IMG/VR virus record: IMGVR_UViG_3300028833_000003 | From: a virus | Length of the DNA stretch: 64,000 nucleotides | Reading direction: 5' to 3' (one strand) | Shown here: positions 1-64,000 of the stretch, in pieces | Layout of the letters: each line of letters begins with the position of its first letter | Position numbering within the stretch: the stretch's first letter is position 1 | Translations under genes and position numbers: made by a program | Notes under the pieces: model-generated | Databases searched by the model: none | What the model was told of the DNA's origin: nothing | The model's input: only the letters and a program-made list of their open reading frames with translations

Positions 1-645
1 CAGGCAAGCTATTTACACTCAGCCAGAGATCTGGTGGCGTAAAGGCATCGTCGTAATTAGTATAAATGTTGCGTAGCAACCACGCAACCCGTCCGTGGGC
101 AGAATAGATGGGGTAAATTGAGTGTAAAAACTGGATACATGACCCAGTATAAAAAGGTGTCGCGCTTATAAGCCGCAAGTTCGCAATAGCTTATACAGTT
201 GCCCACTCTGTAAAAGGAGGCGCGCCGATAGACCGCAAGTGAAATAGTCTATTAAGGTGCCCAAATGCGGTAATTAGCGTGTAAGTTTTGAACAACTAAG
301 ACTGAGGAGCTCTGGGTCGCGCGCTATGAAGAATGGGTTAAATGGAGTTTGAGGAACAGCCAAGCGCAAACTGTATGGCTTTGTATGTGCCAGATTGCTC
401 GGCGCTTAATAAAAGAAGAGCAAAGTAAGCTCCTAGTTGCTGATAAAGTGAGTATAGTAAGGTTCTCATACTAGGATTGACCGAATCCCGCAGGTGGGAA
501 AGCACAACATCCCAGCCCGGTCAAGACAGGGTTAAGCCATCACGTGTGCCAGTGGATGCGGCGTACCGATAGGAAGTTCGGAGTAGGTCACTTTTGGAGA
601 TATTCAGAAATGCCGAATAGGCTATCCGGAAATTCTCCACTTTAT
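1..645 (+). ncRNA. Candidate large structured non-coding RNA directly upstream of the tRNA array (5' end cut by the window)
   Basis: The supplied track has no ORF of 60 aa or more here. GC is visibly above the AT-rich background. There are many hairpins, including GCAA loops. A tandem motif has compensatory stem changes. The region shares ATGCGGTAAT and GCGCGC strings with 5093-5566. Confidence 0.4.
152..263 (+). repeat. Tandem duplication of a ~52-nt RNA motif (AAAAGG-n-GCGCGC-stem-CCGCAAGT-stem-TGCCCA)
   Basis: Unit 1 is 152-205 and unit 2 is 212-263. The internal helix TATAAGC/GCTTATA (167-173/189-195) is replaced by ATAGAC/GTCTAT (228-233/247-252), so pairing is kept while the sequence differs. 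Confidence 0.6.
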
Positions 646-720
646 GCCCTGTTGGACAATCGGTAAAGTCGGCGGCCCTTCAAGCCACAGTGCCGGGTTC
701 AACTCCCGGACAGGGTACCA
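646..720 (+). tRNA. tRNA, nominal anticodon UUC (Glu-like), with non-canonical C33
   Basis: Hand-folded cloverleaf. Acceptor GCCCTGT/ACAGGGT, T arm CCGGG-TTCAACT-CCCGG, A73 and encoded CCA. The anticodon stem GCGGC/GCCAC has one C-A mismatch. The loop CCTTCAA puts TTC at positions 34-36 with C at position 33. Confidence 0.6.
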
Positions 721-768
721 CCTTTCTTAATAGCTGGTGTTTCCTTTCGTAGTGGCACATGCCACTAT

Positions 769-845
769 CTGGGTGTAGCGCAGTTTGGTAGCGTACTTGA
801 TTTGGGATCAAGGGGTCGTGGGTTCAAATCCCACCACCCAGACCA
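769..845 (+). tRNA. tRNA-Pro(TGG)
   Basis: Acceptor CTGGGTG/CACCCAG (C1-G72), D arm GCGC-AGTTTGGTA-GCGT, anticodon arm CTTGA-TTTGGGA-TCAAG, T arm GTGGG-TTCAAAT-CCCAC, A73, CCA encoded. Confidence 0.9.
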
Positions 846-1001
846 TTGCCCTTAAATGGGACGCCCTTTAAAGTTGTTTGCGGTAGTCGAATAACCTTCG
901 CTATGGCGAAGTAAAATATCCATAGCATTATATGGAACTAAATCTATCCCGAGTTCCTGCGGTTCAAGGATAGGGTTTGCGGCAACCTTAGCGCCGCGCA
1001 T

Positions 1002-1073
1002 AGGTCGGTAGTGTAATTGGTAGCACGCTAATCTCCAAAATTAGTTGTTTAGGTTCAAGTCCTAACCTTCCTG
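1002..1073 (+). tRNA. tRNA-Trp(CCA)-like, possibly a pseudogene
   Basis: D arm GTGT-AATTGGTA-GCAC, anticodon arm CTAAT-CTCCAAA-ATTAG, T arm TTAGG-TTCAAGT-CCTAA, G73. The acceptor AGGTCGG/CCTTCCT has two central mismatches and no CCA is encoded. A canonical Trp tRNA lies at 8155. Confidence 0.45.
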
Positions 1074-1078
1074 CTTAT

Positions 1079-1155
1079 GGTGCCATAGTTCAGCTGGTCA
1101 GAACGCCTGCCTGTCACGCAGGAGGTCGCGGGTTCGAACCCCGCTGGCATCGCCA
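1079..1155 (+). tRNA. tRNA-Asp(GTC)
   Basis: Acceptor GGTGCCA/TGGCATC, anticodon arm CCTGC-CTGTCAC-GCAGG, T arm GCGGG-TTCGAAC-CCCGC, G73, CCA encoded. Confidence 0.9.
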
Positions 1156-1314
1156 TTAAATGTCGGTAGGCAAGTATTAAAAGCCGAGAAGAGAATAAAG
1201 CCTATGTGATAGAACACTTTGAGGTCCAACTCAACAGGGTGTAGTAGTCCCAATTAAGAAGGATGTGCAATCTATCGAGGATGCGCGTGATTGTAACTGC
1301 ACGCCCGACAATAT

Positions 1315-1390
1315 GCCCGGTTAGCTCAGTCGGTAGAGCAGCTGGCTGTTAACCAGCGTGTCGGGGGTTCAAGTCCCTCACCGGGCGCCA
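1315..1390 (+). tRNA. tRNA-Asn(GTT)
   Basis: Acceptor GCCCGGT/ACCGGGC, D arm GCTC-AGTCGGTA-GAGC, anticodon arm GCTGG-CTGTTAA-CCAGC, G73, CCA encoded. Confidence 0.9.
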
Positions 1391-1480
1391 CCTTTCCTGA
1401 GCAAATGCGGAGATTAAACCGATGTGCGGTTAGCTGACCTTAAAGCTAATTCTTGCAAGAGTTAAAGGAGAGAAATAACA

Positions 1481-2020
1481 ATGGCTGATGCTAGATTGAA
1501 GATTTTGCCGCCTTGGACAATTGTTATCCGTAAGTTTGAAGCATTGTTCGATGGTGATCCGTAGATTGCATGTAACTGTAACTTCGGCGGTTCTGCTCCA
1601 TCAATTGTATTTGCTTGCAATAACGGTGATAAGGTAGCTGCATTGCAGAAAATTCTTCCTGAGGAAATTAACTTTGGCAATGTCAAGCTCAAAGTAAAGG
1701 TTGATGGTATTCCTTCTAATCGTGCCTTCACCAGTAAGGTTGAACTATTTGATACTGCTTTCAAGGGCAATCCTGCTTATGCTTATTCTGTTTGCCCTGC
1801 TGAGGAAGGTTATCAGTGGATTGGAACAACTTATGTTGTATTCAATAACTGCGTAGTACAGTTCCCGGCTGACAATTTGAATGACTGTCATGGTATTATC
1901 AGTACTCTTTATGAGACTATTGCTGATGAACTTCTAACTGGTCCTGCTGTTCAAGGTGTATTCTTTAATACAAACGTTGAACGCGCTAACCTCGGTAAGC
2001 CGCTGGGTGAGTGGCCGTGA
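1481..2020 (+). CDS. Hypothetical protein (one in-frame TAG at 1562)
   Basis: ATG lies 8 nt after AAGGAGAG. It is in frame with track ORF 1643..2020 across a single TAG. The gene ends in TGA. It uses the AAG/CGT/GCT-rich codon regime shared with other probably highly expressed genes here. Confidence 0.7.
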
Positions 2021-2184
2021 TAGTTGAATTAACAAATCATTGGGTTGAAATGAGCGGCCAATATGAAATTGAAGGAGTAGAAGATCATAATGATTATTTC
2101 CGCTTCTACTTCGGCAATGGTAAGTGGTCAAGAGAGTATAATACATCAATGTACTCTTATAGGATTATACAAAAATGAATTGCG

Positions 2185-2210
2185 GTAATTACTCTTCGGA
2201 GATTACCTTT
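2185..2210 (+). terminator. Hairpin with UUCG loop followed by TTTAT
   Basis: GGTAAT..CTC-TTCG-GAG-ATTACC, then TTTAT. Confidence 0.4.
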
Positions 2211-2236
2211 ATAGGGTGGATGCGTCTGCCCTGTAT

Positions 2237-2311
2237 GCCCGATTAGCTCAACGGATAGAGCACGCGGCTACGGACCGCGGGATGTGGGTTCGATTCCTAC
2301 ATCGGGTGCCA
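2237..2311 (+). tRNA. tRNA-Arg(ACG)
   Basis: Acceptor GCCCGAT/ATCGGGT, anticodon arm CGCGG-CTACGGA-CCGCG, T arm GTGGG-TTCGATT-CCTAC, G73, CCA encoded. Confidence 0.9.
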
Positions 2312-2523
2312 CTTTAATCTAATCCACTCGATATGGCTGTGACTACAAAGCGCGGAAGAGTGGCGGTAGTATAACGCCTTAATTGGCTGAAACGATAGGC
2401 CGATTAAGGATGAAATAAAGCACCAGGATGCAAGAGAGTTATACACTACGTAAAACTTTAATATAGATGTGTGTAGTCGTGCTACCGGTGGCGCGTAACA
2501 ACATAATAGGACACCGGGTACTT

Positions 2524-2601
2524 CGGGATGTAGCACAGTCGGTTTAGTGCAGCGCTCTGATAAGGCGAAGATCACTGGTTCGAGTCCAGTCATCCCGACC
2601 A
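2524..2601 (+). tRNA. tRNA-Ile(GAT)
   Basis: Acceptor CGGGATG/CATCCCG, D arm GCAC-AGTCGGTTTA-GTGC, anticodon loop CTGATAA, T arm ACTGG-TTCGAGT-CCAGT, A73, CCA encoded. Confidence 0.85.
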
Positions 2602-2608
2602 TTTTTAT

Positions 2609-2682
2609 GTGCTATTAGCGTAATGGTAGCGTTGCTGCCTTCCAAGCAGCGGGTGTCAGTTCGAATCTGATATAGCACTCCA
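2609..2682 (+). tRNA. tRNA-Gly(TCC)
   Basis: Acceptor GTGCTAT/ATAGCAC, anticodon arm GCTGC-CTTCCAA-GCAGC, T arm GTCAG-TTCGAAT-CTGAT, U73, CCA encoded. Confidence 0.9.
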
Positions 2683-2787
2683 TGGCCGCAGACACGTCAG
2701 CAAACTGACTTAAATAATTACTGCTAATGTTGCTGTATCGTAAGCACCGGGTTCGGCTCCGGGAAGATAAGCGTGTCTAGTTTTTAT

Positions 2788-2863
2788 GCTCCCTTAGTCC
2801 AACGGCAGAGACAATGCGCTTAGAACGCATCCAGTGTGGGTTCGAATCCCATGGGGAGTACCA
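2788..2863 (+). tRNA. Type-I (short variable loop) tRNA with Leu-box anticodon UAG; identity unresolved
   Basis: Acceptor GCTCCCT/GGGGAGT, anticodon arm ATGCG-CTTAGAA-CGCAT (perfect 5 bp), 5-nt variable loop CCAGT, T arm GTGGG-TTCGAAT-CCCAT, A73, CCA encoded. It is a paralogue of the tRNA at 5016-5092. Confidence 0.75.
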
Positions 2864-2867
2864 ATAT

Positions 2868-2957
2868 GCGCTCGTGGCTGAGAGGTCGAAAGCGGTGCCC
2901 TGCTAAGGCATTGACTCTTTCCCGGGTCCGAAGGTTCGAATCCTTCCGAGCGCGCCA
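2868..2957 (+). tRNA. tRNA-Ser(GCT)
   Basis: Type II tRNA. Acceptor GCGCTCG/CGAGCGC, anticodon arm GTGCC-CTGCTAA-GGCAT, long variable arm, T arm GAAGG-TTCGAAT-CCTTC, G73, CCA encoded. Confidence 0.9.
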
Positions 2958-3027
2958 TTTTAAATTAATTCATCTATCTAAATCTTCATTATAAAATAGA
3001 ATCTCAATATTTCAAAGGGGGATTACT

Positions 3028-3828
3028 ATGTATAATGGATACAAAGAAATTCGTGGGACCACTGACGAAATTAATGAGCTAATGTTTCAAATGGATCCTG
3101 CGGATTGGGCAATCAATGAATATCTTATTATTCACAACACAGATGAAAATCGCACAACTGAAATGCGTTGGACTGGTTCGTAGTTTGTTGCATTAAAATT
3201 ACCGCCATCTTCATATGTAAAAGCACTCAATAGTGAGCAAAGATGTTTGTTGGATTTGCTTAATAATAAAAACATTACTGTTGTTGCTGCACTTGGAACT
3301 TATGGTTCTGGTAAAACTTATTTAGCTTTACAAATGGCACTTTACGGTTTAAAAGAAAAAGGATGGTATGATAAAATCCTTGGTGTGCGCGAAGTCATTG
3401 GTGAAGGTCGAGATATTGGTTTTTTGCCAGGTGAGTAGAAAGCTAAAACAGATAATTTCTTTAAACCGTTAGAACAATAGCTAAATGGTGGAGAGTTTGA
3501 ATTAGATAGCTTAGTGCGGCAAGGGCAATTAGAAACATAGATTCCTTATTTTTTAAAAGGCTGTACTTATAATCAGACTGCGATTGTCGTTGATGAAGCC
3601 GAGGACTTAACTGAAAAACAAATTAAGTTAATTGGTACTCGCGCTGGAAAAGGCAGTCGTGTTATTTTTGCCGGTGACTATAAACAATCATTAGTAAATC
3701 ACACTGAGTCCAATCCACTTGTTAAAATGTGTGATGCATTGCGCGGTAACCCTCTGTTTGGATGCGTAGTATTAAAAGAGGATGTCCGTAGCGAAACTTC
3801 TAAATTATTTGCTGACCTCTTCACTTGA
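3028..3828 (+). CDS. phoH: PhoH-like ATPase (four in-frame TAGs: 3181, 3436, 3478, 3538)
   Basis: Walker A GTYGSGKTY, the GFLPG motif and Walker B VVDEAED lie in one frame only if TAG is read through. ATG follows GGGGGA. The gene ends in TGA at 3826. Confidence 0.85.
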
Positions 3829-3853
3829 AAATTTTAAAAATTTTTGATATAAT
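3825..3853 (+). promoter_or_regulatory. Sigma70-like promoter cassette (TTGAAA-N17-TGaTATAAT)
   Basis: -35 at 3825-3830 and -10 at 3848-3853 with a TG extension. It is followed by the conserved ATATATAGAAAGTGAG leader. Confidence 0.75.
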
Positions 3854-3884
3854 ATATATAGAAAGTGAGAGGGAGGTAAGCCTT

Positions 3885-4052
3885 ATGACCTATGCTGAGT
3901 GTCCTTGGTATGATTGCTACGAATTGTGCGACGGTTGTCCTGAACGAATTGCTTGTAATGAGTATAGAGACTATGTTGATAATGGCGTATGTGAATTTGA
4001 GCATCGTGAGTATGGCGAAGAAGGCTATCCCGACATGGAAGAAGACGATTAA
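3885..4052 (+). CDS. Small Cys-rich acidic protein
   Basis: ATG lies 9 nt after GAGGGAGG, downstream of the promoter. MTYAECPWYDCYELCDGCPERIACNEY... The gene ends in TAA. Confidence 0.55.
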   Translation: MTYAECPWYDCYELCDGCPERIACNEYRDYVDNGVCEFEHREYGEEGYPDMEEDD

Positions 4053-4073
4053 AATCACAGGAGGAAGAGAGCC

Positions 4074-4373
4074 ATGAGCGATACTAAAAACACCTGTTCG
4101 CAGGATTGTTCTAAGACTTGTAAAAATTATTAGCCAGTTACTCCGTAGAAAGATAATTATGGATGGATTTGCGCGAAGTGTGGTCGTGGCATTGCGCCAA
4201 ATCAAATAACTTGTCCTTATTGCGGACCTACTTATACTTGGATTAGTACATCACCTTGGTGGAGCGGTCCATATTATACAACTACTAATGTTTCTAACAC
4301 TATTGATAAAGATAGTGTAACAGCAAGTGCGTCAAATATCACATTAAATGCTAATGCTACTACGCTAACTTGA
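4074..4373 (+). CDS. Zinc-ribbon protein (two in-frame TAGs: 4131, 4146)
   Basis: ATG follows GGAGGAAGAGAG. CAKCG...CPYCG ribbon. The frame is open to TGA at 4371 only if TAG is sense. Confidence 0.55.
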
Positions 4374-4398
4374 AAATTTTAAAAAAATTTGATATAAT
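4370..4398 (+). promoter_or_regulatory. Promoter cassette (TTGAAA-N17-TGaTATAAT)
   Basis: -35 at 4370-4375 and -10 at 4393-4398. Class B leader ATATATGTAAGATAAAGAAAAGGAG. Confidence 0.75.
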
Positions 4399-4430
4399 AT
4401 ATATGTAAGATAAAGAAAAGGAGAAATTAA

Positions 4431-4646
4431 ATGTATTATTACCTTGTAGATTTTCTTGATGAGGATTATAACGAGCATAAAGAATCTGGCCTAATTGGTG
4501 CTCAGTCTTATAGCACTGCTACTGCACAGGTTACTGATTTCTACGGTGAAGGTAATATTATTTCTCTTTATCTTGAACAGTGGAATGATGTTGTAACCGA
4601 GGATGAAGTTCTCGATGGCTTTGAAGAAGCCGATGTGAGGGTTTAA
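4431..4646 (+). CDS. Hypothetical acidic protein
   Basis: Track ORF. ATG lies 8 nt after AAGGAG. TAA stop sits inside a hairpin at 4635-4654. Confidence 0.6.
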   Translation: MYYYLVDFLDEDYNEHKESGLIGAQSYSTATAQVTDFYGEGNIISLYLEQWNDVVTEDEVLDGFEEADVRV

Positions 4647-4658
4647 TCCCTCACTTAT

Positions 4659-4742
4659 GCGGGTATGGTGGAATGGCAGACACCACAGACTTAAAATCTG
4701 TTGCCGCAAGGCGTGCCGGTTCAAGTCCGGCTACCCGCACCA
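4659..4742 (+). tRNA. tRNA-Leu(TAA)
   Basis: Type II tRNA. Acceptor GCGGGTA/TACCCGC, anticodon arm ACAGA-CTTAAAA-TCTGT, variable arm GCC-GCAA-GGC, A73, CCA encoded. Confidence 0.9.
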
Positions 4743-4814
4743 TTAAGGCTCACACAGCAAATTTTAATGCAATAGTATTGGTAAACTATAAGTGCAGGCG
4801 AGCCTTGTTTTTAT

Positions 4815-4896
4815 GCCCGAGTGGCGGAATGGCAGACGCGCTTGACTCAAAATCAAGTTCGAGAGAGTGTGGGTTCAAGTCCCACCTTGGGCACCA
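4815..4896 (+). tRNA. tRNA-Leu(CAA)
   Basis: Type II tRNA. Acceptor GCCCGAG/CTTGGGC, anticodon arm CTTGA-CTCAAAA-TCAAG, long variable arm, A73, CCA encoded. Confidence 0.9.
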
Positions 4897-5015
4897 GATT
4901 GTTGTCCGGCCGGCAACCCAGTGGATGGATTGTTACGCATCCCGTGCTACTACTGCGAGAGGGATCACGCTTAGGCTTTGCATGCGCACCACGGCCCATG
5001 AAGGTAGCACACTAT

Positions 5016-5092
5016 GCTCCCTTAGCCCAATTGGCAGAGGCAGTTGGCTAAGAACCAACACAGTGAGAGTTCGAATCTCTTGGGGAGTACCA
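5016..5092 (+). tRNA. Type-I tRNA with Leu-box anticodon AAG; identity unresolved
   Basis: Same acceptor GCTCCCT/GGGGAGT and A73-CCA as the tRNA at 2788. Anticodon arm GTTGG-CTAAGAA-CCAAC, 5-nt variable loop ACAGT, T arm GAGAG-TTCGAAT-CTCTT. Confidence 0.75.
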
Positions 5093-5566
5093 CCAGGGCA
5101 TGCCTGGTTTATATTGTCTAGCAACAAGGCAATCACACTGCAATGTTGTATGTAGGTAAATGATGGGGAGGAGTTAAAGGCGTCCTCTCTCTGGGGCAAT
5201 GCGGTAATACCTGCGCGCGGGTAGCAAAGTTACCCTACCAGTAGTTAGAAGTCTGTAAAACTTCCATTGGGCTGGCTGAGAGGCCCTGGTCCATCTTCCT
5301 TGCCAACAGTGATAGTCCTGTTTAAGGCAAAAAACATGCGGGTTAGCTAAACGCGATGATGGCTAGTTTTAGGGTTTTACGCCACGCTTTTAAGGACTTT
5401 GGCATTGATAAGCAAATTTGCTTGTCTATACTAGTTAATGCCGCAGTTCTAATTTGTCTGCACACTCGATTGGTAGTGTCCCACAAAAAAACTTGTTGAA
5501 GAGTGAAGTTGGTGGTTTTAGCTCTTAAAAAATATCTTATATGCGCTAAGATAAGGGCGCTTAATA
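5093..5566 (+). ncRNA. Candidate structured non-coding RNA (~470 nt) between the tRNA array and the next gene
   Basis: No credible ORF on either strand even with TAG read through. The track ORFs here run through tRNAs. The region is GC-enriched and hairpin-rich. It begins with CCAGG-GCATG-CCTGG. It shares ATGCGGTAAT and GCGCGC strings with 1-645. Confidence 0.4.
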
Positions 5567-5587
5567 GTGAAGGAGAGGAACTTAACT

Positions 5588-5902
5588 ATGAAATTTTTTT
5601 CTGAGGTAACGAATAGGGTTTATGATTCTGTTGATGCACTTAACGCCGCCGAAAAAAAGGTAGCCGATGAGAAGCGTGCTCGTGAGGAAGCCGAAGCTAA
5701 GAAAAAGGAAACTCGTGAAGCCCGCGCAAAGGAAGTTGAAGCTGCCCTTGAACTTGCTTCCAAGACTCGCTCAGATGCTTTGGAGAAGTTGAATGCTTTT
5801 GTGAAGGACTATGGTGCCTTCCATACTTCCATCAAGAATGTTGATTCACTGTTTGGATCAGAGCATGCATTGAGTACCCTGTTTGATCTGTTCAACTATT
5901 GA
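5588..5902 (+). CDS. Lys/Glu/Ala-rich coiled-coil protein
   Basis: ATG lies 9 nt after GAAGGAGAGG and is internal to track ORF 5567. It uses the AAG-rich codon regime. TGA stop, then a terminator. Confidence 0.6.
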   Translation: MKFFSEVTNRVYDSVDALNAAEKKVADEKRAREEAEAKKKETREARAKEVEAALELASKTRSDALEKLNAFVKDYGAFHTSIKNVDSLFGSEHALSTLFDLFNY

Positions 5903-5914
5903 TTAGATGCCTCT

Positions 5915-5939
5915 GGCGGCAGGCAAAAAGCCGCCTTTA
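5915..5939 (+). terminator. Rho-independent terminator-like hairpin
   Basis: GGCGGC-AGGCAAAAA-GCCGCC followed by TTTAT. Confidence 0.5.
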
Positions 5940-5942
5940 TAT

Positions 5943-6018
5943 GGGGATGTAGCTCAGTTGGTAGAGCGCCTGCCTTGCAAGCAGGAGGTAGAGGGTTCGA
6001 TCCCCTTCATCTCCACCA
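5943..6018 (+). tRNA. tRNA-Ala(TGC)
   Basis: Acceptor GGGGATG/CATCTCC with G3-U70, anticodon arm CCTGC-CTTGCAA-GCAGG, A73, CCA encoded. Confidence 0.9.
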
Positions 6019-6019
6019 G

Positions 6020-6136
6020 AAGACCTGTCAGCAATTATCTTTTTGCATTAGGAGCACGGGGTTCCAGGTTCGAATCCTGGGTCGGGGATTATTCCCCGGC
6101 TAGCTCAACTGGTAGAGCACGTTATTAGCGGGTCTT
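6020..6136 (+). ncRNA. Circularly permuted tRNA-like module (YrlA/Y-RNA-like candidate 1)
   Basis: Order of elements: closing helix AAGACC (6020-6025) with GGTCTT (6131-6136); T arm CCAGG-TTCGAAT-CCTGG (6064-6080); capped acceptor helix GTCGGGG (6081-6087), loop ATTATT, CCCCGGC (6094-6100); TA; D arm GCTC-AACTGGTA-GAGC (6103-6118). Confidence 0.5.
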
Positions 6137-6170
6137 GTATTTTAAAAGTATCAAAAGGAGAGGTTACACT

Positions 6171-6593
6171 ATGAGGAAAGTAATTAGTTTAATAATGGTG
6201 ATGCTTATGTTATTCTTGCCATTAACAAGTTAGGCATCTTGTGCATCCCCATCTGTCGAATCTTTGGTTTCATTTACACCTAAAATTAGCTGGCAATACG
6301 CCACAGAAGATAGTTTGTTTAGCAAATTTTATCCTGAGTGGGTAGATACATTCTTATTCAGGTCTGAGTGGAAAATTATAGACGCATTTGAAATTAGTCT
6401 GCAAGCACCGCATCGTCTTGTTACTATGTATTGGGCGGTAATGCCAGAGAATGTAAAAGATTTCGGTGTCTTGTTTGTGGGTAATAACCAGTTCATCTTG
6501 CGCTCTGCGTTTGTATATGATGAAACCCATCTTATGATTAATTTCACAAATGTATTACCTGGCGATTATCTTATGGTAATAGTTGCGCGATAA
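6171..6593 (+). CDS. Secreted protein with N-terminal signal peptide (one in-frame TAG at 6231)
   Basis: ATG lies 9 nt after AGGAGAGG. MRKVISLIMVMLMLFLPLTS-TAG-ASCASPS... It is in frame with track ORF 6264..6593 and ends in TAA. Confidence 0.6.
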
Positions 6594-6608
6594 TTTTCGC
6601 GCATAAAT

Positions 6609-6682
6609 GCGGCTATAGTATAGTGGTAATACGCGGCCTTGCCAAGGCTGAATCACGGGTTCAAATCCCGTTAGCCGCTCCA
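6609..6682 (+). tRNA. tRNA-Gly(GCC)
   Basis: Acceptor GCGGCTA/TAGCCGC, anticodon arm CGGCC-TTGCCAA-GGCTG, T arm ACGGG-TTCAAAT-CCCGT, U73, CCA encoded. Confidence 0.9.
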
Positions 6683-6686
6683 TTCA

Positions 6687-6719
6687 ATAGACCTGTTCAT
6701 ACAACAGGTCTATATTTTA
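6687..6719 (+). terminator. Strong hairpin followed by a T-run, inside the tRNA array
   Basis: ATAGACCTGTT-CATAC-AACAGGTCTAT, then ATTTTAT. Confidence 0.6.
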
Positions 6720-6720
6720 T

Positions 6721-6796
6721 GCGCGTGTAGCTCAGTCGGTAGAGCACGTGACTTTTAATCACGGCGTCGGGAGTTCGATCCTCCCCACGCGCACCA
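6721..6796 (+). tRNA. tRNA-Lys(TTT)
   Basis: Acceptor GCGCGTG/CACGCGC, anticodon arm CGTGA-CTTTTAA-TCACG, T arm GGGAG-TTCGATC-CTCCC, A73, CCA encoded. Confidence 0.9.
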
Positions 6797-6799
6797 TAT

Positions 6800-6874
6800 G
6801 GCTTGGTAGCTGAGACGGATTAGCAGCGGACTGAAAATCCGCATAGGTTGGATCGTTACCAACCCAAGCCACCA
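6800..6874 (+). tRNA. tRNA-Phe(GAA) with an unusual T loop (A54/U58)
   Basis: Acceptor GGCTTGG/CCAAGCC, anticodon arm GCGGA-CTGAAAA-TCCGC, T arm GTTGG-ATCGTTA-CCAAC, A73, CCA encoded. Confidence 0.85.
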
Positions 6875-6967
6875 GGGAGTCGGGAAGCTGTGTCATTAGT
6901 ATCACGTGCTACGGTGACAATGCAGTGAAACAATTGCGCATAATACCGAATAGAGACACTCCCACCA
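6875..6967 (+). ncRNA. Structured spacer RNA closed by an acceptor-like helix and ending in ACCA
   Basis: GGGAGT (6875-6880) pairs with ACTCCC (6958-6963), followed by ACCA (6964-6967). Internal hairpins are TGTCA...TGACA and GCAGT-GAAACA-ATTGC. No D or T arm consensus is present. Confidence 0.35.
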
Positions 6968-6995
6968 TTTTAAATAATCAATAGGAGGCCATTCT

Positions 6996-7205
6996 ATGAG
7001 TTTTAAAGACGCCTATAAAGCCATGCGTGAAGGTAAAGCTATTTCTAATACTGAGCATCCTGATGATCAGTGGGTTTGGAAGAATGACTAGATGATTTTC
7101 CAAAGTGGTGATGGCATTAGCTATCCGGTTAATGATATGCTATCTATTGAATATCTCCTCGATTAGATTGTACAAGATATTTGGTTTGTTGTAGAAGAAG
7201 AATAA
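6996..7205 (+). CDS. Small DUF2829-like protein (two in-frame TAGs: 7089, 7164)
   Basis: ATG lies 8 nt after AGGAGG. MSFKDAYKAMREGKAI...W...DIWFVV recalls the DUF2829 pattern (F..A...m..GK...W ... D.W). The family assignment is from memory only. Confidence 0.5.
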
Positions 7206-7217
7206 ACTTCTTCTTAT

Positions 7218-7292
7218 GTGGAGTGTCGTCTAATGGTAAGACAGCAGATTGTGGCTCTGCGAACGCAGGTTCGATTCCTGTCATTCCACCCA
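7218..7292 (+). tRNA. tRNA-His(GTG)
   Basis: G-1 opposite C73, acceptor TGGAGTG/CATTCCA, anticodon arm GCAGA-TTGTGGC-TCTGC, CCA encoded. Confidence 0.9.
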
Positions 7293-7365
7293 GCTAGCGG
7301 TGAGGGCAATTGACGAATGGGGCTAGCGGAATCCGCACGCGACGTCGGTAAAAAAGCTCCTATAT

Positions 7366-7440
7366 GCGCTGAACCCTCGTCGGTCGGGGAGAGGTCTGCA
7401 AAACCTCTGTTAGTGGGTTCAACTCCCACTCAGCGCTCCA
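7366..7440 (+). tRNA. tRNA-Cys(GCA)
   Basis: Acceptor GCGCTGA/TCAGCGC, anticodon arm GAGGT-CTGCAAA-ACCTC, T arm GTGGG-TTCAACT-CCCAC, U73, CCA encoded. Confidence 0.9.
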
Positions 7441-7456
7441 ATTAAAGAGGGGAGCG

Positions 7457-8140
7457 ATGCATATGTTATTAAGAAAAGGAATGCGTGGAGAATCGGTTCG
7501 ATAGTTACAAACACGTTTAACTGAATTAGGTTTCCTCAATAGTAAGATTGATGGAGTATTTGGTCCAGTAACTTAGAACGCAGTTATGAATTTTCAAATG
7601 CAAGCAAATTTAGGAGTTGATGGTATTGTTGGTCCAAAAACAGAAGCAGCATTAAATGATGTGAATGCGCCGCATTATGTTATACCAACTTCAACTGCGG
7701 TTCCTGCTACTGGCACTGCGCAAATGATGGATTGGTGGAAAAGTGATATTTCTAAAATCTTTGCGCGTGGTGTAGTGGCAACTATTACAGATGTAGATAC
7801 TGGCTTAGCTTGGCACGAAGTACGTAAAGGCGGCTCTAACCACGCTGACGTTCAACCATGTACTGCCGCAGATACTGCTGTATTGAAATAGGCTTATGGT
7901 GGAAAATGGTCATGGGCTAGACGCGCAATTTTTGTAACGATCAATGGTGTTAATTATGCCGCATCAATGAATGGGATGCCACACAGCGGACAATCTATTT
8001 TAGATAATAATTTCCCTGGACATCATTGTATCCACTTTACTAATAGCCGCACACATAATACAAATAAAGTGTGTCCAGACCATCGTAAAGCTATTGAAAA
8101 AGCAGCAAAAGCAAATTTAGGTGATAATTCGGTGGGTTAA
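7457..8140 (+). CDS. Peptidoglycan-binding (PG_binding_1-like) protein with an uncharacterised C-terminal domain (three in-frame TAGs: 7502, 7574, 7889)
   Basis: G..V.-TAG-LQ..L..LGF....DG.FG..T-TAG-.AV..FQ....L..DG.VG..T matches the PG_binding_1 repeat pattern. The frame is open from ATG 7457 to TAA 8138 only if TAG is sense. Confidence 0.75.
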
Positions 8141-8153
8141 TTAACCCACTTTA
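8132..8153 (+). terminator. Palindromic hairpin overlapping the stop codon
   Basis: GTGGGTTAA/TTAACCCAC followed by TTTAT. Confidence 0.45.
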
Positions 8154-8154
8154 T

Positions 8155-8229
8155 AGGGGAATGGTGTAATTGGCAGCATGTCGGTCTCCAAAACCGCTGG
8201 TCTAGGTTCGAGTCCTAGTTCCCCTGCCA
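8155..8229 (+). tRNA. tRNA-Trp(CCA)
   Basis: Acceptor AGGGGAA/TTCCCCT, anticodon loop CTCCAAA, T arm CTAGG-TTCGAGT-CCTAG, G73, CCA encoded. Confidence 0.9.
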
Positions 8230-8233
8230 TTAT

Positions 8234-8308
8234 GCGGGTATAGTTCAACGGATAGAATAACAGACTTCTAATCTGTACATCAGGGTTCAATTCCCTGTAC
8301 CCGTACCA
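8234..8308 (+). tRNA. tRNA-Arg(TCT)
   Basis: Acceptor GCGGGTA/TACCCGT, anticodon arm ACAGA-CTTCTAA-TCTGT, T arm CAGGG-TTCAATT-CCCTG, A73, CCA encoded. Confidence 0.9.
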
Positions 8309-8309
8309 G

Positions 8310-8338
8310 TTGATTTTTTTAAAAATTTTTGATATAAT
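8310..8338 (+). promoter_or_regulatory. Promoter cassette (TTGATT-N17-TGaTATAAT)
   Basis: -35 at 8310-8315 and -10 at 8333-8338. Class B leader ATATATGTAAGATAAAGAAAGG. Confidence 0.75.
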
Positions 8339-8375
8339 ATATATGTAAGATAAAGAAAGGAAGGGCAAACAGTAA

Positions 8376-8714
8376 ATGAAAATTACTCTGTTTGTGGATG
8401 ATGAACGCAGACCTCACAGAGAAGATGCGCATAGTTGGATACTTGTTAGAACTGGTAAGCTTGCAATTGATTTACTTGATGCTCTTCGTAAAATTAATTC
8501 TAAGAATGTTTTTGATATATATCTTGACCATGACCTTGGCTCTGGCATAAGCGGTTATGATGTAGCAAAATATATTGTAGATAACAATATCACAGAAGTG
8601 CAACATGTATATGTAATAAGTATGAATCCAGTTGGTGCGCAGAATATTTGTGATTTGCTTAATCATTACGGTTGGTCGGCAAAGCGAGTGGGGCTAGATG
8701 TTATTGGATTATAA
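8376..8714 (+). CDS. Receiver-like domain protein resembling the cyclic-phosphate-processing REC (cREC) domain of RNA-repair systems
   Basis: MKITLFVDDERRP...WILVRT...AIDLL......IYLDHDLG...SGYDVAKYIV......VYVISMNPVG..NI matches the remembered cREC pattern. No TAG. It runs directly into the suppressor tRNA. Confidence 0.55.
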   Translation: MKITLFVDDERRPHREDAHSWILVRTGKLAIDLLDALRKINSKNVFDIYLDHDLGSGISGYDVAKYIVDNNITEVQHVYVISMNPVGAQNICDLLNHYGWSAKRVGLDVIGL

Positions 8715-8807
8715 AGCCCCTTAGTTCAACGGTAGAACACCGGTCTCTAAAACCGTTATATCCCTCTGAAGGAGGTAGTCTGGGTTCGAATCCCAGAGGG
8801 GCCGCCA
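8715..8807 (+). tRNA. Amber-suppressor tRNA, anticodon CUA, with a long (23-nt) variable region
   Basis: Acceptor AGCCCCT/AGGGGCC (A1-C72 mismatch, then 6 bp), U8, D arm GTTC-AACGGTA-GAAC, anticodon stem CGGT/ACCG with loop CTCTAAA, variable region 8757-8779 with a CCTC/GAGG stem, T arm CTGGG-TTCGAAT-CCCAG, G73, CCA encoded. Confidence 0.8.
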
Positions 8808-8811
8808 ATCA

Positions 8812-8921
8812 TCGACACGTACAGCAAATATAAAGAGTAATCTTTATGTCATGGGTTCAACTCCCATCCTGCACACAGTGCATGTAGCTTAGTTGGTAGA
8901 GCGAAAGAATATAAGTGTCGA
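8812..8921 (+). ncRNA. Circularly permuted tRNA-like module (YrlA/Y-RNA-like candidate 2)
   Basis: Order of elements: closing helix TCGACAC (8812-8818) with GTGTCGA (8915-8921); hairpin ATAAAGA-GTAA-TCTTTAT; T arm ATGGG-TTCAACT-CCCAT (8851-8867); capped acceptor CCTGCAC (8868-8874), loop ACA, GTGCATG (8878-8884); TA; D arm GCTT-AGTTGGTA-GAGC (8887-8902). AAAGA (8904-8908) is complementary to TCTTT (8841-8845). Confidence 0.55.
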
Positions 8922-8932
8922 GTAAATTTTTA

Positions 8933-9025
8933 TAGACAGCATACTGCAATGAAATATTGGATAATATAACAGTTTTTATGCAACTATTATTAGAAGGTTC
9001 AAGTCCTTCGCTTATGCGCTGTCTA
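8933..9025 (+). ncRNA. Second structured module: bulged closing helix plus an orphan T arm
   Basis: TAGACAGCATA (8933-8943) pairs with TATGC-GC-GCTGTCTA (9013-9025) with a 2-nt bulge. T arm GAAGG-TTCAAGT-CCTTC lies at 8993-9009. There is an internal ATAATA/TATTAT hairpin. No D arm or anticodon arm is present. Confidence 0.4.
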
Positions 9026-9123
9026 GAATTTTATTAGGACATAATTAATCAACGCATTGTCCTTAAAATTGAATAAATATTAGGGTGTACATACCTAAAA
9101 TTTCCATGGAAAGGACGATGCTT

Positions 9124-9579
9124 ATGGCAGCTACAATTTTATTTACCAAGCCTGAAACTCAAGAGCTTGCTAATATATACCAAGAGTATGCGTTGCAAAA
9201 TGCTGAATTGGTAGCTAAGAAAGAACTTGCGTTGATTGGCATAGCCATTAACAATGCTGCGGCGAAAGGCGCCACTAGCATTAATTACAAGGCTTCAAAA
9301 GACTTTACTACTTTACAGGGTACTTATTATAATAAGGCTGTAGAGATTATGAACGCAGATTTCCAAAATGCTGGTTATTCTGCTGAAGCAACCACTGACC
9401 GCAATGGTTATGCAATTGCATTCTCTTTTGATTGGTCTGTAATTGATGGCGATGTTCCTGGTGGTAATACTAATCCATCTGCACCAGCAGCAGAGGAAAA
9501 TTGGGAAGAAATTCCTGATCCAGCCCCAGCAGACCCAGCAGAAGGAGAGCCAACCGAAACTCCAACAGATGGCGAGTAA
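9124..9579 (+). CDS. Hypothetical protein with a Pro/Glu/Ala-rich acidic tail
   Basis: Track ORF 9085..9579. In-frame ATGs lie at 9106, 9118 and 9124, and 9124 has the best spacing from GGAAAGGA. TAA stop. Confidence 0.55.
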   Translation: MAATILFTKPETQELANIYQEYALQNAELVAKKELALIGIAINNAAAKGATSINYKASKDFTTLQGTYYNKAVEIMNADFQNAGYSAEATTDRNGYAIAFSFDWSVIDGDVPGGNTNPSAPAAEENWEEIPDPAPADPAEGEPTETPTDGE

Positions 9580-9686
9580 TTGATTGATTAATGATAGGCT
9601 CCAACAGCAAGACAAGAAACACATTCATTTTTAACAAGAAAACGATAGGTGCTATAGGGAGCCTAGATTTTTATGAGGTATAAATA

Positions 9687-9839
9687 ATGATAACAGTAAG
9701 TTAGATTTTTGTTTTTCTTTTAATGTTTGATGCAGCCTGGGTATTCTATGGACTGCTACATAAAAAAAATATGTGGAAATGGATTTGTCTTTATTGGATA
9801 CTCCTCACATTAAAAAATGCAAGTGATCTAATTTTTTGA
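9687..9839 (+). CDS. Small single-pass membrane protein (one in-frame TAG at 9702)
   Basis: ATG lies 8 nt after GAGG. MITVS-TAG-IFVFLLMFDAAWVFYGLLHKKNMWKW... Ends in TGA at 9837. Confidence 0.35.
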
Positions 9840-9852
9840 GGAGATGAAAAAG

Positions 9853-10098
9853 ATGTATTCAAGAGCACACATTAGATGTAATGGCCCACAGGAAACTGCG
9901 CAATTAGTAAGTTTATTAAATACTGATGGTACAACCAATAAGTATATCTTAGAAACGGCAGATAGTGCTTATCGTGTAAATGCAAGAAGTTTCTTAGGTG
10001 CGGTATATTTTACTACTGAGCATGCTGATGATACTTGGTTAGTAAATACTGATAATGATGGTTGGTATCCTATTGGTATTGATAACTTCCGTATCTAA
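9853..10098 (+). CDS. Hypothetical protein (weak HPr-like resemblance, catalytic His absent)
   Basis: Track ORF 9844..10098. The second ATG (9853) lies 9 nt after GAGGAG. ...RVNARSFLGAVYF recalls the HPr ...KS.mg.m.L segment. Confidence 0.55.
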   Translation: MYSRAHIRCNGPQETAQLVSLLNTDGTTNKYILETADSAYRVNARSFLGAVYFTTEHADDTWLVNTDNDGWYPIGIDNFRI

Positions 10099-10121
10099 TT
10101 GGGACAAAATAGTCCCCATAA

Positions 10122-10198
10122 TGGGGTGTAGCCAAGTTGGCCAAGGCATGGGACTTTGACTCCCACATTCGCAGGTTCGAGTCCTGCCACCCCAGCCA
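10122..10198 (+). tRNA. tRNA-Gln(TTG)
   Basis: Acceptor TGGGGTG/CACCCCA (U1-A72), anticodon arm TGGGA-CTTTGAC-TCCCA, T arm GCAGG-TTCGAGT-CCTGC, G73, CCA encoded. Confidence 0.9.
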
Positions 10199-10202
10199 AT
10201 AT

Positions 10203-10277
10203 GCCGTCGTGGCTCAATGGTAGAGCAGCTGATTTGTAATCAGCAGGTTGTAGGTTCGACTCCTATCGGCGGCTCCA
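10203..10277 (+). tRNA. tRNA-Thr(TGT)
   Basis: Acceptor GCCGTCG/CGGCGGC, anticodon arm GCTGA-TTTGTAA-TCAGC, T arm GTAGG-TTCGACT-CCTAT, U73, CCA encoded. Confidence 0.85.
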
Positions 10278-10541
10278 AGAGAGCATACTCTTAACCAATG
10301 TCGATTGCAGGTGGTATCGTTAAATCCACCCCAGGCGGACCAGAGGATAATGCAGACGTGCAAAAATGCCCCAAACCCAGTGCGGTTTGTCAGTCGTCAC
10401 AATCGGGACAAGCTGGTCTAAAGATGGAAAGCCGGCTCATTACAGCAATGTTAGCCAGAGTAGTATAAAAGGCAAGTACAGCGCAGATGACAATGCGAAG
10501 ATTTCGGTTCGACTCCGAACTAAAAATCCATCTTGAAATAT
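10278..10541 (+). ncRNA. Candidate structured non-coding RNA (~260 nt) between tRNA-Thr and tRNA-Ser
   Basis: No ORF. Helices: AAGAG/CTCTT, GGTGG-TATCGTTAAAT-CCACC, GACCAG (10339-10344) with CTGGTC (10413-10418), TTGTC/GACAA, AGATGGA (10422-10428) with TCCATCT (10526-10532), and a T-arm-like TTCGG-TTCGACT-CCGAA. Confidence 0.4.
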
Positions 10542-10630
10542 GGGCGTGTGGCCGAGAGGCTGAAGGCTATGGTCCTGAAAACCATCGTGGTGATGAGCCA
10601 CCGTAGGTTCGAATCCTACCGCGCTCGCCA
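10542..10630 (+). tRNA. tRNA-Ser(TGA) with non-canonical C33
   Basis: Type II tRNA. Acceptor GGGCGTG/CGCGCTC, anticodon arm ATGGT-CCTGAAA-ACCAT (perfect stem; the loop has C at position 33), long variable arm, T arm GTAGG-TTCGAAT-CCTAC, G73, CCA encoded. Confidence 0.8.
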
Positions 10631-10634
10631 GTAT

Positions 10635-10667
10635 AAAGACTACAATAAGTAGTCTTTTATTTTTTTA
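10635..10667 (+). terminator. Rho-independent terminator ending the tRNA array
   Basis: AAAGACTAC-AATAA-GTAGTCTTT followed by TATTTTTTT. Confidence 0.8.
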
Positions 10668-10696
10668 CAAATATAATGACCGAGGAGGATTTTAAT

Positions 10697-11338
10697 ATGA
10701 AAGTTCAACATGCTGTTGGTAATGCTGCCGCAATTGCAGCACTTCCTGTTACCCCAGGTAAAATTTATTTTTCTAAAGACACCAAAAAGATTTTCTTTGA
10801 TACTGCTGATGGTCGTATTGAAATCAACAGTGATGTAGTCGCACAAGTAGCTAATTTACTTGCTGCAGTAAATGTTTTAAATGGCGATGCTAATGTAGCA
10901 GGCTCAGTTGCTAATGTTGCAAATGCCGCTGCCGCACGTAAGGTCGCTGAAATTGTTGGCGATGCTGATGAAAATTTAGATACTCTTGAAGAAATCGCTA
11001 CTTGGATTAGTTCTGATGAAGGCGGAAAAGCTGCTGCCGCATTAGCTAGTCGCGTAGAGACTGTTGAAAATACTTTACAGGGCATGAGTGATCATGGTTC
11101 TCGTATTAGTGGTTTAGAGTCCTCAATGCAATTAGTTGTTACTAATAGCCAGTTGGCTAATTATGCTTTAAAAACTGATTTGAATGATTTAGTAACAAAT
11201 ACCGCATTGACCACTGCTCTTGCTGATTATGTACAAAATGCAGCTTTAGCTACCTATGCTACCAAAGCTGCACTTGATGCTTTGGATACTCGTGTTACTG
11301 CTCTTGAAACCGCTAATGATGAAGGTGCTGGTGCTTAA
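10697..11338 (+). CDS. Ala-rich coiled-coil fibre-like protein
   Basis: ATG lies 7 nt after GAGGAGGA and is internal to track ORF 10676. Heptad-like Ala/Leu/Asn-rich repeats. TAA overlaps the next ATG (TAATG). Confidence 0.6.
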   Translation: MKVQHAVGNAAAIAALPVTPGKIYFSKDTKKIFFDTADGRIEINSDVVAQVANLLAAVNVLNGDANVAGSVANVANAAAARKVAEIVGDADENLDTLEEIATWISSDEGGKAAAALASRVETVENTLQGMSDHGSRISGLESSMQLVVTNSQLANYALKTDLNDLVTNTALTTALADYVQNAALATYATKAALDALDTRVTALETANDEGAGA

Positions 11339-12480
11339 TGGAACCAGTTGCAGGTGTTATTACAGCTTCAGGTTGGAGTTTTGGTTTTAATCGTTATTAT
11401 ATGGAAAGTAATCAAGCACCTATAATTAGCGGATATAGTAGGCGTTGTAAAAGTTCTTCAACTGGTAATGGAAAAGCATATTTTTCTAATATCCCCGCCA
11501 ATTATCATCCAATTAGTTTGGTTTTAAGTGTAGGTAGTTGGAGTACAAGTTAGAATACGCCTAGTGCTGGTATGGCATATGTTTTGTATGATTATGATAC
11601 ACCATCACATTATGTTGTACTTTGGACTGGAGTGGCTTCAAGCGCATGGTCAGAGATTGTTAATTCTATCTGCGCGAATTGGAACCAAGATGGTACTTAT
11701 TACGACGGAGATTATCTATATATTAATGATATGCGTATTTGGAATACTTTAGCTGGTGCTTCAACAATTATTTTGCATGTTTATACTACCGCATCAAAAA
11801 CTGAATATTCAACTCATATTCATTAGACATATGGCTCAAATGTCGGTATGTTGTATTATGCTAAAGATAATAAAGCACCAATTAACTGTTAGATTAAATG
11901 GCCTGCAGCAAATAATCGTTCTACATATAATACAACGCCATATTTTAAAGCAGTCGCTACTGATGAAGATGGCGATTAGATTCAATATAAATTTGAAACA
12001 TACCAATACAATAATGGTGGAACTCCGACATTAATTCAAGAATCAACAACTACTCCAGCCAATAGCGGCACAGAGGTAGTATGGCATGCGACAACAGCAT
12101 GTACAGGAGATGCTTAGAATAAATATATTATAAAAGTTACACCTATTGATACTAATGATGTAGCTGGTGCTTCAGTACAATATGTATTTATTGAAGAAAG
12201 CCCTCCTGTTGTACCAATTGGTTTAATTACACTTGTGAATTTAGAAACATATCGTAATTATACTAATACAATGTATAATTGGTATGGCATGACTTTGCCG
12301 ACTTGGACTACAAAAGCAATTGGAGATCCGATTTTACACAGCGATGTTGCAGAGTTAAAAACTAAAATAGAAGGTTTGCCAAATACTGCTAGTGGTGCTG
12401 TTTCATTAGCTTCACAATATACGACAATTCGTACAAATACATCATTAAATAATATGAAAACTGCATTAACACGTGCATAA
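11338..12480 (+). CDS. Hypothetical protein, probably virion-associated (five in-frame TAGs: 11551, 11824, 11890, 11977, 12115)
   Basis: Track ORFs 11338, 11572 and 12235 share one frame. Only TAG separates them. TAA at 12478 is followed by a strong terminator. Confidence 0.6.
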
Positions 12481-12481
12481 A

Positions 12482-12515
12482 TTAAGCCCCTCATTTGAGG
12501 GGCTTAATTTTTTTT
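12482..12515 (+). terminator. Rho-independent terminator
   Basis: TTAAGCCCCTCA-TT-TGAGGGGCTTAA followed by T8. Confidence 0.9.
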
Positions 12516-12542
12516 GCCTTTTTTATTTTTTTATGTTATAAT
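12514..12542 (+). promoter_or_regulatory. Promoter (TTGCCT-N17-TGtTATAAT)
   Basis: -10 at 12537-12542 with a TG extension. The -35 is weaker than in the other cassettes. Confidence 0.55.
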
Positions 12543-12574
12543 ATAAATGAAAAATAAAAAGGAGGTTAATTTAT

Positions 12575-12961
12575 ATGAAACGCCTTATTACTCTTTTTTT
12601 GACATTATGTTTATTTATATATCCACTCGCGGCATATGCGACAGAAGTAGAATCATAGACTGTAAATTTAGATGGCGTAGAACTAATTATTCCAGAACCT
12701 GACCCATGTCTTACCAGTGTTCGTATTGATTGGAAGATGGGACGTCCAAGCGTAGTAGAAGAAAATACTCCTCTTACTTTAACGAGTACATTAGAGGGTA
12801 TTAGAATTGATGAATTAGTTTTATCATATCAATGGTATTATGACAAACATGATGGTCAAGGTTTTGTTCCAATTTCGGGCGCAAATTCTAAATCATATAG
12901 TTTCCCAGCAACCGCCGCAACTTTAAGTTATGATTATAAATTAATTGTTACTTATCAATAA
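12575..12961 (+). CDS. Secreted protein with signal peptide (one in-frame TAG at 12656)
   Basis: ATG lies 9 nt after AAGGAGG. MKRLITLFLTLCLFIYPLAAYA... It is in frame with track ORF 12737 and ends in TAA. Confidence 0.6.
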
Positions 12962-12965
12962 ATAA

Positions 12966-12999
12966 CAGGGCTGTATAAAACAGCCCTTGATTTTTTTTA
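12966..12999 (+). terminator. Rho-independent terminator
   Basis: CAGGGCTGT-ATAAA-ACAGCCCTTG followed by a T-run. The 3' arm doubles as the -35 of the next promoter. Confidence 0.85.
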
Positions 13000-13015
13000 T
13001 TTTTTTTGATATAAT
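12987..13015 (+). promoter_or_regulatory. Promoter cassette (TTGATT-N17-TGaTATAAT)
   Basis: -35 at 12987-12992 and -10 at 13010-13015. Leader ATATATAGAAAATCAATAGGAGG. Confidence 0.75.
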
Positions 13016-13046
13016 ATATATAGAAAATCAATAGGAGGTTCTATAT

Positions 13047-13607
13047 ATGAAAGCATATCTCGCTGGTAGTATTTTTTATCTTGGCGATAAATTTAGAAAT
13101 GAATACTTCTCTTAGAAATTGCGCGAGGCTTTCCCAGATTTAGATTTATATAATCCATTAGAAAATACTGCGATTAATGATAAAACTAAATTTGCCGATG
13201 CGAGAGCTATTGCTGATGGAGACAATGAACGTTTAAACAATAGTGATATTCTAATTGCTTGTATTGATGGAGATGTATTACCAAGTGGCACATGTTCAGA
13301 AATTGGAAAATTCCATGAAAAAATTGCACGCGGCGACCATAAGTTACTTGTGGGAATTTGTACTGATACACGTCAGCAATATCTCACTCATAGTGCAGAA
13401 AAAGATAGCACATACAACGAACCCGGTGAGTGCCAATATTGTTATGAAAATCTATATGTTACTGGACTCATTAAGCAAGCGGGCACTTTGGTAACAAATA
13501 TTGAAGATGCTATTAAAGCTATTTCTATTTGGTTAGATCAAAAGGATATAAAAGCTTTTATTAATGATTATCATACATTTTGGGAGGAAGGGTCTGAATG
13601 GCGGTAA
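13047..13607 (+). CDS. Nucleoside 2-deoxyribosyltransferase-like protein (one in-frame TAG at 13113)
   Basis: MKAYLAGSIF...D...ACIDG......GTCSEIG follows the deoxyribosyltransferase-fold pattern. It is in frame with track ORF 13119. Confidence 0.6.
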
Positions 13608-14884
13608 ATTATTCTTTACGAGAAAAACCTCGTAATTGGAAAGACGCAATTGGTTATACTCTATAGTTTGTATTTGCGGTCCTAACCGCAACTATTTTAA
13701 TCGCAACTATCTGCGGAACCAGCATCGCGGCAGGTCTCGTCGCAGCAGGTATCGGCACATTAACTTTTTTGTGTATCACAGGTTTTAAAGCGCCAATAGT
13801 GATTAGTAATAGCGGCGCTACGGTATCTGCGGTAGTAGGTGCATTAGCTCTATCTAGTGCAGTTGAAACTAATTTCGCTGGTGTTATTTTAGGTGGCGCG
13901 GTAATCGCAGTTATTTATGGAGCAGCAGCATTGGCAATTAAGAAATGGGGCATTCAATGGTTACAGAAGCTAATTCCGCCACTAATTTCGGGGACAACCA
14001 TATTAGTAATCGGTATTACATTGGCTGCATTTATTCCGACATACGCACTTGTGGGTGGCAGCTATTCGTTATGGGGCATCCTTATTGCGGGGATTACAGC
14101 AATAACCACAGTTCTGTGTATGCATTATGGGAAGAGCTTAGTCAAGACAATGCCTTTCTTAATTGGTTTGCTAGTAGGGTACATTGTCAGTTTTGTCCTA
14201 ACTTTAACAAATGTTGCTCCATTAGTCAACATGGACGCATTGAAGATTTCAAGTGTCTTTACTGTTCCCCAATTTGCCTTCTTGCAAACGAACTTCAATA
14301 CTTTCGATTGGTCAGCTCTACCGCAAATCATTCTCTCATTTGGAATGGTAGCACTTGCGGCAATGACTGAGCACATTGGAGATATGACGACTGCTTCTGC
14401 TGTAACTGGATATAATCTATTAGAAACTCCTGGTTTGCATCGCACATTACTTGGTGATGGCGTAGGTAGTTTAATGGGTACTATTGTTGGCGGATAGCCC
14501 AATACCACTTATAGTGAATATACTTCTACAATGGCAATTAGCGGAGTTTATAGCACTTGGTACACATTATATACTGCTATTGTTTTAATCGCACTTGGTT
14601 TTATTGCACCATTTAATGCTTTCTTAATGGCATTACCTAATGCGGTATTTGCTGGTGTATCAATAGTAGCATATGGTATGATTGCTCTTGCTGGTTTGCG
14701 CACTATTGTAAATGCAAATATTGATTTTAGCAATAGTAAAAATCAAATTATATTTGCGGCAATGGTAACAACCGGATTGAGTGGTTTAGCAATTACATAT
14801 GGAGCATTTAATTTAACAGGCATTGCGCTTGCAATGATTGTCGGTGTGCTATTGAATGTAATTTTAAAAAATAAGGGAGAGTAA
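13598..14884 (+). CDS. NCS2-family nucleobase (uracil/xanthine-type) permease (two in-frame TAGs: 13664, 14495)
   Basis: About 12 hydrophobic segments. Motifs include ...PNTTY.E......A..GVYS.W and TEHIGD. Track ORFs 13769 and 14531 are in one frame with ATG 13598, which follows GGGAGGAAGGG. TAG 13664 falls at the family Q of the QH motif. Confidence 0.85.
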
Positions 14885-14902
14885 TCTCCCTTGATTTTTT
14901 TT
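14875..14902 (+). terminator. Rho-independent terminator overlapping the stop codon
   Basis: GGGAGA-GTAA-TCTCCC followed by TTGATTTTTTTT. Confidence 0.8.
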
Positions 14903-14919
14903 AAAATTTTTGGTATAAT
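14891..14919 (+). promoter_or_regulatory. Promoter cassette (TTGATT-N17-TGgTATAAT)
   Basis: -35 at 14891-14896 and -10 at 14914-14919. Class B leader ATATATGTAAGATAAAGAAAAG. Confidence 0.75.
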
Positions 14920-14986
14920 ATATATGTAAGATAAAGAAAAGTCCTACGGTCTTGAAAAAGACTAAGAGAAAAAGGAGAGAAAAAAA

Positions 14987-16519
14987 ATGAGTGAATTTCT
15001 TAACAGCTTAAAGGTTGCTACTAACATGACCCATACGACTAATGGCGCTCTTACCTATAAGTCTACGCTTAACAAGGTGTATGATTTGTTCGCTCAGGGT
15101 GCGGCTATGCGTAATGGCGATGAATCTATGTGTCGTTCTTTGTTTATGTCTGCATATCATGAAAATCCTACGCTGGCATTAAAGTGTCTGTTCTATTTGC
15201 GTGATATTCGTGGCGGTCAAGGCGAGCGGCGCTTCTTCCGCATTGCTATTCGTTCACTGGCTCAGAAGTATCAAAAGGAAATGTCTAATCTGGTAAAGTA
15301 TATTCCTGAATTTGGTCGGTGGGATGACCTATATACTCTTGTAGATACCCCTCTGGAAAATGAAGCATTTGCTTTTATGAAGAAGCAGATTATGCTGGAC
15401 TTGGACAGCAAGACCCCTTCTTTGCTTGCTAAGTGGCTGAAGTCTGAGAATACCTCTTCTCAGGAGTCTGTGCGCTTGGCAACTAAGACTCGTCTGGCTT
15501 TCGGTCTGTCTGCGCGGCGTTATCGTAAGATGCTGTCTCTGCTTCGTAATCGTATTAACATCGTTGAAACTCTGATGTCTCAGAACCGCTGGGACGAGAT
15601 TGAGTTTGATAAGCTGCCTTCTCGGGCTGGTATTATTTATAAGAATGCATTCGCACGCCATGACATTACTAAGGCTCGTTATGAAGCATTTATTAAGGAT
15701 GAGAACACTAAGGTCAATACCGGAACTCTTTATCCTTATGATGTTGTTCATGAAGTATCTAAGTTGTGGAAGGGTTGGTATAACTATAAGCTGACTAAGG
15801 ACGTCAATGACGTTGAACGTTTGGCCATCAATAAGTATTGGGATAATCTGACCGATTATTTCAATGGTGCAACTCTGAACGCGCTGGCTGTTGTAGATAC
15901 CTCCGGTTCTATGACTAGTGGGTCTGGAAATATTGCTCCTATTGATGTCGCTATCGCTCTCGGTATGTATTGCGCTGACCGTGCGCAGGGACCTTTCCAT
16001 AATCACTTTGTTTCTTTCAGCCGCCGTCCTGAGTTGATTGAAATTGAGGGTGTGGATTTCTGCGAGAAGGTAAGCAATATCTATCGTCAGAACCTGTGTG
16101 AGAATACCAACATCGAAGCTACCTTTGATTTGCTTCTTAACACTGCAAAGCGCGCTCATCTGCGTCAGGATCAGCTTCCTCAGTCTCTGATTATCATCAG
16201 CGATATGCAGTTTGACCGGGCAACTGGCCGCTACTGTAATGATGATGAAATGGATGCATGGGCTAACACTTTGTTTGAAACTATTAATCAGCGCTGGGAA
16301 AATGCCGGATATGAGATGCCTCATCTTATCTTCTGGAACGTAAATGCTGCTTCTGGTGGCGGAAACATTCCTATGCGCGACAGTGGAAATGTTACTTACG
16401 TCAGCGGTGCTTCTCCTGTTATTCTGGAACAGGTGCTTACGGGCAAGACTGGCCAGGATGTCATGCTGGACAAGCTGATGTCTGAACGCTACGCTGTTAT
16501 CAAGTCTATTACTGAGTAA
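14987..16519 (+). CDS. DUF2828/TROVE-like protein with a C-terminal vWA domain (Ro60-related candidate)
   Basis: N-terminus T.NGALTY.ST.N...DLF......R........LF..AY.ENP.LALKCLFYLRDIRGGQGERR.F matches the remembered DUF2828 pattern. VDTSGSM is a vWA MIDAS-type motif. No TAG. AAG/CGT/CTG codon regime. Confidence 0.7.
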   Translation: MSEFLNSLKVATNMTHTTNGALTYKSTLNKVYDLFAQGAAMRNGDESMCRSLFMSAYHENPTLALKCLFYLRDIRGGQGERRFFRIAIRSLAQKYQKEMSNLVKYIPEFGRWDDLYTLVDTPLENEAFAFMKKQIMLDLDSKTPSLLAKWLKSENTSSQESVRLATKTRLAFGLSARRYRKMLSLLRNRINIVETLMSQNRWDEIEFDKLPSRAGIIYKNAFARHDITKARYEAFIKDENTKVNTGTLYPYDVVHEVSKLWKGWYNYKLTKDVNDVERLAINKYWDNLTDYFNGATLNALAVVDTSGSMTSGSGNIAPIDVAIALGMYCADRAQGPFHNHFVSFSRRPELIEIEGVDFCEKVSNIYRQNLCENTNIEATFDLLLNTAKRAHLRQDQLPQSLIIISDMQFDRATGRYCNDDEMDAWANTLFETINQRWENAGYEMPHLIFWNVNAASGGGNIPMRDSGNVTYVSGASPVILEQVLTGKTGQDVMLDKLMSERYAVIKSITE

Positions 16520-16527
16520 CTTATATA

Positions 16528-16561
16528 CAAGGCTGAGTAAATCTCAGCCTTGATTTTTTTT
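16528..16561 (+). terminator. Rho-independent terminator
   Basis: CAAGGCTGAG-TAAAT-CTCAGCCTTG followed by a T-run. Confidence 0.9.
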
Positions 16562-16578
16562 ATATTTTTTGGTATAAT
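16550..16578 (+). promoter_or_regulatory. Promoter cassette (TTGATT-N17-TGgTATAAT)
   Basis: -35 at 16550-16555 and -10 at 16573-16578. Confidence 0.75.
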
Positions 16579-16598
16579 ATATAAGGAAGGTGAAAGAA

Positions 16599-16805
16599 AT
16601 GAAAGAGTTTGAATTTTTGCCAAAGCAAATTTTCCTTGAATGGTATGAAACAAATCGTATTAAACCTGGTAAATATTATTGGGTTGTAGAAGAAGAAGAT
16701 GGGTGGCAACGTCAATTGCGTTATCCCATTATGAATTATCGTCCAGATTTGGCAGCGGCTGCCACGAATCCTCAATATATAGGAGTGAATTATTATGCTC
16801 TTTAA
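16599..16805 (+). CDS. Hypothetical protein
   Basis: ATG lies 8 nt after AAGGAAGG and is internal to track ORF 16590. TAA stop. Confidence 0.5.
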   Translation: MKEFEFLPKQIFLEWYETNRIKPGKYYWVVEEEDGWQRQLRYPIMNYRPDLAAAATNPQYIGVNYYAL

Positions 16806-17598
16806 TAAAACGCAGGAACAAAAACAGAAAATTCTTGACAAGGTTCAAAATCATCATTATTTCGTCGAAAATTATTTGCCAGATGAAGTAATTTTTACAG
16901 CACTAATTGGTAGTCAAAATTATAATTTAGATACTGAGAATAGTGATATTGACACTATTACATTTATTTTGCCGTCTTTATCTTCCTTTTATACAACAGA
17001 ACAATTAATTTCAAAAGAATATGAACTTGAAGATGGCAAAGCAGTAATTAAAGATATTCGTTTATTTTTTAAGCTTTTGCGCAAAAGTTCGCCCAATAGT
17101 ATTGAATGGATTTGCAGCCATTATATGTATATTAATCCAACATATGAAACTGTTATTGAGCGGATGCGCAATGATTGCAATCTATTAAGCAGCTGCGATA
17201 TACTCAATATGCTACATGCAATTGCTGGCACCGCAACACAGTTACATGGTAGAAATATGACTATTGGTAAGCGTTTCTCACATGTTTTACGTTTAGATGA
17301 TATGATGTACACTTATACAGTTAATTTTGAAAATGGCGATTTCTTAGCGCTGCGGCCTGGCGATATGCGCATGGCATTAGATGCAAAAACTGGTCATTGT
17401 AATTTAACTGATGATGAAATCAAAAGTGAATGTGATAAATTAACCACAAAGATTAATCAAGAAGTTACTGATTATCATTTAACTTCTATCGACATTAATC
17501 GCATGGCGCTTGCGCGAGCACTTTTAAAATTTCATGAAAGACGCTTATTTGAGACTTACTTGCATACCCAGGGATTTGAAAAAATTAAAAAAATTTGA
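16795..17598 (+). CDS. RlaP-like (RNA-ligase-associated Pol-beta-fold) nucleotidyltransferase
   Basis: ALIGSQNYNLDTENSDIDTITF is the GS..Y......SD.D nucleotidyltransferase signature. It overlaps the upstream gene by 11 nt and follows GGAG. No TAG. Confidence 0.65.
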   Translation: MLFNKTQEQKQKILDKVQNHHYFVENYLPDEVIFTALIGSQNYNLDTENSDIDTITFILPSLSSFYTTEQLISKEYELEDGKAVIKDIRLFFKLLRKSSPNSIEWICSHYMYINPTYETVIERMRNDCNLLSSCDILNMLHAIAGTATQLHGRNMTIGKRFSHVLRLDDMMYTYTVNFENGDFLALRPGDMRMALDAKTGHCNLTDDEIKSECDKLTTKINQEVTDYHLTSIDINRMALARALLKFHERRLFETYLHTQGFEKIKKI

Positions 17599-17604
17599 TA
17601 TAAT
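17576..17604 (+). promoter_or_regulatory. Promoter cassette (TTGAAA-N17-TGaTATAAT) embedded in the 3' end of the preceding gene
   Basis: -35 at 17576-17581 and -10 at 17599-17604. Leader ATATATAGAAAGTGAGGGA. Confidence 0.7.
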
Positions 17605-17630
17605 ATATATAGAAAGTGAGGGATTAAGTG

Positions 17631-17918
17631 ATGGCTATGAAGGTTTGGTTTGAAGATGCTAATGGCAATGAGCGGATTATTAAAAATACTGCTTTGACCT
17701 GGGCAGAGGTTGATCAAGCTATCAATGAATTTATTCGGCGATGCAATATCAATAAGATAAACCAAGCTAAGCGGTTGTATGGCGACCAGTATGATGAGTC
17801 TAAGGTTAATCTCTTCAAACGGTATTATACTCGGGTATGGAAGCAAGAGGATGGCCGAACCAAGATTGACGTAGGTTCTCATAGTGAGTTCTTCTTATGG
17901 GAGGGAACGTATGAGTAA
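17631..17918 (+). CDS. Hypothetical protein
   Basis: ATG lies 7 nt after GAGGGA. Track ORF 17628..17918. Confidence 0.5.
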   Translation: MAMKVWFEDANGNERIIKNTALTWAEVDQAINEFIRRCNINKINQAKRLYGDQYDESKVNLFKRYYTRVWKQEDGRTKIDVGSHSEFFLWEGTYE

Positions 17919-18435
17919 AAGTTGGTTTTTGCATGAAATTGATTATAGTCGTATTCCTCCAAGAGATAATGGCTATTGGGAAATTCGTGGCAATAAGCCT
18001 CAACCTAACACAATCATTCAAGTATATAACATGATGGGCGGTCATCATGATTATAAAGTTACTGAATTGGATGAATTTATTTACTCTGATTGGGAGACAG
18101 TAGGACGTCGTAGATATACAGAAAATCAGAAATCAGATTATGGATGGATTGATTTAGAAGGTAATTTTTATGGTTGTGATTGGGCCGAACATAGAGATTG
18201 CGCATATATATGTTTTGGCCTAACTGAGTTAGATGCTGAACGCCAAGGCTATGTAAAAATTTATTATGATAAATCTAATGCCAAATATGATAATTATCAT
18301 TACCGTCCTGATGGTTTAGGCTGGTACTGCGATCGTCCCTTAACTGATGCGCAGATAGCTAAATTAAATGAACGAGGTTTCTCTGCCAACAGAGAAAGAG
18401 AGGATTTGTTATATGACGACGGATATGATGATTAA
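17911..18435 (+). CDS. Hypothetical protein
   Basis: ATG follows GGGAGGGAACGT and is internal to track ORF 17884. It overlaps the upstream stop. Confidence 0.55.
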   Translation: MSKSWFLHEIDYSRIPPRDNGYWEIRGNKPQPNTIIQVYNMMGGHHDYKVTELDEFIYSDWETVGRRRYTENQKSDYGWIDLEGNFYGCDWAEHRDCAYICFGLTELDAERQGYVKIYYDKSNAKYDNYHYRPDGLGWYCDRPLTDAQIAKLNERGFSANREREDLLYDDGYDD

Positions 18436-18604
18436 ACGAATTAATGAATTAGAAAGCACTGTACAAAGGTATGAAGCAGAAAATTTCGCATTGCGTGTGG
18501 AGCTTAATAGGCTTCGAGATGAATCAGCAACAATACAACAGCAAGCCGAATTTGGCAAAGCAACTGAAACTTTTATTAAAGAAATCAAAAGGATTATGAG
18601 GTGA
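18413..18604 (+). CDS. Small coiled-coil protein
   Basis: ATG lies 9 nt after GAGAGGA and is internal to track ORF 18368. TGA stop lies 4 nt before the ligase start. Confidence 0.45.
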   Translation: MTTDMMIKRINELESTVQRYEAENFALRVELNRLRDESATIQQQAEFGKATETFIKEIKRIMR

Positions 18605-18608
18605 GATT

Positions 18609-20012
18609 ATGGCATATTGTGGATATGTAGTTAAGGTAGAACATCTTCGTAAGCATACCAATGCGGACCGTCTGCAAATTGCTACTTTTTTTGGTAATGA
18701 TACTATTGTTGGTATGAACACTCAGTACGGTGATATTGGTGTTTATTTCCCTGTTGATGGTCAGTTATCTGAGCGCTTTTGTGAGGTAAATGACCTTGTG
18801 CGCCGCAAGGATGAAAACGGTAAGCAGGTTGGCGGTTATCTTGACCCTGATAAGCGTAACATAAAGGCCTTGAAGCTGCGTGGTGAAAAGTCTGATGGTC
18901 TTTATCTGCCTATTACTTGTTTAGCTGACTTCTGCAAGATTTCTGATTTGAAGGTTGGTGACACTATTGATACTGTCAATGGTGAGCTGATTTGCCAGAA
19001 GTACATTCCTCATTCTAATGCTCGCACTCATGCTGGCGGTGCGAAGGGTGTAAAGAAGGTCAAGGCCAACATCGCACCTACTTTCTATGAACATGTTGAT
19101 ACTGCTCAGTTGGCTTATAACCTCAACGCTTTTAAGCCTGGTGATACTGTTCAGCTGACCTTGAAGATGCATGGCACTTCTGGTCGTACTGGGTATCTAC
19201 CTCTGGTACATGTAAAGCAAACTTGGTTTGATAAGTTGTTCCATCGTCCTGGCAAGGAATATAAGGAGTATGGTTATATTACTGGCACTCGTCGTGTAGT
19301 CCTGGATGGGAAGCGCACTGGTGGTTTCTATGACTCTGATGATTTCCGTGAAGCTATGGCTGCCAAGTTCGATGGTAAGCTCCGTAAGGGCGAAGTTGCC
19401 TATTATGAAATCGTTGGATTCCAGGGACCTAATGGTGCTCCTATTATGAGCCAGGTTCAGAACTCTAAGGTAAAGGACCCTGAATTTACTAAGCAGTATG
19501 GTTCAGTAACTACTTTCTCTTATGGTTGTGAGCAAGATGGTGGCTATGAAGCTAAGAGCATCCTTGATCCTGGCGTAGAATTTAACAAGGCTCCTTGCTG
19601 TGAAGTGTATGTCTATCGTATGACTATGGTCAATGAAGATGGTGATGTAGTAGAATATTCTCCTGCTCAGATTAAGGAGCGTTGTGAGCAGATGGGTATT
19701 CATACTGTAATGGAATTTGAAACCTTCATAATTCCTGATATGATTCAGCTACCTGACGATGTTGGGTCTTTACAGGCGGTCGATGCTGGCGAATATGTTC
19801 TTCGTAAGGTTGAGCAGTATTTCGATGGTCCTGACCCTATCGGTAAGACCCATGTGCGCGAAGGAGTAGTTGCTCGTATCCTTAACCGTACTAACTTCGC
19901 AGTTTATAAGCACAAGAACTTCTCTTTCAAGGTGTTGGAAGGCATTGCCAAGGATGAAGCTACCGCGCCTGACATTGAAGAGGCTCAGGAAATAATGGAA
20001 GATGGAGTTTAA
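18609..20012 (+). CDS. RNA ligase (Rnl2/Rnl5-like nucleotidyltransferase) with an N-terminal tRNA-binding-type OB domain
   Basis: N-terminus VVKVEHLRKHTNADRLQI resembles the hPNADkL tRNA-binding OB motif. TLKMHGTSG fits the ligase motif I (K.HG). No TAG. All ten Lys codons in the first ~100 codons are AAG. Confidence 0.7.
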   Translation: MAYCGYVVKVEHLRKHTNADRLQIATFFGNDTIVGMNTQYGDIGVYFPVDGQLSERFCEVNDLVRRKDENGKQVGGYLDPDKRNIKALKLRGEKSDGLYLPITCLADFCKISDLKVGDTIDTVNGELICQKYIPHSNARTHAGGAKGVKKVKANIAPTFYEHVDTAQLAYNLNAFKPGDTVQLTLKMHGTSGRTGYLPLVHVKQTWFDKLFHRPGKEYKEYGYITGTRRVVLDGKRTGGFYDSDDFREAMAAKFDGKLRKGEVAYYEIVGFQGPNGAPIMSQVQNSKVKDPEFTKQYGSVTTFSYGCEQDGGYEAKSILDPGVEFNKAPCCEVYVYRMTMVNEDGDVVEYSPAQIKERCEQMGIHTVMEFETFIIPDMIQLPDDVGSLQAVDAGEYVLRKVEQYFDGPDPIGKTHVREGVVARILNRTNFAVYKHKNFSFKVLEGIAKDEATAPDIEEAQEIMEDGV

Positions 20013-20015
20013 TTT

Positions 20016-20339
20016 ATGAATAGAGAACAATATAGACGTTGGGCTAAAACTAATAAAAAACATTTTACAGACACTTGTCCTTATTGCAAACGTGATACTC
20101 GTTTTATCTTCGCTGAGGATGTACCTGGCGAAGTAACTGTAAAATGTGCTGTATGTGATGCGGTTGTTAATTCAGAACCTGAACTTAAAGAATTTGGCGT
20201 GAAGGGCGTGTATATGCCCTTCCCGCTTCGCACACTGGAAGCAATTATTCTATCTGCGAGGATGCAAAAGCAAAAAGAACAAGAGCAGAAGGAGAAAATG
20301 CTGAAAGATGAAATATCTGATAGTGCTCGGATATCGTGA
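20016..20339 (+). CDS. Zinc-ribbon protein with a Lys/Glu-rich tail
   Basis: Track ORF. CPYC...CAVC. Confidence 0.5.
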   Translation: MNREQYRRWAKTNKKHFTDTCPYCKRDTRFIFAEDVPGEVTVKCAVCDAVVNSEPELKEFGVKGVYMPFPLRTLEAIILSARMQKQKEQEQKEKMLKDEISDSARIS

Positions 20340-20637
20340 CTCAAATACGCATAAAACAACTTATACTAATGGTTTTTGTAAAGAGATGCTCGATGGTAAT
20401 GCGGCTAGAATACTCGCGCGTCAGAAAGAAATTGAATATCTGCGCTCATTAAATGTATGGAAACGAGTTGTAGAAAATGCACCTACTTTAGAAGCTGCCG
20501 CAGAAACTTTTAAAGATATGATAGCTTATATGGTATGCTGGCTACATAATTACGTCAATTTACCAGTTGTGCAAGTGTTACCATGGGAAATTATTTATCA
20601 AGAGTATATATTCTATAAGGAGGAGTATCATGACTAA
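20308..20637 (+). CDS. Hypothetical protein
   Basis: Track ORF. It overlaps the upstream gene. Confidence 0.5.
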   Translation: MKYLIVLGYRDSNTHKTTYTNGFCKEMLDGNAARILARQKEIEYLRSLNVWKRVVENAPTLEAAAETFKDMIAYMVCWLHNYVNLPVVQVLPWEIIYQEYIFYKEEYHD

Positions 20638-20755
20638 GGAACAGAAAGTCGAGCAGCTTCAAGCGCGTAAAAAGAGGATCCTGTCGCGTGGTTATTATAA
20701 TATGAGAATTGCGAATAAAATTGATCGCAAAATTAGGAGGATTCAAAATGGATGA
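20630..20755 (+). CDS. Small basic protein
   Basis: ATG lies 6 nt after AAGGAGGAG and is internal to track ORF 20567. Confidence 0.4.
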   Translation: MTKEQKVEQLQARKKRILSRGYYNMRIANKIDRKIRRIQNG

Positions 20756-20957
20756 ATTTTTTAAAGTAATTGGAGTATTAGTGCTACTTGCGCTTCTTAT
20801 CTTCCTCGGTCCGCTCGTTGTGATGATTGGTTGGAATTGTGCGCGAGAAGCATGGCCAATGCTTCCAGTACTGTCTTATTGGCAGGTATTTTGGATGACA
20901 AATGGTTTGAGCCTGATTTTTAAAACAACCACAACTGGTCGCTACAAAAATGATTAA
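20748..20957 (+). CDS. Two-pass membrane protein
   Basis: ATG lies 7 nt after AGGAGGA and is internal to track ORF 20709. Two hydrophobic segments. Confidence 0.5.
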   Translation: MDEFFKVIGVLVLLALLIFLGPLVVMIGWNCAREAWPMLPVLSYWQVFWMTNGLSLIFKTTTTGRYKND

Positions 20958-20960
20958 TTA

Positions 20961-20989
20961 ATCAAGGGATTTACTCCCTTGATTTTTTT
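20961..20989 (+). terminator. Rho-independent terminator
   Basis: ATCAAGGGA-TTTAC-TCCCTTGAT followed by a T-run. Confidence 0.9.
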
Positions 20990-21007
20990 ATAATTTTTTG
21001 ATATAAT
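20979..21007 (+). promoter_or_regulatory. Promoter cassette (TTGATT-N17-TGaTATAAT)
   Basis: -35 at 20979-20984 and -10 at 21002-21007. Leader ATATATAGAAAGCGAGGGAAG. Confidence 0.75.
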
Positions 21008-21032
21008 ATATATAGAAAGCGAGGGAAGAAGT

Positions 21033-21773
21033 ATGAACTACTATGCAATGGGTGACATTCATGGCCGTGCAGATTTGTTCTGGAATGCAGTAGAATTTAT
21101 GAGTCATGATGCTGCGCCAGGTAAGTGGCATTGTTATTTTCTTGGCGATGCCTGTGACCGTGGCCCTGATGGTTGGGAACTCATTAAAATCCTATTGGAC
21201 AATCCTAACCTATTTACATATCTCTTGGGCAATCATGAAGATATGTTACTCAAAGCAATTGCATCATTAAAATCAGTAGCGCGATTTCATAATCTAGACA
21301 TCACTGATTATGATGCAATAAGAGAGAATACTTATTCTCAAAACGTGGCACTTTGTGATTATAATGGCGGCGACCCAACTATGAGAGCGGCGCTGAAAGA
21401 CCCAAAGCTCAATGAATATGTTTTAAAGCTAAGACAGCTTCCACTTACTGCATCTCATGGAGTAATTGATATGTGCCATGCCGGTTGTACCATTGGCGAT
21501 TGGGAGCGGTTAAAGGACGTTCGCAATGATGAGGCTATTGACATCTTCTGCTGGGACCGTGAGCATTTTGGGGCACCCTGGTATGAAAATCGTATTTTGC
21601 TTCATGGCCATACTCCAATAGTTAGCAGCCATTTTAGACCTTGGAAAGATTATGGCCCATATAAGACTGGCGAAAAAGTAAATCTTGATGCTGGCGCAGT
21701 TTGGACCAATGAACTTTATCTTTATGATTTTCAACAGCAAGATGTTGTAGTAATTCACGCTATTGAAAATTAA
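21033..21773 (+). CDS. Lambda-type Ser/Thr protein phosphatase (metallophosphoesterase)
   Basis: GDIHG ... GDACDRGPDG ... GNHE ... GHTP motifs in canonical order. Confidence 0.8.
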   Translation: MNYYAMGDIHGRADLFWNAVEFMSHDAAPGKWHCYFLGDACDRGPDGWELIKILLDNPNLFTYLLGNHEDMLLKAIASLKSVARFHNLDITDYDAIRENTYSQNVALCDYNGGDPTMRAALKDPKLNEYVLKLRQLPLTASHGVIDMCHAGCTIGDWERLKDVRNDEAIDIFCWDREHFGAPWYENRILLHGHTPIVSSHFRPWKDYGPYKTGEKVNLDAGAVWTNELYLYDFQQQDVVVIHAIEN

Positions 21774-21791
21774 TAAAAAATTTGGTATAAT
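21763..21791 (+). promoter_or_regulatory. Promoter cassette (TTGAAA-N17-TGgTATAAT)
   Basis: -35 at 21763-21768 (inside the stop region of the previous gene) and -10 at 21786-21791. Class B leader. Confidence 0.7.
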
Positions 21792-21826
21792 ATATATGTA
21801 AGATAAAGAAAGGGGTTTGGTAAGAA

Positions 21827-22036
21827 ATGAAAGATACTTGCTATTGTATTTATCGTCATGATGACCCTGACAATCCATTCTTTTTTGAAGATGCTGATTC
21901 TGCAATGTTCGTAATGAAGTACATTAATCCTGAGTACCGTGATAGATATAAGGTTGAAAAGTGTATGTCTCCGTTTATGGACCCTTGCGAAGCGATTGAT
22001 AGAATTAACATGTTTGAAAATAAATATGGAGAGTGA
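21827..22036 (+). CDS. Hypothetical protein
   Basis: Track ORF. ATG follows AAAGGGG. Confidence 0.5.
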   Translation: MKDTCYCIYRHDDPDNPFFFEDADSAMFVMKYINPEYRDRYKVEKCMSPFMDPCEAIDRINMFENKYGE

Positions 22037-22041
22037 GATAT

Positions 22042-22308
22042 ATGGCACGTGGAGTTAATGCTTTTGAATCTCATGACTTTTATTGTATGTGCTGCGGCAA
22101 TAAAGGTATTCCGCTATCACGACAGGTTGGCAAAAACCGCGGCGCGCAACATCGCAAACTTCTATATTGTATCTACTGTCAAAAGCGCGTAAATCATATC
22201 GAATGTCGTAATGAGCAAGAAGTCAAAGCGTTCAAGGAGGATTTTGAAAATGGACTCTATCTTGATGAAGCAGTCGCAGAACTTAACTATGCAGATGCCC
22301 ATGCGTAA
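22042..22308 (+). CDS. Zinc-ribbon protein
   Basis: ATG lies about 11 nt after GGAGAG and is internal to track ORF 22033. CMCCG...CIYC. Confidence 0.5.
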   Translation: MARGVNAFESHDFYCMCCGNKGIPLSRQVGKNRGAQHRKLLYCIYCQKRVNHIECRNEQEVKAFKEDFENGLYLDEAVAELNYADAHA

Positions 22309-22792
22309 GCCTATTCTATACATTATGTGCGGCATTCCTGGTAGCGGTAAATCTACCCTCGCTGAGAAGCTGATGCGCGACAAGGCTGATGAAGATATTC
22401 GATATGTTTCTCGTGATGAAATTCGGTTCCATTTACTTAAAGAAGGAGAAGATTACTTCTCTCATGAAGATGAAGTATATGATCGTTTTGTTGGAACCAT
22501 TGCTAATACCCTGATTGATGGATTTGATGTCATTGCAGACGCAACTCACTGCAATCATGGCTCTCGGGCGAAGCTGTATAATTATCTGCGACTGTGGCAT
22601 ATGCCGCCCGAAGATTATGATGTTGTGTTTATCCAGATGACTACTTCTTTTGAAGAGTGCATGAAGCGTAATGATTTGCGCGAAGGTGTGACTCATGTGC
22701 CAAAGTCTGTTATGAAGCGCATGTGGGCGCAGAGCACTTATCCTACTAAGCATGAATTCTCTAATGTTAAGGACGTGATCTATCATGAGTGA
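22301..22792 (+). CDS. P-loop kinase (polynucleotide-kinase-like, AAA_33 type)
   Basis: MRKPILYIMCGIPGSGKSTLA contains the Walker A motif. The start is chosen at ATGCGTAA, which overlaps the upstream stop; in-frame ATGs also lie at 22289 and 22295. It overlaps the next gene by 8 nt. Confidence 0.65.
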   Translation: MRKPILYIMCGIPGSGKSTLAEKLMRDKADEDIRYVSRDEIRFHLLKEGEDYFSHEDEVYDRFVGTIANTLIDGFDVIADATHCNHGSRAKLYNYLRLWHMPPEDYDVVFIQMTTSFEECMKRNDLREGVTHVPKSVMKRMWAQSTYPTKHEFSNVKDVIYHE

Positions 22793-23390
22793 AATTTTTT
22801 TCACTTCTGACACTCACTTCTGCCACGAACAAGATTTTCTTTATGCACCACGCGGATGCTCATCTACTGAGGAAATGACAGAAAAGATTGTAAATCGTTG
22901 GAATGAAGTTGTAGGAAAAAATGATATTGTTTATCATCTCGGTGATGTGCTGATGGGACATTATGATGTTAATATCCTATCCAGACTCAATGGTTCGATT
23001 AAATTAATTAGAGGCAATCATGACACCGATAAGAAATTGCGCGACATCTACGCGATTGGTAAATTGGCTACTGATAATATACTTACTAGCGAACTTATAA
23101 AGTTCGGCAAACTTTCGCTATTCTTGTGCCACTATCCAGTCCTTACTGCCAATTTCGATGATAGGCATTTCAGTCAGCACGTGATTTCCCTGCATGGGCA
23201 CACACATCAATCAAAGAACTGGTTATTCCCCTCTAACCCGTTCATATATCATGTGGGCCTTGATTCACACGATTGTTATCCGGTTCATATTGAAACCATC
23301 ATTCAAGACATTAAGAACCGATGGAATGAATTGGGTACAATCAACGGCATACACCCTCTCGTCTCTGTAATGCCGGAATATCCCCTGTAA
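22785..23390 (+). CDS. Calcineurin-like metallophosphoesterase (candidate 2',3'-phosphate end-healing partner of the kinase)
   Basis: SDTHF.H ... GD ... GNHD ... HGH motifs. It is translationally coupled to the kinase. Confidence 0.75.
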   Translation: MSEIFFTSDTHFCHEQDFLYAPRGCSSTEEMTEKIVNRWNEVVGKNDIVYHLGDVLMGHYDVNILSRLNGSIKLIRGNHDTDKKLRDIYAIGKLATDNILTSELIKFGKLSLFLCHYPVLTANFDDRHFSQHVISLHGHTHQSKNWLFPSNPFIYHVGLDSHDCYPVHIETIIQDIKNRWNELGTINGIHPLVSVMPEYPL

Positions 23391-23396
23391 ATGACT

Positions 23397-23423
23397 GAGC
23401 CTACACAAAGTAGGCTCTTTTTG
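23397..23423 (+). terminator. Rho-independent terminator
   Basis: GAGCCTAC-ACAAA-GTAGGCTC followed by TTTTTGT. Confidence 0.85.
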
Positions 23424-23507
23424 TATCTACCACACCCTGAACTGCGATAACGGCCGGTGCCCCGGTCGGATGCACGCTAGCAAATTTTTTTACCAAAAAG
23501 GGCATAT

Positions 23508-23536
23508 TTGACTTTTTCCATTTTTTTTGCTATAAT
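23508..23536 (+). promoter_or_regulatory. Near-consensus sigma70 promoter (TTGACT-N17-TGcTATAAT)
   Basis: -35 at 23508-23513 and -10 at 23531-23536. It lacks the ATATAT leader of the other cassettes. Confidence 0.75.
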
Positions 23537-23558
23537 AATTTCAAAGGAGTGAATTAAA

Positions 23559-24008
23559 ATGAAGCCAATAGTGTTTGATAAAATAGACCACACTACAATT
23601 TGTAAGCGACAGGTCAGAAATAAAATTTATACTGGTAAAGCAATCTGCCATCCGCACGATTATGATTTTGAAAGCACGCTTGTAGGATAGAACTATGCTT
23701 ATAGTCGTTCTCTTATTGCTGAGCTATGTGATAATCGTGATGCAAAAGCAGAGCAATTAAAAGTGTTAAAGCATGTGTATAATATTATGGAACAAAATAA
23801 AAATGTGCGCTTAGAAAGCGAGGAGTGCTATATCCTTCGTCGGCAGATTACTGTAACTGAGCGCGACTTACAGGAACTGCGCGATCTTATTCGCGCGATG
23901 AGAAAAGACTTACGCAACACTATTGAAGGGAGAGACAAAATGTATGCACGACTTCGAGAAATCAGACGAGAACAAAATGTATCTAATTATGACACCGAGC
24001 GCGTTTAA
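23559..24008 (+). CDS. Hypothetical protein (one in-frame TAG at 23688)
   Basis: ATG lies 10 nt after AAAGGAG. It is in frame with track ORF 23763 and ends in TAA. Confidence 0.5.
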
Positions 24009-24387
24009 ACAAATTGTATGGCATGGAGAATTGGCGCACCTAATGGAAAATATGAAAGCCAATGACCATAAGGTATATGTATATTCAGAAGTATATGAAG
24101 ATTATGTATCTAGTTTTGAAAGTATGCCGCACTCTGAGGATATATTAAAATATTATTATGATTTACATTTTATTCCACAAAGAACAAATACAACAGATGA
24201 TATACGTTGTTTTGTAAATACATATTGTCCAGACAATGTATTAATTGTTGTATATAGTTTAGCAGAATTTAATTACCTCAATCGACTATTTAGCAATGAT
24301 GAATTAATTCCTTATACAGATCCGCGTATATATGATTGGCCCATAGATAAAATTTTGTTAGACGTTAATAACAGATTTGGGGGCTAA
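23977..24387 (+). CDS. Hypothetical protein (start uncertain)
   Basis: Track ORF 23923..24387. In-frame ATGs lie at 23977 and 23989 and both have weak RBSs. Confidence 0.45.
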   Translation: MYLIMTPSAFKQIVWHGELAHLMENMKANDHKVYVYSEVYEDYVSSFESMPHSEDILKYYYDLHFIPQRTNTTDDIRCFVNTYCPDNVLIVVYSLAEFNYLNRLFSNDELIPYTDPRIYDWPIDKILLDVNNRFGG

Positions 24388-24395
24388 AATTTGAA

Positions 24396-24427
24396 AAGTC
24401 AAGTAGGGAGATACTTGACTTTTTTTT
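24396..24427 (+). terminator. Rho-independent terminator
   Basis: AAGTCAAGTA-GGGAGA-TACTTGACTT followed by a T-run. Confidence 0.85.
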
Positions 24428-24443
24428 ATTTTTATGTTATAAT
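24415..24443 (+). promoter_or_regulatory. Promoter (TTGACT-N17-TGtTATAAT)
   Basis: The -35 (24415-24420) is formed by the terminator's 3' arm. -10 at 24438-24443. Confidence 0.7.
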
Positions 24444-24468
24444 ATAAATGTGAAAGGATGAAAAGAGT

Positions 24469-24678
24469 ATGAGTAATTTAGAAAAAGTTGAATTTACGTG
24501 TCCAGAATGTGGCACACAATGGACAGAATGGCAAGACCCAAGTGATGATTGGTTTAAACTGGCTACCAATCAAACTTTATGCGCAAACTGTGGCAAAGAA
24601 GTAATGAAACGGATTATCGACAAAATGGAGGATTCAGATAATGAAGTTTTATCTAGCTGGCCCCGTAATCACGGATAA
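24469..24678 (+). CDS. Zinc-ribbon protein
   Basis: Track ORF. CPEC...CANC. Confidence 0.5.
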   Translation: MSNLEKVEFTCPECGTQWTEWQDPSDDWFKLATNQTLCANCGKEVMKRIIDKMEDSDNEVLSSWPRNHG

Positions 24679-25183
24679 TAAAGAAATTAAACAACAGATG
24701 GAAAAATTAGAAAAAGCCATCTATTGTATGAGATTGCCAGCCATTAATCCCGGCGAATGTGATATGCGCGATGATTATCCCGAGGTTTATAGACCTGGCA
24801 AGCATAAAGTACCAAATGCCTGGGGCATTGATATGGCGACTTGGGGTCAATGTGTATTTACAATGGACGTGGTTGCCATTGATGAATGTGATTGGATGGT
24901 ACTCGCGGACTATGGACGACAGGCCACAGCCGGCACTAGCTGGGAAGCAGGATATGCGTTCGCCAAAGGAGTAAAAATCCTTGTTGTGCAGATGCCGGGC
25001 GTAAAAGAAAGTAGTCTTATGACGCAAGGCTGCGCTGCGAATATCTGTAAATATGAAGACTTTATTAGTGGTCTTGACTGCGATGAAGATAATTGGCGTG
25101 AATGGGATACAATTTGGGATGCTAAATTCAACCAGTTTTTCTTTGAGCGCGGTCGTGTGAAAAAAGAAATAACGCTAAACTGA
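24641..25183 (+). CDS. Nucleoside 2-deoxyribosyltransferase-like protein (second copy of the fold)
   Basis: MKFYLAGPV ... DWMVLADYG....AGTSWEAGYAFAKGVKILVV. Confidence 0.6.
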   Translation: MKFYLAGPVITDNKEIKQQMEKLEKAIYCMRLPAINPGECDMRDDYPEVYRPGKHKVPNAWGIDMATWGQCVFTMDVVAIDECDWMVLADYGRQATAGTSWEAGYAFAKGVKILVVQMPGVKESSLMTQGCAANICKYEDFISGLDCDEDNWREWDTIWDAKFNQFFFERGRVKKEITLN

Positions 25184-25195
25184 GGAGATAATTAA

Positions 25196-27100
25196 GTGAG
25201 TATTCATTTAGATTATGGTGTAAAAGATATAAAAACACTGGAAGGGATGGAAGCAATTCGTACCAGACCTGGTATGTATATTGGTTCTGTTGGCCCAGAA
25301 GGTGTTTGGCAAATTACATTGGAAATTATTTCTAATGCAATAGATGAATATCTGGTTGGTGCATGTGATAATATCGCTGTTACTATTGAGCCGCCATATG
25401 TAACCATCAGTGATAATGGCCGTGGCGTTCCTTTTGGTAAAAATGCTGATGGCGAAGAAGTATTAATTAATATTTATACAAAACTACATACTGGCGCTAA
25501 ATTTGATAGTGATGGTAATACTGGTTATAATACTTCTGGCGGTATGAACGGCGTTGGCGCGAAAGCTACTAACGCACTATCTTCCTTTTTTAGAGTAGAT
25601 AGTTTCCGTGATGGGAAACATGCACATGCTATTTTTAAGCAAGGACAACTTCAAGAGTATAAAGTAGAACCATATGATGGAAAGGGTCATGGCACTAATG
25701 TGCGGTTTATCCCAGATGATAGCATTTTTACAGAAGGTATTGATTGCGACGTAACTCGCCTTCGTAAGCAACTTTGGGAACTCGCATATTTGTCTCCCGG
25801 TCTTCATTTTGCTCTCACCGTTGATGGGAAATGTGAGCAAATTGAGAGCAAAAATGGTCTTCTTGATTATCTGGACGTCTTAACTCAAAATCATAATAAA
25901 TTAACCCAATCCTTTTCCGCAGAAACACAGCAAGATAGGATGCGGGTGCGGTTGGCATTGGTATATACTGATACATATAGTGATACGTATAAGCTCTTTA
26001 CCAATAGTATCCCAAATACATCTGGTACGCATTTGACTGGTTTCCGTACCGCACTTACGCAAACAATCAATAAGTTTGCGCGTGCAAAGGGATTGCTAAA
26101 AGAAAAAGAAGATAATTTCACATCTGATGATTTAAAGGAAGGTTTAACGCTTATCCTTTCTTTAACAATGCCTGACCCAATATTTAGTGGGCAGACCAAA
26201 GATGTATTGACATCTGCGGAAGGCAGAACAATAGTTCAAAGTCTGTGCGCGAGTGAGTTAAATAATTGGTTCGCACAGAATGAAAAAGATGCGAAGGCTA
26301 TTGTTAATAAAGCATTACTAGCACGTAAAGCAAGAGAGAGCGCACGCAAAGCAAAGGAAAATACTCGTAACGCTGCAGTTAAGAACACAAGAATTACATT
26401 ACCTGGTAAATTGGCAGATTGTAGCTCTAAAAATCGTAGCAGTTGTGAAGTATTTATTGTAGAGGGCGATAGCGCGGCTGGTAGTGCGAAAGAAGCGCGT
26501 GATCGCAACACTCAGGCAATTCTGCCAATCCGTGGTAAAATTCTAAATGTATTAAAAGCGGATTTAAACAAAGCTATGAGCAATGAAGAAATCAAGAGTA
26601 TGATAGTTGGATTTGGTCTGCAAGTGCAGGGCAATAAAATTATTCTTGATGAATCAAAACTCCGTTATGGTAAAATTATTATTATGGCCGATGCTGATGT
26701 GGATGGCGACCATATTAGATGTTTGTTTTTGACTTTCATTTGGAAGTTTTGTCCAGAACTTATTACCAAGGGATATATCTATGCCGCAGTGCCCCCATTG
26801 TTTAGAATTATCAAAGGCAAAGAATCATTTTATATTAAAGATGAAGCGGCATTGGCTGAGTATCAAAATAAAAATGCGTCAAGTAAATATCAAGTAAAAC
26901 GTTTTAAAGGCTTAGGCGAAATGCCAGTAGAAGATTTGGAAGAATCTACTATGTCTATCCAAAACCGCACTTTAAAACAAATTACAATGAGTGATGTGCT
27001 GGGCGCAGCAGCTATGTTTAATAATCTGATGGGAGAGAGCAGCATTGCAAGAAAGAAATTCATCGAAGAAAACGCTGAACGGGCACAGCTTGATATATAA
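25196..27100 (+). CDS. Type IIA DNA topoisomerase, ATPase/Toprim subunit (GyrB/ParE-like)
   Basis: GHKL ATPase motifs (LEIISNAIDE, DNGRGVP, GGMNGVGA), Toprim EGDSA and PLRGKILNV-like IRGKILNV. GTG start follows GAGGAG. Confidence 0.9.
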   Translation: MSIHLDYGVKDIKTLEGMEAIRTRPGMYIGSVGPEGVWQITLEIISNAIDEYLVGACDNIAVTIEPPYVTISDNGRGVPFGKNADGEEVLINIYTKLHTGAKFDSDGNTGYNTSGGMNGVGAKATNALSSFFRVDSFRDGKHAHAIFKQGQLQEYKVEPYDGKGHGTNVRFIPDDSIFTEGIDCDVTRLRKQLWELAYLSPGLHFALTVDGKCEQIESKNGLLDYLDVLTQNHNKLTQSFSAETQQDRMRVRLALVYTDTYSDTYKLFTNSIPNTSGTHLTGFRTALTQTINKFARAKGLLKEKEDNFTSDDLKEGLTLILSLTMPDPIFSGQTKDVLTSAEGRTIVQSLCASELNNWFAQNEKDAKAIVNKALLARKARESARKAKENTRNAAVKNTRITLPGKLADCSSKNRSSCEVFIVEGDSAAGSAKEARDRNTQAILPIRGKILNVLKADLNKAMSNEEIKSMIVGFGLQVQGNKIILDESKLRYGKIIIMADADVDGDHIRCLFLTFIWKFCPELITKGYIYAAVPPLFRIIKGKESFYIKDEAALAEYQNKNASSKYQVKRFKGLGEMPVEDLEESTMSIQNRTLKQITMSDVLGAAAMFNNLMGESSIARKKFIEENAERAQLDI

Positions 27101-27716
27101 TGCCTGGCATCATGCAAAGACAATTCGCAAACATCGACGATGGGTGCGGCGATACTGTTTTAAAATAGGACTATATAAGAGAGGATTGATGCATGACTTC
27201 TCTAAATATTCTCCTATTGAATTTTTCACTTCAATAAAGTATTATACTGGTACAACTTCACCGATTATTGAAGAGAAAAATCAAACAGGTGGATACTCTT
27301 TGGCATGGTTGCATCACAAAGGGCACAATCCTCATCACTATGAATATTGGATGGACAATTTTGATAAAAGCAAACAATATAATTTAACTCCGCAATGTCA
27401 TTGTATGCCTTTTGAAGACTTTGCGGAACTAGTATGCGACTACCTTGGCGCCGCTCGCGCCTACGGTAAAAACTTCTCATATGCACATGAGTTAGATTGG
27501 TGGAGAGATAGACGCACTCGTATATCTATGCATCCAGCTAATGGTTTAATGTTAGATATTATATTTCATGATTTAGCAGAAGCAGAAGCTATTAATGAAG
27601 TAAAAGAATTGTTTGCTAGGGATTATCTTGAAGCAGTATATAATGCAAATTGTCCAGTATATCTACGCACTAAAAATTACAAAGGAATACCACCATATAT
27701 TCCATATGGAGACTAA
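27045..27716 (+). CDS. His-rich DUF5662-like protein (start uncertain)
   Basis: Motifs HDFSKYSP.EF and WLHHKGHNPHHYEYW. Both possible starts are TTG (27045 or 27090). There is no in-frame ATG before the conserved region. Confidence 0.5.
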   Translation: MQERNSSKKTLNGHSLIYNAWHHAKTIRKHRRWVRRYCFKIGLYKRGLMHDFSKYSPIEFFTSIKYYTGTTSPIIEEKNQTGGYSLAWLHHKGHNPHHYEYWMDNFDKSKQYNLTPQCHCMPFEDFAELVCDYLGAARAYGKNFSYAHELDWWRDRRTRISMHPANGLMLDIIFHDLAEAEAINEVKELFARDYLEAVYNANCPVYLRTKNYKGIPPYIPYGD

Positions 27717-27717
27717 A

Positions 27718-28344
27718 ATGCAACATATAGAGATATATACAGATGGTAGTGCCGCAAAAGCACGAAGTGGATGGGGATTTGTAGCAGTAGTAGATAATAA
27801 AATAATTACAAAAGCACAAAGTTTGCCAAAAGGCACAACTAACCAACATGCAGAATTGGTCGCCGCATTACAAGCATTAGATTGGTGGCGAGAACATTAC
27901 CATGATGTATCATGTACAATTTATAGTGATAGCGCTTATCTAGTAAATTGTTACATTGATGGTTGGTGGAAAAATTGGGTAAATAATGGTTGGTATAATA
28001 CTTCTAAACAACCAGTAGTAAATAAAGAGGTGTGGCAATTACTGGTGCCGTATTTTACCAATCCATATGTCCATATATGTAAAGTAACCGCGCATGTTGG
28101 TCATACTTATAATGAACTAGCTGATAAGCTAGCTCGTGGTATTGCTGTACCCAATTTTCAAGAAGAAATTAATTTGACAAAAACAAATAAATATGATATA
28201 ATAAGTATAGAATTAAGTAATATTTTACTTGGTTTTCATGCAAATAAAAAATCTTATAATGAAACAATTCATGCAATTATGAATATTATGATTAGGGAAG
28301 GAGTACAAATGGATGGAGAATATTATTCAAACACCGATAATTGA
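27718..28344 (+). CDS. rnhA: Ribonuclease HI with a C-terminal extension
   Basis: IEIYTDGS...GWG ... NQHAEL.A...AL ... IYSDS.Y ... H.GH..NE.AD.LA. ATG lies 5 nt after GGAGA. Confidence 0.85.
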   Translation: MQHIEIYTDGSAAKARSGWGFVAVVDNKIITKAQSLPKGTTNQHAELVAALQALDWWREHYHDVSCTIYSDSAYLVNCYIDGWWKNWVNNGWYNTSKQPVVNKEVWQLLVPYFTNPYVHICKVTAHVGHTYNELADKLARGIAVPNFQEEINLTKTNKYDIISIELSNILLGFHANKKSYNETIHAIMNIMIREGVQMDGEYYSNTDN

Positions 28345-30685
28345 AGAAGTAGAACAATCCTTCCTTGATTATTCTATGTCAGTTATCACAGATCGTGCAA
28401 TTCCAGCGGCAGAGGATGGTTTAAAACCTGTTCAACGTCGTATCTTATGGGGAATGCTTGAAGGTGGTTTTAAATCTGATAAACCTACTGTTAAGTGCGC
28501 TCGGCCTGTTGGTGATGTCATGGGTAAGTATCATCCTCATGGTGACTCATCTATTTATGGCGCTCTTGTTACGATGTCTCAACCTTGGACAATGCGGTAT
28601 CCGCTGATTGATTTCCAGGGTAATAATGGCAGTAGAGATGGTGATAACCCTGCCGCATATCGTTATACTGAGTGTCGTTTGTCAAAAGTAAGTGAAGCAA
28701 CCCTTGAACACATCAAAGATGATGCTGTTGATTGGGTTGATAACTTTGATGAAACAGAAAAAGAACCAGTATATTTGCCTGGTAAATTCCCAAACTTAAT
28801 GTGTAATGGTACTACTGGTATTGCGGTTGCTATGGCATGTAATTTTGCACCACATAATTTAAAAGAAATTATGGATGCCGCAATTTGGGTCGAAGAAAAT
28901 GGCAAAGAGAATGTTATCGCAGATGATTTAATGCAATTCGTTAAAGGTCCAGATTTCCCAACTGGTGGTATTATTGTTAATCAAAAGGAATTGAAAAGCG
29001 TATATAGCACTGGTAAGGGAAGAGTGCGACTTCGCGGCGAATATACAATCGAAAATAAAAATGGATATGAAACGATTGTATTTACATCTATTCCATATAA
29101 AGTATCAAAAGAACAACTGAGTAGTGAAATTGATGCCTTGTGCGAAGAAGGTAAATTAACTGGTATTTCTGAAATTCGTGATGAAACAAATAAAAAAGGT
29201 GTTCGTTTTGTTATCGAATGTAATAAAGGTATTAGCGGAGATGTAATTGCTAAAAAATTATATTCTTTAACAGACTTAGAGACAGTATTCAGCGTTAATA
29301 ATGTAGCACTTGTCAATCATAAACCGCAGCAACTTACTCTTTATCAGATGATTAAGGTGTATCTTGATCATCAGCGTGATGTGTTTATTAGAATGACACA
29401 GCATGAATACAATGAATTACAAATCAAGATTGAAGTTCTTAATGGTTTAATTAGAGCGAATGAAGATATTGATAATGTAATTCAGTTGATTAAGAAGAGT
29501 AAAGATAAAACTGATGCACGAAATAAGTTAATTGAAAAATATCAGTTGAGTGCGCGGCAGGCAGATGCTATTTTGGATATGAAACTTAGCAGACTGTCTC
29601 AAATGGAAACGATGGATTTGTTAAATGACCGTGCTGAAAAAGAAAAAAGATGTTTATATCTTAACGAGATTTTAACAAATGATAGCTTTGCAAGCGCACA
29701 ATTGGTATTGTCATTAAAAGCATTTAGAGATAAATTTGCTGATGAAAGACGAACCAAAATCATTCAAGTAAATGAAGACCCAGAAGAAAAAGAAATTGAA
29801 GGTATCCAGCCAGAAGATTGCGTTGTTTGTGTAACGGAAAACGGCAATGTAAAAAGAGTTCCAAGCGCGAGTTTCAGAGCACAACGTCGTAATGGCAAAG
29901 GCGTAAGAACACAAGACGATATTAGTGTTATGACTTTGCGCACTAATACAATAGATGCGTTACTTATCTTCTCATCTTATGGTAAAGTATATCGTCTGCC
30001 AGTAATTGATATTCCTGTTGGTAATAATGTCGCGCGAGGAGTAAATGTAGCAACATTGGTGCCGATGGAGCAAGGTGAAAAATTTGTAACTGTCGCATCT
30101 GTTGATCATGGTGATAAAACTAGTTTTGTATGGTTCTTAACTGCAAATGGTTTGATTAAGAAAACACCTATTAGTGAATATCTTAATATTAAGCGTAAAA
30201 CTGGCATTGTAGCAACTACACTTCGTGAAAATGATCATTTGGTTAAAGTCTTTATTACAGATAATCATCCAATTTTGATTGTGACAAAAGAAGGTAAGGC
30301 AATTAAAATTGATGGTACAGAGGTTGCTCCATCGTCAAGAATATCTTCTGGTGTTAAAGGTATTGGATTAAATGAAACTGACAAGTGCGTAACAATGATA
30401 CCTTTGACCAAAAGTCAAGTAATTATTTTCACAAAAACTGGTGGAGCAAAACGGATGGATGCAACCGAATTTGTGATGCAACATCGTGGTGGAAAAGGTA
30501 TTATTTGCTTAAAGAATGAAGAAATTGTTGATATACTTGGTGTCGAGGAAGATAGTAATGTACTGATAACTGGTTCTGCGCAGGCGATATGCATTGCTGT
30601 AAATGATATTCCAAAAGCAAGTCGTACCGCAGGTATAGTAAAAGTAATTAAAAACAGTGATATAGTATCAACTGCGAGAGTTTAA
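28313..30685 (+). CDS. Type IIA DNA topoisomerase, breakage-reunion subunit (GyrA/ParC-like)
   Basis: SFLDYSMSVITDRAIP, DGLKPVQRRILW, KYHPHGD, and RYTE with the catalytic-Tyr context. Confidence 0.9.
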   Translation: MENIIQTPIIEEVEQSFLDYSMSVITDRAIPAAEDGLKPVQRRILWGMLEGGFKSDKPTVKCARPVGDVMGKYHPHGDSSIYGALVTMSQPWTMRYPLIDFQGNNGSRDGDNPAAYRYTECRLSKVSEATLEHIKDDAVDWVDNFDETEKEPVYLPGKFPNLMCNGTTGIAVAMACNFAPHNLKEIMDAAIWVEENGKENVIADDLMQFVKGPDFPTGGIIVNQKELKSVYSTGKGRVRLRGEYTIENKNGYETIVFTSIPYKVSKEQLSSEIDALCEEGKLTGISEIRDETNKKGVRFVIECNKGISGDVIAKKLYSLTDLETVFSVNNVALVNHKPQQLTLYQMIKVYLDHQRDVFIRMTQHEYNELQIKIEVLNGLIRANEDIDNVIQLIKKSKDKTDARNKLIEKYQLSARQADAILDMKLSRLSQMETMDLLNDRAEKEKRCLYLNEILTNDSFASAQLVLSLKAFRDKFADERRTKIIQVNEDPEEKEIEGIQPEDCVVCVTENGNVKRVPSASFRAQRRNGKGVRTQDDISVMTLRTNTIDALLIFSSYGKVYRLPVIDIPVGNNVARGVNVATLVPMEQGEKFVTVASVDHGDKTSFVWFLTANGLIKKTPISEYLNIKRKTGIVATTLRENDHLVKVFITDNHPILIVTKEGKAIKIDGTEVAPSSRISSGVKGIGLNETDKCVTMIPLTKSQVIIFTKTGGAKRMDATEFVMQHRGGKGIICLKNEEIVDILGVEEDSNVLITGSAQAICIAVNDIPKASRTAGIVKVIKNSDIVSTARV

Positions 30686-30772
30686 AAATAAATATTAATT
30701 ATAGGAACCCATATTGGGATTATAATCAAATTACATTAGAAAACATAATGTCTGATAAATGGTTAATAAAGG

Positions 30773-31936
30773 ATGAGTAAAATGCTTTGTATTGAACCTA
30801 TGAAAATCAATAAAATCCCAGAAGGTAAAGAAGATCTTCTACCATCTATTTGTGCATCTGGTGAATATTTTGCACAAATTAAAAAGGATGGCTATTGGTA
30901 TCAATTTGAAAAACAAGAAGGCGTGGCTTATCTTTGGAGTCGCACAACTTCAAAAGTAACAGGAACACTTGCTGAAAAAGGCGCCAATGTTCCTCATATT
31001 ATGGAGATTCTCGCGCCGCTTCCAGCTGGCACAGTTATTATTGGTGAAATCTATTATCCTGGTAAAGAATCAAAAGATGTAACACCAATAATGGGAGCAT
31101 TACCTGAGAAAGCGGTTGAACGGCAGCAAGGTGAATATGGTCCATTACATTATTATATTCACGATATGATTTATTATAATGGACGTAATCTTATGGATGT
31201 CGGTGCGGCAGTGCGCTATGATTTACTTAAAAAGGTTTATGAAAAATATCGTCTTGGCGATTTTGAAGTAAATGATGAGCAGATTATTGAATTAGCAGAG
31301 CGCTTTGATGATGATATTTTAAATAAAATTAATGAAGTGCTTGCCGCGGGTGAAGAAGGTATGGTTCTTAAAAAGAAGACTGCCCCATATACGCCTGGTA
31401 AGCGACCTGCATGGGATACAATTAAAGTTAAAAAGACCGATGGTTGTGATGCCATTCTTATGGGCTTTAATGCGCCAACAGTAGTATATGATGGAAAATT
31501 GGACATTGGAGAAAATTATACTGGCGCAGATGCTGATAATTGGTCTTATTGGGCAACGTTTGAATTGACAAATGCTGATACAACAAAATTGATTGAGCGT
31601 AAGCCTATTGGTGACAGGTCTATTGAATTAGAAGAAAAACAAGTAATTTATCCTGTTACAAAAGCATTTTACTATGGATGGCCAACAGCAATTAAGATTG
31701 GTGCATATGATAAGGATAATAAAGTTGTACAAATTGGCACCGTATCTTCCGGCTTAACCGAAGAATTAATGCAAGATTTTGTGCAACATCCATTTAAATA
31801 TCTTAATACTGTTGTAGAATTGCGCGGAATGGAAAAACATAATGAAGACCACACACTGCGGCACTTCTATTTTAAAGGTTTCCGTGATGATAAAGATCCA
31901 ACTGAATGTACTATTGATTCAATTTTTGGAGGTTAA
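30773..31936 (+). CDS. ATP-dependent DNA ligase
   Basis: Motif I AQIKKDGYW (K.DG), EGMVLKK, and a C-terminal OB-like region. Confidence 0.8.
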   Translation: MSKMLCIEPMKINKIPEGKEDLLPSICASGEYFAQIKKDGYWYQFEKQEGVAYLWSRTTSKVTGTLAEKGANVPHIMEILAPLPAGTVIIGEIYYPGKESKDVTPIMGALPEKAVERQQGEYGPLHYYIHDMIYYNGRNLMDVGAAVRYDLLKKVYEKYRLGDFEVNDEQIIELAERFDDDILNKINEVLAAGEEGMVLKKKTAPYTPGKRPAWDTIKVKKTDGCDAILMGFNAPTVVYDGKLDIGENYTGADADNWSYWATFELTNADTTKLIERKPIGDRSIELEEKQVIYPVTKAFYYGWPTAIKIGAYDKDNKVVQIGTVSSGLTEELMQDFVQHPFKYLNTVVELRGMEKHNEDHTLRHFYFKGFRDDKDPTECTIDSIFGG

Positions 31937-31937
31937 G

Positions 31938-32102
31938 ATGTATATTATTGTATGGCAGGATGAATTTGAGCATATAATTATTGATACCCATGCTCCTGTC
32001 TTTGATGATTATTATCTCGCAGTTGATTATGTTTCACGCAAAAATGAAAAATTTGCCGAATCATCTTATTATCACAAGCGTTGGATTTATGAGGTCAAAT
32101 AA
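31938..32102 (+). CDS. Hypothetical small protein
   Basis: ATG lies 6 nt after GGAGG and is internal to track ORF 31842. Confidence 0.45.
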   Translation: MYIIVWQDEFEHIIIDTHAPVFDDYYLAVDYVSRKNEKFAESSYYHKRWIYEVK

Positions 32103-32109
32103 AAAATAA

Positions 32110-32138
32110 TTGACTTTATAAAAAATTTTTGATATAAT
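32110..32138 (+). promoter_or_regulatory. Promoter cassette (TTGACT-N17-TGaTATAAT)
   Basis: -35 at 32110-32115 and -10 at 32133-32138. Leader ATATATGAAGATAAGGAAAGG. Confidence 0.75.
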
Positions 32139-32171
32139 ATATATGAAGATAAGGAAAGGAAGAAAAAAATC

Positions 32172-32372
32172 GTGACTAAGAAACAACGCAAGCGCTTGGC
32201 ACAACAGTTGGCTGAACTTGAACATATCATCCAGACTAGTGAAGATCGAAACGCAGTAAGAGATGCGCAAGAGCGTATGATGCAAATGCAAGAGGCCGCA
32301 GATATGAATACGGAAGATATGTGCGCGGTTGATGAAATGGTCCAGGATATTTTACAAACCTTGACTTATTAA
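32172..32372 (+). CDS. Hypothetical acidic protein (GTG start)
   Basis: Track ORF, downstream of GGAAAGGAAG. Confidence 0.45.
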   Translation: MTKKQRKRLAQQLAELEHIIQTSEDRNAVRDAQERMMQMQEAADMNTEDMCAVDEMVQDILQTLTY

Positions 32373-32389
32373 AAAATTTTTGGTATAAT
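32361..32389 (+). promoter_or_regulatory. Promoter cassette (TTGACT-N17-TGgTATAAT)
   Basis: -35 at 32361-32366 (inside the 3' end of the previous gene) and -10 at 32384-32389. It is followed by a 105-nt leader. Confidence 0.7.
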
Positions 32390-32494
32390 AAATGTAGTTA
32401 ATAATTGAGGGGCAAAAAAATCCACCCGTCAGATTATTATAAATACTATAAAAAATAGTGGTAAAACCACAGGAAAAAAAGGAGAAATGTTGTT

Positions 32495-32773
32495 ATGGCT
32501 ATGAGTGAGAATTCTAAGAAGGTTATTACGTATCTGCAGGGTCTGGATAAGAACGCTAATGTGACTGCCGGTGATGTGGCAGACGCTCTGGGCCTTGAAA
32601 AGCGCAGTGTTGATGGTGTCTTTACTTCCGCTATTCAGCGCAAGCATCTTGGTGAGCGCGTTGAAGCTGAAATTGAATTGGACGATGGCACCCACAAGAA
32701 GGTTAAGTTCCTGCACTTGAACGCTGATGGTTATGCGTTTGATCCTAACGCTGAGCCAGTTGCGGCTGAATAA
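32495..32773 (+). CDS. Small winged-helix-like DNA-binding protein
   Basis: ATG follows AAAGGAG. ...VTAGDVADALGLEKRSVDGVFTSAIQRK... AAG/CTG codon regime, then a terminator. Confidence 0.5.
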   Translation: MAMSENSKKVITYLQGLDKNANVTAGDVADALGLEKRSVDGVFTSAIQRKHLGERVEAEIELDDGTHKKVKFLHLNADGYAFDPNAEPVAAE

Positions 32774-32790
32774 TTTAGTGTAATTAGTTA

Positions 32791-32824
32791 GGGGAGACGA
32801 TACTACATTGTCTCCCCTATTTTA
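32791..32824 (+). terminator. Rho-independent terminator
   Basis: GGGGAGAC-11 nt-GTCTCCCC followed by TATTTT. Confidence 0.75.
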
Positions 32825-32829
32825 CTCGA

Positions 32830-33837
32830 ATGGTTTAGATTGTTATATCTGTTATTGCCGCAATTTTAATTCTGGCCGCGATTATAATTGATTCTAAATT
32901 ATCTCAATAGCGCAAGGATTTAGTGCAGGAAATCACAGAATTAAAAACGCGCACAGAAGAATTAGTTAAAACTCGTGATGAATTGTAGGATGCAAATGAA
33001 AAATTAATGCACACCCGCAATGAAAATGAGCAATATATCGGATGGCAAGAATCAAAAATTGCATCTACAAAGACATCTATTGAAGTGATGCAATTAGCTG
33101 TAAAAAATGCTGAAAAAGGTGCTAATCTTCGTATCGAGGAATTAAAAAAACAAATAGAAAAAGAATATGATTATGCTAAATTTGAAGCCAAGGAAGATTA
33201 TCTTAAATTACAAGAAACACTAAGTCAAGATACTCAAAAGCAATTAGAAACAGATTTACAAAAATTACAAGAAGTAAATGATAATATAAATACGCAACAA
33301 GCTATTTTAGATGCTTTGCGCTCAAAGGCCATCGCGGCACGTAATATTAACATTGCAAGAGAAAAAGAAAAAGATGGAATTGCATTTTATCAGTTGCAAT
33401 TAACGCCAGAAGCAAAGCATGATAGTGAAGTAATGCGTTCTTTTGAATATCAATTAAGTCGTCCTGATGTAATTAATAAACTTATTTGGAAAGTGTTTTA
33501 TGAAAAACCATATACTAGTTTAGTCGGTCGAGTATTAGGCACTGCTACACATACTGGTGTTTATAAAATTACTGAATTAGAAAGCGGTAAAGTATATGTT
33601 GGTCAAGCAGTCGATGTTGCAGAAAGATGGCGTCAGCATATCAAGCGCGGCTTAGGCGCAGAACCAGTAACACAAAATAAGTTATATCCTGCTATGCACA
33701 AATTAGGTCCAGAGAATTTCACTTTTGAATTAATCGAAGATTGTCCAAGAGAAGAATTAAATGAGCGTGAGCGCTATTGGATTGATTTTTATGGCGGGAA
33801 AGAATTTGGATATAATGTTACCGGAGGCAACAAATGA
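32830..33837 (+). CDS. Membrane-anchored coiled-coil protein with a C-terminal GIY-YIG/T5orf172-type nuclease domain (three in-frame TAGs: 32836, 32908, 32986)
   Basis: C-terminus GVYKITELESGKVYVGQAVDVAERWRQH...YWIDFYGG fits GIY-YIG. It is in frame with track ORF 33007. The start is uncertain because there is no RBS and TAG is codon 3. Confidence 0.55.
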
Positions 33838-34118
33838 AAAGAATTATTGATACACGCGGCACAGGAAAAACATATAGACTATTGGAACACGCGCAAGCAG
33901 TTGGCGGTATTGTTGTATGTAGTCATCCAGAAGGTATGAAAGTTAAAGCTGAATCATATGGTTTTGATAATATTACTTGTATGAGTTATGGCGAATATGC
34001 CAATGAAAATTTTTTACCTGGTAGCCGTACTCCAATTTTTATTGATGAATTGGAAGCATTTCTTACGTATAATATTAGTAATTATATAGAAGGCTATACT
34101 ATTAGTGTTGATTATTGA
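33834..34118 (+). CDS. Hypothetical protein with a P-loop-like GTGKT
   Basis: Track ORF. ATGA overlap with the upstream gene. Confidence 0.5.
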   Translation: MKRIIDTRGTGKTYRLLEHAQAVGGIVVCSHPEGMKVKAESYGFDNITCMSYGEYANENFLPGSRTPIFIDELEAFLTYNISNYIEGYTISVDY

Positions 34119-34143
34119 CTTTTTTAAAAAAATTTGGTATAAT
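34115..34143 (+). promoter_or_regulatory. Promoter cassette (TTGACT-N17-TGgTATAAT)
   Basis: -35 at 34115-34120 and -10 at 34138-34143. Leader ATATATAGAAAATGAAGAAAGGG. Confidence 0.75.
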
Positions 34144-34175
34144 ATATATAGAAAATGAAGAAAGGGTTTTAAAAA

Positions 34176-34529
34176 ATGTCTAAAAGCGAAGAGTTCTTGA
34201 ATTTCTGGAATTATTTGGTTCATGATGTAGCAGGTGATATTGATGTGCCTGAGAATGTGCAGGCATACATTGATGCACTAAGTGGTAATGAGAAAAAGGA
34301 GAAACCCTTATTTACCGATAATGGTAAAGTAATTTTGCAATGGTTGCAAGGTGCGCCGGACGCTTATTATAAATCAAAAGACATTGCTGAACAAGTTGGT
34401 TTGGCATCGAAGTCTGTGGCTGGCGCAATGAGAAAGTTGATTACAGATGGATTTGTTGAAAAAGTAGGCAAAGATCCAGTACTGTATATGATTACATCAA
34501 AAGGAAAAGAAATTAATATTGAGGAGTAA
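34176..34529 (+). CDS. Winged-helix (MarR-like) DNA-binding protein
   Basis: ...SKDIAEQVGLASKSVAGAMRKLITDGFVEKVG... Confidence 0.55.
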   Translation: MSKSEEFLNFWNYLVHDVAGDIDVPENVQAYIDALSGNEKKEKPLFTDNGKVILQWLQGAPDAYYKSKDIAEQVGLASKSVAGAMRKLITDGFVEKVGKDPVLYMITSKGKEINIEE

Positions 34530-34534
34530 TGATT

Positions 34535-35485
34535 ATGAAAAAGACAATGAACAATGTGCATCTCGAAGGTTATGTGTATGATATTGACATGAAGGAAGCA
34601 GTTACTGGTGAAAGATCAAAAGTTCCTGGCACTAAGTATCTGCGCGGCACCATTCAGATTTGTACTGATGAAGTTGGCGCGAATGTATGCCCAGTTTATA
34701 TTTCTTATGCTACTCCTGTGACACCGGCTGGTCGTGCAAATGAGACTTATAACATCTTGTCTAAGCTCATGAGTGGGGAATACTCTACTTGGATGAATGG
34801 TGGCAAGGATAATGCCTGCCGTGTTCGTATTGATACTAGCATTGGCGTAAATGATTTTTATGCAACTGATGGAACTCTTGTTTCTCAGGTTCGTAATGAG
34901 AACGGTTTCCTCCATATTATGACCGAGGATTTCAATGAGGATACCAATCAGCGCGCTTCTTTCCAGGTTGATACGGTTATTACGAATGTAATTGAGAAGG
35001 AAGCAGACCCTGAGAGAGAGATGCCTGCACATGCTTTGATTAAGGGTTATACGTTTAATTACAATGGGTCTAAGATTATGCCTGTTGATTTTATGATTAC
35101 TAAGCCCGATGGTATTCGGTTCTTCCTTAGTATCGGTGCTTCTAATGCTAAGCCTTATTTCACGAAGTTGAGTGGTCATCAGACTTCTCGTACTGCTCAA
35201 ATTAAGGTTGAGGAAGAAAGCGCATTTGGTGACCCAATTGTTCGTTTCCGTTCTATTTCTCGGAAGGCATATGTCGTTGATAGTTGCTTGAAGCAGCCTT
35301 ATCTGTGGGATGATGCTGAAACGATTACTGCGGCTGAGTTTAAGAGTAAGTTGGCTGACCGTGATGTTGAGCTTGCTGCTTTAAAGCAGAGTTCAGATGA
35401 GTATCGTAAGAACCGTGCGGCTGGTGGTACTGCAACTGCTACAACCACGGCTGCCGCAAGCACTAATGCACTTTATGATTTTTAA
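34535..35485 (+). CDS. Candidate single-stranded DNA-binding protein
   Basis: ATG lies 8 nt after GAGGAG. Its position is upstream of the recombination ATPase. It has an Ala/Thr-rich linker ending in LYDF, like SSB C-terminal tips, and uses the high-expression codon regime. The function is inferred. Confidence 0.5.
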   Translation: MKKTMNNVHLEGYVYDIDMKEAVTGERSKVPGTKYLRGTIQICTDEVGANVCPVYISYATPVTPAGRANETYNILSKLMSGEYSTWMNGGKDNACRVRIDTSIGVNDFYATDGTLVSQVRNENGFLHIMTEDFNEDTNQRASFQVDTVITNVIEKEADPEREMPAHALIKGYTFNYNGSKIMPVDFMITKPDGIRFFLSIGASNAKPYFTKLSGHQTSRTAQIKVEEESAFGDPIVRFRSISRKAYVVDSCLKQPYLWDDAETITAAEFKSKLADRDVELAALKQSSDEYRKNRAAGGTATATTTAAASTNALYDF

Positions 35486-35502
35486 TTAAGGAGGGCACAT
35501 AA

Positions 35503-36507
35503 ATGGCTAATGCATTGCTCTCTATTAAACCCCACGAAGTGTCTAAGGACCTTCGTGGGTATAGTGTCCTTTTGTACGGCACACCCAAAAGCGGTAAAAC
35601 TTCTACCGCAGTTCAGTTCCCTAAACATTTGCTTCTTGCTTTTGAAAAGGGTTATAGCGCAATTCCCGGCGCGATGGTTCAGCCAATTAACTCTTGGAAT
35701 GAGTTTAAAGCAACTTTGATTGACCTTCGAGACGAGGATGTTAAAAAGACTTATGAAACCATCATTATTGATACAGCGGATATTGCTTATGATTACTGCT
35801 GTGAATATGTTGCTAGCTCTTATGATAAAGCATCTATTAGCGAAATCCCTTACGGTAAGGGATACGAGCTTGTCATGACCGAATTTGATAAAGGTATCCG
35901 TAAAATCCTACAAATGGGTTACGGCCTTGTTCTTATCTCTCACGCTCAGGAACGCACTGATAAAGATGTTGATGGTTCAGATATTGTGCGGTTGATGCCT
36001 ACTCTTGATAAACGTGGGCGCTTGATTTGCGAACGTACTTGTGACATTGTTGGTCTTATTAAGCCTGCTCGTGGAGCAGACGGTATTGTTCGTAGCAGAA
36101 TGTATATGCGCGAAACACCAGAATATCAGGCCGGTTCTCGTTTCAAGTATATGGTCGATAGCATTGACCTTAGTTATGATAATCTTGTAAAAGCCATCTC
36201 AGATGCTATTGAAAAAGAAGAGCAGATGACTGGTGGAAAATATGTAACTGCAACACGTGAGCAAGTTTATACTGAGGCTCCTAAGCCCGATGATGAAGAT
36301 GATTTGCTCGCAGCCCAAGAAGAATTTAAAACTGTTGCTAGTCAGCTATTGACAAAAAATCAGGCTAATCGCACCAAGATTGCCGCAGTAATTCTCCAAT
36401 ATCTCGGCAGAGATGAGAGCGGAGCACCGCGGAAAGTCACTGAAACCGAGGTAAAGGATGTTCCTGCAATTAGACTGATTAATAAAGACCTCGGCAGTTT
36501 GCTATAA
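35503..36507 (+). CDS. AAA_24/Sak4-like RecA-fold recombination ATPase
   Basis: VLLYGTPKSGKTS (Walker A), IIIDTAD (Walker B), LVLISHAQER. Confidence 0.7.
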   Translation: MANALLSIKPHEVSKDLRGYSVLLYGTPKSGKTSTAVQFPKHLLLAFEKGYSAIPGAMVQPINSWNEFKATLIDLRDEDVKKTYETIIIDTADIAYDYCCEYVASSYDKASISEIPYGKGYELVMTEFDKGIRKILQMGYGLVLISHAQERTDKDVDGSDIVRLMPTLDKRGRLICERTCDIVGLIKPARGADGIVRSRMYMRETPEYQAGSRFKYMVDSIDLSYDNLVKAISDAIEKEEQMTGGKYVTATREQVYTEAPKPDDEDDLLAAQEEFKTVASQLLTKNQANRTKIAAVILQYLGRDESGAPRKVTETEVKDVPAIRLINKDLGSLL

Positions 36508-36522
36508 ACAATATTTCAAATC

Positions 36523-36553
36523 AACCGAGACAAAAATCTCGGTTGATTTTTTT
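36523..36553 (+). terminator. Rho-independent terminator
   Basis: AACCGAGA-CAAAAA-TCTCGGTT followed by GATTTTTTT. Confidence 0.85.
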
Positions 36554-36571
36554 CTAAAATTATGATATAAT
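36543..36571 (+). promoter_or_regulatory. Promoter cassette (TTGATT-N17-TGaTATAAT)
   Basis: -35 at 36543-36548 and -10 at 36566-36571. Confidence 0.75.
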
Positions 36572-36592
36572 ATATATAAGGAAGGTGAGATA

Positions 36593-37117
36593 GTGGCGCA
36601 TTATGTGCATTGTGTATTTTGTAATGAGCGTTTTGATCGTGATAAAGTGCCATGTGTAGCAATAAGTCAGCGACGCTATGCTCATACGGATTGTGCAACT
36701 GCCGCCGAAGCAGGAAAATCAAAAGAAGAGCATGATTATGATGAATTAGTTGCATATATTAAGAAATTATTTGATATAACACAATTATCACCAAAGATAA
36801 ATAAACAAATTCAAGTATATCATGATGAAAATAATTTTTCTTATAGCGGCATCCATAAATCATTGGTTTATTTTTATGAAGTAAAAGGTAATTCAATAGC
36901 AAAAGCAAATGGCGGTATTGGTATTGTCCCGTATGTATATGATGTGGCAAAACAATATTACACTGCAATTTGGATTGCTAATCAGCAAAATAAAGAAAAA
37001 GCACAAGCAATTTTACCAGAAATGGTACAGACGAAAACAGTAGTAATTACAATTCCTCGTCCAGTACCAAAAAAGAAAGCACCATTTAGTTTTTTGGACG
37101 AGGAGGCAGTTGAATAA
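36593..37117 (+). CDS. Hypothetical protein with an N-terminal Cys/His cluster (possible helicase loader or replication organiser by position)
   Basis: Track ORF with a GTG start after AAGGAAGG. HCVFC...C...HTDC. It lies directly upstream of the helicase. Confidence 0.5.
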   Translation: MAHYVHCVFCNERFDRDKVPCVAISQRRYAHTDCATAAEAGKSKEEHDYDELVAYIKKLFDITQLSPKINKQIQVYHDENNFSYSGIHKSLVYFYEVKGNSIAKANGGIGIVPYVYDVAKQYYTAIWIANQQNKEKAQAILPEMVQTKTVVITIPRPVPKKKAPFSFLDEEAVE

Positions 37118-38658
37118 TGGCATCTAAATATGTAGATACAACTGCAATTATCCAGGTAATTGGTAATATATTTAATAATCCAACATTGTTGGATAATACT
37201 GAACAGGAATACAGTTTATCAGAAGCAGACTTCCCAGAAGACTTCCACAAAGTGTTAATCGGTGCAATTTATAAACTATATACAAGTGGAGTTAATCCTA
37301 TACGATTAACTGATATAGTAGATTATTTGGAAAGTCGGCCCAAAAGTAAAGCAATTTTTGAAGTTAATCATGGTGAAGATTATTTGCATCATATCTCTAA
37401 AAATGCAAATGCTTTAACATTTAACTATTATTATGCAAGATTAAAAAAATTTTCTCTTTTAAGAGCGTATGATGATTTGGGTTTTAAATTAGAAGAATAT
37501 TATGACCCAGACACATTAGATAGTAAGAAAAAAGAAGAACAAGAAGAATGGCTTGATAATACTTCACTTGAAAGAATTGCTGATTGTTTTGAAGCAAAAA
37601 TTGAGTCCATTCGAGAACAATATACTACTGATACATCTTATAATCATTCATATAGCGCTGGCGATGGCATTGTTGAATTGATTAAGAAACTGGAAGAGCA
37701 TCCAGATGTTGGTGTTCCACTGTATGGGCAGTATATATCAACAATAACGAGAGGCGCGCGACTTGGAAAATTATACCTTAGATCCGCTCCAACGGGCGTT
37801 GGTAAAACTCGTAGTATGGTGGCGGATGCTTGTTATATCGGCTGTAATAAGATATATGATAAAGATTTTGGTATGTGGATCAACAACGGACAAGCGCTAC
37901 CAACAGTGTTTATCGCTACTGAACAGGATAAAGAAGAGATACAGACTTTGATGCTGGCTTTCTTATCCAGCGTTGATGAAAGACATATCTTAATGGGACA
38001 GTATGAAAATGATGAGCGTGAGAGAGTTATGGAAGCGGCAAAAATTATTCAAGAGTCACCAATGTGGATTGAAGAGCTACCGCAATTCAATTTGCAAGAC
38101 GTAGAGAATACTGTCAAACGCGCAATTAGAGAACATGATGTAAGATATATCTTTCATGATTACATTCATACCAGTTTAAAGATTTTGGAAGAAATTAGTA
38201 AGCGCGCTGGTAAAATAGCATTACGTGAAGATAATATTTTGTTTATGTTATCAGCCCGCTTAAAAGAAATTTGTGAAAAACATAATGTTTTTATGATGAC
38301 CGCAACACAGTTGAACGGCGATTGGAAAGACAGTAAAACACCTGACCAGAATTTGCTGCGTGGCGCAAAAGCAATAGCAGATAAGATTGACTATGGTAGT
38401 ATTTTATTGCCAGTCACAGATGATGATTTAACTAAAATTCAAAGCATTATTGGCGCGAACCCACGATGGACCGCGCCGAACCTGAAATTGTCTGTTTATA
38501 AAAATAGACGAGGAGAATATAAAAGTGTATTATTGTGGTGTAAAGCTGACTTAGGCACTTGTCATATCGACCCGATGTTTATGACAGATTATTCATTTAA
38601 TTTGATTCCTATTGAAGATTTAAAAATTATGTTTGAAGAAGAGGAGCGTGTATTTTAA
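37117..38658 (+). CDS. DnaB-like replicative DNA helicase
   Basis: The C-terminal RecA-like domain has APTGVGKT (Walker A) and IFHDY (Walker B-like). The N-terminal domain is DnaB-like. Confidence 0.85.
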   Translation: MASKYVDTTAIIQVIGNIFNNPTLLDNTEQEYSLSEADFPEDFHKVLIGAIYKLYTSGVNPIRLTDIVDYLESRPKSKAIFEVNHGEDYLHHISKNANALTFNYYYARLKKFSLLRAYDDLGFKLEEYYDPDTLDSKKKEEQEEWLDNTSLERIADCFEAKIESIREQYTTDTSYNHSYSAGDGIVELIKKLEEHPDVGVPLYGQYISTITRGARLGKLYLRSAPTGVGKTRSMVADACYIGCNKIYDKDFGMWINNGQALPTVFIATEQDKEEIQTLMLAFLSSVDERHILMGQYENDERERVMEAAKIIQESPMWIEELPQFNLQDVENTVKRAIREHDVRYIFHDYIHTSLKILEEISKRAGKIALREDNILFMLSARLKEICEKHNVFMMTATQLNGDWKDSKTPDQNLLRGAKAIADKIDYGSILLPVTDDDLTKIQSIIGANPRWTAPNLKLSVYKNRRGEYKSVLLWCKADLGTCHIDPMFMTDYSFNLIPIEDLKIMFEEEERVF

Positions 38659-38660
38659 AA

Positions 38661-38906
38661 ATGGCAACGATTGCGAAAGAATTGGTTTATAGCAAAGGAC
38701 ACAAGAAAGTAATTCGCGGACGTGAATTGCAATATGTGATGCCTCTTGAAGAATATCGTGCTATCGCTGGTCAGGGACCGAAGAATATGAATTCTCCTGA
38801 TTATGTGCTGGATTATCTTAATGAAGCTGGTGGCTTTCTTGGAACTGTCACTAAAATCGTAACAGAAGATACGCCCATCCATATTATTCATAACTTAGAG
38901 GAGTAA
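38661..38906 (+). CDS. Hypothetical protein
   Basis: Track ORF, tightly packed between the helicase and primase genes. Confidence 0.5.
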   Translation: MATIAKELVYSKGHKKVIRGRELQYVMPLEEYRAIAGQGPKNMNSPDYVLDYLNEAGGFLGTVTKIVTEDTPIHIIHNLEE

Positions 38907-38908
38907 TT

Positions 38909-40012
38909 ATGTATTATTATGACAAGGACGAAATCAAAAATAAACTCACTACTGATATGATTTTTGAGTGTGTCCAGGATTGTGGCGGTTCTCCTAACCG
39001 CACCCCATTCGGCTTTATATCCGCCACAATCTGTCATAATAAATATGGAGAAGGTTCTCACAAATTGTATTATTATGAGAATACTCGTTTGTTTAGATGT
39101 TATACAGGTTGTGACGCGACATTTGATATTTTTGAATTAATTACTAAAATTCATAAGATTAATCATCCGGAAGATACTGAATGGTCTTTGTATAGCTCAG
39201 TTTGTTGGGTAGCGCAAAAGTTTCATTTTGCTCCTACAAATACAGTAACAAAAGAAGCAGGTAAAGAATTACCAGAGTGGGGATTATTTGAACGGCGCGC
39301 ACAATTTAAATTAACAGAAGAACAACCTCGTATTCAGTTACCAGAATTTCCAAAAACTATTTTATATAATTTGCCACGCCCGATTGTTCCTGACTGGATA
39401 AATGAAGGCATGACGCAAGAAGCAATCAATCATCATATGATTGGTTATTATGCACCAACAGAGCAATTAACTATTCCGCACTTTGATATAGATGATAGAT
39501 TTATAGGATTGCGCGGGCGAGCACTCGGTGAAGATGGTGCGCAATATGGTAAATATCGCCCAATGATGATTAGTGGTAGAATGTATAATCATCCATTGGG
39601 TTTAAATTTATATAATATTAATAATGCTAAAACCGCAATACAAAAGATACGTAAAGCAATTATCTTTGAAGGCGAGAAAAGCGCCATTTTATATGAATCA
39701 TATTTTGGACAAGAAAATGATATTTCTGTTGCGTGTTGCGGTTCTAACATTAGTAGTTATCAAATTAAATTATTATTAGACCTCGGAGTGGAAGAAATTA
39801 TTATCGCGTTTGATAGACAGTTTCAAACGCGAGGGGATGAAGAATTTAAACATCTAACTCGAAATCTAACTTCCATAAACAAAAAATATAGGCCGTATGT
39901 ATTAATCTCTTTTATCTTTGATAAAACGGATTTACTGCCCTATAAAGCATCCCCAATAGATTTAGGTAAAGACGTTTTTTTGAAGATGTTTAAGGAGAGA
40001 ATTATTCTATGA
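38909..40012 (+). CDS. DnaG-like DNA primase (zinc finger plus Toprim)
   Basis: CH..........H......C..GC zinc-binding segment. Toprim IIFEGEKSA and AFDRQ. Confidence 0.8.
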   Translation: MYYYDKDEIKNKLTTDMIFECVQDCGGSPNRTPFGFISATICHNKYGEGSHKLYYYENTRLFRCYTGCDATFDIFELITKIHKINHPEDTEWSLYSSVCWVAQKFHFAPTNTVTKEAGKELPEWGLFERRAQFKLTEEQPRIQLPEFPKTILYNLPRPIVPDWINEGMTQEAINHHMIGYYAPTEQLTIPHFDIDDRFIGLRGRALGEDGAQYGKYRPMMISGRMYNHPLGLNLYNINNAKTAIQKIRKAIIFEGEKSAILYESYFGQENDISVACCGSNISSYQIKLLLDLGVEEIIIAFDRQFQTRGDEEFKHLTRNLTSINKKYRPYVLISFIFDKTDLLPYKASPIDLGKDVFLKMFKERIIL

Positions 40013-41760
40013 AATATAAGTTGATTAATGAACAAACATATAGTGATTGGATAGAACAGGTTTTACACAATCGTGGTTTAACTGATAGAGAGATACATCT
40101 TTATTTAAATCCATATGAGTCATTGGAGCACGATTGGCGTGAATTATCACATATAGGAGATGCGGCGTATCAAGTAGCAATGGCAATCGCGCAGCAAAAG
40201 AAGGTATATGTACAAGTCGATTGCGACTGCGATGGCTATACCTCTGCCGCGGCACTATTAAATTATTTATGGTCATTATTTCCAGCTACTATTGAAAATA
40301 ACTGGACGTGGGGACTTCATGCTAATAAAGAACATGGCATTGAAGTAGAAGCAGTAAAAACATTAATCCCCTCTGGCTTACATATGGTAATTGCGCCTGA
40401 TAGTTCAAGTAATGAGCATGACATACATAAAGAACTATTAAATGATTGGAATATTAAAACAATAGTATTAGACCACCATGAAGCAACACCTGATGCAGAA
40501 GACCCCGCGTATATTGTAAATAATCAAATGTGCAATTATCCAAATAAAACATTAAGTGGCGTTGGCATTGTTTATAAATTCTGTGAAGCATTTGATGAGA
40601 TGTTTGGTTTTAATAATCATACGCAGATTTTAGACTTAGTTGCTCTTGGTATGATTGGTGATATGATGGATATGCGTTCATTAGAAACTCGATATTTAAT
40701 TACTGAAGGTCTAGCATATCCGCAAAATCCATATTTTACTGGAATGTTAATGAAACAGCAATACCAGCTGCAAGATAATTTTACGCCATTTAATATAGCA
40801 TTTTATGTTGTGCCATATATTAATGCAATTACAAGAGTAGGAACACAAGAAGAAAAAGAATTAATCTTTCAAGCATTATTAGATTTTAAAGCGCATAATT
40901 TAATTGTTTCTACAAAACGTGGTGACGCACCTGGGACTATGACTGAACTAGTAACACAAGCTGTGCGGGTGTGCGGCAATGTGAAGGCACGACAGGAACG
41001 AGAAAAGAAAGCAGTAATTGACCAATTAGATGATATGATTGTAAATAATCGTCTTACAGATTATCCAGTGATTATTTGTGAGATGAAAGAACCAATAGAT
41101 GCAAATCTCACTGGCTTAGTTGCTAACTATGTAATGGCTAAATACGGTAAGCCAACACTTATTCTTAATTGGCGCGATGACCATTGGGCTGGTAGCGGTC
41201 GCGCATTTCCAATAGCCGAAGTAGAGAATTGGCGTAATTTTTTTGAGAACGATTGCTCAGTTATATATGCGCAAGGACATGCTAATGCTTTTGGTATCGC
41301 AATGACTGCGGAGCAATTACAAGAATTAAAACAGCAAATGAACACTTGGTCTTTTGTAATTACTCCTATTCATGACGTTGATTTTGTATTTAATGCTAAA
41401 TCTGAATTGTTGGTACATTGTATTAAACGTCTTACTGAACGCGGCGATTTGTGGGGACAAGGAGTAAGCGAACCAGAAATTTGTGTTGAGCATGTAAAAA
41501 TAGATGCGAAACAAATTCATTTATTTTCTCCTGATAAAAAACCTACCATTCGTTTCGATTTGCCGCACAATATCGCAGGAATGATTTTTAATACAACGCA
41601 AACAGTATATGATAAATTAGTCAGTATGATACCTGAGATGGGTGCGATTGAATTAAGGATTATTGGTAAGGCATCATTAAATAATTATAATGGGAATATT
41701 ACACAACAAATCATAATCTCTGACTATGAAGTAACAAATGTGATAGACCTTGACTTTTAA
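40009..41760 (+). CDS. DHH-family RecJ-like exonuclease
   Basis: VDCDCDGYTSAA (motif I/II), VLDHHE (DHH), GVGIVYKF. Confidence 0.75.
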   Translation: MKYKLINEQTYSDWIEQVLHNRGLTDREIHLYLNPYESLEHDWRELSHIGDAAYQVAMAIAQQKKVYVQVDCDCDGYTSAAALLNYLWSLFPATIENNWTWGLHANKEHGIEVEAVKTLIPSGLHMVIAPDSSSNEHDIHKELLNDWNIKTIVLDHHEATPDAEDPAYIVNNQMCNYPNKTLSGVGIVYKFCEAFDEMFGFNNHTQILDLVALGMIGDMMDMRSLETRYLITEGLAYPQNPYFTGMLMKQQYQLQDNFTPFNIAFYVVPYINAITRVGTQEEKELIFQALLDFKAHNLIVSTKRGDAPGTMTELVTQAVRVCGNVKARQEREKKAVIDQLDDMIVNNRLTDYPVIICEMKEPIDANLTGLVANYVMAKYGKPTLILNWRDDHWAGSGRAFPIAEVENWRNFFENDCSVIYAQGHANAFGIAMTAEQLQELKQQMNTWSFVITPIHDVDFVFNAKSELLVHCIKRLTERGDLWGQGVSEPEICVEHVKIDAKQIHLFSPDKKPTIRFDLPHNIAGMIFNTTQTVYDKLVSMIPEMGAIELRIIGKASLNNYNGNITQQIIISDYEVTNVIDLDF

Positions 41761-41778
41761 ATAAAAATATGATATAAT
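41750..41778 (+). promoter_or_regulatory. Promoter cassette (TTGACT-N17-TGaTATAAT)
   Basis: -35 at 41750-41755 (within the last codons of the RecJ-like gene) and -10 at 41773-41778. Confidence 0.7.
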
Positions 41779-41808
41779 AAATATAGAAAATAGTAGGAGA
41801 TTATGTGT

Positions 41809-42999
41809 ATGATTTTAACTGCTAAACAAGAACAAGGATTGAAAATCGCGGTTGAACGTTATCATAATAATGAACCATATACAGTAATCGCAGGCTATGC
41901 TGGCACTGGTAAATCTACTCTTATTAGATTTATCATTGCCGCATTAGATTTAGATGAACATTTTGTAACCTATGTGGCATATACGGGAAAAGCCGCGCAA
42001 GTGTTGCGGAACAAGGGTTGCCCTAATGCTCGTACAGCACACAAGTTGCTCTATCGTTCAGTTCCTAAAAAGGATGGAACATTTTTTCATCTACCTGTTG
42101 AGTCATTAGCGCCATATCAATTAGTTGTTGTTGATGAAGTTTCTATGCTCCCTAAGAAAATGTGGGAGCAATTATTGTCATATGGTGTTCATGTTATTGC
42201 TTTGGGCGATCCTGGCCAGTTGCCACCTGTTGCGGCAGAAGATAATGGTGTATTGGAGCATCCGCAAATCTTTTTGGACGAAGTAATGCGGCAAGCAGAA
42301 GAAAGCGAAATTATTCGTTTAACTATGGACATTCGAGAAGGGAAGCCTTTACAATACCAACATGGACAAGAAGTGCGTGTTGTAGATCGTAATGAATTTT
42401 TAAAGCCAGGTTTCCTCTTTTGGGCCGACCAAGTATTGGTTGGAAAAAATGCTACCAGACGTTTGCTTAATATGTCAATGCGGCAAGGGCTATGGAAAGA
42501 GCAATATCAAGAGGAACCAATCGTAGGAGATAAATTAATTTGTTTGCGCAACGATTGGGATAGAAGTAATGCTTCTGGTGATGCAATGGTTAATGGTATG
42601 ACTGGGCATTTAAAATATATTAGATATGCTACTGCCAAAACAGAAATTAACCCTTTTATGAAGCGCACACCCATTATTGATTTCCAACCTGACTATGAAG
42701 ATGCTGGGTTATTTGACTCAGTAGAAGTTGATTATAAGTTACTTACTACTGGCGAACCAACAGTGGTAAGAGGATTTAATGGTAATTGGGGAAAAATACC
42801 TAAGTTATATCATCCTCATGAATTTGATTATGGGTATGCGATTACGACGCATAAAAGCCAGGGTAGTGAATTTGACAAAGTAATTGTTTTAGAAGAGTTT
42901 TTGAAAAGTGAAAGTCGTGAAGACCATATTAAATGGTTATATACCGCGGCAACACGTGCGGCAAAGAAGTTGATTATTGTTAAGAATTTTCACCCTTGA
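41809..42999 (+). CDS. RecD/Dda-like SF1 DNA helicase
   Basis: GYAGTGKST (Walker A), VVDEVSM, ITTHKSQGSEFD. The second ATG (41809) has better RBS spacing than 41803. Confidence 0.8.
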   Translation: MILTAKQEQGLKIAVERYHNNEPYTVIAGYAGTGKSTLIRFIIAALDLDEHFVTYVAYTGKAAQVLRNKGCPNARTAHKLLYRSVPKKDGTFFHLPVESLAPYQLVVVDEVSMLPKKMWEQLLSYGVHVIALGDPGQLPPVAAEDNGVLEHPQIFLDEVMRQAEESEIIRLTMDIREGKPLQYQHGQEVRVVDRNEFLKPGFLFWADQVLVGKNATRRLLNMSMRQGLWKEQYQEEPIVGDKLICLRNDWDRSNASGDAMVNGMTGHLKYIRYATAKTEINPFMKRTPIIDFQPDYEDAGLFDSVEVDYKLLTTGEPTVVRGFNGNWGKIPKLYHPHEFDYGYAITTHKSQGSEFDKVIVLEEFLKSESREDHIKWLYTAATRAAKKLIIVKNFHP

Positions 43000-43024
43000 T
43001 TTTTTTAAAAAAGTATGATATAAT
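42996..43024 (+). promoter_or_regulatory. Promoter cassette (TTGATT-N17-TGaTATAAT)
   Basis: -35 at 42996-43001 (overlaps the stop codon) and -10 at 43019-43024. Confidence 0.75.
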
Positions 43025-43057
43025 ATATATAGAATAAGGAAGAAAGAGGATTGTTGT

Positions 43058-46000
43058 ATGGCATTTTTTAACGATCATAATCACACGATGTATAGCAATC
43101 TTCGGTTAATTGATAGTATAAATAAACCGAAAGACTTAATTGATTATGCAATTCAATTAGGTCTTTCTGGTATTGCAATTACAGACCATGAAGCATTGTG
43201 TTGTCATATCGAAGTAAATCAGTATGCGCAGAAAATAAAAGAGCAGCATCCTGATTTTAAAATTGCATTAGGAAATGAAATTTATTTAACTGATACAAGA
43301 GAACCTCGGCAGAATTATTATCATTTTATTTTGATTGCAAAAGATGCACTTGGGCATAAGGCATTGCGTATTTTGAGTTCAAAAGCATGGTATAATACGT
43401 ATTATGCAAGTATGGAAAGAGTTCCAACTTTGAAAAGTGAATTGGCCGAAGTAATGCAGGAGTATAAGGGACATGTAATCGCAACAACTGCATGTATTGG
43501 CGGCGAGCTTGGACAAAATTTTTTACATCAACGGATAATGCTGAAAGCCGGTTTAGCAGATACGCAAGCTGAACAAAACATTCGTGAGTATTTGGATTTT
43601 TGCATTAATCTTTTTGGTGACGATTTTTATATTGAAGTTGCACCTGGCGAAAGTGAAGAGCAGATTTATGTAAATAAAAGATTATGGGAAATTGCGCAGG
43701 AATATAATTTAAAGATTGTCCCTGGAACAGATAGTCATTATTTGAAAAAAGAATTGCGGTTTGCGCATAAAGCATATCTTAATTCAAAAGATGGCGAACG
43801 TGAAGTTGATACATTTTATGAATATGCGTATTTAATGAGCGAAGAAGAGTGCCGTCAGCATCTACATGCAAGTTTTGATGATAATACGATTGACTGGATG
43901 TTTGAATGCACTCAAACGATGCAGAATAGCATACAAGATTATTCTTTGGAGCGTCCGCAGCAAATCCCAACAGTTAAGATTGACCCACCTGCTCCATGTG
44001 CATGGTGGGGAGTAAATAATCCATTTGCTGATGATTTTGGTAAAGGCGGATGCTATGAACTAATTGGTTCATTATTCACATCAAAAGAGCCCCAGGAACG
44101 TCAATGGATTAATGATGTGTGGGATGCTTTGGCTGATAAGATTGGTTATTGGGGAGAACATGAAGATTATGTGGCAAGAATTCAAACAGAAGCTGAGGTC
44201 ATCAGATACATTGGAGATCGCCTTGGGACTTGTCTATTTGCTTATTTCAATACCTTTAAGCATTATATTGATTTGTTCTGGGATTGTGGTTCTATCGTTG
44301 GCCCTGGTCGTGGCAGTGCTACGGGATTTTTATCAAATTATCTGCTTGGTATTACGCAACTTGACCCAATGAAATGGGATTTACCTTGGTGGAGATTTTT
44401 GAATAAAGAACGCGCGGAATTGCCTGATATTGATATTGACTTGGCGCCAAGCGTTCGTCCTGAAATTTTTGAGAAGATTAGAGAAGAACGTGGCGAACTT
44501 GGATGTGTTCAGGTTGTTACGTTTGGAACAGAAGGGACAAAAAGTGCAATTCAAACAGCATGCCGTGGATATAGAGCGCAAGATGATTTTGGTAAAGAGT
44601 TATATCCTGATGGTATTGATGTTGATGTGGCAAACTATCTTAGTTCTTTAATTCCACAAGAACGTGGATTTTTGTGGAGTTTGCATGATTGTATTTATGG
44701 AAATGAAGAGTTAAATCGTAAGCCTGTTGGTTTATTGATATTGGAATTAGATAAGTATCCAGGATTGTTGAATATTATTGAAAATATTGAAGGTATTGTT
44801 AAGCAGCGTGGTATTCATGCATCTGGTGTAATTTTATATGATGCAGAACATATTTATGACACCGCCGCGATTATGCGTAGTAAAGAAGGAGATTTAACTA
44901 CTTGTTATGACTTGCATATGTGTGAGGCAGCTGGCGATACTAAATATGACTTCTTGGTAACAGAAGTTTGTGATAAAATTATCAAATGTTATGAACTTTT
45001 GAAAGAACATTATGAAATTCCAAATATCAACTTGCGGTCATTTTATGATCACTATCTTCATCCCGAACATATTGATGTAAATAATCCTATTATTTGGGAT
45101 CATCTTGCAAAAGGTGACGTATTAGATGTGTTCCAATTCAATAGCGGTGTTGGATTAGCGATGGCAAAAGCAATTAAAGCAACTAATCCTTTAGAAATGA
45201 CTGCTGCGAACGCTATGATACGTCTAATGTCAGAACCTGGCGTTGAAAGCCAGCAGGATAGATATATTAGAATTAGAGATGGCGGCATTGGTTTATTTGA
45301 TAAAGAAATGCGTCAAGCACATTTACCAGAGAATATGATTGAAGCAATGCATAAGTATTGTGATACATATTATGGATGTTGTGCAATTCAAGAGCAAATG
45401 ATGCAAATTCTAATGGATGACAATATCGCTCATTTCACATTGAAAGAAGCAAATGATGCACGTAAAATCGTAGCAAAGAAACAAATGAAACGTATCCCAG
45501 AGTTGCGGCAGAAAGTATATAATGCTATTGGAGATACGAAAAAAGCAGACTATATTTGGGAAGTTGCAGTGCGGCCACAGCTGGGATATGCGTTTAGTTT
45601 GAATCATAGTTTGCCTTATAGCTTTGTTGGCATTCAAACCATTATTTTAGCAACTCAGTTTAGTCCAGTATATTGGAATGCAGCATGTTTGATTGTAAAT
45701 AGTGGTGCGGTCGATCCAGAGGAGAAGGGTCAAACTGATTACGCGAAAATTGCGAAAGCAGTTAATGATATTAAAGATCGTGGAATTGTTGTATCACCTA
45801 TTGACATTAATGTATCAGAATATGGTTTCACGCCGAACGCCGCAACTAATTCAATTATGTTCGGTATGAAAGGATTGTTGAATGTAGGTGAAGATGTTAT
45901 CACAACTATCATCAACAATCGTCCGTATGTAAGTTTTGAAGATTTTTACAATAGAGTAAAATTAACAAAACAACCAATGATTGCATTAATTAAATCTGGT

Positions 46001-46936
46001 GCATTTGATAAATTTGAAGATCGAAAGAAATTGATGGCAAAATATTTGTGGTTAGTCTGTGATAAAAAGAAAAAGATTAATTTACAGAATATGGCTGGGT
46101 TAATTAGACGTGATATGTTACCAGACGAATTAAAGAAACAACGAGCAGTATTTGAGTTTAATCGTTATTTAAGAGATAAGTGTGCTAAACAACCAGGAGT
46201 TTATCAATTAGATGATAGAGCATTAGGTTTTCTTGAAAAGTATGATGCAGAGTTCCCATTAACAATTGAAAATAATACATACTTATTAGATGCAAAGTTG
46301 TGGGAGCGCGAGTATAAAGTTCAAATGGACATTGTGCGCGAATGGATGAAAGACAATCAAGAAGATGCACTTTATCGGTTGAATAAAGAAATCTTTTTGG
46401 AAGATTGGAACAAATATGCGAGTGGCAATTATTCATCTTGGGAAATGGAAGTAATGTGTTTCTATGATCATCCTCACGAATTGATAAATGTAAGTAAATA
46501 TAAGTATGGTATTATGAATTACTTTGATTTACCAGAAGAGCCAATCGTAGAAACGTTGTGGCGTGGTCGTATCCCGATTTATAAGTTGTCGCGCATATTT
46601 GGTACAGTTATCGCAAAGAATAAAACAAAATCTCAGGTAACACTTTTGACACCAGAAGGTGTTGTAACAGTTAAATTCACAAAAGAATATTTTGCAATGT
46701 TTGATAGACAAATTAGTCAAAAGAACCTTGATGGAACAAAACATGTCGTTGAAAAATCTTGGTTCAATCGTGGTAGTATGATTATGGTTACTGGAATGCG
46801 GCGCGGTGATGAGTTTGTAGCAAAGAAGTATTCTGCAACACCTGGTCATCAGCTGTATAAAATTATTAAAGTCAATACTGATGGCACAATCGTCCTGCAA
46901 GACCAGCGAGCGCAAGGAGATTTAGAAGATGAATGA
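43058..46936 (+). CDS. dnaE: DNA polymerase III alpha-type replicative polymerase (PHP plus Pol IIIa core plus OB)
   Basis: The PHP N-terminus has HNHTMYS and ITDHE, followed by Pol III alpha fingers/palm motifs (GPGRGSA, PDIDIDL). 1,292 aa with no TAG. Confidence 0.9.
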   Translation: MAFFNDHNHTMYSNLRLIDSINKPKDLIDYAIQLGLSGIAITDHEALCCHIEVNQYAQKIKEQHPDFKIALGNEIYLTDTREPRQNYYHFILIAKDALGHKALRILSSKAWYNTYYASMERVPTLKSELAEVMQEYKGHVIATTACIGGELGQNFLHQRIMLKAGLADTQAEQNIREYLDFCINLFGDDFYIEVAPGESEEQIYVNKRLWEIAQEYNLKIVPGTDSHYLKKELRFAHKAYLNSKDGEREVDTFYEYAYLMSEEECRQHLHASFDDNTIDWMFECTQTMQNSIQDYSLERPQQIPTVKIDPPAPCAWWGVNNPFADDFGKGGCYELIGSLFTSKEPQERQWINDVWDALADKIGYWGEHEDYVARIQTEAEVIRYIGDRLGTCLFAYFNTFKHYIDLFWDCGSIVGPGRGSATGFLSNYLLGITQLDPMKWDLPWWRFLNKERAELPDIDIDLAPSVRPEIFEKIREERGELGCVQVVTFGTEGTKSAIQTACRGYRAQDDFGKELYPDGIDVDVANYLSSLIPQERGFLWSLHDCIYGNEELNRKPVGLLILELDKYPGLLNIIENIEGIVKQRGIHASGVILYDAEHIYDTAAIMRSKEGDLTTCYDLHMCEAAGDTKYDFLVTEVCDKIIKCYELLKEHYEIPNINLRSFYDHYLHPEHIDVNNPIIWDHLAKGDVLDVFQFNSGVGLAMAKAIKATNPLEMTAANAMIRLMSEPGVESQQDRYIRIRDGGIGLFDKEMRQAHLPENMIEAMHKYCDTYYGCCAIQEQMMQILMDDNIAHFTLKEANDARKIVAKKQMKRIPELRQKVYNAIGDTKKADYIWEVAVRPQLGYAFSLNHSLPYSFVGIQTIILATQFSPVYWNAACLIVNSGAVDPEEKGQTDYAKIAKAVNDIKDRGIVVSPIDINVSEYGFTPNAATNSIMFGMKGLLNVGEDVITTIINNRPYVSFEDFYNRVKLTKQPMIALIKSGAFDKFEDRKKLMAKYLWLVCDKKKKINLQNMAGLIRRDMLPDELKKQRAVFEFNRYLRDKCAKQPGVYQLDDRALGFLEKYDAEFPLTIENNTYLLDAKLWEREYKVQMDIVREWMKDNQEDALYRLNKEIFLEDWNKYASGNYSSWEMEVMCFYDHPHELINVSKYKYGIMNYFDLPEEPIVETLWRGRIPIYKLSRIFGTVIAKNKTKSQVTLLTPEGVVTVKFTKEYFAMFDRQISQKNLDGTKHVVEKSWFNRGSMIMVTGMRRGDEFVAKKYSATPGHQLYKIIKVNTDGTIVLQDQRAQGDLEDE

Positions 46937-47579
46937 GAATGTAAAAACTATCATTGCTATATGCGGTAAATCTGGGTCTGGTAAAGACTCACTTGAAAAA
47001 TTAATGTGTAAGTTGGTTCCTATCGCGCATCCAATAGTCAGTCATACTACCCGCCCCAAGCGGGAGTATGAAACTGACGGCGTAGATTATCATTATGTTA
47101 CTGATGAACAATTCTTAGATTTGGTCGTTCAAGGACAAATGCTAGAAGCAAGTTATTTCAATCATTGGCATTATGGAACTAGTTTGTCCTCTCTACAAGA
47201 CGGATTAAATGTTGGAGTATTTAATCCAGATGGGCTAGATGCTCTTTTGGAAAGCTCACGAGAGCGTAAAGATTTATTTGTACTATGCTATTATCTGGAT
47301 GTAGATGGCAAAACACGCTTGCTGCGTCAGCTGAACCGAGAAGAGCACCCTGATGTTGATGAAATTATTCGTCGATATAGCACTGATGAAGTTGATTTTG
47401 GTGATATTAATCTATTCCCAATTACTGCACTAATTAATGATACTCCAACTGACTTATATGATAATATTTTAATTATCTTAGATGATATTAAAAATTATAC
47501 TTCTCTTTTTGAAAAAGATGAATATTATGATACAGTAAGAAAGGTCATTCACGCGCGAGACAATGACGGTGCATGGTAA
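46929..47579 (+). CDS. Guanylate-kinase-like nucleotide kinase
   Basis: CGKSGSGKDS P-loop. HTTRPKREYETDGVDYHYV is the GK signature. Confidence 0.7.
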   Translation: MNENVKTIIAICGKSGSGKDSLEKLMCKLVPIAHPIVSHTTRPKREYETDGVDYHYVTDEQFLDLVVQGQMLEASYFNHWHYGTSLSSLQDGLNVGVFNPDGLDALLESSRERKDLFVLCYYLDVDGKTRLLRQLNREEHPDVDEIIRRYSTDEVDFGDINLFPITALINDTPTDLYDNILIILDDIKNYTSLFEKDEYYDTVRKVIHARDNDGAW

Positions 47580-47647
47580 GCGCGGCGGACCTATAAAGAT
47601 AATTTATTTATTTAAAATCCCAAAAATCTTATAGGAGGGATTTAAAA

Positions 47648-49885
47648 ATGGGTTTAGAAATTATAAAACGTAATGGTAATTTAGTTCCTTTTGATAAACA
47701 GCGTATTATTGATGCAATTAATAAAGCATTTATTGAAGTCGATGGAAAACTATTTGAAACTGACACTTCACGTAGTATCGCTGATGATGTAGAAAAATAT
47801 GTTGCAATGTAGGGCGAACCAATTCACGTTGAAGCAATTCAAAATATGATTGAGTTCTACCTTATGCAAAGCGAACGTAGAGACGTTGCTAAGGCTTATA
47901 TTCGTTATAGATATAAAAGAGAAATTGCACGTTCATATAACGCAGAGTTTATTGAAGAGATTGGTAAGAAATTACAAGCAAAAAATATTGAAAATCAGAA
48001 CGCGAATGTAGATGAACATTCATTTGGTGGCAGAAAAGGTGAAGCTACAAATTTGTTGATGAAACAGTATGCGCTTGACTTTCTTATTAGTCCTCGTCAC
48101 GCATATAATCACTTGCATAATCGTATCTATATCCACGATTTAGATGCCTATGCAGTTGGTATGCACAACTGTTTATCAATTCCTTTTGATGATTTGCTTG
48201 CGAAAGGCTTTAATACGCGACAAACTGATATTCGTCCTGCAAACAGTATTAATACTGCTTTCCAACTTGTCGCTGTTATATTCCAGTTACAGAGCTTACA
48301 ACAGTTCGGTGGCGTCTCAGCAACTCATTTAGATTGGACAATGGTTCCATATGTTCAAAAGTCATTTGCTAAACATTTTAAAAAGGGCTTGCGCTGGACT
48401 GAAAAAGCGCCTGCCGATTATATTGAAAATGTTCCTGATATGATACCTATTGAGTCACCTATCGCGCAGGACTGGGTTAATGCTTATAAATATGCTATGG
48501 CTATGACAGAGCAAGAATTAAAGCAAGCCGTAGAAGGTATGTATCATAATCTCAATACTTTACAGTCACGCAGTGGCAATCAGTTACCTTTCACTTCTAT
48601 TAATTACGGCACATGCACGCTTCCAGAAGGCCGTTTGGTTATTGAAGCATTATTGAATGGTTCTATTGATGGTGTAGGTAAATTACATCGTACTCCTATT
48701 TTCCCTTGCGGTATTTTCCAAATGATGAAGGGTGTTAATAGAACACCTCGTGACCCAAATTATGATTTATATAGATTAGCATTGCAATCAACAGCAAAAC
48801 GTTTATATCCTAACTATGCTAATGTTGATTGGAGCGGCAATGCCGGTTATGACCCAGCTGATCCAAAAACTTATTTCAGCACTATGGGTTGCCGCACTAG
48901 TAATGGTTTAGATATAAATGCAGAACCTGGTACTAATCCTCAGACCAAAGATGGCCGTGGGAATATCTGCCCAGTAACTATCATTCTCCCTACTATTGCT
49001 ATGGAAGCAAAAGCAGCGTATAAAGATGATAACATTACTAATGATACGATTATTGATTATTTTATGAGATTTTTAGGCAGCGCCATTGAAGATGCAAGAG
49101 ATTGTTTATTAGAACGTTTTGACTATATTTGTTCGCAATCTCCTGAATCTGCCAAATTTATGTATGAAAATGGCACAATGCTCGGGTATCATCCAGAAGA
49201 AGGCATCCGTTCTGCTTTAAAACATGGTACAATTGTTATTGGTCAGCTCGGTTTGGCAGAGTGCTTGGAAATTTTAATTGGTAAAAACCAGACTACCGAT
49301 GAAGGTATGGCTTTGGCCAAACAAATAGAACAATTATTTAAAGAGCGTTGTGCAGAGTATAAGCAACAGTATAAATTAAATTTTGGTGTTTATTATACCC
49401 CTGCTGAGAATCTTTGCTATACTGCTATGAAATATTTCAAACAACAGTATGGTGAAATTAAAAATGTATCTGACCATGAATATTTTACCAATAGCATCCA
49501 TGTACCAGTATGGGAGCATGTTGGTGTGCTTGATAAAATTGAAATTGAAAGTCAATTAACTGGTTATAGTAATGCAGGTTGTATCACTTACGTAGAACTT
49601 GATAGCGGCATTGCTAATAACTTAGACGCTTTGGATTAGATTGTCCAGTTTGCTATGGACAAAGATATTCCATATCTTGCTATTAATGTTCCTAATGACA
49701 CTTGTTTAGAGTGTGGTTATACTGGTGAATTTAATGATAAATGCCCGATGTGTGGCAGCACGCATTTACAGCAATTGCGGCGTGTTACTGGTTATTTAAC
49801 TGGCGATTATAAAACCGCATTTAACTGGGGCAAACAAAAAGAAACAGAAGCAAGAGTAAAACACGTTAATGAATTAAAGGAGTGA
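47648..49885 (+). CDS. nrdD: Anaerobic ribonucleoside-triphosphate reductase NrdD (two in-frame TAGs: 47810, 49637)
   Basis: N-terminal ATP-cone (IIKRNGNLVPFDKQRI). The C-terminal Zn ribbon and glycyl-radical segment (CLECGY...CPMCGS...RRVTGYL) are in frame only through TAG 49637. Track ORFs 47846 and 49655 share the frame. Confidence 0.9.
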
Positions 49886-49889
49886 GAAC

Positions 49890-50372
49890 ATGCGCTACGC
49901 AGGAATTATATATGATGATACCGCCGCAGCGCCGGGTTTAAGTCTCACATTCTTTACCCAAGGTTGTCCTATTCATTGCCCGGGTTGCCATAACCCGGGC
50001 ACTTGGGACCCAGATGGCGGACGTGAATTTACACCAGAAGTATTAAGTAGAGTATTAGATGGACTTACTAAAAATGGTGTAACTCGTAATTTTTGTATTA
50101 TGGGCGGAGAACCGTTAGCTCCATATAATGTTTTTCTTACACATCTATTGGTAAAAACAGTAAGAGAAAAATATCCGCAAATTCAAATTTATTTATGGAC
50201 TGGTTATACATTGGATCAAGTAAAAGAAAATGCAAAGAGCAATCCACATATTGACGCAATTCTATCTAATATAGATTGCATCATTGATGGACCATTCATT
50301 CAATCACAACGTGATATTACATTATTTATGCGCGGTAGTGCCAATCAAAGAATTACATATTTGACGGAATAA
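49890..50372 (+). CDS. nrdG: NrdG, anaerobic RNR activating radical-SAM protein
   Basis: GCPIHCPGCHN cluster motif. Its size and position downstream of nrdD fit NrdG. Confidence 0.85.
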   Translation: MRYAGIIYDDTAAAPGLSLTFFTQGCPIHCPGCHNPGTWDPDGGREFTPEVLSRVLDGLTKNGVTRNFCIMGGEPLAPYNVFLTHLLVKTVREKYPQIQIYLWTGYTLDQVKENAKSNPHIDAILSNIDCIIDGPFIQSQRDITLFMRGSANQRITYLTE

Positions 50373-50389
50373 AAAAAATATGATATAAT
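50361..50389 (+). promoter_or_regulatory. Promoter cassette (TTGACG-N17-TGaTATAAT)
   Basis: -35 at 50361-50366 (inside the nrdG 3' end) and -10 at 50384-50389. Confidence 0.7.
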
Positions 50390-50418
50390 GTACATAGAAA
50401 ATATAAGGAGCTAATAGC

Positions 50419-50898
50419 ATGAAAAAGCATGAAGATGGATACCTCGTAGAGCCAGAAGAATTAGAAGCTCTTGAAAAAGGTGAAAATATTAAATTAGAAG
50501 GCGAAAGCTATCCCATTGATACTGGGTTATCTTTATATTAGGTAAATCAGCAACTCGTTAATCAAATGCCTGTATTATCAAAAGAAATTGCTTATACGAA
50601 ATATTATGATAGTTGGCGCGGTTGGATTAGCGGACATGCTGCTCATTATTATGTTTTTATTTGCCGCGATGGTGGTGAATATACATTCTTTGTAAATCGT
50701 CAAGGTACAGCTAAACCTGGTGTAATTTGGGATAATCTTTGGGATGTTTTTGATCGTATTGGTGATGTCCTTAGTATTGAACCAGCGCCAGAAGGTATGG
50801 ATGATGTTGTAGAAGTATGGATTCGCGCACGCGAAGAAGGTGCGCAGCCACTCGTTTATTATTTCGTAGATTGGGACGAAGGGACGATTGAAGTATGA
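50419..50898 (+). CDS. Hypothetical protein (one in-frame TAG at 50539)
   Basis: ATG lies 9 nt after AAGGAG. It is in frame with track ORF 50566. Confidence 0.5.
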
Positions 50899-51155
50899 AG
50901 AAATTGCTGTGGGATGTAAATCAATTTACTACTCATTCAACGATATATGATACTGATGGTATTTCTCTACAACTATTTGGTCGAGACACGGCAACTCAGC
51001 TTGCCAGTCTTGCAAACTATATTTCGCTCTTAGATGACGATGTACAAATTTTAGTTAATCGCAAAGGCTATGCTAAATTGACTATGCCGCTTGCGCAAGT
51101 ATTAAATACCAAATATTCTAATCAACATAAGATTGAGATTATTGAGGAGGACTAA
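50895..51155 (+). CDS. Hypothetical protein
   Basis: Track ORF with an ATGA overlap. Confidence 0.5.
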   Translation: MKKLLWDVNQFTTHSTIYDTDGISLQLFGRDTATQLASLANYISLLDDDVQILVNRKGYAKLTMPLAQVLNTKYSNQHKIEIIEED

Positions 51156-51156
51156 T

Positions 51157-51414
51157 ATGGCTTATCTTTTGAATACAGTAGAAACGTATCAGGTAGCAAC
51201 TGAGCAAGAAGCACTTAATATGCGTGAAGCGTTTTCTAATCAACCTGAGTATGAATTAGAAAGTTTTAGTTATACTTGTAAATATGATAAAAAGGCTGAT
51301 GAAGACTATGTAGTTGTTAAAGTAAAGAAGTTTGTCAATAAAGAAAAAGATTGCAAACGTGATGTTATAACTAGTATTCTTCCAAGAGCCGGAATAGGAG
51401 ATACCACATGGTAA
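51157..51414 (+). CDS. Hypothetical protein
   Basis: ATG lies 6 nt after GAGGAGGA and is internal to track ORF 51133. Confidence 0.5.
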   Translation: MAYLLNTVETYQVATEQEALNMREAFSNQPEYELESFSYTCKYDKKADEDYVVVKVKKFVNKEKDCKRDVITSILPRAGIGDTTW

Positions 51415-52010
51415 TTGATGCAGAATTTAAATGTGTAAAACAATATGAAGGTTAGGAAGAGCAACTACTTCCTAGACGCGCAACCGCGGGCTCTGCTGGA
51501 TATGATTTTATTGTAGCAGAAGATACAATAGTCCCAGCAATGGAAAAACAATTTTTTGATTTTGAAAAAAGATACCAAGCCTATGTGAAAGAACGGTATC
51601 AGAGCTTTGAAGACTACGCTAAAACTGAAACAGAAGATGGCGCGCTTTCTTTGGATAGGTTAAAGCAATTCTGTAAGTTATGGAAGATTAAACCCACACT
51701 TGTTCCTACTGGCGTTAAGGCAAGAATGCCAAAAGACTATTATCTGCAATTAAGTGTGCGGTCGAGCCTACCTTTAAATGATTGGCTTATTCTTGCTAAT
51801 GGCGTAGGCATTATAGATAGCGATTACTATGATAATCCCGATAATGAAGGGCATATTTTCTTCCAATTAATCAATCTCCATCCTGCTGACATTATTCTCC
51901 ATAAAGGTGATAGGATTGGACAAGGTGTGTTTCTCCCCTACTACACCGTGCTATCTGAAAACACTGTGGTTGATGAACGTACTGGCGGGTTTGGTTCTAC
52001 AAATGGCTAA
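51408..52010 (+). CDS. dut: dUTPase with an insertion of roughly 50 aa (one in-frame TAG at 51453)
   Basis: AGSAGYD (motif 1), RSS (motif 2), GIIDSDY (motif 3), GDRIGQ (motif 4), GGFGSTNG (motif 5). A long insert lies between motifs 1 and 2. Confidence 0.8.
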
Positions 52011-52491
52011 AATTCTCGCATATGACCAGGCTTCGAGAGTATCGGGCTGGTCATTTTTTGTTGATGGGGAGTTAAAAGACTACGGGCACTTTTCCTTTGA
52101 ATTTACAAACTTTGCTCTTCGCTTGCTTAGGATTTGTTAGCAAATGGAGGAGCAAATTAAGAAATACGAGCCAGACGTTATCCTATTAGAAAATATTTCT
52201 CTAGAAGGGAGAGGACCCGTTAATGTATCTACTTTTTAGAAGCTCGCGCAAGTGCAAGGCGCAATGATGATGACTGCGCAAGCGCACGATATTGAAGCAA
52301 AATTAGTTTATCCAAGTGAGTGGAGAGCGAAATGTAATTTCCTTAAAGGTGAAGATAAGCACCGAGATAATTAGAAACGTATCGCTCAATAGTGGGTTCT
52401 ATCAACATTTAATAAAAAATGCACACAAGATGAGGCGGATGCAATATGTATAGGATATAGCGAAACAGCTAATGAAATGATGACGTGGTAA
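52003..52491 (+). CDS. RuvC-like Holliday-junction resolvase (four in-frame TAGs: 52138, 52237, 52372, 52390)
   Basis: ILAYDQAS (Asp1), LLEN (Glu), KLAQVQGA, and QDEADAICIG (C-terminal acidic pair). The frame is open to TAA 52489 only if TAG is sense. Confidence 0.7.
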
Positions 52492-52561
52492 TTAAATGGG
52501 TAGGTCTAGTTGGAAGACATACCCTATTTTTTATATTCAACGAGAGGAGGGTGCTGCCAAT

Positions 52562-53038
52562 ATGGAACAGTATGATTTGCTGGAATACTTTCTAAAATGG
52601 TTTATTCCCTTCGCTTGTGCTGGATTGTTTGCGGTGTGTGTCAAACCACTAATTGATGCTATTAAACGCGGCAAACGCAGTGCGCGCGATGAGGAATTTA
52701 AACGTGCTTTTGAGCATGAAATTGCTCCTGTATAGGAATAGTTACAAACTATTGCTACCAAGAGTGAAAGAGAGGATAGTCGTTTAGAGGGGAAAATTGA
52801 CGGGCTGTCCAAAGAAATTCAGCAGGCCACCGCCGGTTTGCGCGAAGCCATTTTGGTTACTCACTTACGAGATTTAATCGCAGACAGCAAGCGCTATATA
52901 AATCAAGGTTGGTTATCAGCCGATGAGTGGGAAGATTATGATAACAGATATAACGTATATAAAATGCTCGGCGGAAATGGACATATGGATGCTTGGTACC
53001 CCAAAGTAAAAAATTTACCGCAACATCCAGTTATATAA
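52562..53038 (+). CDS. Membrane-anchored coiled-coil protein (two in-frame TAGs: 52733, 52739)
   Basis: ATG lies 10 nt after GAGAGGAGGG. One N-terminal TM segment. Track ORFs 52496 and 52838 share the frame. This is the last plus-strand gene. Confidence 0.55.
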
Positions 53039-53040
53039 AA

Positions 53041-53089
53041 AAAAATAAAGGGACGTAGATAAAAAATCTACGTCCCTTTATTTTTTTTT
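53041..53089. terminator. Bidirectional terminator at the convergence of the plus and minus modules
   Basis: AAAGGGACGTAGAT-AAAAA-ATCTACGTCCCTTT, flanked by an A-run on one side and a T-run on the other. Confidence 0.9.
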
Positions 53090-53492
53090 ACCCTACAACA
53101 GGTGTTTTCTTTTCATTAACCAATGATTCAATATATGCCTTAGTGAATAGATCAAAATCACCTACGACCGCGGTTAGATACTGCTTAGCATCTTCACTTA
53201 ATACTGTAATTACGCTATTGTAAGTTAATTGAAATGCTTCTTTCTGTGCTTCCGCAGTGAAAGCATTTTTATTCTTTAAAGCATTAACATAAGTTTGGTT
53301 CGTCATTTCTACGCAACGAGCAACTGTATCTTCAAACATACTTAAATACTTGTAATATACAGTATCCTCTTGACCAGCTTTATAATTGTCGATCTTTGCG
53401 CGAACCCACTTAACAAAATAAGTAGTCAATATCCCCAAAAAAGGAATGATAACTAACTTAAAAATCTCATTTAAAATTTCAGCCCAATTCAT
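53088..53492 (-). CDS. Holin-like membrane protein (LL-H-type pattern)
   Basis: The chosen start ATG (MNWAEIL...) lies 9 nt after GGAGGA. One N-terminal TM segment (IIPFLGILTTYFV). The long amphipathic C-terminus ending ...YIESLV recalls the Holin_LLH family. No TAG. Confidence 0.55.
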   Translation of the reverse strand: MNWAEILNEIFKLVIIPFLGILTTYFVKWVRAKIDNYKAGQEDTVYYKYLSMFEDTVARCVEMTNQTYVNALKNKNAFTAEAQKEAFQLTYNSVITVLSEDAKQYLTAVVGDFDLFTKAYIESLVNEKKTPVVG

Positions 53493-53712
53493 TGTCATAA
53501 TCCTCCGAATTATCTTCTTCGTTATTATCACTAATTGCTGCTGCATCTTGTATTTCTTTGTATGTTTCACTTATCTTTTTATAATTCTCAATACCTGCTT
53601 TTGCAGTATAACCCAAACGTAAGGAAACATATACTGTTGTTACACCAGCCAAGGCGCTTGAACCAAAAGATGCTAATCCTTGATTAATAACAACAATAGC
53701 AAGAATTGCCAA
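53479..53712 (-). CDS. Two-TM holin-like protein with a charged C-terminus (start unresolved)
   Basis: Track ORF starting at TTG. The frame stays open upstream to 53769 with no ATG or GTG. It has two hydrophobic segments and an acidic tail. No TAG. Confidence 0.45.
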   Translation of the reverse strand: MAILAIVVINQGLASFGSSALAGVTTVYVSLRLGYTAKAGIENYKKISETYKEIQDAAAISDNNEEDNSEDYDNELG

Positions 53713-53764
53713 GAGTGATACAGCATATACGACAATATCTATAATAGTAAGTCGCTTACTCCAT

Positions 53765-55183
53765 TCAAGCGGTCGCTGTTGTCGCTTTCGCTAATTTTTG
53801 GAGCGCTGCTACTAATTCTTTTGCTTCTATCTCACTTGAACACGCCACCTTTACATACCAAGATTTTGGTGTATCAGGTGTGGTAGGTTCAACAGGCACA
53901 GATACAGGAATTAAAAATTCATTCATCATATATCCGGTCTGTCCGTTATACATAATGCGGTCCCATTCAGTGCCATGATCAATAATATCAACAATAGTCC
54001 CAGTTGATATTTTTGCTATTACACCAAAATTAGTGCCCGCGCCAGAACGCATACGCACTGTCGTGCCGCTTTTTGATTTTACTGTTGCCTAGTATAACAC
54101 TGATAAAACCTCCCCTTCTGATGTACCAGCATTTGCTAGTTCTTCTGGTGTATATAAACCCGCGGGGATTGCATAGTGCGTCCAGCCATATGTACCTAAT
54201 TCTTGACGTTTAACGCCAGACTTGCTACCAGCTGCATGCATAAAAGTGCCATCGCCCAGATAAACACCAGTATGTGACATTGGATTAGATGTTGGTGATT
54301 CATGATATAAAGCACAAATCTTATCTTTTGGCATCTAATCAATTGGTCCTTTTCGCACCCAGATACTTGATTTCCATTGTGAAGATGCGCCAGATACTAA
54401 GGAAATACCAATTTGCGCGAAGCATAACTTCGTAAATCCTTGGCAATCATAAACCTACTTACCGAGCCACTTCTTTACAATGTTATAATCAACTTTGTCT
54501 GGATATTGAGCAATACGCGCACGAATAAATTGTTCGGTTGCAATTTGTCCTTGAGCACCATAGATATAACCACAACCTTCTTTACTTAACGCATACTCTC
54601 TGATTACTTTCTCTTTCTCCTATGAGGTCATTACTTCAAATACCTCCTTTACTACTGCACCAGGATAATAAAATTGTAAAATATCCTAATATGTAAAGCC
54701 CATATTTGCCATCTTCTTTGCGCCAACTTGGCTCATACCAACACAATGTCCATTGCGCGCAGTAGTTGTATAGGGGTCATCTTTACTAACTAGCCAAGCG
54801 CGTTCTCCACCCCAGACTTCTTTAGAGCTTTTTATATGTCCGCCATTGCTAGAAGAGAAAGGCACTGGGCTACATAAAGTGTTTTTATATGTTAAAACTA
54901 ATGCATTAGTTGCTTCAACACAACGATAAGTAGCAGCATAAGCATTATCAATTGATCTCGAATATCGATATGCCTAATGCTTAGCGCTATTATCTGTCAT
55001 ATTTTTAATAGTATAAGCATTAGTTCGTGCGGCAATTGCTTGGGCTTTTACAGCTTCATCCGGCCCATTCATTTCACTAGGAACACAACCTAGCAAATAT
55101 GTTTCTGGATGAATATTGATCGTGTCATTAACATTAACGCCCCAAGCTTCCGCATTACTTTCTCTTGTTAAAGTTAATCTCAT
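53765..55183 (-). CDS. Three-domain endolysin: SpoIID-like, NlpC/P60 and SH3 (six in-frame TAGs; plus-strand 'cta' at 54974, 54686, 54620, 54455, 54335, 54089)
   Basis: LLGCVPSEM..P.EAVKAQAIAARTNA and GHCVGMSQVGA...ILQFYYPG are SpoIID-like. YDCQGF ... HTGVYLGDGTFMHA is NlpC/P60. TVRMRSGAGTNFGVI...G..V......W.RI...G.TGYM is SH3. There is no TAA or TGA between the domains. ATG 55183 lies 7 nt after GGAGA and overlaps the upstream TAA. Confidence 0.8.
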
Positions 55184-56343
55184 TATAATTTCTCCAATAA
55201 AAGCGCCCATTGCGCATGTGTTATGGGGGTTTCAACTTCATCTATATTATCTGGGATTTCATAATTTTCATTACGCCCTTGCAATTGATGCATTAATATA
55301 TCGTAATGGTTCTACGTAATTGGAATGTCATAATCCCAATCCAAAGTGTTAATAGCTGGCATAATGGCTGCCATTTGCGCACTTTCTTGTGTTAATCTAT
55401 TAACATGGCCGATAAACTAACGACATAATGTATATGCAGTCATTAAGTCATCAATCTAAAACATAGTTTCATTCTCATCTTCTAATGTATCAATAAAAAC
55501 AAAAGAAGCGCTTCGATAGAATTCATTTGATGTATCTAATGAACAACCTGCTGAACCAACTATTTTAGAGTCTAAAACTGCACATACTTTAACATATAAT
55601 GAAGGTGTTGTGTTAATTTCATTATAGTTTTTTGTACCAAGAAACGATGTTAAAGGAACAATCATAGATGTCTAATTTGTACGTTCCGTATCAATCCAAC
55701 CTAAAGAAACTAATTCTCCACTGTTTGGAGTTAATAATGTTTTATCATTAGGCCCAGCAAATACACCCACAGAATAATGATCAATTGTACCAGTAAAATT
55801 TTCTGGTGGAGACCAGCGCACCGCTACACGATTATAATACTAAGGCCATACTTCTATTTCTACTGGCGCTGGAATAGAAGTATCAATAGTTAAACTACGA
55901 TAGTAAATACGTACATCTACATAACTAATAATAATCGTTCCATTAATTGCGTAAGGCCAAAATGTAATCTAAAAAGTTTGGCTTGTCTTATTAGTCAAAC
56001 CTGTTATTTCATATTCATAACTGCCAAACGTTGAACCATTAATATTGCGAACTGGAAACTCTGAACTTTCTAAATAGTTAGTCCCGAAACCAACTCGTCC
56101 TTTACAATTCATTTCATAGTTAAAATCAATAACAGCTTTTGTAATTTCAACTCCGCCAGGAGGAGGATTACGTAATGTACAATTAATAGAAATAGTAGTG
56201 CCGCAGAATTGTAATTCTTCAACTGCTGCGGCCTGTGGAACATGTATATAAGTCGCCGGAGTTTCGGCGCACTATGAACTACTTTTAATTGGTTGCCCAG
56301 ATGCTATGGGATAATATGTATATTTACAATTTACATTCGCCAT
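55183..56343 (-). CDS. Structural protein with an FN3-like segment (seven in-frame TAGs)
   Basis: One frame is open from ATG 56343 to TAA 55183-55185. 'cta' at 56272, 55969, 55840, 55672, 55456, 55417 and 55312. VAVRWSPPENFTGTIDHYSV is FN3-like. Confidence 0.55.
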
Positions 56344-56366
56344 AGTGCGCCATCACTCCTTATAAA

Positions 56367-56705
56367 TTATTCACCATCATCTGCGTCTAAATCTTCACTA
56401 GAAGAAAAATTAACATACATTTCAAAATTGTCTCCACCATTGTATGTTTCTTGAATAGATGTAATTCTACCTTGAACATCATTTAAATCATAAATATTAT
56501 TACCACTATCACCTTTAATAGTAATACGAGAAACAGTCTGTGGCATTAAAGTATTCAAGAAAGTGGCGGTACTTGCACCAGGAACCAAACTAATATAAGC
56601 ATTGCTTACTAAATCATTCTGTTCCTTGTCATATGTAGTAGTACGACTATAATTTACGAGTTGAATAGCATGAGCTGCGTCACTATTAAAAATAATTGTT
56701 GCCAT
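56367..56705 (-). CDS. Hypothetical protein with an acidic C-terminus
   Basis: ATG lies 8 nt after AAGGAGG and is internal to track ORF 56367..56753. No TAG. Confidence 0.55.
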   Translation of the reverse strand: MATIIFNSDAAHAIQLVNYSRTTTYDKEQNDLVSNAYISLVPGASTATFLNTLMPQTVSRITIKGDSGNNIYDLNDVQGRITSIQETYNGGDNFEMYVNFSSSEDLDADDGE

Positions 56706-56718
56706 TAAAATGACCTCC

Positions 56719-57702
56719 TTATAAATTACCAAATAATAGTATATAACTATCATCTATTGTATTTATATCAGTAGCGCTCGCCCAGCACCATACTGACATA
56801 ATCGCATTAAATAACATATCTTTATTTGTCTATGTTATCTAATTATCTTTAAGTAATTGGCCTACTCTTTTATCAAAATTTGACCGTAAAATTTTTTCAT
56901 CATAACCATCTTTATTTTTTCGCATCTAACAATCCCATAATTTTCCATCACAATCAATAGTGAATGAATCAATGCCTGCCATACAATGCGGAGTTTGTTT
57001 AGGTACTTCTATGGTTCCAAACCATTTATAATAATTCTCTGCATCATAACCGAAATAACGACCAGGCACTTCAATGGTCGGCTTTGCACCGATATCATCA
57101 ATATTAATATATGGTCTTTTTTCTACTAAAGGTATCATTTTATCATGTAATTCCTACGCCCATGCATACCAAACTGTAGAGTCGGTGCGCAAATTAATTT
57201 TAGTTAATGTCGATTTAGTAGATATTTTTAACTAAAAATTATTGGTCGGCATTTTCGTTGGGCAAGAATAAATTAAATGCTCTAGCGCGCGGATTGAATT
57301 TTTATACGCACCTTTCTAACGATTAAAATCATTCATATCTTCTGGACCATCAATATTAAATTGGATATGTAATGTTACATCATATGATAATAATGGCATG
57401 ACGAAATAACGGTATAATTCTGATGTACCGTTTGTAGAAAACATAATATTTTTGATTTGCGGCCATCGCTTTAAAATTGCAGTAATCATTGCTGAAAAAT
57501 ATGGTCCATTAAGTGATGGCTCCATTCCCCATAATCCAATACTGGTAGTTTCTGGGGTGATAGTTTCAAGAATGGTTTTTGTAAATGAACCATTCTTGAA
57601 ACACTCCTAAATGCGTTTATTATCATGCTCTTGATATTGCATACAACAATAAGCACATTTTAAATTACATGCATCGGAAAAATAAATGTTAAGATTTTTC
57701 AT
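56719..57702 (-). CDS. Radical-SAM enzyme with a Twitch/partial-SPASM C-terminal motif (seven in-frame TAGs)
   Basis: N-terminal CNLKCAYC (Cx3Cx2C) at residues 12-19. HCMAGIDSFTIDCDGKLWDC equals C-x12-G-x4-C. Track ORFs 57316 and 56926 share the frame with ATG 57702. 'cta' at 57607, 57316, 57232, 57154, 56926, 56839 and 56830. TAA at 56719. Confidence 0.75.
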
Positions 57703-57793
57703 CTTTTATTTGCACTCCACATAAAGCATTACATAAAACATTACAAAACGAAGTTTCTGTAATATTTTGATTATTATCTTCTTGCCAACGCAT
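57689..57793 (-). CDS. 34-codon Cys-x3-Cys-x3-Cys peptide ORF, translationally coupled to the radical-SAM gene (candidate precursor peptide)
   Basis: MRWQEDNNQNITETSFCNVLCNALCGVQIKDEKS. ATG lies 8 nt after AAGGTG. Its TAA lies 11 nt downstream of the radical-SAM ATG, giving a 14-nt overlap. No TAG. Confidence 0.45.
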   Translation of the reverse strand: MRWQEDNNQNITETSFCNVLCNALCGVQIKDEKS

Positions 57794-57795
57794 TT

Positions 57796-60700
57796 TTATT
57801 TCACCTTAATCCATATTCTATTATTTACAGGAACTGCCTTTTCACCCCAAATTGTGTATTCAGGTACTTCACTAACATAGCCTATAATACAATCAGGATA
57901 CTAAACAATCTCTTCTCTTGTCATAATATCTATCGTACCATTAGGAGCAGCACATACTGCCATACCAGCGTGATAATTTGTTCTATCTTGATATGTATAT
58001 ACTAGAACACGACCAGCAACAGCCACTGGTGTTTTAGCCGTTTCAGTTTCACCTTGCGCAAAACCATAGGTATCAGATACAATAGAAGCGCCTGGTATTA
58101 GACGTTCTTCTGTACGAGTCATAATACCATTGTCATTTTCTTGTACGCAACGTCCAGCTTCTAATTCTGTCGTGCAACGATATTCCGCATAGTCATTCCA
58201 AGCAGCGCCCATTAAAACGCCAGCAGATAAATCAGAATAAATTGCACTACTGCCCAAATATAAACATGCTTTACTACTAGCATTAGCACGCCAAATTATA
58301 GCATCTGTAGTTGGATTTGCAGAAGGACCTGTAAAAACTAATTGTTTTCCTCTTCCAACTGTTATATTTTCAGTTGATGTAATACCAGCTGCCGTTAAAG
58401 CACCTGCAGATGATATATATGCACCTGCTGAAGCACATGGTACAATATTAGTTTGCTCTGCACTACCGCTTGGTGTGGTAGGCGTACCCAATAAATACGC
58501 TGTCCAAGTTGGTGATGTGGCAACTTTAACATTAACAAATTTATCAGTAGTAGTTATCTATGCCCATGTTGGCTCACCACTACCATTTGATTTTAAATAA
58601 TAGTTCTTAGTACCAGCACTAGTAGGAGCGTAGAAACTAGCTGATGTAGTTGCTGTACCATTTAATGTGACAGTACTTCCATCGCCCCATTCAGGCACAC
58701 TAGCACCCATTTTTAAGAATTTACCAGCCGCACCTTTACCTAAACGTGTTGGTGTATTAGCAGCAGACCAATAAATTATATCACCTGCGTGAGTACCAAT
58801 AGATTTAGGAATTGCATAGTCAGAAAAATTTAACTAATCTAATACATTAACCCAACCGCCATTAGTAGTGCTATTTTGAAGAGCACCACCTGCTACGCGT
58901 TTATAATAAATACCATTTGCATTAAATGGAATTGCGAGGTCAGTATAATAACCAGAATTATTTGCATGATTACATCTAATAATATGAGTCCAAGTAGCAC
59001 TAGAAAATGGAGTATCATTTACTTTAACTGCTCCCTATCTAGCAGCACTAATATTGAAATATTGTAAGCCATTCCAACCATAGTCCATACGTGTATTGCT
59101 ACTTAATTGCGTTGATGTAGTTGCAGTTGTAGCATTACCAGACAAAGTACCAGTAATTGTGTATCCACCAGTAATTGTTTTAGCATATGGATCAATAACT
59201 AATGCAGTACCGACACCAGTTTTTGTCGTTCCATCAGCAGATGCAATACCAAAAATACGGAAATTACTATTTAAATTATCTAAAACAATACCCGCTTTTG
59301 TTGTTGCATTTGCGGCAGCACATAAATGAAGTTCTCCACCTTCGCCAGAGCCATCTGGTTTAATATCTATAGTACCATTGAAATAGCTTGGTCCAGCAAC
59401 AGTTAAGTTATATGATGAATTAAAGTTACTATTAACAGCCAATCGAGAAGTAGCTTTAATACCATTGGTTCTAAAAGCGGCGCCTCTACTTTCAGATGTT
59501 ATAAGTCCAATAGTAAAATCAAATAATGAATCTGCTGAAGTATTATATCTGTCACCAATAAAATATGCTTTTTGGCTACCATCATTAAAAATTAATTTTG
59601 GGCCACCTAATGATTCATTATAAGCCGCTGTTGCACCTGTATCTGATCCAGAGACAGTTCCAGTTATCATAACATTGCCATTAAATGTAGTACCAAGTGT
59701 ATTATAGTCTATTGATATTGCATTTTTTGAATATGTAGTTTGCGCAGATGTAGTATAATTAGTATTAAACTATAATAAACCAGATGTATTCAAAATCTAC
59801 CAAGACGCACTAGAATTACGATAAAACTCAAGACCTACGGCAGCTGTTCCAGCACCTTTTAAAACTAATTTACCAGTTTGCGTAGTAGTAGATGAATTAT
59901 CTGCACCATCAATTAATAAACCAGTGGTTGTTGCAGTAATGCGCGCGCTATAATCAGCAGTGCTAGTATTTGTTGCGTGGAAATCAATATATTTACCAAT
60001 TTCCATTACACCATCAGAGCCAATTAATGGCGTACCTCTAAAATAAGCACCAGCTGCTGGGGCTAAATTAGATCTATAATTACTTAAACCAAGAATGGTC
60101 GCTCCGTTGGTTTCATCTAAAATGCGGCGCCAAGATTGCCAAGTGCCATTATTTTTACCGCGCACACTTAACTGTCCAGTTCGATAATCCTAAAAAATTT
60201 CTGTTATCCAAGAATTATTATACCACTGTGAAATTAATGCACCATCTGTCTATTGATAATTCCAAGCAGCTTTAGTCAAGCCAGATACATAGCCTAGTGC
60301 ATTAGTGCCAGGGCCATTACCATCAATACCAAGATTTGTGCTTGTGGTAACTTTAAAATTAGTTAAATTAGATGCGGTGGTAGAAGTATCAGAACTATTA
60401 GCATGATTAACTGTGCCACCATCTACTGCAACAGTTACATCATCATATGCAATCGCTCCAATACTTGTAGTAACATCAGGATAAACTTCAATAGATGTTT
60501 TTTTATCATCCGCTGTTGTATTATTTACTTCCGTACTTGCAAGCAATGTCCATGCATAATTAGCACCTTCTAATAAGTATGCATATGCACGCATATAAGT
60601 ACCACATTTTACATACACATCACATTGCGCAGATTGACCAGAAGCACCTTTACGAGCAATTCTAACATCACCAACTGCAAAACCATAACGCACTATCCAA

Positions 60701-63700
60701 GTAGCGCTTACTGAAGTTGCTGCTGGCGGGTCTGCACTAGCATTATTAGCACGAGCAGAAATTTTAATAACGCCGTATTTACCACCAGAGTATCGAGAAT
60801 GTATAAATAAAATTGCATCTCTATCAACATATGAACCAGTTCCTAAATTAGTAGTAGCTACACGATGCCAAGGATAATGATTAGTATTACCAGAATTAAC
60901 AGTAACATAATTATGATACCAAGTTAATGCTGTTGGAGTACCATTATTAAGATAAATACCTCTACACTCACTGCCAACTGTTGTTGTACCTAATTTAGAT
61001 GCTGCACCAGTCAAATTACCAACAAAACCATTAGTTGCAGTTACGCTGCCTGGGAAAGTGCTATTACCACTAGTATCAAATAATTTAATTTCTTTAGCAA
61101 CTATATTAGAAGTATTGTAACGTCTAACTACAATCTATTCGTTATTACCATCATCGCCAACAGCAATTTCTAATAAACCAGCATTCGCGGTTTCTTCTAA
61201 ATGACGAATCCAACCAGCATCATTATTTCCATTACCATTTAATGGGTCAGCAAATGCAATAGCGTTACTATAAATAAATACACCACGCTTATTACTATTA
61301 TAAGGTAGTTTATCTGGCATACCAGATGTAAGAGCCATACGAATATGGTTTCCTCCCGCTGCGGAACCACCTTGTACCCACAACCCACCTGTCTAAATCG
61401 TTGTTGCACCATTGATAAATAAAACACTACCATCTGTTTGTTCTGCGTGCTAACCAATTGTTAATTTAGGTACTGATATACGCACACCAGTTGCAAGCGT
61501 AGTTCCAGTTGGAGCATGCAAACGTATATTACCTTCTGAATTATAAGACTTAGCATTGTCAGTAACACCAATGTAACAATAGCTTAAACTATTTGCAGAA
61601 CCAAAATTACCAAAATTACTTAAAATAGATGTTTTATCATTTTTATAAGCATCAAATACTGTCCAAGCCCAACCGCCACCGCCATCTTTAACACGAGAAC
61701 TAAAAAATTGACTAGTATTTTCTGAGCCATAAAACTAAGATGTACCTAAAGTTTTATAAGTTTCGCTTAAATCCCCAACATATGATGCGGCAATAGCAGA
61801 ACCGTGCCAAGTACCAGCAGTAATAGTACCAACTTTTGTAATTTCAGTTAAATTTTTTTCTGTTATAATTCTATAATTCTTATTAGCAGTCAAACCAGTA
61901 GCAACTGTTGGTAAATAATATGTTTCATAATAACCGGTAGTAGTAGTCGTAGCAGGATTATTAGGACTATATTGACGCCAATTCCATATGCCTGTTGTTA
62001 CATTAGTTGCATCACCTACATCATACCAGGTTTCAGCTACTCTATTAAGAGCATTATTTCGTAATACTATATCTTTGATATAACGAGAAGTCGAACCCCA
62101 ATAACCATATCCACGTACATCTAGTACATAGTTACCAACTAACGGTGCCATAGTAGTAATAGCATTATCTTGATTAATTGTAAATAAAGCATTTGATTTA
62201 GTTGAGCCATGATTATGCAACCAAATGCCTCGATTACCAGTATCTGTCCCAGCACTATATAAATAAATGTCACCAGCATTGCTTTGTGCTTTTACATTAA
62301 TTTCTTTGCCTGATGTTGTTCTACCAGCAACAATATGAGAATTAGTATGTATTTGTTTTGTTACGCCTAAACCGCCACCAATACGAACTGCCCCGTTATT
62401 ATAGTCAGTAGCATCTTGAGTATATTGTATATTGACTATATTACCCGCTGTGGCATCACCATAGCCCATAATAATCGGGCCACCGTTTATATTTAAATAT
62501 AGTCCTTGTTCTGATTCATTAACTTCAGTTCCACGATTACCATCTGAATCACAACCAGAAATTCCACGGACAATTAAAGCATTTGAACCAGCAGAACCAA
62601 TAATATGCACACTGCCAGTTAAATACGATGCCGCGCCAGTGGCAATACCACCACCAACTACTAATGCGCCAGTTGTAGAAGAAGTTGATGCCGTAGTGGC
62701 TTTAATTTTTACTGTACCCGCTTTATTAATTGTTAATAATCCATTATTACCATAAAGCCCTAATCCAACTGCATTTTCTGCATTGTTAGAACCATAATAA
62801 TGGAACTCAAGTACTGCCTAATTATTAGAACCATTACTCACACCTGTCATTAAGCATGTGTTACCACCGCTAGCTAAATTAGGAACTAAATGATTAATAC
62901 CCCAAGAATAAGTACCACTTTTCACCACAGTTGCTGGCGCGTTTGAGGTTAAATTAATCATACCTTTTGCGGCACTATCTGTGGCATTTGGATTATATTC
63001 TACTGTAGTTTGACCAGTGAATAACGCTCCGCCATTTTCATAAAAACGAATTTGTGCATCTGTTCTTGCAGTTGTACCATTATAAGTTGTATCTTTAACA
63101 TAACTAAATAATAAATCATCTGTATATGAAGAATCTGTATAGGAACCAATTTCCCAAGATCCATTACTAGTTTTTGTTGATACTACTGGTGAATAACCAG
63201 GAATTGAAGTTATTGCAATCAAAGCATTATCTCTGCCTTTATGCCAAGAAGATGCAATACCAGCTCTTGTAATAATATGACTTGTAATAAATTTAGAACC
63301 ATCCCAAGTTAAAGAACCACCTGATAACTTATTCGTTTGATTATAGGTAGTAAATAGTAATCGAGTATTACCATTTAAACCCTAAATTGCTAATGTCCCC
63401 GCGCTATTGACGTCACCCATTTGGGCATCATCACCGACTTTATTCCATGTGTTATTAGCGAAATTCAATGCGCCGGTCATAGTCCCGCCAGCCAATGGTA
63501 AATATTTATTAACTCCTAATGCGGTAATCATATTGGCCTTACTAACCCAGTAAGTTTTGCCACCATTTGCAAATGAATCAATCGCAAGAAAAAATTCTGC
63601 GGCGCTACCTTTTTCTGGTAATGCTACATTATCTTTCCAGCTTAATGGCGCGGTCATCTAACCGCCTTCTATAATTTGCGGTTTAAGAGTAGTAGTATAG

Positions 63701-63756
63701 AGCGTATCAGTTACTCTGGCGCTCCCTTGTATCAATGTATCTTTTAATTGTGCCAA
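57796..63756 (-). CDS. Giant tail fibre (1,986 codons, 15 in-frame TAGs)
   Basis: TTG start lies 7 nt after AAGGAGG (MAQLKDTLIQGSARVTDTLY...). Eight track ORFs (63382, 62818, 61735, 61135, 60250, 59797, 59035, 57901) share one frame and are separated only by TAG. Composition is Gly/Ser/Thr/Asn-rich with repeated G.AGKFL...P.W-type motifs. TAA at 57796. Confidence 0.75.
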
Positions 63757-63768
63757 TGTAATTCCTCC

Positions 63769-64000
63769 TTAACGCTCTATAAATTGTGTAGCATTAACAC
63801 TAAACATTTTTTTACTTATTTGCGCAGGTTTATTTAAATCTTCTTCTGTTTCAGTAAAATGAGAAGCTTCAAATATACCTGTTCTTTTTATTTGTGGTTT
63901 AAACTCATTGTCAGCAATATACCACTATAAATGCCGTACTTTCCATGTAACTGGATTAGACTATCCGTTGGTTACTAGCCCTAAACTTGAATAGTCTCTG
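63769..64000 (-). CDS. 3' end of an upstream structural gene (partial, two in-frame TAGs)
   Basis: The frame is open from the window edge to TAA 63769-63771, with 'cta' at 63961 and 63925. It lies directly upstream of the tail-fibre RBS. Confidence 0.5.

What the first reader, a model, noticed from the sequence alone, without database searches (positions are those of the whole stretch)
8812..9025. Second permuted tRNA-like module, plus an adjacent bulged-helix/T-arm module, directly after the suppressor tRNA
Seen in sequence, for module 8812-8921:
- Closing helix TCGACAC/GTGTCGA.
- T arm ATGGG-TTCAACT-CCCAT.
- Capped acceptor CCTGCAC, loop ACA, GTGCATG (6 of 7 pairs).
- D arm GCTT-AGTTGGTA-GAGC.
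- AAAGA (8904-8908) can pair with TCTTT (8841-8845) as an anticodon-stem equivalent. It competes with a local ATAAAGA-GTAA-TCTTTAT hairpin.

The next element (8933-9025) has an 11-bp closing helix with a 2-nt bulge and an orphan T arm.

Two independent loci, this one and 6020-6136, share the same unusual element order. That argues against chance.

Established knowledge: as I recall, Salmonella carries two adjacent Y RNAs (YrlA and YrlB) next to rsr and rtcBA.

Inference: this may be a tandem pair of Y-like RNAs.
Basis: partly seen in the sequence, partly recalled or inferred. Interest (0 to 1): 0.8.

Follow-up and report, generated by a model that had tools for sequence, protein, structure and literature searches.

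The report
Phage Y-like RNAs that mimic tRNA
Two neighbouring small RNA genes in a phage's tRNA cluster belong to a large family of tRNA-mimicking RNAs, not separately represented in Rfam 15, that sits next to a phage version of the Ro60 RNA-surveillance protein, much as bacterial Y RNAs sit next to Ro60.

Summary
Window 8812-8921 (M2) has a closing helix, T arm, loop-capped acceptor, D arm and 5-bp anticodon-stem equivalent. Window 8933-9025 (E2) has a closing helix and a T arm.

Both belong to a large phage RNA family. Its hallmark is a 7-10 bp closing helix with base NAGR/YCUN-G, followed by an AC(A/U)GCAA motif. The helix encloses variable tRNA parts.

- Covariation: 92-93% of cells pair, against about 40% in slid controls.
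- The window holds three more copies: 4745-4806, 6020-6136 and 9595-9665.
- The RNAs lie upstream of, and on the strand of, gene 14987-16519 (Pfam DUF2828+DUF7788). Its AlphaFold model matches Ro60/Rsr over its full length.
- In 80 loci fetched by that protein alone, I found 250 modules on its strand against 26 opposite. 204 lie upstream against 5 downstream.
- Unannotated copies occur in Felix O1-like, P100-like, Tsamsa-like and mycobacterial phages.

The Y-RNA reading is supported. However, the RNAs fail Rfam YrlA membership: 32 bits against a cut-off of 69, and no GNCGAA motif. I file them as a new variant of the Ro60/Y-RNA kind. Protein binding and function are inferred, not shown.

The parts
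8812..8921 (+). M2: complete scaffolded, circularly permuted tRNA-like RNA (closing helix to closing helix); trailing GU at 8922-8923
   Evidence: Sequence. Own covariance model R1 scores 89.8 bits, but M2 is in the training set. Rfam YrlA 32.4 bits. Own scanner.
8812..8818 (+). M2 closing helix, 5' strand TCGACAC; pairs with 8915-8921 GTGTCGA
   Evidence: The family helix has 7 of 7 pairs with compensatory changes and 96% of cells paired.
8821..8827 (+). M2 ACAGCAA motif, 2 nt after the closing helix. This is the family hallmark and the proposed protein-recognition element.
   Evidence: Present, as AC(A/U)GCAA, in nearly all R1 matches from loci fetched by the protein alone. Because R1 encodes the motif, this is not an independent estimate of its conservation.
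8841..8850 (+). M2 anticodon-stem equivalent, 3' strand TCTTT (tRNA positions 39-43), plus the 5-nt variable loop ATGTC (44-48; C48)
   Evidence: Pairs with AAAGA 8904-8908. In the family, the two inner pairs are 100% and 92% paired with 5-6 pair types. Positions 15 and 48 (Levitt pair) covary.
8851..8867 (+). M2 T arm ATGGG-TTCAACT-CCCAT
   Evidence: Compensatory ATAGG/CCTAT change in L131. The three free T-stem pairs are 100% paired in the family.
8868..8884 (+). M2 loop-capped acceptor stem CCTGCAC-ACA-GTGCATG
   Evidence: All 8 family helix pairs show compensatory changes.
8885..8908 (+). M2 U8-A9, D arm GCTT-AGTTGGTA-GAGC (8887-8902), G26, and the anticodon-stem 5' strand AAAGA (8904-8908)
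   Evidence: The D stem covaries in hits from protein-anchored loci.
8915..8921 (+). M2 closing helix, 3' strand GTGTCGA, followed by the conserved G (8922)
   Evidence: The following G was required by my scanner; the T/A after it (62%/30%) was not.
8933..9025 (+). E2: scaffolded tRNA-like RNA in standard order. Parts: closing helix TAGACAGC 8933-8940 / GCTGTCTA 9018-9025; ACTGCAA 8943-8949; UUGGAUAAU 8957-8965; anticodon-arm-like hairpin ACAGTT-TTTATGC-AACTAT 8969-8987; T arm 8993-9009; linker 9010-9017.
   Evidence: 29 distinct short modules with a T arm close to the 3' strand of the closing helix, including E2 and near-identical copies. 17 were aligned as A4. Pair counts on A4: 92.8% paired against 32-50% slid; 15 of 18 pairs compensatory.
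6020..6136 (+). M1: sister permuted tRNA-like module directly after tRNA-Ala
   Evidence: R1 88.5 bits, in the training set. Rfam YrlA 35.7 bits. Fold z -4.0. Has A15/U48 where M2 has G15/C48.
4745..4806 (+). Short scaffold module between two tRNA-Leu genes: AAGGCTC/GAGCCTT helix, ACAGCAA, one D-arm-like hairpin
   Evidence: R1 25.8 bits. Sequence. Scanner.
9595..9665 (+). Short scaffold module: TAGGCTCC/GGAGCCTA helix, ACAGCAA, no tRNA arms
   Evidence: Scanner. Fold z -3.9.
14987..16519 (+). Ro60-like protein gene (Pfam DUF2828 + DUF7788); proposed protein partner
   Evidence: Pfam E 5e-27 and 2e-41. AlphaFold2 mean pLDDT 79. Foldseek top 10 hits are Ro60/TROVE/Rsr. Homologues are annotated 'Ro-like RNA binding protein' in mycobacteriophages.
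8376..8807 (+). Upstream context, possibly the same transcription unit: cREC_REC gene 8376-8714 and suppressor tRNA(CTA) 8715-8807. A promoter-like site lies at 8310-8338.
16795..23390 (+). RNA-repair cassette next to the Ro60-like gene: RlaP nucleotidyltransferase 16795-17598, RNA ligase 18609-20012, AAA_33 kinase 22211-22792, metallophosphoesterase 22785-23390
   Evidence: Pfam: AAA_33 (66 bits), Metallophos_2 (39 bits) and RlaP (27.3 vs cut-off 23) pass; the ligase assignment rests on two hits below Pfam's cut-off (PHA02142 OB fold 22.1 and RNA_ligase 16.8, cut-off 27). Same gene order in L245 and L248, where both ligase families are listed unmarked and RlaP as weak.

Best explanation
M2 and E2 are two small non-coding RNAs of the Y-RNA kind. 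They are transcribed with the phage's tRNA array and cut out of it.

Each closes on itself through a conserved basal stem. The stem is 5'-N-A-G-R-C... paired with ...G-Y-C-U-N, followed by G. An AC(A/U)GCAA stretch lies just inside it. This stem-plus-motif is the common handle of the family.

By analogy with the Ro60-binding stem of Y RNAs, I propose it is the docking site for the phage's Ro60-like ring protein (14987-16519).

The variable part held by the handle imitates tRNA:
- In M2 it is a whole tRNA body whose anticodon loop is replaced by the handle and whose acceptor end is capped. This is the YrlA-type circular permutation.
- In E2 it is a reduced tRNA in normal order: D-loop remnant, anticodon-like arm and T arm.

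The tRNA-like elbow would tether the Ro60-like particle to tRNA-handling enzymes. Candidates are the neighbouring repair enzymes (RlaP, RNA ligase, kinase/phosphatases) or host exoribonucleases such as PNPase. Alternatively it would gate the protein's cavity. Either way this would serve tRNA or RNA quality control and counter-defence during infection.

Shown: the structures, their conservation and covariation, and the positional and strand linkage to the Ro60-like gene.

Inferred: processing into discrete RNAs in this phage, binding to the protein, and the downstream function.
For: Structure:
- On a MAFFT alignment not fitted to the structure (60 family members), 92.7% of cells pair against 35-42% when partners are slid. 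The covariation score is 0.83 against 0.11-0.16.
- The three free T-stem pairs and the two inner anticodon-stem pairs were not used in selecting the sequences. They are 100%, 100%, 100%, 100% and 92% paired, with 4-6 pair types each.
- In 63 distinct hits from loci fetched through the protein only, all 29 pairs show compensatory changes. 92.3% pair against 39-44% slid.
- The tertiary Levitt pair covaries: G15-C48 60, A15-U48 25, G-U 8, A-C 14 (Fisher p 3e-8, sequences not independent).
- M2 shows a compensatory T-stem change in a near-identical relative.
- E2 subtype: 92.8% paired; 15 of 18 pairs compensatory.

Linkage to the protein:
- The protein's fold matches Ro60/Rsr over its full length.
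- In 80 protein-anchored viral loci, all 73 R1 matches are on the protein's strand.
- My scanner finds 250 modules on that strand against 26 on the other. 207 of the 250 have the NAGR helix base, against 2 of 26 (both AAGA) on the other strand.
- 204 of 209 lie upstream against 5 downstream, with about equal DNA on each side.
- 66 of 80 loci carry at least one module. Among 120 control phage tRNA-array loci, 15 do.

Cultured phages:
- Modules lie 69-332 nt upstream of the Ro-like gene in Listeria phage VAfA18.
- They lie directly downstream of it in Mycobacterium phage DyoEdafos.
- They lie in the tRNA arrays next to it in Bacillus phage MrDarsey and E. coli phage dune.

Literature:
- YrlA/YrlB architecture and the shared precursor (PMC4201824).
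- Two Y-like RNAs upstream of a phage Ro60 bind it and PNPase (PMC12135203).
- Highly transcribed regions (tiny ORFs CKA15_059-061 and two unannotated regions near tRNA genes) within 2 kb upstream of the Ro-like gene of Listeria phage CKA15 (PMC12282133).
- The Ro60-like gp130 of Felix O1-like Bas63 counters the Ppl defence (PMC11482910).
Against: - No binding or expression data exist for this phage.
- Rfam YrlA scores are far below the gathering cut-off. The GNCGAAN0-1G motif thought to contact Ro60 is absent, so the proposed docking site rests on analogy only.
- The Ro60-like gene lies 6 kb from M2/E2, with protein genes in between. In Felix O1-like phages the RNAs lie downstream of it.
- The similarity to Ro60 is structural only: 12-14% identity, TM about 0.5, rmsd 8 A. 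phmmer against PDB found nothing.
- The RNAs also co-occur with tRNA arrays and repair genes, so the true partner could be another product of the same region.
- The minimum-free-energy fold of M2 prefers a local hairpin over the anticodon-stem equivalent.
- The inner fold of E2 is uncertain. MAFFT places E2 one column out of register in the anticodon-like arm.
- I did not verify that the highly transcribed regions reported in CKA15 coincide with the modules. The strongest one (CKA15_059-061) is not a module.
Confidence: 0.68

Rival explanations
1. Stand-alone decoys or adaptors for tRNA-targeting factors. The modules display tRNA bodies or anticodon arms to soak up, or be sensed by, host anticodon nucleases, tRNA-modifying enzymes or defence systems. 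The conserved stem only stabilises them and defines their ends; no Ro60-like partner is needed.
For: - Inserts include anticodon-arm-like hairpins with 7-nt loops such as CUGUAAA, CUGCUAA and CUUUUAA, and nearly complete tRNAs. ARAGORN calls a tRNA in 9 of 181 modules.
- M2-type modules lack exactly the anticodon loop that such nucleases cut.
- The surroundings are a tRNA array plus an RNA-repair cassette.
- Phage RNA repair is understood as a response to host attack on tRNAs (PMC7824862).
Against: - This does not explain the strict strand and position linkage to the Ro60-like gene.
- It does not explain why a sequence-conserved handle (NAGRC/ACAGCAA) is kept on inserts of every kind, including 104 distinct modules with no tRNA arm.
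- It is not exclusive of the main explanation. A Ro60-like particle could carry the decoy.
Confidence: 0.14
2. Processing or stability cassettes of the tRNA-array transcript. The leader-trailer helix plus motif is a cleavage or protection signal, for instance for an RNase III-like or phage endonuclease. It excises or stabilises whatever lies inside, and the inserts have no common function.
For: - Modules sit in the array like tRNA units. M2 starts 5 nt after the suppressor tRNA and M1 2 nt after tRNA-Ala.
- The conserved bases lie at the foot of the helix and just outside it, where cuts would fall.
- A few modules enclose full tRNA-like sequences.
Against: - Only 13 of 64 tRNA-rich control loci have them, so they are not a general feature of phage tRNA arrays.
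- In the window only 5 modules sit among 25 tRNAs, and none of the 25 tRNAs is enclosed by one.
- The inserts are themselves conserved and covary as tRNA-like folds, including a tertiary pair.
- In DyoEdafos and the Listeria phage the modules lie next to the Ro-like gene, with no adjoining tRNA genes in DyoEdafos and the nearest tRNA over 1 kb away in VAfA18.
Confidence: 0.08
3. Circularly permuted tRNA genes. The transcript is circularised (the phage encodes an RNA ligase) and re-opened in the acceptor cap to give a working tRNA, as in the red alga Cyanidioschyzon merolae.
For: - The order of parts (3' half, cap, 5' half) is that of permuted tRNA genes.
- An RNA ligase gene is nearby.
- M. 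smegmatis YrlA is cut by RNase P in its 7-bp acceptor stem and receives CCA (PMC4201824).
Against: - No anticodon loop can be formed. Between tRNA positions 31 and 39 lie 6 + 7 + 7 + 22 nt of linker, closing helix and ACAGCAA region, whose lengths vary widely in the family.
- The closing helix has no bulge-helix-bulge form.
- Cap loops are 3-8 nt, with no conserved CCA or discriminator.
- This does not apply to E2 or to the armless modules that share the same handle.
Confidence: 0.03
4. No function: decayed tRNA genes or a chance juxtaposition of tRNA halves in a tRNA-rich region.
For: - The region is packed with tRNA genes.
- Tandem tRNAs do give weak hits to both YrlA and my model, at or below 31 bits.
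Against: - ARAGORN and Rfam call no tRNA overlapping M2 or E2.
- There are hundreds of homologues with compensatory changes in every helix.
- The non-tRNA motif is conserved.
- The strand and position bias relative to one gene is strong.
Confidence: 0.02

Closest known systems
YrlA (Y RNA-like A; Rfam RF02553) of Salmonella, Mycobacterium and many Ro60-encoding bacteria
   Same: - A small RNA closed by a 5'/3' stem.
- A tRNA-like domain in the permuted order: variable region, T arm, loop-capped acceptor stem, D arm, opening at the anticodon-stem position.
- Levitt 15-48 covariation.
- Encoded near, and co-oriented with, a Ro60-type gene, often with a second smaller Y RNA beside it (PMC4201824).
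- The core of M2 and M1 aligns to the Rfam model.
   Different: - Scores are 32-36 bits against a gathering cut-off of 69. The best family members in 7 other loci are not called at the gathering threshold. The DyoEdafos member scores 20 bits.
- The 5' motif is AC(A/U)GCAA after a NAGRC helix, not GNCGAAN0-1G.
- The acceptor stem is usually 7-8 bp.
- The partner gene is Pfam DUF2828/DUF7788, not TROVE.
- The family is essentially viral: 28 hits across 185,579 species genomes, mostly in MAG contigs.
- There are several copies per genome, with many kinds of insert.
YrlB / Yrn2 (second, smaller Y RNAs next to YrlA)
   Same: E2 follows M2 by 11 nt on the same strand, as YrlB follows YrlA from one precursor in M. 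smegmatis. M. smegmatis YrlB also has a possible T arm. It shares the protein-binding motif with its larger neighbour (PMC4201824).
   Different: E2 belongs to a conserved subtype with a D-loop-like UUGGAUAA motif, an anticodon-arm-like hairpin and a T arm in standard tRNA order. It is not a long hairpin with a pyrimidine-rich loop. No sequence similarity was tested or expected.
Yrl1/Yrl2 with phiRo60 of Thermus phage phiLo; Y RNAs of mycobacteriophages, CcrColossus and Bacillus phage G
   Same: This is the phage-encoded Ro60 plus Y-like RNA arrangement, with two RNAs upstream of the gene. In phiLo, binding to the protein and to host PNPase was shown (PMC12135203).
   Different: Those use canonical Ro60 and a CGAA motif in an internal bulge. 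No tRNA-like domain is reported for phiLo Yrl1/2 in the passages I read. Here the protein is only a structural relative, and the RNAs carry a different motif.
Metazoan and Deinococcus Y RNAs
   Same: Modular plan: a conserved basal stem bound by Ro60, plus a variable upper module that recruits other factors. Several paralogous Y RNAs occur per genome.
   Different: No sequence relation. The metazoan bulged GGUCCGA helix is absent. These phage RNAs sit inside tRNA operons.
Circularly permuted tRNA genes (Cyanidioschyzon merolae) and two-piece/permuted tmRNA
   Same: The 3' half of a tRNA-like body precedes the 5' half in the gene.
   Different: No anticodon loop, no bulge-helix-bulge motif and no conserved CCA. 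Rfam tmRNA_permuted gives only 19 bits near M1, and ARAGORN finds no tmRNA.

Membership tests
YrlA (Rfam RF02553) | Score at or above the curated gathering cut-off (69 bits) | tested here: not met
   M2 scores 32.4 bits and M1 35.7 bits. No gathering-threshold hit in 7 loci holding the best family members. The DyoEdafos member scores 20.1 bits.
YrlA (Chen et al. 2014, PMC4201824) | tRNA-like domain in the order T arm, capped acceptor stem-loop, D arm, closed by pairing of the flanks | tested here: met
   M2 8841-8908. Covariation in all five helices. 15-48 tertiary covariation.
YrlA (Chen et al. 2014) | GNCGAAN0-1G motif near the 5' end (presumed Ro60 contact) | tested here: not met
   A regex search of all five window modules finds none. 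The only CGAA instances lie in the D-stem/T-loop region. AC(A/U)GCAA occupies the corresponding place.
YrlA (Chen et al. 2014) | Encoded within 4 kb of a Ro60 (TROVE) orthologue, on the same strand | tested here: inconclusive
   Same strand: yes. The distance is 6.0 kb for M2/E2. The gene is a structural Ro60 relative with no Pfam TROVE hit at E 0.01. Across 80 loci, 204 of 209 modules lie upstream and on the same strand, and 62 lie within 2 kb.
Y RNA (functional class) | Bound by a Ro60-family protein in vivo, and dependent on it for stability | not testable with these tools
   Needs immunoprecipitation or a knockout. Only genomic linkage is available.
Y RNA (functional class) | Small (80-130 nt) RNA with a long terminal stem formed by the 5' and 3' ends and a large internal loop or module | tested here: met
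   M2 is 110 nt and E2 93 nt. The closing helices covary. The true ends have not been mapped.
tRNA (RF00005 / ARAGORN) | Cloverleaf with an open acceptor stem and an anticodon loop, scoring above cut-off | tested here: not met
   No ARAGORN call in 8808-9025. The Rfam tRNA model gives 18.9 bits (cut-off 29), and only by joining the 5' half of M2 to the T arm of E2.
Circularly permuted tRNA gene | After joining the ends, a 7-nt anticodon loop and bulge-helix-bulge processing sites | tested here: not met
   42 nt of helix and motif lie between tRNA positions 31 and 39. Lengths vary across the family. Cap loops lack CCA.
Phage scaffold RNA family defined here (model R1 and scanner) | 7-10 bp closing helix with NAGR base, 0-3 nt, C(A/U)GCAA, insert, 3' strand followed by G; same strand as a DUF2828-type gene | tested here: met
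   M2, E2, M1, 4745-4806 and 9595-9665 all pass. M2's helix base is UCGA/UCGA, a compensated variant of UAGA/UCUA.

The most novel reading that the evidence does not exclude
The handle (NAGRC helix plus ACAGCAA) is a universal adaptor. Through it, a virion-carried Ro60-like protein displays a whole wardrobe of interchangeable tRNA parts:
- anticodon-less permuted tRNA bodies (M2, M1);
- reduced standard-order tRNAs with anticodon arms (E2);
- bare anticodon or D-arm hairpins.

Together they would form an RNA-based counter-defence system. It would bait, block or sense host tRNA-directed nucleases and defence proteins such as Ppl, and feed damaged tRNAs to the neighbouring repair enzymes. This would be a new functional class of phage ribonucleoprotein, not merely a phage copy of bacterial Ro60/Y RNA.
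Probability: 0.22. Interest if true: 0.88.

Novelty: new variant of a known kind. Interest (0 to 1): 0.72.

Why it matters
Ro60 and Y RNAs are conserved from bacteria to humans, but what the tRNA-like part of bacterial Y RNAs does is still unknown.

This work defines a large, easily recognised RNA family. It accompanies a Ro60-like protein found in 702 records of cultured phages in GenBank (INPHARED). These include Felix O1-like, P100/A511-like, Tsamsa-like, Vibrio, Campylobacter, Staphylococcus and mycobacterial phages.

In these phages the RNAs are unannotated, and some relatives are miscalled as tRNAs.

Two recent papers guessed that such phages might have Y RNAs but could not point to them (PMC12282133, PMC11482910). 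A concrete motif and structure makes that guess testable in tractable systems. In one of them, Bas63, the protein already has a phenotype: it counters the Ppl defence.

The family's modularity means one handle carries many tRNA-derived inserts. This offers a natural experiment on what tRNA mimicry contributes to Ro60 particles. It also gives a way to clean up tRNA annotation in phage genomes.

Tried and rejected
- GenBank phages, blastn with the region: only tRNA-level matches and no close relative.
- phmmer of the protein against PDB: nothing. Structure prediction was needed.
- cREC-protein-anchored viral loci: only 33-41% relatives, too far for direct alignment of M2/E2. Two of them do keep a module just after the cREC gene.
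- First DNA pattern, T loop to D arm: mostly tandem tRNAs. Adding CAGCAA made it specific.
- R1 does not detect E2 (13 bits), because E2 lacks the capped acceptor and D arm. E2 was placed by the handle scanner and its own alignment instead.
- The tRNA-model hit 8880-9018, which joins M2's 5' half to E2's T arm (18.9 bits), was rejected. Only a 4-bp acceptor forms, it scores below cut-off, and each half is accounted for by its own covarying module.
- Burroughs & Aravind 2016 (RNA-repair systems, Rot/TROVE and tRNA-like partners) could not be read. The supplement of Chen 2014 is not held. I therefore cannot exclude that part of this family was noted there.
- The tRNA region (88-112 kb of 155.6 kb) of Bixzunavirus mycobacteriophage Erdmann has no Ro-like gene; not followed further.
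- I first thought the hugely transcribed CKA15_059-061 region of Listeria phage cka15 might be the modules. It is not; it has no handle motif.
- Terminator scan after E2: none found.
Full report
**What is in the sequence.**

The window is a 38% G+C phage segment. It has 25 tRNA genes on the + strand between 646 and 10630, including a suppressor tRNA(CTA) at 8715-8807. In-frame TAG codons occur in many genes, so TAG is probably read as sense in part of the genome.

- M2 has a 7-bp closing helix (8812-8818 / 8915-8921), a T arm (8851-8867) and a loop-capped 7-position acceptor stem (8868-8884, 6 pairs).
- M2 also has a D arm (8887-8902) and a 5-bp pairing AAAGA/TCTTT (8904-8908 / 8841-8845). That pairing lies exactly where tRNA positions 27-31 and 39-43 fall, with a 5-nt variable loop before the T stem.
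- E2 has an 8-bp closing helix (8933-8940 / 9018-9025) and a T arm (8993-9009).

Single-sequence folds are better than shuffles: z -3.2, -3.4 and, for the sister module M1 at 6020-6136, -4.0.

ARAGORN and Rfam call no tRNA in 8808-9025. No ORF of 70 codons or more overlaps the stretch, even with TAG read as sense.

**Closest catalogued RNA.**

With permissive thresholds, the only Rfam family these regions resemble is YrlA (RF02553), the tRNA-like Y RNA of bacteria.
- M2 scores 32.4 bits and M1 35.7 bits, against a curated cut-off of 69.
- The alignment covers the T arm, capped acceptor, D arm and the anticodon-stem equivalent. It does not cover the outer stem.

**Relatives and the family.**

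Four contigs with an identical upstream cREC protein carry M2 and E2 nearly unchanged. One of them (L131) changes the M2 T stem from ATGGG/CCCAT to ATAGG/CCTAT, a compensatory change.

A pattern scan of viral contigs for T loop, short spacer and D arm gave mostly tandem tRNAs. It also gave several modules with the same architecture and, unexpectedly, the same non-tRNA motif. That motif is (A/U)CAGCAA, lying just inside a closing helix whose sequence differs from phage to phage.

- Of 101 distinct sequences, 74 have both a capped acceptor and a closing helix of 7 bp or more ending 0-3 nt before CAGCAA.
- Sixty non-redundant members, including M2 and M1, were aligned with MAFFT (A2).
- On this alignment, which was not fitted to any structure, 92.7% of cells pair against 35-42% when partners are slid by 1-3 columns. 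The covariation score is 0.83 against 0.11-0.16.
- The acceptor and closing helices were used to select sequences, so their pairing is partly built in.
- The three free T-stem pairs and the anticodon-stem pairs were not used in selection. The T-stem pairs are 100% paired with 4-6 pair types. The two inner anticodon-stem pairs are 100% and 92% paired.
- The tertiary Levitt pair also covaries: G15 with C48, A15 with U48. M2 has G15/C48 and M1 has A15/U48.

The anticodon-stem reading of AAAGA/TCTTT is therefore right. The competing local hairpin is not the conserved fold.

**The protein partner.**

Six kilobases downstream on the same strand lies a 510-residue gene (14987-16519) with Pfam DUF2828 and DUF7788. 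Sequence search against PDB finds nothing.

An AlphaFold2 model built from 40 homologues (mean pLDDT 79) gives Ro60, TROVE and Rsr structures as its ten best Foldseek matches. These align over the full length, with E 5e-8 to 2e-4 and TM about 0.5. Generic vWA domains follow.

The neighbouring genes are, by Pfam, an RlaP nucleotidyltransferase, an RNA ligase with a PHA02142 OB fold (both ligase families score below Pfam's cut-off in the window protein), an AAA_33 kinase and metallophosphoesterases. The gene just before the suppressor tRNA is a cREC 'cyclic-phosphate processing' receiver. This is the RNA-repair gene set described for large phages (PMC7824862), and its gene order recurs in two related contigs.

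Homologues of the protein are found in 702 records of cultured phages. In mycobacteriophages they are annotated 'Ro-like RNA binding protein'.

**Linkage test, independent of the RNA pattern.**

I fetched 80 viral loci through the protein alone, with 10 kb on each side. I searched them with a covariance model (R1) built from A2.
- All 73 matches with E at or below 1e-4 are on the protein's strand.
- Their alignment shows compensatory changes in all 29 pairs, with 92.3% pairing against about 40% slid.
- A simple scanner for the handle alone was also run. It looks for a helix of 7 bp or more, 0-3 nt, C(A/U)GCAA, an insert, and a 3' strand followed by G.
- The scanner finds 250 modules on the protein's strand and 26 on the other, with similar numbers of the bare hexamer on each strand.
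- 207 of the 250 have a helix base NAGR. The 26 on the other strand do not.
- 66 of 80 loci have at least one module; some have eight.
- 204 of 209 NAGR modules lie upstream of the gene and 5 downstream, with about 600 kb of DNA on each side. Density rises towards the gene.
- In 120 control phage loci chosen only for tandem tRNAs (935 tRNAs), 15 have such modules.
- A scan of one genome per prokaryotic species gave only 28 matches, mostly gut and rumen MAG contigs.

The family is therefore essentially viral. It is tied to the Ro60-like gene rather than to tRNA arrays as such.

**What E2 is.**

E2 is not recognised by R1, because it lacks the capped acceptor and the D arm. It does have the handle, with ACUGCAA. 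That variant also occurs in bona fide tRNA-like members.

The scanner found 29 distinct short modules with a T arm close to the 3' strand of the closing helix. Seventeen were aligned (A4).
- RNAalifold recovers the closing helix and the T arm.
- With an added anticodon-arm-like helix, 92.8% of cells pair against 32-50% slid. 15 of 18 pairs show compensatory changes.

These RNAs read, in order:
1. handle;
2. a UUGGAUAA / UGGUUAA motif resembling a D loop;
3. a hairpin with a 7-nt loop such as CUGUAAA;
4. T arm;
5. about 8 nt;
6. handle.

This is a reduced tRNA in normal order. In E2 the corresponding parts are 8957-8965, 8969-8987 (loop UUUAUGC) and 8993-9009.

A permuted tRNA-like member followed at once by an E2-type member recurs in L138 and L081. 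The pairing in the window is therefore a conserved arrangement.

**More copies, and cultured phages.**

The window holds five modules:
- 4745-4806 (D-arm-like hairpin only);
- M1;
- M2;
- E2;
- 9595-9665 (no tRNA arm).

Among 176 distinct modules from the protein-anchored loci, 22 have T and D arms, 39 a T arm only, 11 a D-like arm only and 104 neither. Nine of 181 modules (176 from protein-anchored loci plus the window's five) contain something ARAGORN calls a tRNA.

Unannotated modules occur in cultured phages:
- Bacillus phage MrDarsey: five, just upstream of its DUF2828 gene.
- E. coli Felix O1-like phage dune: in the tRNA array just downstream of its 'vWFA' gene.
- Mycobacterium phage DyoEdafos: a short one and a tRNA-like one directly after the 'Ro-like RNA binding protein' gene (R1 65.5 bits).
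- Listeria P100-like phages: three in tandem, 69-332 nt before the 'putative ribonucleoprotein' gene. These are 92-100% conserved in 54 Listeria phage records and annotated in one record only (three hypothetical proteins in WIL-1); seven further records carry no annotation at all.

Rfam's YrlA does not reach its threshold on any of these.

**Literature.**

- Chen et al. 2014 (PMC4201824) define YrlA by the GNCGAAN0-1G motif, the T / acceptor stem-loop / D order, the Levitt covariation and proximity to Ro60. They note a second Y RNA (YrlB), with a possible T arm, made from the same precursor.
- A phage Ro60 with two upstream Y-like RNAs that bind it and host PNPase has been characterised (PMC12135203).
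- For DUF2828-type proteins I found only guesses. In Listeria phage CKA15, highly transcribed regions within 2 kb upstream of the Rsr-like, virion-associated CKA15_055 'may be Y RNAs' (PMC12282133).
- In Bas63, the Ro60-like gp130 counters the Ppl defence and 'some tRNA genes are possibly Y RNAs' (PMC11482910).
- I could not read Burroughs & Aravind 2016, which may touch on this.
- I did not verify that the CKA15 regions coincide with the modules. The most abundant one (CKA15_059-061) is not a module.

**Verdict.**

Membership in curated YrlA fails on score and on the defining 5' motif. I therefore file the RNAs as a new variant of the Ro60/Y-RNA kind. They form a phage family with its own handle and with interchangeable tRNA-derived inserts.

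Binding to the Ro60-like protein, processing and biological role are inferences. The decoy, processing-signal and permuted-tRNA alternatives are less likely, for the reasons given under each.

Noticed in passing
window 4745-4806 and 9595-9665 (+): Two further short RNAs with the same handle (AAGGCTC/GAGCCTT and TAGGCTCC/GGAGCCTA helices, ACAGCAA, trailing G). The first lies between two tRNA-Leu genes and has only a D-arm-like hairpin. The second lies after ORF 9085-9579 and has no tRNA arm (z -3.9).
   Followed up: partly
window 3028-13607 and 53765-63756; tRNA 8715-8807: In-frame TAG codons are frequent: up to 15 in the 1986-codon ORF 57796-63756 on the - strand. They are nearly absent (0-1 per ORF, with isolated exceptions) from the large genes between 14987 and 46936. 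A tRNA(CTA) with a long variable arm sits just before M2. This fits stop-codon recoding of a subset of genes (probably late ones).
   Followed up: partly
window 6875-6968 (+): Directly after tRNA-Phe lies a 94-nt stretch GGGAGUC...GACACUCCC-ACCA. It has an acceptor-like terminal stem ending in CCA but no T arm or handle motif (z -2.0). Its nature is unknown.
   Followed up: partly
L324 3151-3758: A ROOL RNA (RF03087, 340.8 bits) sits inside the tRNA/scaffold-RNA array upstream of a Ro60-like gene in a related viral contig.
   Followed up: no
L362 (Listeria phage cka15, OR088597.1) 1340-1700 vs 2501-2783: The tiny 'ORFs' CKA15_059-061 are reported to take up to 67% of phage transcripts. They form a structured region behind a strong promoter but carry no handle motif. 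The three handle RNAs lie in the unannotated gap right before the Ro-like gene CKA15_055. A second abundant ncRNA may exist there.
   Followed up: partly
L245 5679-5768; L268 6414-6485; L249 7635-7747: Some standard-order scaffold modules are called as tRNA genes by ARAGORN or Rfam (tRNA-Ile(aat), tRNA-Phe(gaa), tRNA-Ile(gat)). tRNA counts in such phages may therefore be inflated by Y-like RNAs.
   Followed up: partly
window 8310-8353 and about 21830-21860: A promoter-like TTGATT-17-TATAAT with an extended -10 lies at 8310-8338. It is followed by ATATATGTAAGATAAAGAAAGG before the cREC gene. The string recurs almost verbatim upstream of the ORF starting near 21870. It may be a phage promoter/leader consensus.
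   Followed up: no
window 3028-3828: A PhoH-like ATPase gene by eye (GSGKT Walker A motif; not scanned against Pfam) precedes the tRNA/scaffold array and the Ro60-like gene. Bacillus phage MrDarsey shows the same order: PhoH-like, tRNA array, DUF2828 gene. This suggests an old conserved block.
   Followed up: no

What the first reader, a model, noticed from the sequence alone, without database searches (positions are those of the whole stretch)
14987..23390. TAG-free RNA-repair island: TROVE-like vWA protein, RlaP-like nucleotidyltransferase, OB-fused RNA ligase, kinase plus metallophosphoesterase, and a Ser/Thr phosphatase
Seen in sequence:
- 14987-16519 has the DUF2828-type N-terminus and a vWA VDTSGSM motif.
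- 16795-17598 has the GS..Y......SD.D nucleotidyltransferase signature.
- 18609-20012 has an hPNADkL-like OB domain plus a K.HG ligase motif.
- 22301-22792 (P-loop kinase) overlaps 22785-23390 (GNHD metallophosphoesterase).
- 21033-21773 is a lambda-type phosphatase.
- A cREC-like receiver domain lies at 8376.

Established knowledge: as I recall, these domains co-occur in the RNA-repair systems catalogued by Burroughs and Aravind (2016). Kinase plus phosphoesterase plus ligase is the Pnkp/Rnl logic that phages use to mend tRNAs cut by host anticodon nucleases.

Inference: together with 25 tRNAs and the Y-like RNAs, this looks like an integrated system for protecting or repairing translation capacity. 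The combination, especially a Ro-like RNP in a recoded phage, may be undescribed.
Basis: partly seen in the sequence, partly recalled or inferred. Interest (0 to 1): 0.75.

Follow-up and report, generated by a model that had tools for sequence, protein, structure and literature searches.

The report
Phage RNA-repair genes beside Ro-like RNP
A large TAG-recoded phage carries, just after its 25-tRNA array, early genes for a Ro60-like ring protein, tRNA-mimicking small RNAs and a full RNA "heal and seal" enzyme set, which is a real and conserved example of a toolkit already catalogued in big phages.

Summary
- 14987-16519 is DUF2828+DUF7788, and its predicted fold matches Ro60 full-length (top nine PDB hits).
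- 16795-17598 is a divergent RlaP.
- 18609-20012 is a DraRnl/Rnl5-like ATP RNA ligase with an N-terminal OB domain.
- 22250-22792 is a Pnkp-type kinase that overlaps a Metallophos_2 esterase (22785-23390) by 8 nt.
- 21033-21773 is a lambda-phosphatase/ApaH/CthPnkp-type esterase.
- 8376-8714 is cREC.

The gene order recurs in related IMG/VR phage contigs.

I also found a covarying YrlA-like RNA family. It has a closing helix AAGRC/GYCUUG, an unpaired CAGCAA, then T arm, closed acceptor hairpin and D arm. Two full copies and three candidate short forms lie in the window's tRNA array. It occurs in 38 of 71 related loci, always upstream of the Ro-like gene on the same strand. It also sits next to DUF2828 genes in three cultured phages: E. 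coli Alf5, Bacillus Tsamsa and Mycobacterium Tyson.

The most likely function is early counter-defence repair of cleaved tRNA/RNA, plus a Ro-like RNP.

The novelty claim fails. This toolkit, phage Ro/Y-RNA pairs and a Ro60-like anti-defence protein of a tRNA-rich coliphage are all published. "TAG-free" is true but holds for most of the window. It is a new member of a known kind, and the RNA family is the freshest lead.

The parts
646..10630 (+). Array of 25 tRNA genes, including a 93-nt tRNA with anticodon CUA at 8715-8807. Small RNAs and a few small ORFs are interspersed.
   Evidence: ARAGORN and Rfam tRNA hits. In related loci, the 10 kb upstream of the Ro-like gene holds 8.5 tRNAs on average, against 0.2 downstream.
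6018..6140 (+). Y-like RNA copy 1. Layout: closing helix AAGACCUG/CGGGUCUU, unpaired UCAGCAA, T arm, closed acceptor-like hairpin, D arm.
   Evidence: Rfam YrlA 35.7 bits, below the gathering score of 69. Own covariance model R1 89 bits. MFE fold z = -3.1.
8810..8925 (+). Y-like RNA copy 2, immediately after the tRNA(CUA). Same architecture, with an extra V hairpin.
   Evidence: Rfam YrlA full-length 32.4 bits, sub-threshold. R1 99 bits. MFE fold shows the four-way layout.
2688..2781 (+). Candidate short Y-like RNA: AGACACG/CGUGUCU helix, UCAGCAA and a T-arm-like hairpin, but no D arm.
   Evidence: Motif and helix scan. The fold is not better than shuffles (z = -0.6), so this one is weak.
4744..4810 (+). 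Candidate short RNA with the same closing helix (AAGGCUC/GAGCCUU) and ACAGCAA, lying between two tRNA-Leu genes.
   Evidence: R1 27.9 bits; motif scan; fold.
9595..9668 (+). Candidate short RNA with an UAGGCUCC/GGGAGCCUA helix and ACAGCAA.
   Evidence: Motif scans; fold z = -3.3.
8376..8714 (+). Stand-alone cREC (cyclic-phosphate-processing receiver) domain protein inside the tRNA array.
   Evidence: Pfam PF20274 5.7e-19. An extended -10 promoter lies at 8330. Homologues lie upstream of the Ro-like gene in L003, L004 and L082.
14872..14919 (+). Terminator hairpin whose 3' arm supplies the -35 of an extended -10 promoter for the Ro-like gene.
   Evidence: Scan; TGGTATAATAT at 14911.
14987..16519 (+). 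Ro60-like ring protein: DUF2828 alpha-helical repeat domain plus DUF7788 vWA domain with a complete MIDAS motif. It is monocistronic.
   Evidence: Pfam and PHROG. AF2 model pLDDT 81.6. Foldseek PDB top nine hits are all Ro60, E down to 8.7e-7, full length. BFVD hits include TROVE and Ro-like phage proteins.
16528..16578 (+). Terminator/promoter cassette ahead of the RlaP-like gene.
16795..17598 (+). Divergent RlaP-family Pol-beta nucleotidyltransferase.
   Evidence: PF10127 27.3 bits against a cut-off of 23. 29 of 39 homologues hit RlaP. Follows the Ro-like gene in 38 of 82 loci.
17576..20957 (+). Transcription unit starting at the promoter at 17576-17604. It holds small conserved ORFs of unknown function (17628-17918, 17884-18435, 20016-20339 with a Zn ribbon, 20308-20637, 20709-20957) around the ligase gene.
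   Evidence: Promoter. orf17628 and orf17884 are conserved next to the ligase in L003, L018, L031 and L035. PHROG gives unknown-function hits only.
18609..20012 (+). ATP-dependent RNA ligase of the DraRnl/NgrRnl (Rnl5) type. It has an N-terminal OB domain (HxNADRL) and nucleotidyltransferase motifs I, III, IV and V. A roughly 150-aa insert carries four invariant Cys.
   Evidence: PHROG 968 3.8e-66. TIGR02306 1.9e-13. NgrRnl is the only PDB match, and it is weak. Invariant motif residues.
20960..21007 (+). Terminator/promoter cassette ahead of the lambda-phosphatase-like gene.
21033..21773 (+). PPP-type metallophosphoesterase (GDxHG / GDxxDRG / GNHE) of the lambda-phosphatase/ApaH/CthPnkp-phosphatase clade. 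A candidate 2',3'-cyclic-phosphate / 3'-phosphate end-healing enzyme.
   Evidence: PHROG 246 2.6e-33. PDB ApaH 7e-4 and CthPnkp phosphatase 4j6o 7.9e-4. PRK00166 5e-16 and bacter_Pnkp 1.7e-3. Syntenic with the kinase in 15 loci.
21763..21791 (+). Promoter of the unit holding the Zn-ribbon, kinase and esterase genes.
   Evidence: 11 of 12 consensus positions with TG; TGGTATAATAT at 21783.
22033..22308 (+). 91-aa CxxC...CxxC zinc-ribbon protein that always sits directly upstream of the kinase in relatives.
   Evidence: Conserved at 47-60% identity in 11 loci in the same position. No family hit.
22250..22792 (+). P-loop 5'-OH polynucleotide-kinase-like protein (GIPGSGKST ... SRDEIR). The start may be 22211, 22250 or 22301.
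   Evidence: AAA_33 4.8e-18 and PHROG 505 polynucleotide kinase 1.4e-20. Best PDB match is Pnkp1 4xrp, 1.7e-6. bacter_Pnkp kinase part 1.3e-6 and PSTK 8e-12.
22785..23390 (+). Metallophos_2 (YfcE/aq_1665-like) phosphoesterase. It overlaps the kinase stop by 8 nt, which suggests translational coupling.
   Evidence: PF12850 1.3e-9 and PHROG 547 4e-45. PDB 1xm7 2.4e-5. Kinase followed by esterase in all 17 loci that have both.
23397..23417 (+). Terminator closing the kinase/esterase unit.

Best explanation
This is the early, host-RNA-polymerase-transcribed 'translation protection' region of a ~169-kb TAG-recoded phage.

Shown:
- The genes encode a complete 5'-PO4/3'-OH heal-and-seal set. It comprises a Pnkp-type 5'-OH kinase, two metallophosphoesterases (one coupled to the kinase; one of the lambda-phosphatase/CthPnkp clade), an Rnl5-like ATP-dependent RNA ligase with a tRNA-binding-type OB domain, and an RlaP-type 3'-nucleotide adder.
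- A Ro60-like ring/vWA protein is encoded immediately upstream of these genes.
- Upstream of that lies a tRNA array carrying YrlA-like tRNA-mimic RNAs and a cREC protein.

Inferred mechanism:
1. Host anticodon nucleases or other defence RNases cut tRNAs, or other stable RNAs, leaving 2',3'-cyclic-phosphate and 5'-OH ends.
2. An esterase opens and removes the 3' phosphate, and the kinase phosphorylates the 5' end.
3. RlaP restores one or two lost 3' nucleotides.
4. The ligase seals the break, which is held as a nick by the tRNA's own helices.
5. Phage tRNAs replace what cannot be repaired.
6. The Ro-like protein, loaded with the CAGCAA-type Y-like RNAs, binds damaged or misfolded RNA ends. It either hands them to these enzymes or to host exonucleases, or it blocks a host defence.
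For: - Family assignments.
- Ro60 fold.
- Ligase catalytic motifs are invariant.
- The order Ro-like, RlaP, ligase, lambda-type esterase, Zn-ribbon, kinase, esterase is conserved on one strand in L018, L020, L031, L035, L030, L042 and L065. Kinase precedes esterase in 17 of 17 loci.
- All units carry sigma70-type extended -10 promoters, 25 in the window against 4 expected.
- The Y-like RNA family has 95% paired cells against 30-45% in slid controls, and 21 of 23 pairs show compensatory changes. It occurs in 38 of 71 loci, on the same strand upstream of the Ro-like gene.
- The same RNA lies next to DUF2828 genes in Tyson, Alf5 and Tsamsa.
- Listeria phage P100 has DUF2828 followed by RtcB, an RNA ligase and a homologous esterase.
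- Literature: RlaP adds 1-2 NMP to damaged RNA 3' ends and is needed to restore aminoacylation (PMC12776372). The jumbo-phage RNA-repair repertoire is described in PMC7824862. LeBron encodes a Ro-like protein, a polynucleotide kinase and an RNA ligase (PMC13148394).
Against: - There is no biochemical or genetic evidence for any protein here.
- The island is at least five separate transcription units, and the Ro-like gene is monocistronic.
- Across distant phages the constant partner of DUF2828 is the tRNA array or the Y-like RNA, not a ligase. Tsamsa and Alf5 have no ligase within 7-9 kb.
- Rnl5 enzymes characterised so far seal nicks in duplex RNA, and a role on broken anticodon loops is unproven (my knowledge of DraRnl/NgrRnl work).
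- The ligase and kinase hits to curated equivalog models are well below cut-off.
- The ligase structure model was unusable, with pLDDT 48.7.
- Having two esterases is unexplained.
- There is no Hen1-like methyltransferase.
- The only phenotype reported for a probable family member (Bas63 gp130) is against Ppl, a predicted DNA-degrading system (PMC11482910).
Confidence: 0.6

Rival explanations
1. The Ro-like protein and its Y-like RNAs form an autonomous RNP that does not work with the repair enzymes. It would recruit a host exoribonuclease such as PNPase, or sequester an RNA or defence factor, in order to disarm host immunity or reshape RNA decay. The neighbouring repair genes would simply share the early region.
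For: - The Ro-like gene has its own promoter and terminators.
- In Alf5 (Felixounavirus) and Tsamsa it sits beside the tRNA array without a ligase or kinase nearby.
- The Y-like RNA follows the gene even in Tyson, which has no tRNA array there.
- Thermus phage phiRo60 binds two phage Y-like RNAs and host PNPase (PMC12135203).
- Bas63 gp130, Ro60-like and adjacent to the tRNA array, counters the Ppl system (PMC11482910).
Against: - RlaP follows the Ro-like gene in 38 of 82 loci, and the ligase in 29.
- P100 pairs DUF2828 with RtcB and an RNA ligase.
- Salmonella rsr-yrlBA-rtcBA links Ro, Y RNAs and an RNA ligase in one operon (PMC7790460).
- This reading is not exclusive of the main explanation.
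Confidence: 0.3
2. The cluster serves maturation and quality control of the phage's own tRNA-array transcripts rather than repair of damage inflicted by the host. The Ro-like RNP would screen misfolded precursors, while the kinase, esterases, RlaP and ligase would tidy the ends made during processing.
For: - There is a tight positional link between DUF2828 genes and tRNA arrays: 60 of 83 sources have three or more tRNAs within 10 kb upstream. The same holds in P100, Tsamsa and Alf5.
- Cellular Ro60 binds misfolded small-RNA precursors (PMC12135203 introduction; PMC4201824).
- The Y-like RNAs are embedded in the array and would be co-transcribed.
Against: - Bacterial tRNA maturation by RNase P, RNase Z and exonucleases yields 5'-phosphate and 3'-OH ends, so it needs no kinase, cyclic phosphodiesterase or ligase (established knowledge).
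- No split or permuted tRNA genes requiring ligation were detected by ARAGORN.
- Tyson carries the Ro-like gene and RNA without an adjacent array.
Confidence: 0.12
3. The enzymes are unrelated nucleotide or DNA-metabolism and signalling functions that merely sit together. The candidates would be a nucleotide kinase, an Ap4A or protein phosphatase, a DNA-end esterase, and a ligase acting on DNA nicks.
For: - The island is flanked by nucleoside 2-deoxyribosyltransferase-like genes and a nucleobase permease, and is followed by gyrase/topoisomerase genes.
- The lambda-type esterase scores best against ApaH models.
- The AAA_33 fold is shared with many small-molecule kinases.
- T5 carries an adjacent NinI-like phosphatase and a phosphoesterase without an annotated RNA ligase in the 50 kb examined.
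Against: - The ligase matches only RNA-ligase families.
- The kinase's best structural-database and curated matches are Pnkp1, bacterial Pnkp and the tRNA kinase PSTK. It also carries the SRDxxR motif of polynucleotide kinases.
- RlaP, cREC and Ro-like are RNA-repair-associated families (PMC7824862, PMC12776372).
- Order and strand are conserved over relatives whose proteins have diverged to 30-50% identity.
Confidence: 0.05

Closest known systems
RNA-repair repertoire of jumbo and other large phages (Burroughs & Aravind 2016, cited from memory because the paper was not held; Iyer et al. 2021, PMC7824862)
   Same: [quoted passage not shown] The proposed role is also the same, namely reversing host attacks on tRNAs.
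   Different: - Here the contig is ~169 kb, below the jumbo range, and TAG-recoded.
- The ring protein is the DUF2828/DUF7788 branch, not Pfam TROVE.
- The ligase is Rnl5-like, whereas that paper discusses Rnl1/Rnl2/RtcB.
- The partner RNAs carry a CAGCAA motif and are multi-copy.
Bacterial Pnkp1-Rnl-Hen1 and Pnkp/Hen1 RNA repair systems (PDB 4xrp, 4j6o)
   Same: [quoted passage not shown] The window's kinase has Pnkp1 as its best PDB match. The lambda-type esterase matches the CthPnkp phosphatase domain.
   Different: - Kinase and esterase are separate overlapping genes rather than one polypeptide.
- There is no Hen1 2'-O-methyltransferase.
- The ligase belongs to a different branch (N-terminal OB, DraRnl-like).
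- All similarities are distant, with E values of 1e-3 to 1e-6.
Phage T4 Pnkp + Rnl1, which repair tRNA-Lys cut by PrrC
   Same: A phage-encoded heal-and-seal pathway that counters an anticodon nuclease.
   Different: T4's phosphatase is of the HAD/DxDxT type and is fused to the kinase. T4's ligase is Rnl1. T4 has no Ro-like protein, RlaP or cREC (my knowledge).
Salmonella rsr-yrlBA-rtcBA operon and bacterial Ro60/YrlA RNPs (PMC4201824, PMC7790460)
   Same: A Ro ring protein, tRNA-mimicking Y RNAs on the same strand nearby, and an RNA ligase in one locus. The RNA topology is the same: T arm, closed acceptor stem, D arm, with the 5'/3' ends forming the protein-binding helix.
   Different: - The protein is not a Pfam TROVE member.
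- The RNAs score only 32-36 bits against Rfam YrlA (gathering score 69).
- The RNAs carry CAGCAA instead of GNCGAAN0-1G.
- The ligase is ATP-dependent and joins 5'-phosphate ends, unlike RtcB.
- There is no RtcR/sigma54 control.
Phage Ro60 homologues with data: Thermus phage phiLo phiRo60-Yrl1/2 (PMC12135203) and Bas63 gp130 (PMC11482910)
   Same: A phage-encoded Ro60-fold protein with Y-like RNA genes next to it. gp130 lies directly beside the tRNA array of a Felixounavirus, as the DUF2828 gene does in Alf5.
   Different: - phiRo60 is described as a canonical Ro60 homologue, and its RNAs have a CGAA motif.
- That Bas63 gp130 belongs to the DUF2828 family is my inference from the Alf5 layout, not a test.
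- Neither of those phages has the adjacent repair enzymes.

Membership tests
Ro60 / TROVE ring proteins | Alpha-helical (HEAT-like) repeat ring followed by a vWA domain, seen as a full-length fold match to solved Ro60 structures. | tested here: met
   AF2 model pLDDT 81.6. The top nine Foldseek PDB hits are Xenopus, human and Deinococcus Ro60, prob 1.0, E 8.7e-7 to 3.9e-4, 560-590 aligned columns, TM about 0.4-0.5.
Ro60 / TROVE ring proteins | MIDAS motif DxSxS...T...D in the vWA domain. | tested here: met
   D304, S306, S308, T374 and D406 are invariant in 52 sequences.
Ro60 / TROVE ring proteins | Sequence membership in Pfam TROVE (PF05731), or detectable sequence similarity to solved Ro60 chains. 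| tested here: not met
   Pfam reports only DUF2828 and DUF7788. phmmer and profile searches of PDB sequences find no Ro60. It is therefore a Ro60-like sister family, not a TROVE member by sequence.
Ro60 / TROVE ring proteins | A Y-RNA gene nearby on the same strand. | tested here: met
   Two full YrlA-like RNAs lie 6-9 kb upstream in the window. They occur in 38 of 71 related loci, 51 nt to 9.6 kb upstream. One lies 107 nt downstream of the gene in phage Tyson.
Ro60 / TROVE ring proteins | Physical binding of Y RNA and of misfolded RNA 3' ends in the central hole. | not testable with these tools
   Needs RIP-seq, EMSA or structure determination.
YrlA (Rfam RF02553) | Score at or above the family's gathering threshold. 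| tested here: not met
   35.7 and 32.4 bits against a threshold of 69.
YrlA (Rfam RF02553) | Permuted tRNA-like module (T arm, closed acceptor stem-loop, D arm) enclosed by a helix formed from the 5' and 3' ends. | tested here: met
   Rfam alignments. RNAalifold gives 23 pairs, 17 of them with compensatory changes. Across 50 sequences, 95.2% of cells are paired against 30-45% when slid.
YrlA (Rfam RF02553) | GNCGAAN0-1G motif near the 5' end (PMC4201824). | tested here: not met
   The equivalent position holds a nearly invariant [A/U]CAGCAA (47-49 of 50 sequences).
RlaP (PF10127) | Pfam score above the gathering cut-off, plus the Pol-beta hG[GS]...DxD motif. | tested here: met
   27.3 bits against 23, but only profile positions 8-113 of 249 are matched. 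29 of 39 homologues hit RlaP, best 1.3e-9. G39, S40, D51 and D53 are invariant.
RlaP (PF10127) | Gene neighbourhood with an RNA ligase. | tested here: met
   The ligase lies 1 kb downstream in the window. RlaP-like and ligase genes co-occur in many related loci.
RlaP (PF10127) | Addition of 1-2 NMP to RNA 3'-OH (PMC12776372). | not testable with these tools
   Biochemical assay needed.
Rnl5 (DraRnl/NgrRnl) RNA ligases | N-terminal OB domain followed by an adenylyltransferase domain with motifs I, III, IV and V. | tested here: met
   TIGR02306 aligns residues 9-196 to profile positions 7-176, covering the OB domain through motif I. NgrRnl's OB domain is the only PDB match. K186xHG, YYE267, EGVVxR423 and K434xK436 are invariant.
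Rnl5 (DraRnl/NgrRnl) RNA ligases | Score above the curated equivalog cut-off, or a confident fold match. | tested here: not met
   50 bits against a cut-off of 151. Pfam domains fall below their gathering scores. The AF2 model (pLDDT 48.7) was too poor for a fold search. The protein is 467 aa against about 340, with a Cys-rich insert. It is best called Rnl5-like.
Bacterial/phage polynucleotide 5'-kinase (Pnkp type) | P-loop GxxxxGK[ST] plus a downstream D-x-x-R, and similarity to Pnkp kinase domains. | tested here: met
   GIPGSGKST and SRDEIR are read directly in the sequence. Pnkp1 4xrp 1.7e-6. TIGR04075 positions 4-134, 1.3e-6. PHROG 505 1.4e-20. All are below equivalog cut-offs.
Calcineurin-like metallophosphoesterases | DxH / GD / GNH[DE] / H / GHxH metal-binding motifs and a Pfam hit. 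| tested here: met
   22785-23390 hits PF12850 at 1.3e-9 and has SDTHF, GD, GNHD and GHTH in its sequence. 21033-21773 has GDIHG, GDACDRG, GNHED and HGHT and hits PHROG 246, but it has no Pfam hit at E <= 0.01.
cREC (PF20274) | Pfam score above cut-off. | tested here: met
   69 bits against 27, E 5.7e-19, profile positions 1-87 of 88.

The most novel reading that the evidence does not exclude
DUF2828/DUF7788 proteins and the CAGCAA-type Y-like RNAs may form a distinct viral Ro-like RNP family that has not been formally described.

- The RNA has a sequence-specific closing helix (AAGRC/GYCUUG), an unpaired CAGCAA and a permuted tRNA-like module.
- The family would be embedded in the tRNA arrays of phages of Proteobacteria, Firmicutes and Actinobacteria, and of a large uncultured ~100-200 kb phage clade.
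- In this clade it would act as the RNA-guided scaffold that brings broken tRNAs to the RlaP/ligase/kinase/esterase set. That would make it an RNP-organised tRNA repair machine, analogous to Ro-Y RNA-PNPase.

The RNAs are multi-copy (at least two full copies, with up to three candidate short forms in this window) and are missed by Rfam's YrlA threshold.
Probability: 0.3. Interest if true: 0.65.

Novelty: new member of a known kind. Interest (0 to 1): 0.42.

Why it matters
tRNA cleavage is now recognised as a common bacterial anti-phage strategy. Phage tRNA arrays, RNA ligases and Ro-like proteins are thought to be the counter-measures, yet the Ro-like proteins have no established mechanism.

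This locus adds nothing categorically new to that picture. It does show the whole toolkit in one conserved neighbourhood of an abundant uncultured phage clade.

It also yields a concrete, testable handle. A covarying RNA family with an invariant CAGCAA motif travels with DUF2828 genes, and it is present in culturable phages (Felixounavirus, Bacillus Tsamsa-like, cluster L mycobacteriophages). Binding, repair and anti-defence roles can be tested directly in those phages.

If the RNP turns out to organise tRNA repair, that would explain why these genes sit at the edge of tRNA arrays in so many phages.

Tried and rejected
- **PDB sequence searches for the Ro-like protein.** A single-sequence search and a 52-sequence profile search found nothing relevant. 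Only the fold search worked.
- **Ligase structure.** The available homologues were 77-100% identical and the AF2 model had pLDDT 48.7, so no fold search was run on it. The profile search of PDB gave only the weak NgrRnl OB match.
- **RlaP structure.** No solved RlaP structure was reachable by sequence or profile.
- **Close GenBank relatives.** Megablast of the island against GenBank phages found no match, so there is no close cultured relative.
- **Rfam.** At gathering thresholds it reports only tRNAs. The YrlA hits are sub-threshold and needed independent support.
- **Burroughs & Aravind 2016.** The paper (PMC5062991) is not held, so its content is cited only through Iyer et al. 2021 and from memory. 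The supplement of Chen et al. 2014 listing phages is also not held.
- **Bas63 gp130.** I tried to fetch the Bas63 record by guessing an accession and got Bas27 instead. The link between gp130 and DUF2828 therefore rests on the Alf5 layout.
- **T5 negative control.** The tRNA-rich phage T5 (bases 1-50,000, 24 tRNAs) gave only tandem-tRNA artefacts, at most 24 bits. I did not check the rest of T5 for a DUF2828 gene, so this control is partial.
- **Amino acid encoded by TAG.** Homologue alignments gave Q at three of four permease positions but mixed residues elsewhere. Relatives gave only five in-frame TAGs in ligase genes, with no pattern. This is unresolved.
- **'TAG-free' as a distinguishing feature.** I considered and rejected it as a mark of the island.

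Full report
**Observation**

The stretch 14987-23390 lies in a run of plus-strand genes that follows an array of 25 tRNA genes at 646-10630.

- 14987-16519 matches Pfam DUF7788 (1.8e-41) and DUF2828 (4.7e-27), and PHROG 850 'RNA-binding protein' (6e-131).
- 16795-17598 matches RlaP at 27.3 bits (cut-off 23) over its N-terminal half. 29 of 39 homologues also hit RlaP.
- 18609-20012 matches PHROG 968 RNA ligase (3.8e-66). It also matches the Deinococcus DRB0094 RNA-ligase model TIGR02306 (1.9e-13) from the N-terminal OB domain through motif I, below that model's cut-off.
- Ligase motifs I (K186xHG), III, IV and V (K434xK436) are invariant in 43 homologues.
- The kinase (AAA_33, 4.8e-18) ends at 22792, and the Metallophos_2 esterase starts at 22785.
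- 21033-21773 has the GDxHG/GDxxDRG/GNHE signature and hits PHROG 246 NinI-like (2.6e-33).
- 8376-8714 is a cREC domain (5.7e-19).

**The Ro-like protein**

Sequence searches against solved structures find no Ro60. An AlphaFold2 model built on 52 homologues (pLDDT 81.6) gives Ro60 from Xenopus, human and Deinococcus as the nine best PDB matches. These are full-length, with probability 1.0 and E down to 8.7e-7.

The MIDAS residues of the vWA domain are invariant. Against predicted viral structures the best matches are DUF2828/DUF7788 proteins of phages and of giant eukaryotic viruses. More distant matches include proteins named TROVE or Ro-like. The protein is therefore a Ro60-fold sister family, not a Pfam TROVE member.

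The family is very large. More than 7,900 clusters scored below 1e-5 among the 8,000 candidates examined. It occurs in 702 of 50,697 GenBank phage records, mostly tRNA-rich phages such as FelixO1-like, A511/P100-like, Tsamsa-like, KVP40-like and cluster L mycobacteriophages, where it is already annotated 'Ro-like RNA binding protein'.

**The enzymes**

- The kinase's best solved relative is Pnkp1 of the Pnkp1-Rnl-Hen1 repair system (1.7e-6). It also matches the kinase part of bacterial Pnkp and the tRNA kinase PSTK, and it carries SRDEIR after the P-loop.
- The lambda-type esterase is about equally close to ApaH and to the phosphatase domain of C. thermocellum Pnkp. 'Ser/Thr phosphatase' is therefore too narrow a label, and the protein is a plausible RNA 3'-end healing enzyme.
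- The second esterase resembles aq_1665/YfcE-type enzymes.
- The ligase is of the type that needs 3'-OH and 5'-phosphate ends. That is why a kinase and a phosphoesterase belong with it.

**Context**

The window is part of a 168,974-bp ENA metagenome contig, and no close relative exists in GenBank phages.

TAG is read through. A xanthine/uracil permease profile runs across the TAG at 14495, and the ENA gene caller reports the 428-aa fused product. In-frame TAGs are confined to a few genes (11338-14884, 23559-24008, 47813-49885). The island has none, and no stop-free frame of 80 or more codons that starts between 24608 and 46782 holds one downstream of its start codon. 'TAG-free' is therefore not a mark of the island.

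The region is cut into at least five units by terminator/promoter cassettes with extended -10 boxes (TGnTATAATAT). There are 25 such boxes in the window against 4 expected. This fits early transcription by the host polymerase. The Ro-like gene is monocistronic.

**Synteny**

Among 80 IMG/VR loci recovered with the Ro-like protein (50-67% identity), several gene pairs recur.

- RlaP-like genes follow the Ro-like gene in 38 loci, and the ligase in 29.
- The lambda-type esterase occurs in 15 loci and a small Zn-ribbon protein in 11.
- The kinase and the esterase each occur in 17 loci, and always in the order kinase then esterase.
- The full order is kept in L018, L020, L031, L035, L030, L042 and L065.
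- Listeria phage P100 has DUF2828 followed by RtcB, an RNA ligase and a homologous esterase.
- Tsamsa and the Felixounavirus Alf5 have the Ro-like gene at the edge of the tRNA array without such enzymes.

**Y-like RNAs**

Rfam at gathering thresholds sees only tRNAs. At relaxed thresholds, YrlA matches 6056-6125 and 8826-8932 at about half the required score. Both show the diagnostic order of T arm, closed acceptor hairpin and D arm.

A pattern search found the same permuted module in related loci, not overlapping tRNAs, always on the strand of the Ro-like gene. All share a closing helix AAGRCnnn/nnnGYCUUG followed by an unpaired [A/U]CAGCAA.

- RNAalifold on 11 seeds gives 23 pairs, 17 with compensatory changes.
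- A covariance model built from them finds 195 hits at E <= 0.01 in 1.46 Mb, all on the plus strand.
- 38 of 71 loci with more than 3 kb of upstream flank have at least one hit of 41 bits or more outside tRNAs, always upstream of the Ro-like gene.
- On 50 hits, 95.2% of cells pair, against 30-45% for slid partners. 21 of 23 pairs show double changes. That alignment was fitted to the model, which favours it.
- The same RNA lies 107 nt after the Ro-like gene of Mycobacterium phage Tyson, inside the tRNA array next to the gene in E. coli phage Alf5, and inside the array of Bacillus phage Tsamsa, at 49-55 bits.
- The first 50 kb of T5, with 24 tRNAs, gives only tandem-tRNA artefacts.
- The window also holds three candidate shorter RNAs with the same helix and motif. 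The strict 5' motif occurs 4 times on the plus strand against 0.2 expected, and 176 against 7 by strand in the loci.

**Mechanism**

The best-supported reading is an early counter-defence module.

1. Host RNases cut tRNAs to 2',3'-cyclic-phosphate and 5'-OH ends.
2. An esterase and the kinase heal the ends.
3. RlaP replaces lost 3' nucleotides. This activity has been shown for Pseudomonas RlaP (PMC12776372).
4. The Rnl5-like ligase seals the break.
5. Phage tRNAs substitute for the rest.

The Ro-like/Y-like RNP probably captures damaged or misfolded RNA. It either feeds these enzymes or acts on its own by recruiting a host exonuclease or neutralising a defence, as suggested for phiRo60 (PMC12135203) and Bas63 gp130 (PMC11482910). 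The families, the synteny and the RNA structure are shown. Substrates, order of action and any physical coupling are inferred.

**Comparison and novelty**

- The parts list and the proposed role match the RNA-repair repertoire described for jumbo phages (PMC7824862).
- The Ro/Y-RNA/ligase linkage parallels Salmonella rsr-yrlBA-rtcBA (PMC7790460).
- The kinase/esterase/ligase logic matches bacterial Pnkp systems and T4 Pnkp/Rnl1.
- Cluster L mycobacteriophage LeBron also encodes a Ro-like protein, a polynucleotide kinase and an RNA ligase (PMC13148394).

The island is thus a new member of a known kind. What I did not find described is the CAGCAA-type RNA family as the regular partner of DUF2828-type proteins across phage lineages. 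The PhageMaP authors only guessed that some Bas63 'tRNAs' might be Y RNAs (PMC11482910). That lead is the most valuable output, and it can be tested in cultured phages.

Noticed in passing
window 8715-8807: The tRNA with anticodon CUA is 93 nt long and has a long variable arm (class II shape), an A1-C72 mismatch and G73. TAG positions in the permease align with Gln in homologues in three of four cases, so the amino acid inserted at TAG is unclear.
   Followed up: partly
window 11338-14884, 23559-24008, 47813-49885: In-frame TAG codons cluster in a handful of genes. There are five in 11338-12480, two in the permease, and one each in 12575-12961, 13047-13607, 23559-24008 and 47813-49885. The repair island has none, and the long frames between 24608 and 46782 have none downstream of their start codons.
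   Followed up: partly
window 13598-14884: A phage-encoded xanthine/uracil-family permease (Pfam PF00860) is interrupted by two in-frame TAGs. A nucleobase transporter is an unusual auxiliary gene for a phage. Nucleoside 2-deoxyribosyltransferase-like genes flank the island at 13047-13607 and 24641-25183.
   Followed up: partly
window 6171-6593: An ORF right after Y-like RNA 1 encodes a signal-peptide-like N-terminus, MRKVISLIMVMLMLFLPLTS-(TAG)-ASC.... The recoded codon sits three residues before a Cys, at the -3 position of a possible lipobox.
   Followed up: no
window 5165-5295: Sub-threshold Rfam hit to the cow-rumen-3 RNA motif inside the tRNA array (42 bits against a gathering score of 86.7, E 1.8e-6, full model length).
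   Followed up: no
window 2788-2863 and 5016-5092: The tRNAs called Leu(UAG) and Leu(AAG) are only 76-77 nt and lack the long variable arm expected of bacterial tRNA-Leu. Their identity may differ from what the anticodon implies.
   Followed up: no
window 18609-20012 (protein residues ~270-415): The ligase carries a roughly 150-residue insert between motifs III and IV with four invariant cysteines (C307, C330, C331, C359). This insert is absent from the 340-aa DraRnl/NgrRnl enzymes and may bind a metal.
   Followed up: no
window 14872-14919, 16528-16578, 20960-21007, 24393-24443: Terminator/promoter cassettes recur in which the 3' arm of the terminator hairpin ends in the -35 hexamer (TTGATT or TTGACT) of the next extended -10 promoter.
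   Followed up: partly
L002 6762-7313 (Listeria phage P100, NC_007610 record 124072-124623): A near-threshold ROOL RNA match (86 bits against 99.1, E 4.6e-16) lies in the tRNA array about 1 kb upstream of P100's DUF2828 gene. No feature is annotated over these coordinates in the stretch shown.
   Followed up: no
L086 9418-9549 (E. coli phage Alf5, NC_031082 record 25086-25217): The Y-like RNA hit (51 bits) lies on the strand opposite an annotated hypothetical CDS (gp133, record 24989-25312). That CDS may therefore be spurious.
   Followed up: no
L087 16916-18300 and 30284-33949 (phage T5): T5 has an adjacent phosphoesterase and NinI-like phosphatase pair. The phosphatase is weakly similar to the window's 21033 protein (E 2.7e-5). 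T5 also has several annotated 'tRNA-like stable RNAs with unknown functions' inside its tRNA array, and none of them matches the CAGCAA model.
   Followed up: partly
window 22033-22308; L002 7715-7876: The small Zn-ribbon protein that precedes the kinase has a weak match (34% identity, E 1.5e-4) in P100. The match lies between P100's last tRNA and its DUF2828 gene.
   Followed up: no
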